The notes beneath the pieces were generated by a model. That model searched no databases. It was not told where the DNA came from and worked only from the letters and a program-made list of their open reading frames with translations. Shown in pieces: positions 1 to 20,991 of a stretch of 20,991 nt of DNA. The stretch lies in contig JARKSN010000225.1 of assembly GCA_029974275.1 (NCBI GenBank), positions 1 through 20,991 on the forward strand, read 5' to 3'. The stretch is from Candidatus Hydrogenedentota bacterium. Its GTDB lineage: Bacteria; Hydrogenedentota; Hydrogenedentia; Hydrogenedentales; SLHB01. A program made the translations under genes and the position numbers. Within the stretch, counting starts at the first letter, position 1, and every line of letters starts with the position of its first letter.

Positions 1-957
1 GCCATCGCCGAGCTGCAGCGCGCCCGCGCGCAAAAAGTCGCGGCGAAATATGGCATCCCACGCGTCTATCCGTCGCACGTCGAGATGCTGGCGCACGAGC
101 AGCTCGACGGCATCGTCGCCTCGCAGCCCTTCACCCGCCACGGCGTGCTGCTGCCGGAACTCTATCGGGCGGGCATCCCCGTCTTCACCGAAAAACCGCT
201 GTGCGGCGCCATCGAGGTGGGCGAGAACATCCTCGCCGCGCTGGCCGCGAGCGGCACCTGGCACATGGTGGGCTACCACAAGCGCAGCGACCCCGCCACG
301 ATGTATGCCAAGGCGCGGATAGAAGCCCTCAAGCAGAGCGGCGAACTCGGAAAACTGAAGTACGTGCGCATTCTGATGCCTGCGGGCGATTGGGTGGCGA
401 ATGGCTTCACCGACTTGATAGGTTCCAACGATCCCATGCCGGAACAGACGTATGAAAAACACCCCACCGACATGGACACGAAAATGTATGAAGAGTATAT
501 CGCGTTTGTCAATTACTACATCCATCAAGTGAACCTGATGCGCCATGTACTGGGGGAAGACTACACGCTCACGTACGTCGACAAGAACAACGTGTTGCTG
601 GTCGTCGAAACCCCGAGCGGCGTGACGGGCACGATCGAAATGTCGCCGTACACCACAAGCATCGCATGGGAAGAGGCGATTCTCGTCGCGTTCGAACACG
701 GTTACATCAAGCTCGAACTGCCCGCGCCGCTGGCGTCAAACCGTTGCGGCCGCGTCGAGATGCTGCGTGATCCCGGAAACGGCGTCACCCCCGAGACGAC
801 CGTCCCGACCTTGCCGTGGGTCCACGCCATGCGCCAGCAGGCCATCAACTTCATCGAGGCGATTCAGGGAAAACGCCCGCCCATGTGCACCGCGCAAGAG
901 GCCATGAAAGACCTCCTCGTCGCTCGGGATTACATCCGGCTGCGGCTGGGGAAGTAG
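1..957 (+). CDS. Gfo/Idh/MocA-family NAD(P)-dependent oxidoreductase (5'-truncated by window edge)
   Basis: Frame 1 is open from base 1 (AIAELQRARAQKVAAKYGIPRVYPSHVEML...) to TAG at 955-957, so the track's start at 85 is an internal Met. It has the family hallmark 'VFTEKP', followed by 'VGYHKR' and 'YIHQVN'. The N-terminal GxGxxG lies outside the window. Confidence 0.85.
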   Translation, partial: AIAELQRARAQKVAAKYGIPRVYPSHVEMLAHEQLDGIVASQPFTRHGVLLPELYRAGIPVFTEKPLCGAIEVGENILAALAASGTWHMVGYHKRSDPATMYAKARIEALKQSGELGKLKYVRILMPAGDWVANGFTDLIGSNDPMPEQTYEKHPTDMDTKMYEEYIAFVNYYIHQVNLMRHVLGEDYTLTYVDKNNVLLVVETPSGVTGTIEMSPYTTSIAWEEAILVAFEHGYIKLELPAPLASNRCGRVEMLRDPGNGVTPETTVPTLPWVHAMRQQAINFIEAIQGKRPPMCTAQEAMKDLLVARDYIRLRLGK

Positions 958-1071
958 GAGGCGCCGCTTAGGGCCGATACGGAAAAGCAATGAGAGCGCA
1001 ACGCTGCGCGAAACACAAGACGGCATGCGTCCGATCCGTTGCGCTTTTGTAATCATACTGGAGAGAGTCGA

Positions 1072-2154
1072 ATGACCGACCGAGACCGTTTCATCGCGAC
1101 GATTCTGGGCGAGCCGGTGGACCGTGCGCCGTATCGCTTGTTCTGGGGGCCGTGGGGCATGACGTGGCGGCGCTGGATTGAGGAAGGAAAGCCGGAAGGG
1201 GCCGACCATCGCGAGTATTTCGGCGCCGACCAAGGCGGTTTCAGCATTCCCGTGAACTGCGGGCCGAGTCCCCGTCGCGCGGACGTCATCCTCGAAACCG
1301 CGGCGGACCGCGTCACGTTTATCGACGGATGGGGAATCAAGCGCGTGAACTTCATTGACCACGAGTCGATGTCGACCTTTCTGGAATTTCCCGTCAAGAC
1401 GCGCGACGATTGGGAAGCCTACAAAGCGGAGTGGCTCGATCCCCGCCATCCCGAGCGCCTCTCCGGCGATTGGGTCGCCCAGACCCGCGCCGCTGCGGAG
1501 AAAGGGTGCTATATCCAGCTCGGCGATTTCCCCTTTGTAGGCATCTTTGGGACGCTGAGGTGGCTTTTGGGCGACGAAGAATGCCTGATCGCGTTTTGCA
1601 CCATGCCGGACCTCGTCCACGACATCATGACCCACATGACCGACCTCTATCTGACCGTTTTCGAGGCAGTCGTGCGCGAGGTGCGGGTGGATATAATCCA
1701 CGTGTGGGAAGATATGTGCGGGCGGCACGGACCTCTCATTGGCCCCGAGCTTTGGGAGGAATTCATGGGGCCCTGTTACCGTCGCATCAAGGCATTCCTC
1801 GATGCACACGACATCCCCGTGTTCTCCGTCGACACCGACGGCAACCCCGATCTCATCGCGCAACCGATGATCAACGCCGGCGTGAATTTCCTGTGGCCGA
1901 TGGAAGTGGCGGCGGGCTGTGACGTGAATGTCTGGCGCGACGCGTATCCGACCTTGGCCTTGGCGGGGGGCATTGACAAACGGGCCTTGGCCCAAGGCCC
2001 CGCCGCGATCGACGCCGAACTCGAACGCATTTGCCCTGCAATCAGCACAGGGCGGTACGTGCCCGATCTTGACCATGGCATTCCCGAGGACGTGTCATGG
2101 GAGAACTACTGCCACTTCGCGCGCCAACTCAAGAAACGTATCGGCAAGGCATAG
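1072..2154 (+). CDS. Uroporphyrinogen decarboxylase / MtaA-CmuA-like TIM-barrel family protein
   Basis: ATG at 1072 is preceded by GGAG at 1060-1063. The N-terminus 'MTDRDRFIATILGEPVDRAP' and the motifs 'WEDMCGRHGPLIGP', 'GGIDK' and 'DHGIPEDVSWENY' are typical of the URO-D-like family. Substrate unknown. Confidence 0.8.
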   Translation: MTDRDRFIATILGEPVDRAPYRLFWGPWGMTWRRWIEEGKPEGADHREYFGADQGGFSIPVNCGPSPRRADVILETAADRVTFIDGWGIKRVNFIDHESMSTFLEFPVKTRDDWEAYKAEWLDPRHPERLSGDWVAQTRAAAEKGCYIQLGDFPFVGIFGTLRWLLGDEECLIAFCTMPDLVHDIMTHMTDLYLTVFEAVVREVRVDIIHVWEDMCGRHGPLIGPELWEEFMGPCYRRIKAFLDAHDIPVFSVDTDGNPDLIAQPMINAGVNFLWPMEVAAGCDVNVWRDAYPTLALAGGIDKRALAQGPAAIDAELERICPAISTGRYVPDLDHGIPEDVSWENYCHFARQLKKRIGKA

Positions 2155-2195
2155 CGTCTCGTGTTCCGGCGTCAACGTCCAGAACCGGGAACGAT

Positions 2196-5100
2196 TCAAT
2201 CCGATTGCGGCGGCGGCGTGTCGGGGGAGGCATCGAGAACCGCACGGATCTTAGCGGCAAGGGCGCGGATGCCAAAGGGTTTCTGGATGAACGGAATATT
2301 CTCGTCATGCGGCAATTCAGCGGCGAGCGCTTCGTCCGTATAGCCCGACATATACAGCACGCGCATGTTCGGACGGAGTCGCCGCAATCTTCTGGCAAGC
2401 TGGTATCCGCTGCGTTTGGGCATCATCACATCGGTCAGCAATAAATGAATGGGCCCCGGATGCTCCTGACAAAGGCGCTCGGCCTCTTCGGGGTCGGACG
2501 TGTCGATGATCCGATATCCGTTCAGCTTGAGAATGCGCCTCACCAGATGACGAACGATTTCCTCATCCTCCACGACCAAGACGGTTTCGAACCCCTGTTC
2601 CTTGACAGGCGAGGCCGACTCGCCTTCAAAACTCTGCGGAAGGTCCTTCGAACAGGGCAGAAAAACATGGAACGACGTGCCTTGATGCAGTTCGCTCTCG
2701 AAAACAATGGCCCCGCCGCTTTGTTTCACGATCCCGTAGACCGTGGACAGCCCCAATCCCGTGCCGTGCTCTTCGCCCTTGGTCGTGAAAAACGGCTCGA
2801 AGACATGGGCCTTGGCGACTTCGTCCATGCCGCTTCCCGTGTCGCTGACCGACAGCAGCGCGTACTCGCCCGGCTCAAGATCGGCGGGGGGCGATGGCAA
2901 ACCGCCAGGAACAACCACGGTGCGCGTGCGGATCCCCAACTGCCCTCCTTGGGGCATGGCGTCGCGCGCATTGACCACGAGATTGAGAATGACTTGATCG
3001 ATCTGGTTGGGATCGGCCTTTACGGGACAAAGACGATCGTCCGTTGTCACGACAAGTTCGATGTTCTCGCCGATGATTCTACGGAGCATGCGATCCATGT
3101 TCCGAACCACGTCGTTCAGATCGAAAATCCTGGGCTGCAGCACCTGACGGCGGCTAAAGGCGAGCAACTGCTTCGTTAACGCCGCCGCGCGCATGGAAGC
3201 GGCCTTGATTTCCTCCAGATAGGCGTGGGTGGTCTCGGTAAGGGATATATCGGCAAGAAGCAAGTCGGTGCAGCCGAGGATCGCGGTGAGCAGGTTGTTG
3301 AAATCATGCGCCACTCCCCCCGCCAAACGGCCAATCGCCTCCATCTTGTGCGACTGGCGGAGTTGATCCTCCAGGGCTTTGCGTTCCTCCTCGGCGACCT
3401 TGAGCCCCGTGATGTCGCGCTGCGCGCCCCACATCTGCGTCAGCAGCCCCTCCTTGGTGATGCCCACGACATTGTTGAGGAAAAAACGCCGGCAACCGTG
3501 GCGATCCGTATCCTGAATTTCCACGTCGGACTGGCGAAAACCGCTTTGGACCAGCATGCGCAACCGTTCCGGATCGTGCAGCCACCAGCCAAACGAACCG
3601 CTTCGCAGCCGTAGCCCCACCATCTCGAATGCCCGTTCAAACCCGTACATCCGCGCGAACGCGTCGTTGCATTCCGCCACGTAACAGTGCCGGTAAAGAT
3701 GGCGGATTTGCTGTTCCTCATCGAGGTCTAACGGCAGCGGACGGTCCAGTTCACACCGCCAAATGCCTTCGGTCGTTCGCGTGATGAACGCCCGATACCG
3801 CTGCTCGCTCGCGCGCAACGCCTCTTCGGCGCGGCGCCGCTCGAACATCTCGGTCGCCAACGAGACGAAATCGGCGATCGATCCCACGAAATACTGTTCG
3901 TCCAAAGCCCAGGGACGCGGGCCGCCGCAGTGCTCGGCGCTGATAAGTCCAATCATTTCCCCATGCACGCGAACCGCCGCATGCACGAGCGCGCCAATGC
4001 CATGGGGCTGGATGTATGCGGCGAGCATCTCGCCGACCATCGCATCCGCGGCGGCGTCCTGGGAGGTCACCGTCCTGTCTTCGGCGAGACGGTCGAAGTA
4101 GCGCGGGTAATCGGATCGGGACAAGACCAGCCCCTCGGAATAGCGACGAAGCCGACGATCAAAGAGCGCGGCGCACTCCAGTCGGGAACCGTCCTCGGCA
4201 AGAAGCCATGCCCCGGCCCGATCGCACTCGAGCGTCTGGGCGATTAGCTCCACCACCTCGCGGAACGTTGCCGCGAGATCGCTTTCTTCGAGCACTTGAC
4301 TGCGGGTTAGATCGACCAGCACCCGGCTCTGCCGGTTCGATCGGCGCTGAATTTCAAGGCGTCGCGCCATTTCGCCAAGACGAGCCTCGTACTCGGTCCG
4401 CAACTGTTCATTGGGATCCGGCATGATGACGATGGACAGCGTAGCAGGCGCTTCGGATTCCAGAAGATCCCGGTTGATGGCCAGCGCCTCAAACGCATAC
4501 GTTCCGACGGGCAAGTCCTCGAAACGCACTTCCGTCTCCCACGTATCCCGCCACGTCGCGTCGTATCCCAGGAGCCGATAGCTGTACAGCATGTGGCGCG
4601 TCGAGAGCGACAGCGCCGCAAAACGCACCTTGACTTCGTGCGCTTGCGTCAATGTCAGCGAGAGAGTCTTGGGGGGAGGATGCATCGCCTCGTTGGCGTC
4701 TGTGTCCGCACGGATAACGACCTGCGGACGCAATTGGGGGCCGGGACGGTAGATTGCGATGCCGCGATACGTTCCGATCGCCATCGCGCCGTCTTCCAAA
4801 GGAATCAATCCCGCGATGCTGTTGCTGGGCAGACCATCGTCGGTGGTAAGCCATTGAAAATGCTTGCCGTCCGTGATGTAGATGCCGCCGCGAAGCGTGC
4901 CAAACCAGCTCAGCCCCAGCGTGTCCCTGGCGGAACACTGATGGAAGAGGCTGCTCAACCCCTCGCGGGGGCCATAGTTCCGGAAGCGCTGGCCATCGTA
5001 TACACTCAGACCTCCCTGCGTGCCTATCCAAAGCCGATGCTCCGAGTCTTCGAGCAGGGACTGGACGCTGTCATTGGGAAGTCCGTCGTCGCTTCTGTAC

Positions 5101-6527
5101 GTGCGCATGGCGCCATGTTCGAGACACCCCAACCCCCTCGCGTCATACCCGCCAAACCAAAACCGCTTCTGGGCATCCTCCAGCATTCGGAAGATCACGT
5201 TATGGGGCGTCTCGATAGCCTCAAAGACATCGCCATTCAGACACAGCAACGATCCGGGATCTCTCGTGCCCGCCCAGATGGAACCATCAGGCGCTTCATA
5301 TAACGACACGATAGAATCGTTGCCAATGCCATGGGGAGCCTTGAAATGGCGGAGCGGCACGCCCCACACATCGTCGGACGAGGGGAACAGAAAGATGCCG
5401 TCCACCCGCGTTCCCACCCAGAAGCGCCCCTGCGAGTCTTCCAGCAAGGCGTTGATTCTACTGGGAAACGAGCGAGACCGGATAAGATCGTTGTGCAGGC
5501 AGCAAAGCGTTTCATCGTTTCCAAACCACAAACGCTCCTTCCTGTCGCGAATAATCGTCTCCAAGACGGGCGTGTCCGTCAACAGGGTGATGCGATGCGG
5601 ATCAAAACAGCTCATGCCAGAGAGGATATGGGCCACCCATATCTGCTCTTCGTAGTCCTCGAAAAAACAACTGGCGCGGTTGTCCAGCAAGCCGTCGCTC
5701 ACCGAATAGGACACGATGGAGGCTCCATCGTATCGCGCCACGCCGTTTCCCCACGTGGCGAACCACAGGCAGGCGCGGCGATCCGAAAAGACGCACCGCA
5801 AGCGGTTGCTGGGAAGCCCCTGCTCCGTCGTGATCGAAGATATCCGGTCTCCATCCAAACACAACGCGCCGCGTCCGTCCGTGGCCAGCCAAACCCGGTC
5901 TTTGTAATCCAGGGTGATATGCCAGACGGGGACGTGCGGGATATCATGTGTCGTGGGGCGAGCCATCAGGCTATCGGACTCGAAACGCGAGACGCCGCCC
6001 ATGCAACCCACCCAAACAAAGCCGGCGCGATCGGGGCACAGGGACAGCACATGCGGGTGAACTAGGCCGTTGTCGCATGCGATGTTTTGGAACTGGCTCC
6101 CATCGAAGCGCGAAATTCCGGCATGGGTGCCAATCCAGAGCCGTCTGGACGCATCGAATGCCAGGCAGGTGACGTTATTGTCGATAAGACCGTGGTCCTG
6201 GCCGTAAGACGCCGTCACCACGCCGTCTTTCAGGCATGCAATCCCTCCCTCCAATATCCCAAGCCACAACCGGCCCTCCCCGTCAAACAACAAATGGGAA
6301 ATGTTGTTGCCGGGCAACCCGTCGTGCATCGTAAACGTGATGAATCGCGTGCCATCAAACCGGACCAATCCGGCCGCCGTCGCTATCCACAAATAGCCAT
6401 CCCGGTCCTGGGCCAATGCCCTCGCCCCCGCCATGAGCCCGCTGGTCACGTCGAAGGTGCGCCACATGCCCGGGCGCGGAAGCGCCACGCGACTTTCCAC
6501 GTGCGGGAGATGCGCGTCGGCGCTCAT
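2196..6527 (-). CDS. Hybrid sensor histidine kinase/response regulator: two-component regulator beta-propeller repeats, Y_Y_Y, GAF, PAS, HisKA, HATPase_c, REC
   Basis: Repeated 'GLPxNxIxxLxxDxxGRLWxGT' units. Y_Y_Y region 'YSYRLLGYD..W...LPVGTYAFEALA'. GAF-like and PAS/PAC segments ('WGAQRDIT'). H-box 'GGVAHDFNNLL' (His codon 3306-3308), 'NLVVNARDAM', 'DTGSGM' and 'FEPFFTTK..GTGLGL'. Receiver motifs 'VLVVEDE', 'LLTDVMMP', 'MSGY' and 'QKPF'. Confidence 0.93.
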   Translation of the reverse strand: MSADAHLPHVESRVALPRPGMWRTFDVTSGLMAGARALAQDRDGYLWIATAAGLVRFDGTRFITFTMHDGLPGNNISHLLFDGEGRLWLGILEGGIACLKDGVVTASYGQDHGLIDNNVTCLAFDASRRLWIGTHAGISRFDGSQFQNIACDNGLVHPHVLSLCPDRAGFVWVGCMGGVSRFESDSLMARPTTHDIPHVPVWHITLDYKDRVWLATDGRGALCLDGDRISSITTEQGLPSNRLRCVFSDRRACLWFATWGNGVARYDGASIVSYSVSDGLLDNRASCFFEDYEEQIWVAHILSGMSCFDPHRITLLTDTPVLETIIRDRKERLWFGNDETLCCLHNDLIRSRSFPSRINALLEDSQGRFWVGTRVDGIFLFPSSDDVWGVPLRHFKAPHGIGNDSIVSLYEAPDGSIWAGTRDPGSLLCLNGDVFEAIETPHNVIFRMLEDAQKRFWFGGYDARGLGCLEHGAMRTYRSDDGLPNDSVQSLLEDSEHRLWIGTQGGLSVYDGQRFRNYGPREGLSSLFHQCSARDTLGLSWFGTLRGGIYITDGKHFQWLTTDDGLPSNSIAGLIPLEDGAMAIGTYRGIAIYRPGPQLRPQVVIRADTDANEAMHPPPKTLSLTLTQAHEVKVRFAALSLSTRHMLYSYRLLGYDATWRDTWETEVRFEDLPVGTYAFEALAINRDLLESEAPATLSIVIMPDPNEQLRTEYEARLGEMARRLEIQRRSNRQSRVLVDLTRSQVLEESDLAATFREVVELIAQTLECDRAGAWLLAEDGSRLECAALFDRRLRRYSEGLVLSRSDYPRYFDRLAEDRTVTSQDAAADAMVGEMLAAYIQPHGIGALVHAAVRVHGEMIGLISAEHCGGPRPWALDEQYFVGSIADFVSLATEMFERRRAEEALRASEQRYRAFITRTTEGIWRCELDRPLPLDLDEEQQIRHLYRHCYVAECNDAFARMYGFERAFEMVGLRLRSGSFGWWLHDPERLRMLVQSGFRQSDVEIQDTDRHGCRRFFLNNVVGITKEGLLTQMWGAQRDITGLKVAEEERKALEDQLRQSHKMEAIGRLAGGVAHDFNNLLTAILGCTDLLLADISLTETTHAYLEEIKAASMRAAALTKQLLAFSRRQVLQPRIFDLNDVVRNMDRMLRRIIGENIELVVTTDDRLCPVKADPNQIDQVILNLVVNARDAMPQGGQLGIRTRTVVVPGGLPSPPADLEPGEYALLSVSDTGSGMDEVAKAHVFEPFFTTKGEEHGTGLGLSTVYGIVKQSGGAIVFESELHQGTSFHVFLPCSKDLPQSFEGESASPVKEQGFETVLVVEDEEIVRHLVRRILKLNGYRIIDTSDPEEAERLCQEHPGPIHLLLTDVMMPKRSGYQLARRLRRLRPNMRVLYMSGYTDEALAAELPHDENIPFIQKPFGIRALAAKIRAVLDASPDTPPPQSD

Positions 6528-6895
6528 GCCGGCAGCCCAGCATGACGCGTCCGAAAATTAACCAGAAAAAAAACCGCCCTCCGCAAAACACGGCGCCATG
6601 TGCAAGTAACACGACGGCCACGGCGCTTCTCGGATTCGGCAAGCATGGGTCGCTCTCCATATAGGCCAATTCTATCTGGATTTTAGCACATCGAAAGGCG
6701 AAAGCGTAGCGGTTGTTCCATGGGACTTTGTGCGAGCGGCGACCTGTGATATGCTGATGATAAAACTAGGCTTGGCGCAAGTTGCCGCTCCTGCTCCGAG
6801 CCGCGCGATGGGACGTGACGGGTATTTGCGGCAAGGGAGTGGGGGGCGGGGGTGTCAAGAATAAAGCGCCTTTTCGAAGGCAACGCACAGGGGGA

Positions 6896-7765
6896 ATGAT
6901 GCAGCCCGAGAGGACAATTCCACCAAGTTTCGGACGTGATGCCGCCTTGCAACCGAGACCGCAAGAATGTGCGAAGCCGCGAGTTCGCCGGCGCGTCGTG
7001 GCAATGTGCTTGGCCATTCTTGCCGGCTGTGCGCCTCCGGTCGGGGAGAAGCGCGACGAATTCGGCTTCAACGAAGTGCAGCGCGCCGCCCTTTCGCGAG
7101 ACTTTGCCGCGCTCCAGGCGCTGGTGCAGGCAGGGGCCGATCTCAATGCATCCGACCCGGACCGGGTGACGGCCTTGCATCGCGCCGCGCGCGACGGCGA
7201 TGTCGAAGTGGCAACATTTCTGCTGAGCTACGGGGCCCGGCCCGACCTTGTGACTTCGACGGGATGGACGGCGCTGCACCTCGCCGCGCGGGCATGCAAG
7301 CCGAAGGTGGCCGAACTGCTGCTCCAATACAAGGCCGATCCGTTGCTTCCATTGCCCGACGGACGCATCGCCCTGCATCTGGCCTGCGCGAAAAACGACT
7401 ATCCCACCGTGGAAGCGTTGTTGGCCGATTGGGTGTACAAAGACCGGACCACCCCAGACAACGGGGTCGGTAAAAAGGATTCACATGGCGACATGCCGTT
7501 GCATCTTGCCCTTGGGCAACGGGACCACCGTATCGCGGCATTGCTCGTCGCCAAGGGAGCGGATGTGAATGCGCCCAATGGCGACGGGATTGTTCCCATG
7601 GTGACCGCCTGTGAAGCAGGCAGCGACTATCTGGCGGCGCTCCTGTTCACCAACGGAGGCGATCCCAATGCCGTTTCCCCCAAAGGCATGACGGCGCTGC
7701 AAGCCGCAAAAAACAGCGGAAACGTCGCGCTTGTGCAGTTGCTTTGCCAATGGGGGGCGCGTTGA
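6896..7765 (+). CDS. Ankyrin-repeat protein, probable lipoprotein
   Basis: Ankyrin repeats 'TALHRAA', 'GWTALHLAA', 'GRIALHLAC', 'GDMPLHLAL...GADVNA' and 'GMTALQAA'. ATG at 6896/6899 follows AGGGGG. Basic plus hydrophobic segment ending in lipobox LAGC (Cys codon 7028-7030). Start is uncertain. Confidence 0.85.
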   Translation: MMQPERTIPPSFGRDAALQPRPQECAKPRVRRRVVAMCLAILAGCAPPVGEKRDEFGFNEVQRAALSRDFAALQALVQAGADLNASDPDRVTALHRAARDGDVEVATFLLSYGARPDLVTSTGWTALHLAARACKPKVAELLLQYKADPLLPLPDGRIALHLACAKNDYPTVEALLADWVYKDRTTPDNGVGKKDSHGDMPLHLALGQRDHRIAALLVAKGADVNAPNGDGIVPMVTACEAGSDYLAALLFTNGGDPNAVSPKGMTALQAAKNSGNVALVQLLCQWGAR

Positions 7766-7892
7766 CACGAAGCCGAACGCGCGGTCTCGGGCGACATGCG
7801 GGGCCTGAGACGTCGCATAACGCCATGGCACGCAGCGGTGATCCGCGAGAGAGGATCGCGTCCCGCCGAACGCCGTCAGGGAGATATCCATA

Positions 7893-9281
7893 ATGCATGC
7901 GCCCAAACGTTTCCGAACGCGGCTTGACGCATTTTTCGGCATTCGAGCCTCGGGATCCACCGTGCGCCGGGAGATCGGTGGCGGACTGACGACCTTCGCG
8001 ACGATGAGTTACATCGTTTTCGTGCAGCCGACGGTCTTGAGCACGACGGGGATGGATTTCGGAAGCGTTCTCATCGCGACGTGTTTGGCCTCGGCGATCG
8101 CGTGCGTCATGATGGGCCTATTGGCGCGCTACCCCTTTGCCCTTGCCCCGGGCATGGGTGAAAACTTCCTGTTCGCCTTCGTCCTCTGCTCGACCTTCGC
8201 CGGGGGGATGGGCTTCTCGTGGCAAGCCGGGCTGATGATCGTGCTGATCGCTGCCGTCCTGTTCATGCTCCTCTCCATTTTCCGCACGCGTGAAAAAATT
8301 CTCCAGATCATTCCCGACTGCCTCAAAAACGCTATCGGCCCGGCCATTGGGTTATTCATTGCGTTCGTCGGACTGCAGTGGGGCGGCATCGTCGTGTCAA
8401 GTCCCGCCACCATGGTCAAGCTCGGGAGCTTCCACACCGCGCCCGCGCTACTCACCGTCTTCGGCGTATTCCTCATCGCCGTGATGACGGCGCGACGCAT
8501 ACCCGGCGGCATCCTGATCGCCATTTTGGCGACCGGCCTCCTGGGCGCGCTCACGAAGACGATTCCAATTCCCCAGGAGTCGTATCGTGTTTCATTCTCG
8601 ACATTTTTCCAATTGGACGCCTCGGAGTTGATTGAAAAGTGGGACAAGGCCCTTGTCGCCATTGCTTTGTTCTTTTTTCTGGCCTTGTTTGATTCCATCG
8701 GAACTTTTGTGGGGCTTGGAAAACAGGCGGGATTCATCAAGCAAGACGAACAGTTGCCCCGCGCCGGGCAGGCCTTCTTTGCCGATGCGACAGCGAGCTT
8801 TTTCGGAGCGCTCTTTGGAACTTCCACGCTGACGACCTACATCGAAAGCGCAACAGGCATCGCAGCCGGCGCCCGCACCGGTCTCGCCGCCTTGGTGACA
8901 GGAGCGTGTTTCCTGGTTGCTATTCCTTTTGCGCCCCTTATTCACATTGCAGGGCAGGATATCGGCCCTGCGTTCTACGGGGTTTCCGCCGCGAGTCCGC
9001 ACGTGGCCATGTATCCCGCCGTGGCGCCCGCGCTCATCTTTGTCGGATTTATGATGATGGCCCCGCTGCGGCGCGTGCTATGGGAGGACGTCACCGAAAG
9101 CCTCCCCGCTTTTCTTACGATAGCCTTGATGGTCTTCGGATACGGCATCACCGAAGGCATCGCATGCGGATGCATCGCCGTTGCCGTTCTGAAACCCGCC
9201 GCCGGGCGCGCCCGAGAAATCCATCCCGCCTTTTATTTCGTGGCGTTGACGTTGCTCGTGCGCTACGCATTCCTGATGTAA
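7893..9281 (+). CDS. NCS2/AzgA-like nucleobase (purine) permease
   Basis: Multi-pass hydrophobic protein with family motifs 'EIGGGLTTFATMSYIVFVQP', 'ALAPGMGENFLF', 'FDSIGT' and 'TTYIESATGIAAGARTGL'. GGAG-type RBS at about 7879-7883. Confidence 0.92.
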   Translation: MHAPKRFRTRLDAFFGIRASGSTVRREIGGGLTTFATMSYIVFVQPTVLSTTGMDFGSVLIATCLASAIACVMMGLLARYPFALAPGMGENFLFAFVLCSTFAGGMGFSWQAGLMIVLIAAVLFMLLSIFRTREKILQIIPDCLKNAIGPAIGLFIAFVGLQWGGIVVSSPATMVKLGSFHTAPALLTVFGVFLIAVMTARRIPGGILIAILATGLLGALTKTIPIPQESYRVSFSTFFQLDASELIEKWDKALVAIALFFFLALFDSIGTFVGLGKQAGFIKQDEQLPRAGQAFFADATASFFGALFGTSTLTTYIESATGIAAGARTGLAALVTGACFLVAIPFAPLIHIAGQDIGPAFYGVSAASPHVAMYPAVAPALIFVGFMMMAPLRRVLWEDVTESLPAFLTIALMVFGYGITEGIACGCIAVAVLKPAAGRAREIHPAFYFVALTLLVRYAFLM

Positions 9282-9282
9282 C

Positions 9283-9311
9283 AAAAACGCCCGGCATGTC
9301 GCCAGGCGTTT
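9283..9311 (-). terminator. Intrinsic terminator between convergent genes, best formed on the minus strand
   Basis: The minus strand reads AAACGCCTGGC-GACAT-GCCGGGCGTTT-TTG, an 11-bp stem with one G.U pair running into a U5 tract. It lies just downstream of the 9336-13427 gene stop and immediately after the permease stop. Confidence 0.7.
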
Positions 9312-9335
9312 GAAAAACAGCCGGACTACGTCGCC

Positions 9336-12300
9336 TCAGGGCGCTGCGACGGCCATGATTTGGTCGGCGGTCACCGGCGCGGGCGGCGCGACGACGAGTG
9401 CGGGCGCTGCTTGGAGCGTCGCATATGCCGGGTTTGCCGCGATAACGGCGGCGCGGTCTGCGGGAACGGGTTGGCGGTCGCCGCCGACGGGAGCAATGAG
9501 CAACGTCTTGCGCGGGGCTATTGACGATACGATCGCGGGCAGGTCGACATGCTTCAGAATGGACGGGACATAAACGCTTGCGGGCCAGCTTGTCGCAGCG
9601 GGGGATAGGAGGTCGGCGTACGAAGCCAGCGGCCCTTCCGCGATAACGGCGTCAATTTCGGGAATGCAGGCCGCAGCGAGAATGGCCTCGTTGCCCATGC
9701 CCGCAAGCCCTGTCACGCACACGCGCGCCATGCCCGGCTGCGTCTTGAGGAAACGCGCGATAGCCGTGATGTCGGCGATGCGCTCACCAGCGAGGGTTCG
9801 ACCCAGCATCCAGAGGTCTGCCGAAAGCACGGACGCCTGAACATCGGATCGCAGTTCGCCAACGCCGCGCAGGTCCGCTGCGCATACCAACACGCCCCTT
9901 TCGATGAGCTGACGCGCGAGGGGTGAGGCGATGACGTCGGTCTTGCTGCGCTCGCCAATAAGCAACACGGACACCGTCGGCGGCGCGGGCAAGTCGGCCT
10001 TTGCGGCCAGCAAAATCGGCACGGTGATCCCGGCTTCAGGCACGACCGTCACGCGACGCAGTGTGACGCCATCCACCGGCGCGCTCGCCACTTCCACGGG
10101 AGCGCCGATGCCTTCCGGGGCCGGCGTCGCAGTGACGTGACGGATCCGCGCGGCGACTTGTCCTTGCCACGTCGAAAGTTCGGGACCGGCAGCGCCTGCA
10201 GGAGGAGCGGCGAACTCGGGCCCCGCCGTCAATATCTGGTGCACAAGCGCGAGCAACGGTGCGGCGACCGGCTGGTTGCCCTCCGCGAAACAACGCAGAT
10301 TCGGGGCGTCGCTCGGTTCCAGTTGTGCGGGAGCTTCCGGCACGGGGGAACCGTCGCCTTGGGCCAGCAGGCTTTTGGCGAAGAACCCCGCCAAGACCTC
10401 ACGTGTCCTCTGCGCGGCGCCCGGCGTCTCAACGAACACATGGTTTCCCTGTGCCGTCAGCGCATATGCCGCCGCGACCCGCTGCGAAACTTCGCGTGCA
10501 CTGGCGATCGGGGCAAGGCCGCCCTCAACGGCGGCGATATGGCAAAACGGCTTGGGTGCGATGCATGACATTAGTTCGGCCACGCTGGTGAGGGCCGCGA
10601 TGCCCGGCGTTCGGTTATCGAGACCCGCTTCGGCCTTGTGCAGGAATTCCACAAAGGCGCTGGGCGGGGTTGCGAGCGCAACGGCCGCGGGCCGGTCATC
10701 GAGCACGGCGACAATCAGCGCGGTTACGGCGCCGGCTTCATTCCCGCTAGCGATGGCAATCGCCGCAGGGTTGACGACATCCGTGCGCGAGGCAGCGTAG
10801 TCAATGGCGCGCACCGTCTCCCATACCATGATCCCCTGCTGCGTCAGGCCGGCAAGCAGCGGAAAGAGGTGCTGGGGGCGCGCGCCGTCCGCGGAACGCC
10901 GTTCGCCATCGACAATGGTATCGAACACAAGCGCCGCAATGCCTTGACGTGTCAAGTCGACGCACGCCATACGCACATCGGCGTCGGTCTTGTCCGTACC
11001 GCTCAATACCTGAATGACGCACGGGACAGGCCCGGGCGCGTTTTTCGGGCGGTACAGATGCGCGGGGATCGGCAAGCCTGCCCAGCCTTCGAACGTGACT
11101 TTTTCAAGGGTGAAATCGGGATAGTCCAACACGCCCAAGCTCTGCGCGTTTAACGGCGTCTTCTCCGGGAACGGCGAGAGGCCGAGGACCGCTTGCAGTT
11201 TTGTGCGAAGTTCCGCTTTGCGCGCGTTGAGGGCATCCACCGAATCGATCAGCGGCAACGCGTCCTGCGCGGCCTTGGCCAACGCAACGACAAGATCGCG
11301 CATCTGGTTCGCAAGCGGCGAGTCCTTTTCCCAACTCCGCGCGGCATTGAAAAGATTGCCGGAAGCGGGGTCGGGGGCGCGTTCGGAGATGTCCTTTTCG
11401 ATGGCCGAAAGCTCCTGCTGGTATAGCGGAAGCACGTCGGCCCAATGATACGGCGTGGGCAGGGTCGACGTTGGCGTGGATGCCGGAATATCGCTGATGC
11501 TGTCGTAGGTGTTTGCGGTCAACGCGGTCAACGCCTGGAACTCCGCGACCGACGCACGAAGGTTTTCCAAACAAGCCTTTGAATTGCCGACGGGATCGAT
11601 CCCGGCGTCGAACAAGGCCTTTGCGATGGCCGCCGCGACCTTGTGCAAATAGAAACGGGCTACATGCGCGACCGCTTCCGCGTCCGTTGCGATGCGTTGC
11701 GCGTCGGGTTGGTTGCGCACAGCCTTTTGGACGCCGTCCCGAGCCGAAGCAAGCGCCTTGTCGGCTTCGGCCACTTTTGTGGCGAGATAGTCGATGGGCG
11801 AGATCCCCTCGATGGATTTGCCTGCCTTGACGGCGTCAAGGTAGGCCGGGATGCGCACCATGCCCGGCGCCGGCAGGAACGGAGCGCCCCTCGCCTGCAG
11901 TATCTGATCGAGATAGGCCCCAGCCGCCACGACCGTCTGGGCATCGCCCCCGATCCACAACAAACGCTGAATCGCCGGAAGCACGTCCGCACCCTGCTCA
12001 AACGCGTCCAGCAGCGCCGTGGCCGCATCGAGCGCGCCATAGGTTTGCGTCAAGCGATACGTCCAATAAGGGCGCTCGGCATTCGGATCGCGATTCGGGT
12101 TCCACGCATACCGGCCCCATGCTTCAAACCACATCCAATCCCGATTCCATTGGAATTCCGCCGGCTCCACCTTGTCGCAGCCGTAGGGCCATCGCCATGC
12201 CGTGCGCGCGGAAAGGTCCAAGCCGTTTGCGCCAAGCGCGATGGCATGTTGCAGGCACTTTTGCACATAGGTGGGGGGACTCCACCGGAACGGATCCAAA

Positions 12301-13427
12301 TTGGCCGCTCCCTGCACCGCCAGGATGTGACTGCCGGCGATAGCGGCCCATTCCTTGATGGCGGGATTCGCCTCGGGGGCGGCGAGCATTGCGGCGTTAT
12401 AGGCATGCTCGGTGGAAAGCTTCGGATATTTCACCGCGAGCGCCTTCATGTGTTCGACGTCCATTCCCTCGGAACGCGCCACGATGGCTGGGGTCTTGCC
12501 TGAACGCTGCACCGCTGCGAGAACGACGCCGTCAATCCACTCGAACGCGACTTGCGGCGATGGCGATTGCCCCGGATGGATGTAGAGACCAACGCCCGGA
12601 AATTCGCCAACGAAGCGCTCCAGACAATGGCCGCAGTAGTCCTTCAACGCGTCCGGCGAATCCGGAATGCCGCCCCCCGGCGATCCGTGCGCTTTGGAAA
12701 ATCCGACGGGCGCATGGGCGACATGGAATTCGAACATCAACGTGATGTTTCGTTTCTCGGCCTCCGCGCCCAACCACAACAACAGATCATGATTTTGCTG
12801 GATAACCGCAGGGGCTATATCCGCTTGCGCTTCGGGATACTTCTCCATCGCCACAAAATACTCAAAGGGATGGTTATGACCGAACACAAGGGCGTTGTAG
12901 CCGTTCTCCGCCAGAAAATCCAGATACCGCGCCCAGATGCCTTTATCGTAGAGGAAGGGGAAATCCTGCGGCGTAATCGGCGTGTCGGCGTTGCCCGCCT
13001 TCATCAAGCGGATGGTCACGCCCCGGACCGTCATCACCGGGGCATCGGCAACGTCCAGTTGATCGGGCAAACGCCCCTGTTCCCGTACGCGGCGAACGAG
13101 ATCCAAACTCCCATAGAGCACGCCCGCATGATCAAAACCGATAATGCGAACACGATCAGGCAAGGCGACAATCCGATACCCTTCGGCCCGGCGCGCCCCC
13201 TCGGGCAAGTCCATTTCCAATTGGGACAGCGATATTTCAACGGCGCCCGGCGTGCCCGAAGCGGGGCCCTGGCCTACCTCATTCAAGGCGGACGTGATGC
13301 GCTCAATCGACCAAAGGGTGCGCGGATCCGCCACGACTTGGACCGTCGCGGCGTCAACCGCGAGGGGAGAGAGCGCGCATCCTGCAAGCCACAACGTCAA
13401 CCACATCGGAAAGCGCATGCGTTTCAT
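9336..13427 (-). CDS. Exported multidomain protein: N-terminal GH138 (alpha-galacturonidase)-like module fused to tandem alpha/beta-hydrolase (acetylxylan esterase/dienelactone hydrolase-like) domains
   Basis: Signal peptide 'MKRMRFPMWLTLWLAGCALSPLAVDAA'. GH20-domain-2-like 'EGYRI....IIGFDHAGVLYG'. Motifs recalled from Bacteroides GH138 enzymes: 'FPFLYDK..W..YLDFL.EN', 'HPF', 'ANLDPFRW', 'W.WPY..DK' and 'RDW.W..AWGRYAWN'. C-terminal half has 'KTPLNA..LG...EKVTFE....IPAHLYRP', 'WETVRAIDY' and 'AADLRGVGE'. Confidence 0.75.
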   Translation of the reverse strand: MKRMRFPMWLTLWLAGCALSPLAVDAATVQVVADPRTLWSIERITSALNEVGQGPASGTPGAVEISLSQLEMDLPEGARRAEGYRIVALPDRVRIIGFDHAGVLYGSLDLVRRVREQGRLPDQLDVADAPVMTVRGVTIRLMKAGNADTPITPQDFPFLYDKGIWARYLDFLAENGYNALVFGHNHPFEYFVAMEKYPEAQADIAPAVIQQNHDLLLWLGAEAEKRNITLMFEFHVAHAPVGFSKAHGSPGGGIPDSPDALKDYCGHCLERFVGEFPGVGLYIHPGQSPSPQVAFEWIDGVVLAAVQRSGKTPAIVARSEGMDVEHMKALAVKYPKLSTEHAYNAAMLAAPEANPAIKEWAAIAGSHILAVQGAANLDPFRWSPPTYVQKCLQHAIALGANGLDLSARTAWRWPYGCDKVEPAEFQWNRDWMWFEAWGRYAWNPNRDPNAERPYWTYRLTQTYGALDAATALLDAFEQGADVLPAIQRLLWIGGDAQTVVAAGAYLDQILQARGAPFLPAPGMVRIPAYLDAVKAGKSIEGISPIDYLATKVAEADKALASARDGVQKAVRNQPDAQRIATDAEAVAHVARFYLHKVAAAIAKALFDAGIDPVGNSKACLENLRASVAEFQALTALTANTYDSISDIPASTPTSTLPTPYHWADVLPLYQQELSAIEKDISERAPDPASGNLFNAARSWEKDSPLANQMRDLVVALAKAAQDALPLIDSVDALNARKAELRTKLQAVLGLSPFPEKTPLNAQSLGVLDYPDFTLEKVTFEGWAGLPIPAHLYRPKNAPGPVPCVIQVLSGTDKTDADVRMACVDLTRQGIAALVFDTIVDGERRSADGARPQHLFPLLAGLTQQGIMVWETVRAIDYAASRTDVVNPAAIAIASGNEAGAVTALIVAVLDDRPAAVALATPPSAFVEFLHKAEAGLDNRTPGIAALTSVAELMSCIAPKPFCHIAAVEGGLAPIASAREVSQRVAAAYALTAQGNHVFVETPGAAQRTREVLAGFFAKSLLAQGDGSPVPEAPAQLEPSDAPNLRCFAEGNQPVAAPLLALVHQILTAGPEFAAPPAGAAGPELSTWQGQVAARIRHVTATPAPEGIGAPVEVASAPVDGVTLRRVTVVPEAGITVPILLAAKADLPAPPTVSVLLIGERSKTDVIASPLARQLIERGVLVCAADLRGVGELRSDVQASVLSADLWMLGRTLAGERIADITAIARFLKTQPGMARVCVTGLAGMGNEAILAAACIPEIDAVIAEGPLASYADLLSPAATSWPASVYVPSILKHVDLPAIVSSIAPRKTLLIAPVGGDRQPVPADRAAVIAANPAYATLQAAPALVVAPPAPVTADQIMAVAAP

Positions 13428-13850
13428 CGGGTTTCTAACCTTTCGTCGGCGTTGAAGCCAACATCCTTTGTCGTTTCAGAGAATGCATAGCACGCGAAAC
13501 AAGGCGAGCGCCTGTCTCCGTATGCGCGATACGAAATGCCGAAGAAGCGCCGCACATCTGCGCCTCCCTTCGGAAAATCACGGCACTCGGGAAAAGCCGC
13601 TTCCTTGCATACATACCCGGAGCAGGCCCGGAGTTTCTCTGCGCCGAACAATACATCCGCGCATTACGATACACAAGCGCCGAAAAATTGTCCAATGCAC
13701 TTCGCGCCATAGAGTTGAATTCCGGGGAGCCGTCTATTCTGGAAGCCCAACACGATCCATTCACCGCACCCACAGTCAGAGTGCATCCCATCAGCGATTT
13801 CGATAGCCGTCCCGGGCTGTTTTCTGGAGTGACCGCGATCAGGAGCCGGG

Positions 13851-13880
13851 TTGACAGGGGACAGGGCGATATGGTAACAT
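13851..13880 (+). promoter_or_regulatory. sigma70-type promoter of the rex-hyd operon
   Basis: Perfect -35 TTGACA (13851-13856), 18-bp spacer and extended -10 TG-G-TAACAT (13872-13880), 65 nt upstream of the rex ATG. Confidence 0.7.
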
Positions 13881-13881
13881 C

Positions 13882-13899
13882 TTGTGAAACAATTCACAA
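13882..13899. promoter_or_regulatory. Rex operator
   Basis: TTGTGAA-ACAA-TTCACAA is an exact match to the established Rex consensus TTGTGAA-N4-TTCACAA. It sits directly downstream of the -10 box and upstream of rex. Confidence 0.92.
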
Positions 13900-13945
13900 C
13901 GTTACGACATTCACAAAACAAGAAAATGGACCCTGCGGCAATATC

Positions 13946-14590
13946 ATGGTGTCCAGCAAAACCATCGGTCGTCTCAGCCAATACCGACGCCTACTGCAGA
14001 ATCTGCTAGGAGAAGGGCGGGAATTCGTATTTTCCCACGAGTTGGCCACGATGGCCGGGGGCACGGCGGCCCAGGTGCGGCGCGACGTGATGGCGGTGGG
14101 ACATCTGGGCAGCCCAAGCAAAGGGTATGGCGTTTCGGCACTGCTGGGAAGCATCGCGGACTATCTGGATGGCGCCGATATACTGGGGGTTGCCTTGGTC
14201 GGCGTGGGCAATTTGGGCCGGGCGTTGTTGGCGTATTTCGTGGGACGTCACCCAACGCTGGAACTCAAGGCGGCGTTCGATTGCGATCCGGCGAAAATTG
14301 GCCGGGTGATACACGGGTGCCGCTGTCTGCCCATGGAAGAAATGGCGCGGGTGGTCGAGGAGGAGAGGATCAAGGTCGGGGTCATCACGGTCCCTGCTGA
14401 AGACGCCCAACGCGTGGCGACAGTGCTTTGGCAGGCGGGCGTGCTCGGAATTGTGAATTTCGCTCCGGTGCGGTTGTGGACGCCCGCGTCGGTGCATGTC
14501 GAGCAGATTGACCTTACAACGGTGTTGGAGCAGGCCGCGTTTTTTGCGCGTCGCCAGGACAAGGACGCAGGGAAGGAAGTTGGCAGATGA
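13946..14590 (+). CDS. rex: Redox-sensing transcriptional repressor Rex
   Basis: N-terminal 'SKTIGRLSQYRRLL...FSHELA....TAAQVRRDV...G..SKGY', Rossmann 'LVGVGNLGRALLAY', then 'AAFD' and 'GIVNFAP'. Start moved from the track's 13688 to ATG 13946 because the upstream extension crosses the promoter and operator. Confidence 0.95.
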   Translation: MVSSKTIGRLSQYRRLLQNLLGEGREFVFSHELATMAGGTAAQVRRDVMAVGHLGSPSKGYGVSALLGSIADYLDGADILGVALVGVGNLGRALLAYFVGRHPTLELKAAFDCDPAKIGRVIHGCRCLPMEEMARVVEEERIKVGVITVPAEDAQRVATVLWQAGVLGIVNFAPVRLWTPASVHVEQIDLTTVLEQAAFFARRQDKDAGKEVGR

Positions 14591-15084
14591 CACAGGCAAC
14601 ACAAGACCCCGTAGCGGATGTTGGGCCCATCTTGGAGAAATATCCGGACGCCAAACGGGATGCCCTGATCCCGATCATGCAGGAGGTGCAGGACGTCTTC
14701 GGCTATCTCTCGCGGAGCGCCATCGTGCAGATTGGCAAACATCTGAATTTGCCGGCAAGCAAGATTTACGGCGTGGCGACATTTTACAACCAGTTCCGCT
14801 TTCAACCGTTAGGCAAATACCACATCCAAATTTGCCGCGGAACGGCCTGTCACGTGAAGGGATCAGCGGGCGTCCTCGACGCGGTCAAGCAGGAACTGAA
14901 TATCGAGTCGGGCCAGACCAGCCGCGATGGGCAGTTCAGTCTTGAAGTCGTGGCATGCATCGGCGCCTGTGGCTTGGCGCCGGTTATCTGCATCAATGGG
15001 GAATTCTTCGCAAACCTGACTCCGGCCAAGGTTCGCGAGATTGTGAACAACTACCGGGAAGAGGCGGGGAACGATGTCCAATAA
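14587..15084 (+). CDS. hydC: [FeFe]-hydrogenase HydC/gamma subunit (NuoE-like, thioredoxin-fold [2Fe-2S])
   Basis: 'LIPIMQEVQ..FGYL', 'YGVATFYNQF', 'CRGTACHVKG' and 'ACIGACGLAP' (four Cys ligands). ATGA overlap with the rex stop. Confidence 0.93.
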   Translation: MTQATQDPVADVGPILEKYPDAKRDALIPIMQEVQDVFGYLSRSAIVQIGKHLNLPASKIYGVATFYNQFRFQPLGKYHIQICRGTACHVKGSAGVLDAVKQELNIESGQTSRDGQFSLEVVACIGACGLAPVICINGEFFANLTPAKVREIVNNYREEAGNDVQ

Positions 15085-17182
15085 GCTGCTCGAAAACAAA
15101 TGCTGCACAGAATGCTGGCATGGCGCGGACAAACCGTGCCCCGACCTGATCGATTGTCTCGTCGGCCCTCCCGTGTGCCATGCCTCCGGGGCCTGCGAAG
15201 ACGCGCACCGTCACACTATCGCCCGTTTGCGCCGGGAAGAGGTAACGCGCACGGTCATTTACGTCGGCGCGGGCACGTGCGGCTTGGGCGCGGGCGCGGG
15301 CAAGACGCTCATGGCCATTCGCGAGCACTTGGCGAACAAGCGGATCGAGGCGGACATCGTCGAGGTGGGATGCATTGGCATGTGCTCGGCGGAACCCTTG
15401 ATGGATATTCAGCTTCCAGGGCGCACGCGCGTTTCGTTTCAGGGCGTCACGGCAGACAAGGTCGATGATTTGCTCGACAGAACCTTCAAGGGCGAGATTC
15501 CCGAAGCGAACCTGCTGGGGCAATTCCGGAATCAGGCGCTGAAGGCGTGGCCTGGCGTGCCCTATCTGGAGGAACATCCTTTCTTCGCGCCGCAAACACG
15601 CTGGGTCCTGGCCAATTGCGGCATCATCGACCCGGCATCGATCGACGAATACATCGCGTTCGGCGGCTACAAGGCTCTTGCGAACGCATTGCGCGGCATG
15701 ACGCCGCCGGAAGTGTGCGACGCCGTCGAAAAAGCCGGCCTCCGGGGACGTGGGGGCGGCGGATTCCCGACGGGCACGAAGTGGAAATTCGCCCTGAAAA
15801 CCGAGAGTCATCAAAAATACATGGTCTGCAATGCCGACGAAGGCGACCCCGGGGCCTTTATGGACCGCGCAGTGATCGAAGGCGCGCCGCACCAATTACT
15901 GGAAGGCATGGCTATCGCCGCCTACGCCATCGGCGCGTCAAAGGCGTATGTGTACATCCGCGCGGAATACCCGCTCGCGATTCGCCGCTTGAAAGACGCC
16001 ATCGCCCAAGCCAAGCAGTACGGCCTGCTCGGCGAGAACATCCTCGACAGCGGGTTCAACTTGGAAATCGTCATCAAACAAGGCGCCGGCGCGTTCGTGT
16101 GCGGCGAAGAAACGGCCCTGTTGAACAGCATCGAAGGCAAACGCGGCATGCCGCGTCCGCGCCCGCCGTTCCCTGCCGTAAAAGGGCTTTTCGAAAAACC
16201 CACGGTCATAAACAACGTCGAGACCTTGGCCAACGTCCCGGGCATCATCGCCAACGGCGCGGAGTGGTTCGCGTCGGTCGGCACAGAAACCAGCAAAGGC
16301 ACCAAGGTGTTTGCACTGTCCGGCAAGGTCGCTCGCACCGGACTGGTTGAAGTCGCCATGGGCACTACGATCCGTGAAGTCGTGTTCGATGTCGGCGGCG
16401 GCATTCCCAATGGCCGCGCCTACAAAGCCGTGCAAATCGGCGGGCCTTCCGGCGGCTGCATTCCGACCCAGCACCTCGATATCAAAGTCGACTACGAATC
16501 CCTCAAGACCGTCGGCGCGATGATGGGTTCCGGCGGACTGGTCGTGATGGACGACGCCACCTGCATGGTGGACGTCGCGAAGTTCTTCATGGAGTTCATC
16601 CAGCGCGAAAGCTGCGGCAAATGCATTCCCTGCCGAGAAGGCACGCGCCGGATCCTGGAGATACTCGAACGCATCGTGAAAGGACGCCGGGGAGAGTCGG
16701 GCATCGCTGCATTGGAGCGTTTTCACGGGGTTCTGTATCTCGAACGTCTCTCGAAGGTCATAAAAGACAGCAGTTTGTGCGGACTTGGCCAGACGGCCCC
16801 CAACCCGGTGCTGAGCACATTGCGCTGGTTCCGCGACGAGTACGAAGCGCACATCTACGAGCGGCGCTGTCCGGCGGGCGAATGCCAGGAACTGCGCACG
16901 TTCCAGATTGACCCCGAGAAATGCGACGGCTGCGGGTTGTGCGCGTCGCGGTGTCCGGCCGAAGGGGCGATTGTGGGGATGCGGCGCAAGATTCATTACA
17001 TCATCGATGACCGTTGCATCGGCTGCGGCACATGCGTCGATGCGTGCCCGCAGAAAGCCATCTCGCTGTCGATTCCCGTCGAAGAAACGACGGCGCCGGA
17101 AGATGGAACGGTGCAAGGCGTGTTCGCCGGCGGCGTATTCAGCAGTTGGAATCGCGGCAAGGCATTGTTCCGGAGCAAGTAG
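15074..17182 (+). CDS. hydB: [FeFe]-hydrogenase HydB/beta subunit (NuoF-like; FMN/NAD-binding, multiple Fe-S clusters)
   Basis: 'GLRGRGGGGFPTG', 'CNADEGDPGAFMDR', 'GAGAFVCGEETAL', 'GGPSGGC', 'ESCGKCIPCREG...SLCGLG', 'H.....CPAGEC' and two C-terminal CxxCxxCxxxCP motifs. Overlaps hydC by 11 nt. Confidence 0.95.
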   Translation: MSNKLLENKCCTECWHGADKPCPDLIDCLVGPPVCHASGACEDAHRHTIARLRREEVTRTVIYVGAGTCGLGAGAGKTLMAIREHLANKRIEADIVEVGCIGMCSAEPLMDIQLPGRTRVSFQGVTADKVDDLLDRTFKGEIPEANLLGQFRNQALKAWPGVPYLEEHPFFAPQTRWVLANCGIIDPASIDEYIAFGGYKALANALRGMTPPEVCDAVEKAGLRGRGGGGFPTGTKWKFALKTESHQKYMVCNADEGDPGAFMDRAVIEGAPHQLLEGMAIAAYAIGASKAYVYIRAEYPLAIRRLKDAIAQAKQYGLLGENILDSGFNLEIVIKQGAGAFVCGEETALLNSIEGKRGMPRPRPPFPAVKGLFEKPTVINNVETLANVPGIIANGAEWFASVGTETSKGTKVFALSGKVARTGLVEVAMGTTIREVVFDVGGGIPNGRAYKAVQIGGPSGGCIPTQHLDIKVDYESLKTVGAMMGSGGLVVMDDATCMVDVAKFFMEFIQRESCGKCIPCREGTRRILEILERIVKGRRGESGIAALERFHGVLYLERLSKVIKDSSLCGLGQTAPNPVLSTLRWFRDEYEAHIYERRCPAGECQELRTFQIDPEKCDGCGLCASRCPAEGAIVGMRRKIHYIIDDRCIGCGTCVDACPQKAISLSIPVEETTAPEDGTVQGVFAGGVFSSWNRGKALFRSK

Positions 17183-17230
17183 GGCCATCAACGCAGCGCC
17201 CGGACCCTCGCGGCGCATGAGGATACGCGA

Positions 17231-18955
17231 ATGACTACCACGATCGAAGTGAACGGACGCTCTGTCAAGGCAAAACCCGGCGAAATGCTTCTGGCTGCGC
17301 TGAAACGCTCGGGCGTCACCGTGCCGACATTGTGCAACATGGAAGGCCTGTTTCCCAGCGGCGCATGCCGCATGTGCGTCGTTGAACTGGAAGGGCGCCC
17401 AGGCTTGGTGCCGAGTTGTTCATGTCCCGTGACCGAGGGGATGAAAGTCCACACCCATTCCCCGCGGGCGCTCATGGCGCGCAAGACCATCGTCGAATTG
17501 CTGCTGGCCAACCATCCCGACGACTGCTTGTACTGCGTCCGCAACAACACATGCGATTTGCAGAATCTTGCGTCCGAGTTCGGCGTGCGTCAACGCCGCT
17601 ATGCGGGCGCCAAAAACTCGTACACGGAAGATGCATCGAGCCCCTCCATCGTGCGCGACCCTGCAAAATGCATTTTGTGCGGCAAATGCGTGCGCGTGTG
17701 CGAGGAGATTCAGGGCGTCTCGGCGATCGACTTCACGGGCCGCGGCAGTCAAGCCTGCATCGGCACGGCGTTTGACGAAGGCCTGAATGTATCGAGCTGC
17801 GTCAATTGCGGCCAATGCATCGTGGCGTGTCCAACGGGCGCGCTGCGCGAGCATAGCCACATCAAGGAAGTGGTCAACGCGCTCAAGAACCCAGACAAGA
17901 TCGTCGTGGTGCAACACGCGCCGAGCGTATCCGTAACCCTGGGTGAGGCATTCGGGATCAAGGCCGGCACGGACGTCAGCGGCATCATGACATCGGCCCT
18001 GCGGCAGCTTGGGTTTGACCGCGTGTTCGACACGTCCTTCAGCGCCGACCTCACCATCATGGAAGAGGCCAGCGAACTGGTCCACCGCGTGGCCAACGGC
18101 GGCAAGCTGCCGATGATGACGAGTTGCTCGCCGGGATGGATCAAGTACGTCGAAGAGTTTCACCCGGATTTCATGGAAAACCTCTCGACATGCAAAAGCC
18201 CGCAGCAGATGCTGGGCGCCATCATCAAAAGCTATTACGCCGAACGCGAGGGAATCGACCCGCGCAAAATTTTCAGCGTGGCCATCATGCCGTGCACGGC
18301 CAAGAAATTCGAAGCGGGCAGGCCGGAAATGATTCATGACGGCGTGGCCGACGTCGACGCCGTGCTGACGACGCGCGAATTGGCCCGCCTCATCCGCATG
18401 CGAGGGATCGCGATGCAGTCCCTTACGCCGGACATGCCCGACAATCCCTTCGGCGAGCGCAGCACGGCGGGCAAGCTGTTCGGCGCGACGGGCGGCGTGA
18501 TGGAAGCCGCGGTTCGCACGGCGCATTTTCTGATTACAGGCAAGGAACTCGAAGGACTCAAGGTTGAAGCGGTGCGCGGACTCGACGGCGTCAAGGAAGC
18601 CACGGTGAAAATGGGCGATCTGGAAGTGAACGTCGCCGTGGTCAGCGGGCTGCAAAACGCGGCCAACCTCTTGAAGGAAGTGAAGGCGGGACGCAAAAAC
18701 CTTCATTTCATCGAGGTGATGACGTGTCCGGGCGGTTGCATCAACGGCGGCGGACAGCCCTTCACGACCAACATGGATGCCGTGCGCGAGCGGATGCAGG
18801 CGCTGTATGCCATTGACCGAGACGAACCGGTGCGCACATCGCACGGCAATGCCTGGCTCAAGAAACTGTACGACGAATATCTTGGCGCCCCGTTGGGCAA
18901 AAAGAGCCATCGGCTGTTGCACACGCATTACGCCAAGCGCGAGGTGTTGCGCTGA
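17231..18955 (+). CDS. hydA: [FeFe]-hydrogenase catalytic subunit HydA (group A, multimeric type)
   Basis: N-terminal [2Fe-2S] (PTLC..GACRMC..SC), His-ligated [4Fe-4S] (HPDDCLYC.....C) and 2x[4Fe-4S]. H-cluster motifs 'TSCSPGW', 'MPCTAKKFE' and 'EVMTCPGGCINGGGQP'. C-terminal 'LLHTHY'. GAGG RBS at 17219-17222. Confidence 0.96.
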   Translation: MTTTIEVNGRSVKAKPGEMLLAALKRSGVTVPTLCNMEGLFPSGACRMCVVELEGRPGLVPSCSCPVTEGMKVHTHSPRALMARKTIVELLLANHPDDCLYCVRNNTCDLQNLASEFGVRQRRYAGAKNSYTEDASSPSIVRDPAKCILCGKCVRVCEEIQGVSAIDFTGRGSQACIGTAFDEGLNVSSCVNCGQCIVACPTGALREHSHIKEVVNALKNPDKIVVVQHAPSVSVTLGEAFGIKAGTDVSGIMTSALRQLGFDRVFDTSFSADLTIMEEASELVHRVANGGKLPMMTSCSPGWIKYVEEFHPDFMENLSTCKSPQQMLGAIIKSYYAEREGIDPRKIFSVAIMPCTAKKFEAGRPEMIHDGVADVDAVLTTRELARLIRMRGIAMQSLTPDMPDNPFGERSTAGKLFGATGGVMEAAVRTAHFLITGKELEGLKVEAVRGLDGVKEATVKMGDLEVNVAVVSGLQNAANLLKEVKAGRKNLHFIEVMTCPGGCINGGGQPFTTNMDAVRERMQALYAIDRDEPVRTSHGNAWLKKLYDEYLGAPLGKKSHRLLHTHYAKREVLR

Positions 18956-18985
18956 CCCGTCAGGTCTGCGCGCGGAGAAACGCAA

Positions 18986-20991
18986 ATGGTTCCGGGAATG
19001 GATATGCCGCTCATCACGACACGCCCCGAGTTCTGCCGGGCGTGCTACACGTGCGTGCGGGAATGCCCTGCCAAGGCGATCCGCATCGCCGAAGGCCAAG
19101 CGCAAGTGCTCCCGGACCGTTGCATCGCCTGCGGAAATTGCGTGCAGGTATGCAGCCAGCGGGCCAAGCAGGTCGCCAGCTCCGTCGGTTTTGTGACTGG
19201 GCTATTGCAGAGCGGCGCGCGCCTTGCCGCATGTCTGGCGCCGAGTTTTCCCGCCGAGTTTCCGTTCGCCGACCCGGCGCGCGTTGCGGGCATGATCAAG
19301 GCGCTGGGATTCGCATACGTGCACGACGTCGGTTTCGGCGCGGACCTTGTCTCGTTGCGGTACCGCCATCTCGTGGAAAACGCCCAGGGCCATCGCTACG
19401 TTGCGACGAATTGCCCCGCCATCGTGGGCTACGTCAAACGCTACCACCCCGAACTTGTCTCGGCCTTGGCTCCGCTGGTATCTCCGATGATCGCGATGGC
19501 GCGGGTGGCCCGTACGTTGCACGGCCCCGACGTCGGCATCGTGTTCATTGGTCCGTGCATCGCCAAAAAGGCGGAGGCCGCCGATCCGGATTTGCCGCGC
19601 GAGGTGGATGCCGTGCTGACATTTGCCGAGTTGCAGCAGATGTTGCTGGTCGGCGGCATAAAGCCGGAGAGCGTCGCCCCAGTGGATTTTGATCCGCCGA
19701 TCGGAGGTCTGGGAGGTCTGTTCCCCCTAAACCGCGGCATGCTCCAGGCGGCCAGCATCCATGAGGACCTGATCACCGGCGACGTGATTTCCGCTGAAGG
19801 ACGCGCCCATTTCGTCGAGGCGATAAAGGATTTTGAAGACGAAAACCTTGATGTATCCCTCCTCGAAGTGCTCTGCTGCAACGGCTGCATCATGGGCGCC
19901 GGCATGACGACGCATGCCTCCCTCTTCAATCGGCGGGCCCGCGTCAGCCAGAGCGTGCGCCGTCGCATGACCTCCTTTGACAAAGCCCAATGGTGGGGAC
20001 ACATGGAGCGTTTTGCGGGGCTTGATCTGTCGCGCACGTATAGCGCGTTCGACCAGCGAATCGCGCCGCCCTCCTTCGCCAAGCTCAGTGAAATCATGGC
20101 GCGCATGGGCAAGCATGGCCCCGAGGACGAACTGAACTGCGGCGCCTGCGGCTACGACACCAGCCGCGAACATGCGAGTGCAAAATTCAAGGGGCTGGCG
20201 GAAATCGAAATGTGTCTTCCCTTCGCCATCGAAAAACTGCGGAGCACGGTGAAGGATTTGGCCGTTTCCAACCAGCAATTGGCCGAAACCCAGGAAGCCC
20301 TGATGCAGTCCGAAAAACTGGCCAGCATGGGCCAACTGGCCGCGGGCATCGCTCACGAACTCAACAACCCCCTGGGCGTCGTGTTGATGTATGCCCATCT
20401 CATGTTGGACGAACACGAGCGCGATCCCAAGGTGCGCGAAGACCTTCAAATGATCAGCGATCAGGCCGACCGATGCAAAAAAATCGTGGCGGGCCTGCTG
20501 CACTTCGCCCGTCAAAACAAAGTCGATTTGGAACCTGCCGATCTGCGCGAGTGGGTGGCGGGGGCGCTGCGCTTGAATCCCGCTCCCGAAAACGTTAGCG
20601 TCCGCGTCGAGCATTGCGAGGCCGACTCGACGGTGGAGGCCGACGCCAGTCAGATGCTCCAGGTTTTGGCGAACCTGATTTGGAACGCATACGCCGCGAT
20701 GCCGGACGGCGGCGAACTCTCTATCCAGACCAACGGCGACGCGGAATGGGTGCGTATTGCCATCGCCGACACGGGCGTTGGAATTCCCAAGGAAAACATG
20801 GCGAAGGTTTTTGAGCCGTTCTTCACGACGAAAGAGAACGGCAAAGGCACAGGACTGGGGCTGGCGGTTTCGTACGGAATCGTGAAAATGCACCGAGGCT
20901 CTATCGACGTGATCTCCAACAGCGATCCCCAGATCGGCCCGACCGGCTCGACCTTTGTCGTAAAACTCCCCCGGCATGTAGTTTCGGAACC
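18986..20991 (+). CDS. Group C sensory [FeFe]-hydrogenase-histidine kinase fusion (3'-truncated by window edge; not in the ORF track)
   Basis: Translated by hand: ATG 18986 (GGAG at 18974-18977) stays open to the window end, at least 668 codons. MVPGMDMPLITTRPEFCRACYTCVRECPAKAI...CIACGNCVQVC gives 2x[4Fe-4S]. H-domain motifs are 'LAPSF', 'ATNCPAIV', 'GPCIAKKAE' and 'EVLCCNGCIMGAG'. These are followed by an Fe-S motif 'NCGACGYDTSRE...EMCLP', a coiled coil, 'AGIAHELNNPL', 'NLIWNAYAAM', 'DTGVGI' and 'FEPFFTTK..GTGLGL'. Confidence 0.92.
   Translation, partial: MVPGMDMPLITTRPEFCRACYTCVRECPAKAIRIAEGQAQVLPDRCIACGNCVQVCSQRAKQVASSVGFVTGLLQSGARLAACLAPSFPAEFPFADPARVAGMIKALGFAYVHDVGFGADLVSLRYRHLVENAQGHRYVATNCPAIVGYVKRYHPELVSALAPLVSPMIAMARVARTLHGPDVGIVFIGPCIAKKAEAADPDLPREVDAVLTFAELQQMLLVGGIKPESVAPVDFDPPIGGLGGLFPLNRGMLQAASIHEDLITGDVISAEGRAHFVEAIKDFEDENLDVSLLEVLCCNGCIMGAGMTTHASLFNRRARVSQSVRRRMTSFDKAQWWGHMERFAGLDLSRTYSAFDQRIAPPSFAKLSEIMARMGKHGPEDELNCGACGYDTSREHASAKFKGLAEIEMCLPFAIEKLRSTVKDLAVSNQQLAETQEALMQSEKLASMGQLAAGIAHELNNPLGVVLMYAHLMLDEHERDPKVREDLQMISDQADRCKKIVAGLLHFARQNKVDLEPADLREWVAGALRLNPAPENVSVRVEHCEADSTVEADASQMLQVLANLIWNAYAAMPDGGELSIQTNGDAEWVRIAIADTGVGIPKENMAKVFEPFFTTKENGKGTGLGLAVSYGIVKMHRGSIDVISNSDPQIGPTGSTFVVKLPRHVVSE

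Follow-up and report, generated by a model that had tools for sequence, protein, structure and literature searches.

A catalogued, PAS-less [FeFe]-hydrogenase-type sensor kinase encoded behind a Rex-headed hydrogenase operon in Candidatus Hydrogenedentota

The last gene of a 20,991-nucleotide stretch of DNA from a Candidatus Hydrogenedentota bacterium, analysed at its full length and referred to here as the window, encodes a sensor kinase that is soluble, consists of one polypeptide and takes its input from a hydrogenase-type module, an assignment well supported by architecture, conservation and gene context. This kind of sensor-kinase fusion is already catalogued, as 'BfuT' sub-type V, and is common; the gene is therefore a handle rather than a discovery. 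Neither of the two 'sensory' [FeFe]-hydrogenases studied so far has a known output by which H2 sensing could be assayed, and finding interaction partners has been named as the missing step (PMC13104023, available text). In the present case the output lies on the same chain and likely substrates are encoded next door, making H2 sensing directly testable. Added here to the existing catalogue are a heptad-phase spacing between the FeS domain and the phosphorylated histidine, the sole perfect Rex operator in the genome, a small receiver that tracks group A hydrogenases, and a weak predicted binding of that receiver to the HydB-containing core.

The sensor-kinase gene and its domains

The sensor gene, bfuT (18986..20991, on the forward strand like all genes and domains below), runs off the end of the window. 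As originally predicted, its reading frame spans at least 668 codons (18986..20989) and is open at the 3' end; since the window is the entire contig C326, the stop lies beyond the contig and not just beyond the window. The ATG is preceded by GGAG at 18974-18977 and by a gap of 30 bp from the hydA stop. Two near-identical assemblies, L031 and L032, complete the protein to 680 amino acids with a stop 12 codons past the window, ruling out a further C-terminal receiver or PAS domain. The end of the window has no overlap with other contigs at 15-40 nt, and its link to contig C89, across a 24-base gap, comes from L032 only.

Pfam confirms the domain order that had been read from the DNA: an N-terminal 2x[4Fe-4S] ferredoxin domain (19034..19153, Cys17-Cys56; dicluster match at residues 13-59), an H-domain (19223..19900; Fe_hyd_lg_C at 80-305, E 1e-42), a C-terminal FeS domain with the motif Cx2Cx4Cx16C (20138..20215, Cys385-Cys410; PF04060 at 383-412), a HisKA/DHp domain (20327..20515; 448-510), and a complete HATPase_c domain (20642..20974; 553-663) with intact N, G1, F and G2 boxes, each also seen by alignment. 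The codon proposed for the phospho-histidine, at 20354-20356, is that of His457, and the proposed coiled-coil linker was located at residues 415-449. A signal helix (20216..20326; alignment and AlphaFold2) connects the last cysteine of the FeS domain to the DHp domain. In the AlphaFold2 model (mean pLDDT 86.6), a single helix runs from residue 411 to 476 with Cys410, the last FeS cluster ligand, at its start, and the fold resembles solved [FeFe]-hydrogenases and ZraS. This continuous helix and the absence of any PAS family at E<=0.001 in Pfam agree with the claim that no PAS domain is present. The top 19-residue Kyte-Doolittle mean, 1.68, falls inside the H-domain, and so, as had also been claimed, no transmembrane segment is evident.

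The H-cluster motifs of the sensor align with those of group A enzymes, and profile comparison matched the domain to the adjacent HydA (probability 99.9). Cys143, Cys191, Cys298 and Cys301 of the H-cluster, the P2-type Lys194, Glu197, and His457 with the N and G boxes do not vary across the full-length relatives (119 of 119), and the FeS motif is complete in the same 119 and in L031 and L032. Three residues, Asn142, Gly189 and Leu296, are changes of the group C type. In CpI numbering, the position of the proton-transfer Cys299 is Asn142 in the sensor and Thr or Ser in 75 and 31, respectively, of the 119 relatives, while that of Met353 is Gly189, a glycine in all of them. The P3 loop is short, with Cx2C in 30 of 31 NtrB-type fusions, one residue less than in group A (2/2), compared with Cx3C in 46 of 53 PAS-type HydS proteins. 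The kinase is NtrB/AtoS-like, with an HExxNP H-box; its best NCBIfam match is AtoS, below the equivalog cut-off.

Within the FeS domain, the third cysteine of the motif is a serine in this assembly. Three substitutions private to it (20162, 20178 and 20184; 20162..20184) produce Ser393 and Lys400, at positions that are Cys and Ile, respectively, in all 119 relatives, and also Ser398. Taken at face value, these changes, two of them at invariant positions, would mean a sensor gene damaged in this strain, its FeS ligand lost, which we regard as highly improbable. All three changes are away from T and lie within 23 bases; L031 and L032 both have T at these sites, giving the family residues, and the sites are the only mismatches to the window over 19100-20991 in L031 and 19542-20991 in L032, otherwise exact matches of 1.4-1.9 kb. 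Contigs of runs X1 and X5 also have T at 20178 and 20184, the two sites covered by the rows shown, and a second full-length sensor copy with an FeS domain is present on contig C62 of the same genome. The pieces listed for run X3 lie outside the three sites. Sequencing or assembly error is the most likely source of the three substitutions.

A known class and its studied relatives

The original prediction had implied rarity and membership of a 'histidine kinase-linked' class, neither of which was borne out. Kinase fusions are present in 57 of 135 genomes of the phylum, and the available text of PMC11406978 places the PAS-less kinase-fused form in group C3, as the 'BfuT' of sub-type V clusters, with 119 copies in its Fig. 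S4. The group C3 label used here is taken from that source for this architecture, with WP_006928132.1 as the HydDB group C3 entry. HydDB group C1, 'histidine kinase-linked (putative)', for which H2 sensing via histidine kinases was likewise proposed, is a sequence grouping drawn from a similarity network (PMC5037454, in part), whereas the T(V) proteins went to C3 (PMC11406978). The claim that the class lacks biochemical characterisation agrees with a literature search of limited coverage.

Sub-type V clusters of Hydrogenedentota and Caldithrix abyssi share the H-domain-kinase fusion without PAS, the C-B-A-T gene order, and a partner BfuA with Ser at position 5 of P1 and no A5 domain, as in the HydA here (PMC11406978); no difference in architecture from sub-type V was found. 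The Caldithrix operon, as described in the available text of PMC5317091, also begins with rex and a Rex site. Neither 'response regulator' nor 'Rex' is mentioned in the available part of the main text of PMC11406978, where downstream receivers and wiring are undescribed. Similar fusions, group C [FeFe]-hydrogenases with a kinase in place of PAS, adjoin trimeric group A3 enzymes in Elusimicrobia lineage V, with Rex nearby (bioRxiv 10.1101/765248), and in Ca. Lernaella stagnicola (PMC9324843). In the Elusimicrobia lineage the sensor lies upstream of the trimer, whereas it lies downstream of hydA here. Both sources, as far as available, give one-sentence mentions without mechanism or partners. 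In a FastTree analysis of 125 sequences, monophyly of the PAS-less kinase fusions was unsupported, with interleaved outputs and low deep supports; the 'PAS' label in this tree derives from tail clustering, is Pfam-confirmed for P0177 and L025 only, and P0156 has no PAS at 1e-7. Atlas clusters with FeS and kinase domains but no H-domain are probably fragments.

The two characterised relatives were compared by their published descriptions, as neither they nor any solved group C or D structure appeared among the matches listed (the best 60 of 67 structure matches). TmHydS of Thermotoga maritima (group C, M2f) has the same 2x[4Fe-4S] and H-domains and Cx2Cx4Cx16C motif as the sensor, lacks the proton-transfer Cys and has Gly for Met353, as here (PMC8163306 and PMC10055695, available text). 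However, it carries a PAS domain after the FeS domain, which marks M2f, and no fused output, where the sensor has a kinase and no PAS, and the Cys299 and Met497 positions are Ala and Ser in TmHydS versus Asn and Leu here. TamHydS of Thermoanaerobacter mathranii (group D, M2e) resembles the sensor in its lack of PAS, its three-cluster complement, the Leu at the Met497 position, and a predicted parallel dimer along the C-terminal helix (PMC13104023). Unlike the sensor, with its fused kinase and Gly189, it is a stand-alone protein with Ser/Thr at Met353, placing the sensor outside group D; enzymes of the TamHydS type also have a group D-specific proton path (PMC10407848).

Signal input and coupling to the kinase

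The explanation that we consider probable is a soluble dimeric kinase with a low-turnover group C-type input, conformational coupling, and transfer of phosphate to two receivers encoded on C89. By analogy, this family may sense H2: the H+/H2 poise at a loaded H-cluster would change the redox or protonation state of the H-cluster and of an N-terminal cluster, and the resulting conformational change would travel by way of the C-terminal FeS domain, whose role would be mainly that of a rigid cap, to a coiled coil of conserved phase, which would control how His457 autophosphorylates. Counted in favour are hydE, hydF and hydG, which pass NCBIfam cut-offs in this genome and adjoin the sensor gene in loci L001-L004 and L050. 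Of 120 close homologues, 119 have 47 as the spacing between the last FeS cysteine and this histidine; among 31 distant direct fusions of the NtrB type, the spacing is congruent to 5 modulo 7 in 29 (33, 40, 47, 54 and 68; exceptions 48 and 49). As judged from these alignments, the FeS-to-His spacing keeps heptad phase. Counting against a single phase, direct fusions to WalK-type kinases fall into two (24, 24 and 38 versus 27 and 34). GGDEF, sigma-54 AAA+, MCP and HisKA_3 outputs are likewise joined to this module with no PAS in between, suggesting that it behaves as a portable sensor. A point against the favoured explanation is the Cx2C variant of the P3 loop, whose ability to hold a di-iron site is putative.

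While the soluble sensor kinase of the original prediction, with its hydrogenase-type input, stands on architecture, conservation and context, the coupling it proposed, in which the C-terminal FeS cluster is reduced as the H-cluster oxidises H2 and switches the kinase helix by its redox state, now appears doubtful. The start of the signal helix at Cys410 and the invariance of all four FeS ligands fit this proposal, as do a signalling role proposed for the C-terminal cluster in PMC8163306 and earlier work and an AlphaFold model of TamHydS that puts this cluster near the N-terminal one (PMC13104023). However, the homologous [4Fe-4S] cluster of TamHydS remained in its oxidised state when exposed to 1 atm H2 at pH 6-8, its disruption barely altered catalysis, and H2 induced a change in secondary structure independently of it (PMC13104023, available text). 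Acidic residues are also kept around the FeS motif of the sensor (Asp381, Glu382, Glu406 and Glu408) and could lower the potential of the cluster. That H2 does not reduce the TamHydS cluster weakens the redox switch and makes conformational coupling likelier, although TamHydS belongs to group D and its result may not transfer to this sensor.

It is also conceivable, if rather unlikely, that the protein is not an H2 sensor in practice and instead reads reduced ferredoxin through its N-terminal clusters, or the availability of the H-cluster or Fe-S clusters (apo versus holo), in which case it would report redox load or hydrogenase maturation. Consistent with such a role are basic residues conserved on the ferredoxin domain (Arg25, Lys30, Arg33 and Arg45), the shortened P3 loop, co-regulation with Rex, and frequent linkage to hydEFG. 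On the other hand, the sensor retains Ala85-Pro86-Ser87, Ser166-Pro167, Lys194 and Phe246, which we take to line the di-iron pocket. Maturation and H2 turnover have been shown for both characterised relatives (PMC8163306 and PMC10055695, available text), and at L045 a sensor copy is divergent from an apparent [NiFe]-hydrogenase cluster (putative, from gene context), which fits H2 better than [FeFe] maturation.

The hydrogenase operon and the downstream receivers

The sensor directly follows bfuA in the order bfuC-bfuB-bfuA-bfuT. The operon begins with rex (13946..14590), encoding an NADH/NAD+-sensing repressor of 214 amino acids that scores above cut-off with several Rex models, and continues, by family models, with hydC/bfuC, a NuoE-like [2Fe-2S] subunit (14587..15084), and hydB/bfuB, an FMN/NADH subunit with C-terminal 2x[4Fe-4S] (15074..17182). 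The catalytic group A [FeFe]-hydrogenase, hydA/bfuA (17231..18955; TIGR02512 and NF040763 above cut-off), has 574 amino acids and ends in an Fe_hyd_SSU domain without a C-terminal A5 cluster domain; its P1 motif, TSCSP (T297-S298-C299-S300-P301), is invariant (14 of 14). A candidate sigma-70-like promoter (13851..13880, forward strand) lies upstream of rex and matches the consensus at 10 of 12 positions, a consensus match only, with three such matches found in the region against 2.1 expected by chance. Directly after its -10 box lies a Rex operator (13882..13899) that matches the published consensus perfectly, the only such site in the 4.38 Mb genome, which holds nine sites at two or fewer mismatches. 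Of 12 relative loci that carry rex, 8 have a site at this threshold close to the start of the gene. Rex would separately tie transcription of the operon to NADH/NAD+. Contigs of the RNA run X11 cover parts of the operon, one of them spanning the hydA/sensor junction (18840-19180); strand and a single transcript are not readable from such contigs, which were given no weight.

Next after the sensor, contig C89 carries a 135-residue single-domain receiver and a 393-residue receiver-kinase, followed by an unrelated protein of 2463 residues; no DNA-binding response regulator is present in the operon. At orthologous sensor loci the receiver-kinase follows in 17 of 20 and the small receiver in 15 of 20, and the hybrid keeps its catalytic residues in 17 of 17; the surroundings of one orthologue, L044, contain no hydrogenase and neither of the receivers. 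In the favoured explanation, phosphate from His457 would reach both proteins, and the best-fitting order would run from the sensor to the receiver of the second kinase and then to the small receiver. Direct transfer from the sensor to the small receiver is a close alternative, and in either order the small receiver would be the end point of the relay. The best NCBIfam matches, besides AtoS for the sensor kinase, are NtrX/AtoC/NtrC for the receiver of the hybrid, PnpS/PhoR/WalK for its kinase, and GlrR, RpaB and PhoB for the small receiver, all far below cut-off. By class they would couple the sensor kinase to the receiver of the hybrid, and the kinase of the hybrid to the small receiver, as in the cascade; the top match of the small receiver, GlrR, is NtrC-like and counts against the cascade pairing. 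In P0128 (a cluster of five) the sensor is fused straight onto the kinase type of the hybrid (46% versus 29% identity), which was counted for the cascade, whereas P0150/P0516 and P0409, in which the sensor kinase carries a directly fused receiver of the small type, favour direct transfer. In G017 (L056), rex-hydCBA and both receivers are present while the sensor gene is cleanly absent, and G032 (L057) is similar, so that the relay is not dependent on this sensor.

The small receiver, by its gene neighbourhoods, tracks group A hydrogenases rather than the sensor. All three members of its subfamily in this genome lie in the three group A hydrogenase operons, and across 41 genomes 33 of 41 full-length matches (33 of all 55) have a group A hydA no more than 8 kb away, sensor-less operons included. 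Where the sensor lies apart from or divergent to hydCBA (L043, L045 and L050), it keeps the receiver-kinase behind it and not the small receiver. Complex prediction scored the small receiver with the HydB-containing core at 0.57, against 0.00 for the best of three controls, which is weak support for binding. Tracking and predicted binding together suggest a possible phospho-control of the bifurcating hydrogenase itself. On this tentative reading, against which the chances lie, the small receiver is a dedicated partner of HydABC that undergoes H2-dependent phosphorylation, binds the HydB core and tunes the enzyme post-translationally, so that the end point of the relay would be elsewhere than at a promoter; the hydrogenase-type kinase would phosphorylate it directly or via the second kinase. 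If true, this would be phospho-control of an electron-bifurcating enzyme, and no description of such receiver-mediated control of HydABC was found in the literature searched.

A further, tentative pointer to this reading is a single record, P0399, in which the small receiver is fused to HydA, with a Met in the linker that may reflect a lost stop. Four other longer proteins containing the small receiver (P0392, P0393, P0395 and P0396) were left out as apparent frameshift fusions. Among named relatives, the best for the small receiver carries the label Ca. Hydrogenedentes (69%), and the best for the sensor carry the label Phycisphaerae/Planctomycetes.

The sensor gene and its operon

The kinase-fused [FeFe]-hydrogenase gene is, judging by its sequence, a real gene of a catalogued kind, and the original prediction described its anatomy correctly. 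The window comprises contig C326 of the source genome in full; the hidden reading frame runs from 18986 on the forward strand to its end as 668 stop-free codons, and Pfam upholds the claimed order of a 2x[4Fe-4S] domain (residues 13-59), the H-domain Fe_hyd_lg_C (80-305), an FeS domain (383-412), HisKA (448-510) and HATPase_c (553-663). The claimed lack of PAS and transmembrane segments is borne out by the absence of a Pfam PAS match and a hydrophobicity maximum of 1.68 with no membrane-like stretch, and the predicted histidine codon (20354-20356) encodes His457. In an AlphaFold2 model (75-sequence alignment, pLDDT 86.6, pTM 0.66), a single helix spans residues 411-476, beginning directly past the last FeS cysteine; Foldseek matches of the model are solved [FeFe]-hydrogenases and the ZraS kinase core.

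The available portions of PMC11406978 describe a group C3 protein with a histidine kinase domain, BfuT, encoded 3' of bfuA in sub-type V clusters, an organization common to Hydrogenedentota and Caldithrix abyssi, with 119 copies in Hydrogenedentota and WP_006928132.1 as best HydDB match (about 52%). This form is placed there in C3, and not in C1, the HydDB class named histidine kinase-linked (PMC5037454, in part). Kinase-fused group C enzymes are also mentioned in excerpts of bioRxiv 10.1101/765248 and PMC9324843. No biochemical work on a kinase-fused protein turned up in the literature search, which covered few subscription journals and text without figures; the value of the sensor lies in a direct test of H2 sensing, the fusion itself being of low novelty.

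Two near-identical assemblies, L031 and L032, were located with a pattern taken from the window end. In both, the sensor stops 12 codons past the window, and the completed 680-aa product has no extra domain in this added part. Past the sensor in L032, 24 bases missing from the source genome (G000) are followed at 100% identity by the end of its contig C89, which encodes a 135-aa single-domain receiver (the small receiver) and a 393-aa receiver-HisKA-HATPase protein (the hybrid), then an unrelated gene. Since rex, hydC, hydB and group A hydA lie 5' of the sensor on the same strand, the operon reads rex-hydC-hydB-hydA-sensor-receiver-receiver/kinase. At 13882-13899, directly 3' of a sigma-70-like promoter match, lies a site that fits the Rex consensus quoted in the available part of PMC5317091 at every position; it is the sole site without mismatch in the genome. 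Rex sites (two or fewer mismatches) lie close to rex in eight of 12 relative loci carrying this gene, and the same source reports rex and a Rex site in the Caldithrix operon. Genes hydE, hydF and hydG on contig C156 exceed NCBIfam cut-offs, and a second Rex gene lies immediately 3' of hydF-hydE (G000:C156:25329-25997; L055:9830-10495). The start of HydB (window 15074-15235) is cysteine-rich with a weak NF040902 match (32.8 bits versus a cut-off of 45), and may hold an additional metal site.

In the window, the sensor has Ser393 in place of the third FeS cysteine found in 119/119 relatives and Lys400 in place of an isoleucine invariant among them. L031 and L032 carry T at 20162, 20178 and 20184, which regains the family residues; L032 shows no further difference from the window across 1450 bases, and contigs from runs X1 and X5 share T at the two positions compared, 20178 and 20184. 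The three substitutions are probably assembly error, as judged from related assemblies and contigs rather than source reads. L031 differs from the window at 31 positions within 16975-19099 and, from 19100 to the end, only at the three suspect bases, a pattern that may reflect a mosaic of strains.

The H-domain and its proposed coupling to the kinase

Cys143, Cys191, Cys298, Cys301, Lys194 and Glu197 of the sensor are kept in 119/119 relatives; when the neighbouring HydA is aligned, they fall on its H-cluster motifs. The proton-transfer cysteine is replaced by Asn (chiefly Thr/Ser in relatives) and Met353 (CpI numbering) by Gly; in TmHydS the cysteine is likewise replaced and Met353 is also Gly (PMC8163306 and PMC10055695, in part), and the pair constitutes a sequence signature of putative sensory groups. 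The P3 loop reads Cx2C in 30/31 NtrB-type direct fusions and most other direct-output forms; the two group A enzymes and 46/53 PAS-type proteins have Cx3C instead. The Cx2C loop is a reason for caution, and loading of the di-iron site is putative.

In 119/120 close homologues, the phospho-His position comes 47 residues after the last FeS cysteine. The best 150 representatives at 50% identity include 38 direct kinase fusions (31 NtrB-like, five WalK/PhoR-like, one HisKA_3 and one frameshifted). The spacing is 33, 40, 47, 54 or 68 in 29 of the NtrB-like fusions and 48 or 49 in two, so that four of six distinct non-47 spacings keep heptad phase (under a uniform null, p is about 0.005, with kin not independent and coiled coils commonly varying by heptads anyway). 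The five WalK-like fusions fall into two phases. Among the 32 of the 150 that were scanned for domains, there are also PAS-less fusions of the sensor module to GGDEF, sigma-54 AAA+ and MCP domains, and a further arrangement, module plus PAS or GAF plus kinase. Taken together, spacing and fusion data fit mechanical coupling through the coiled coil. Seven representatives (P0137, P0142, P0250, P0153, P0157, P0185 and P0167) join the PAS-less module to diguanylate cyclase, sigma-54 activator or chemoreceptor domains. In two distant direct fusions, P0182 and P0224, the phospho-His is replaced by Cys and Phe, respectively, making these possible pseudokinase forms.

The original prediction held that the C-terminal FeS domain's redox state switches the kinase helix. 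This is probably not the case: as described in the available text of PMC13104023, 1 atm H2 leaves the C-terminal cluster of TamHydS, homologous to the one here, unreduced, and the structural change caused by H2 is independent of it. TamHydS belongs to group D, so the result may not carry over to the sensor. With this caveat, the two TamHydS findings favour a conformational signal, which would pass from the H-cluster and N-terminal cluster through the coiled coil to the kinase.

The two receivers and the proposed relay

Among orthologous loci (>50% identity, downstream visible, n=20), the receiver-kinase is encoded in 17 and the small receiver in 15; 13 loci have the two together and one lacks both. 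Paralogous loci encode both in 5/5. Phospho-acceptor and kinase residues of the hybrid are kept in 17/17, and the phospho-acceptor residues of the small receiver are also conserved. Best NCBIfam matches, all below cut-off, are AtoS for the sensor kinase, NtrX/AtoC/NtrC for the hybrid's receiver, PnpS/PhoR/WalK for the hybrid's kinase, GlrR, RpaB and PhoB for the small receiver, and PhoB for the paralogue. These sub-threshold matches pair the sensor kinase with the hybrid's receiver and the hybrid's kinase with the small receiver, suggesting a cascade in which the sensor would phosphorylate the hybrid's receiver and the hybrid's kinase the small receiver. A cascade fits P0128, in which the sensor module is directly joined to the hybrid's kinase type. 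Speaking against a strict one, the small-receiver type is fused at the C-terminus of the sensor kinase in P0150/P0516 and P0409, and relative genome G017 retains both receivers while lacking the sensor. The small receiver is the end point in cascade and direct wiring alike. Conserved family-specific insertions, after helix 1 of the hybrid (residues 25-40) and, acidic/aromatic, after strand 4 of the small receiver (95-114), are candidate partner-binding surfaces.

At E<=1e-8 the small receiver has three matches in the source genome, and they lie in its group A hydrogenase operons, likewise three in number (on C89/C326, C62 and C261). The third operon (L054; G000:C261:3772-7916) begins with a gene for such a receiver from this subfamily, with no sensor kinase in view. 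Across 41 genomes, group A hydA lies within 8 kb of 33/55 matches, or 33/41 when 14 covering only the first 105 residues are omitted, many being non-independent orthologues of one operon type; of the eight others, two are contig breaks and six, on inspection, lie outside hydrogenase operons. Conversely, 31/59 group A genes have a small receiver nearby. Complex prediction of the small receiver with HydB 55-606, HydC 12-160 and HydA 2-170 gave weak support (score 0.57; runs 0.65, 0.56 and 0.57; best of three controls, none a receiver domain, 0.00), with at least 90% contact agreement among runs and partner pLDDT of at least 80. The score mark is reached by 116/157 solved complexes and 2/215 mismatches, but passes at <=0.60 comprise only 18/157 solved complexes and both mismatches, which makes a pass in this range wrong in more cases than it is right, save where the complex is likely beforehand; moreover, the job was unlike the calibration set and the score came without an interface. 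The best 60 of 75 structure matches include no hydrogenase-bound receiver, and the literature search, with the same coverage, found no published link of single-domain or CheY-like receivers with bifurcating hydrogenases. Post-translational control of HydABC by the small receiver is a lead of rather low probability; if true, the relay would end on the hydrogenase itself.

Distribution and neighbouring genes

The same PAS-less Pfam core is found in 120/120 best matches listed, 119 of them full-length with 60-66% identity to the sensor. Orthologues (>50% identity) occur in 17/40 relatives, and residues 1-505 are matched in 57/135 phylum genomes (E<=1e-100). Named loci with this kind of sensor belong to Lentisphaeria, Sedimentisphaerales, Myxococcales and Desulfobacterales, and Atlas clusters chiefly to Bacteroidota, Myxococcota and Ignavibacteriota.

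A second full-length copy in the source genome (44%) lies on contig C62 behind another hydrogenase operon, followed by two receivers. This operon (L048:2102-13957) encodes a 1061-aa HydB with DPD_II and FAD domains, like sub-type I in the available portions of PMC11406978, the sensor paralogue, a small receiver and a receiver-PAS-kinase; by eye, the reading frames 5' of it resemble DRTGG, PHP and ATPase-type regulators. In L045 (G033:C39), a sensor copy and receiver-kinase at 10907-18162 are divergent from a putative cytoplasmic [NiFe]-hydrogenase cluster. Elsewhere in the window, the reverse strand carries a 1363-aa reading frame (9336-13427), in which Pfam gave nothing besides a sub-threshold acetyl xylan esterase match at 775-920, and a 1443-aa hybrid kinase (2196-6527) with beta-propeller, Y_Y_Y, GAF, PAS-like, HisKA, HATPase and receiver domains.
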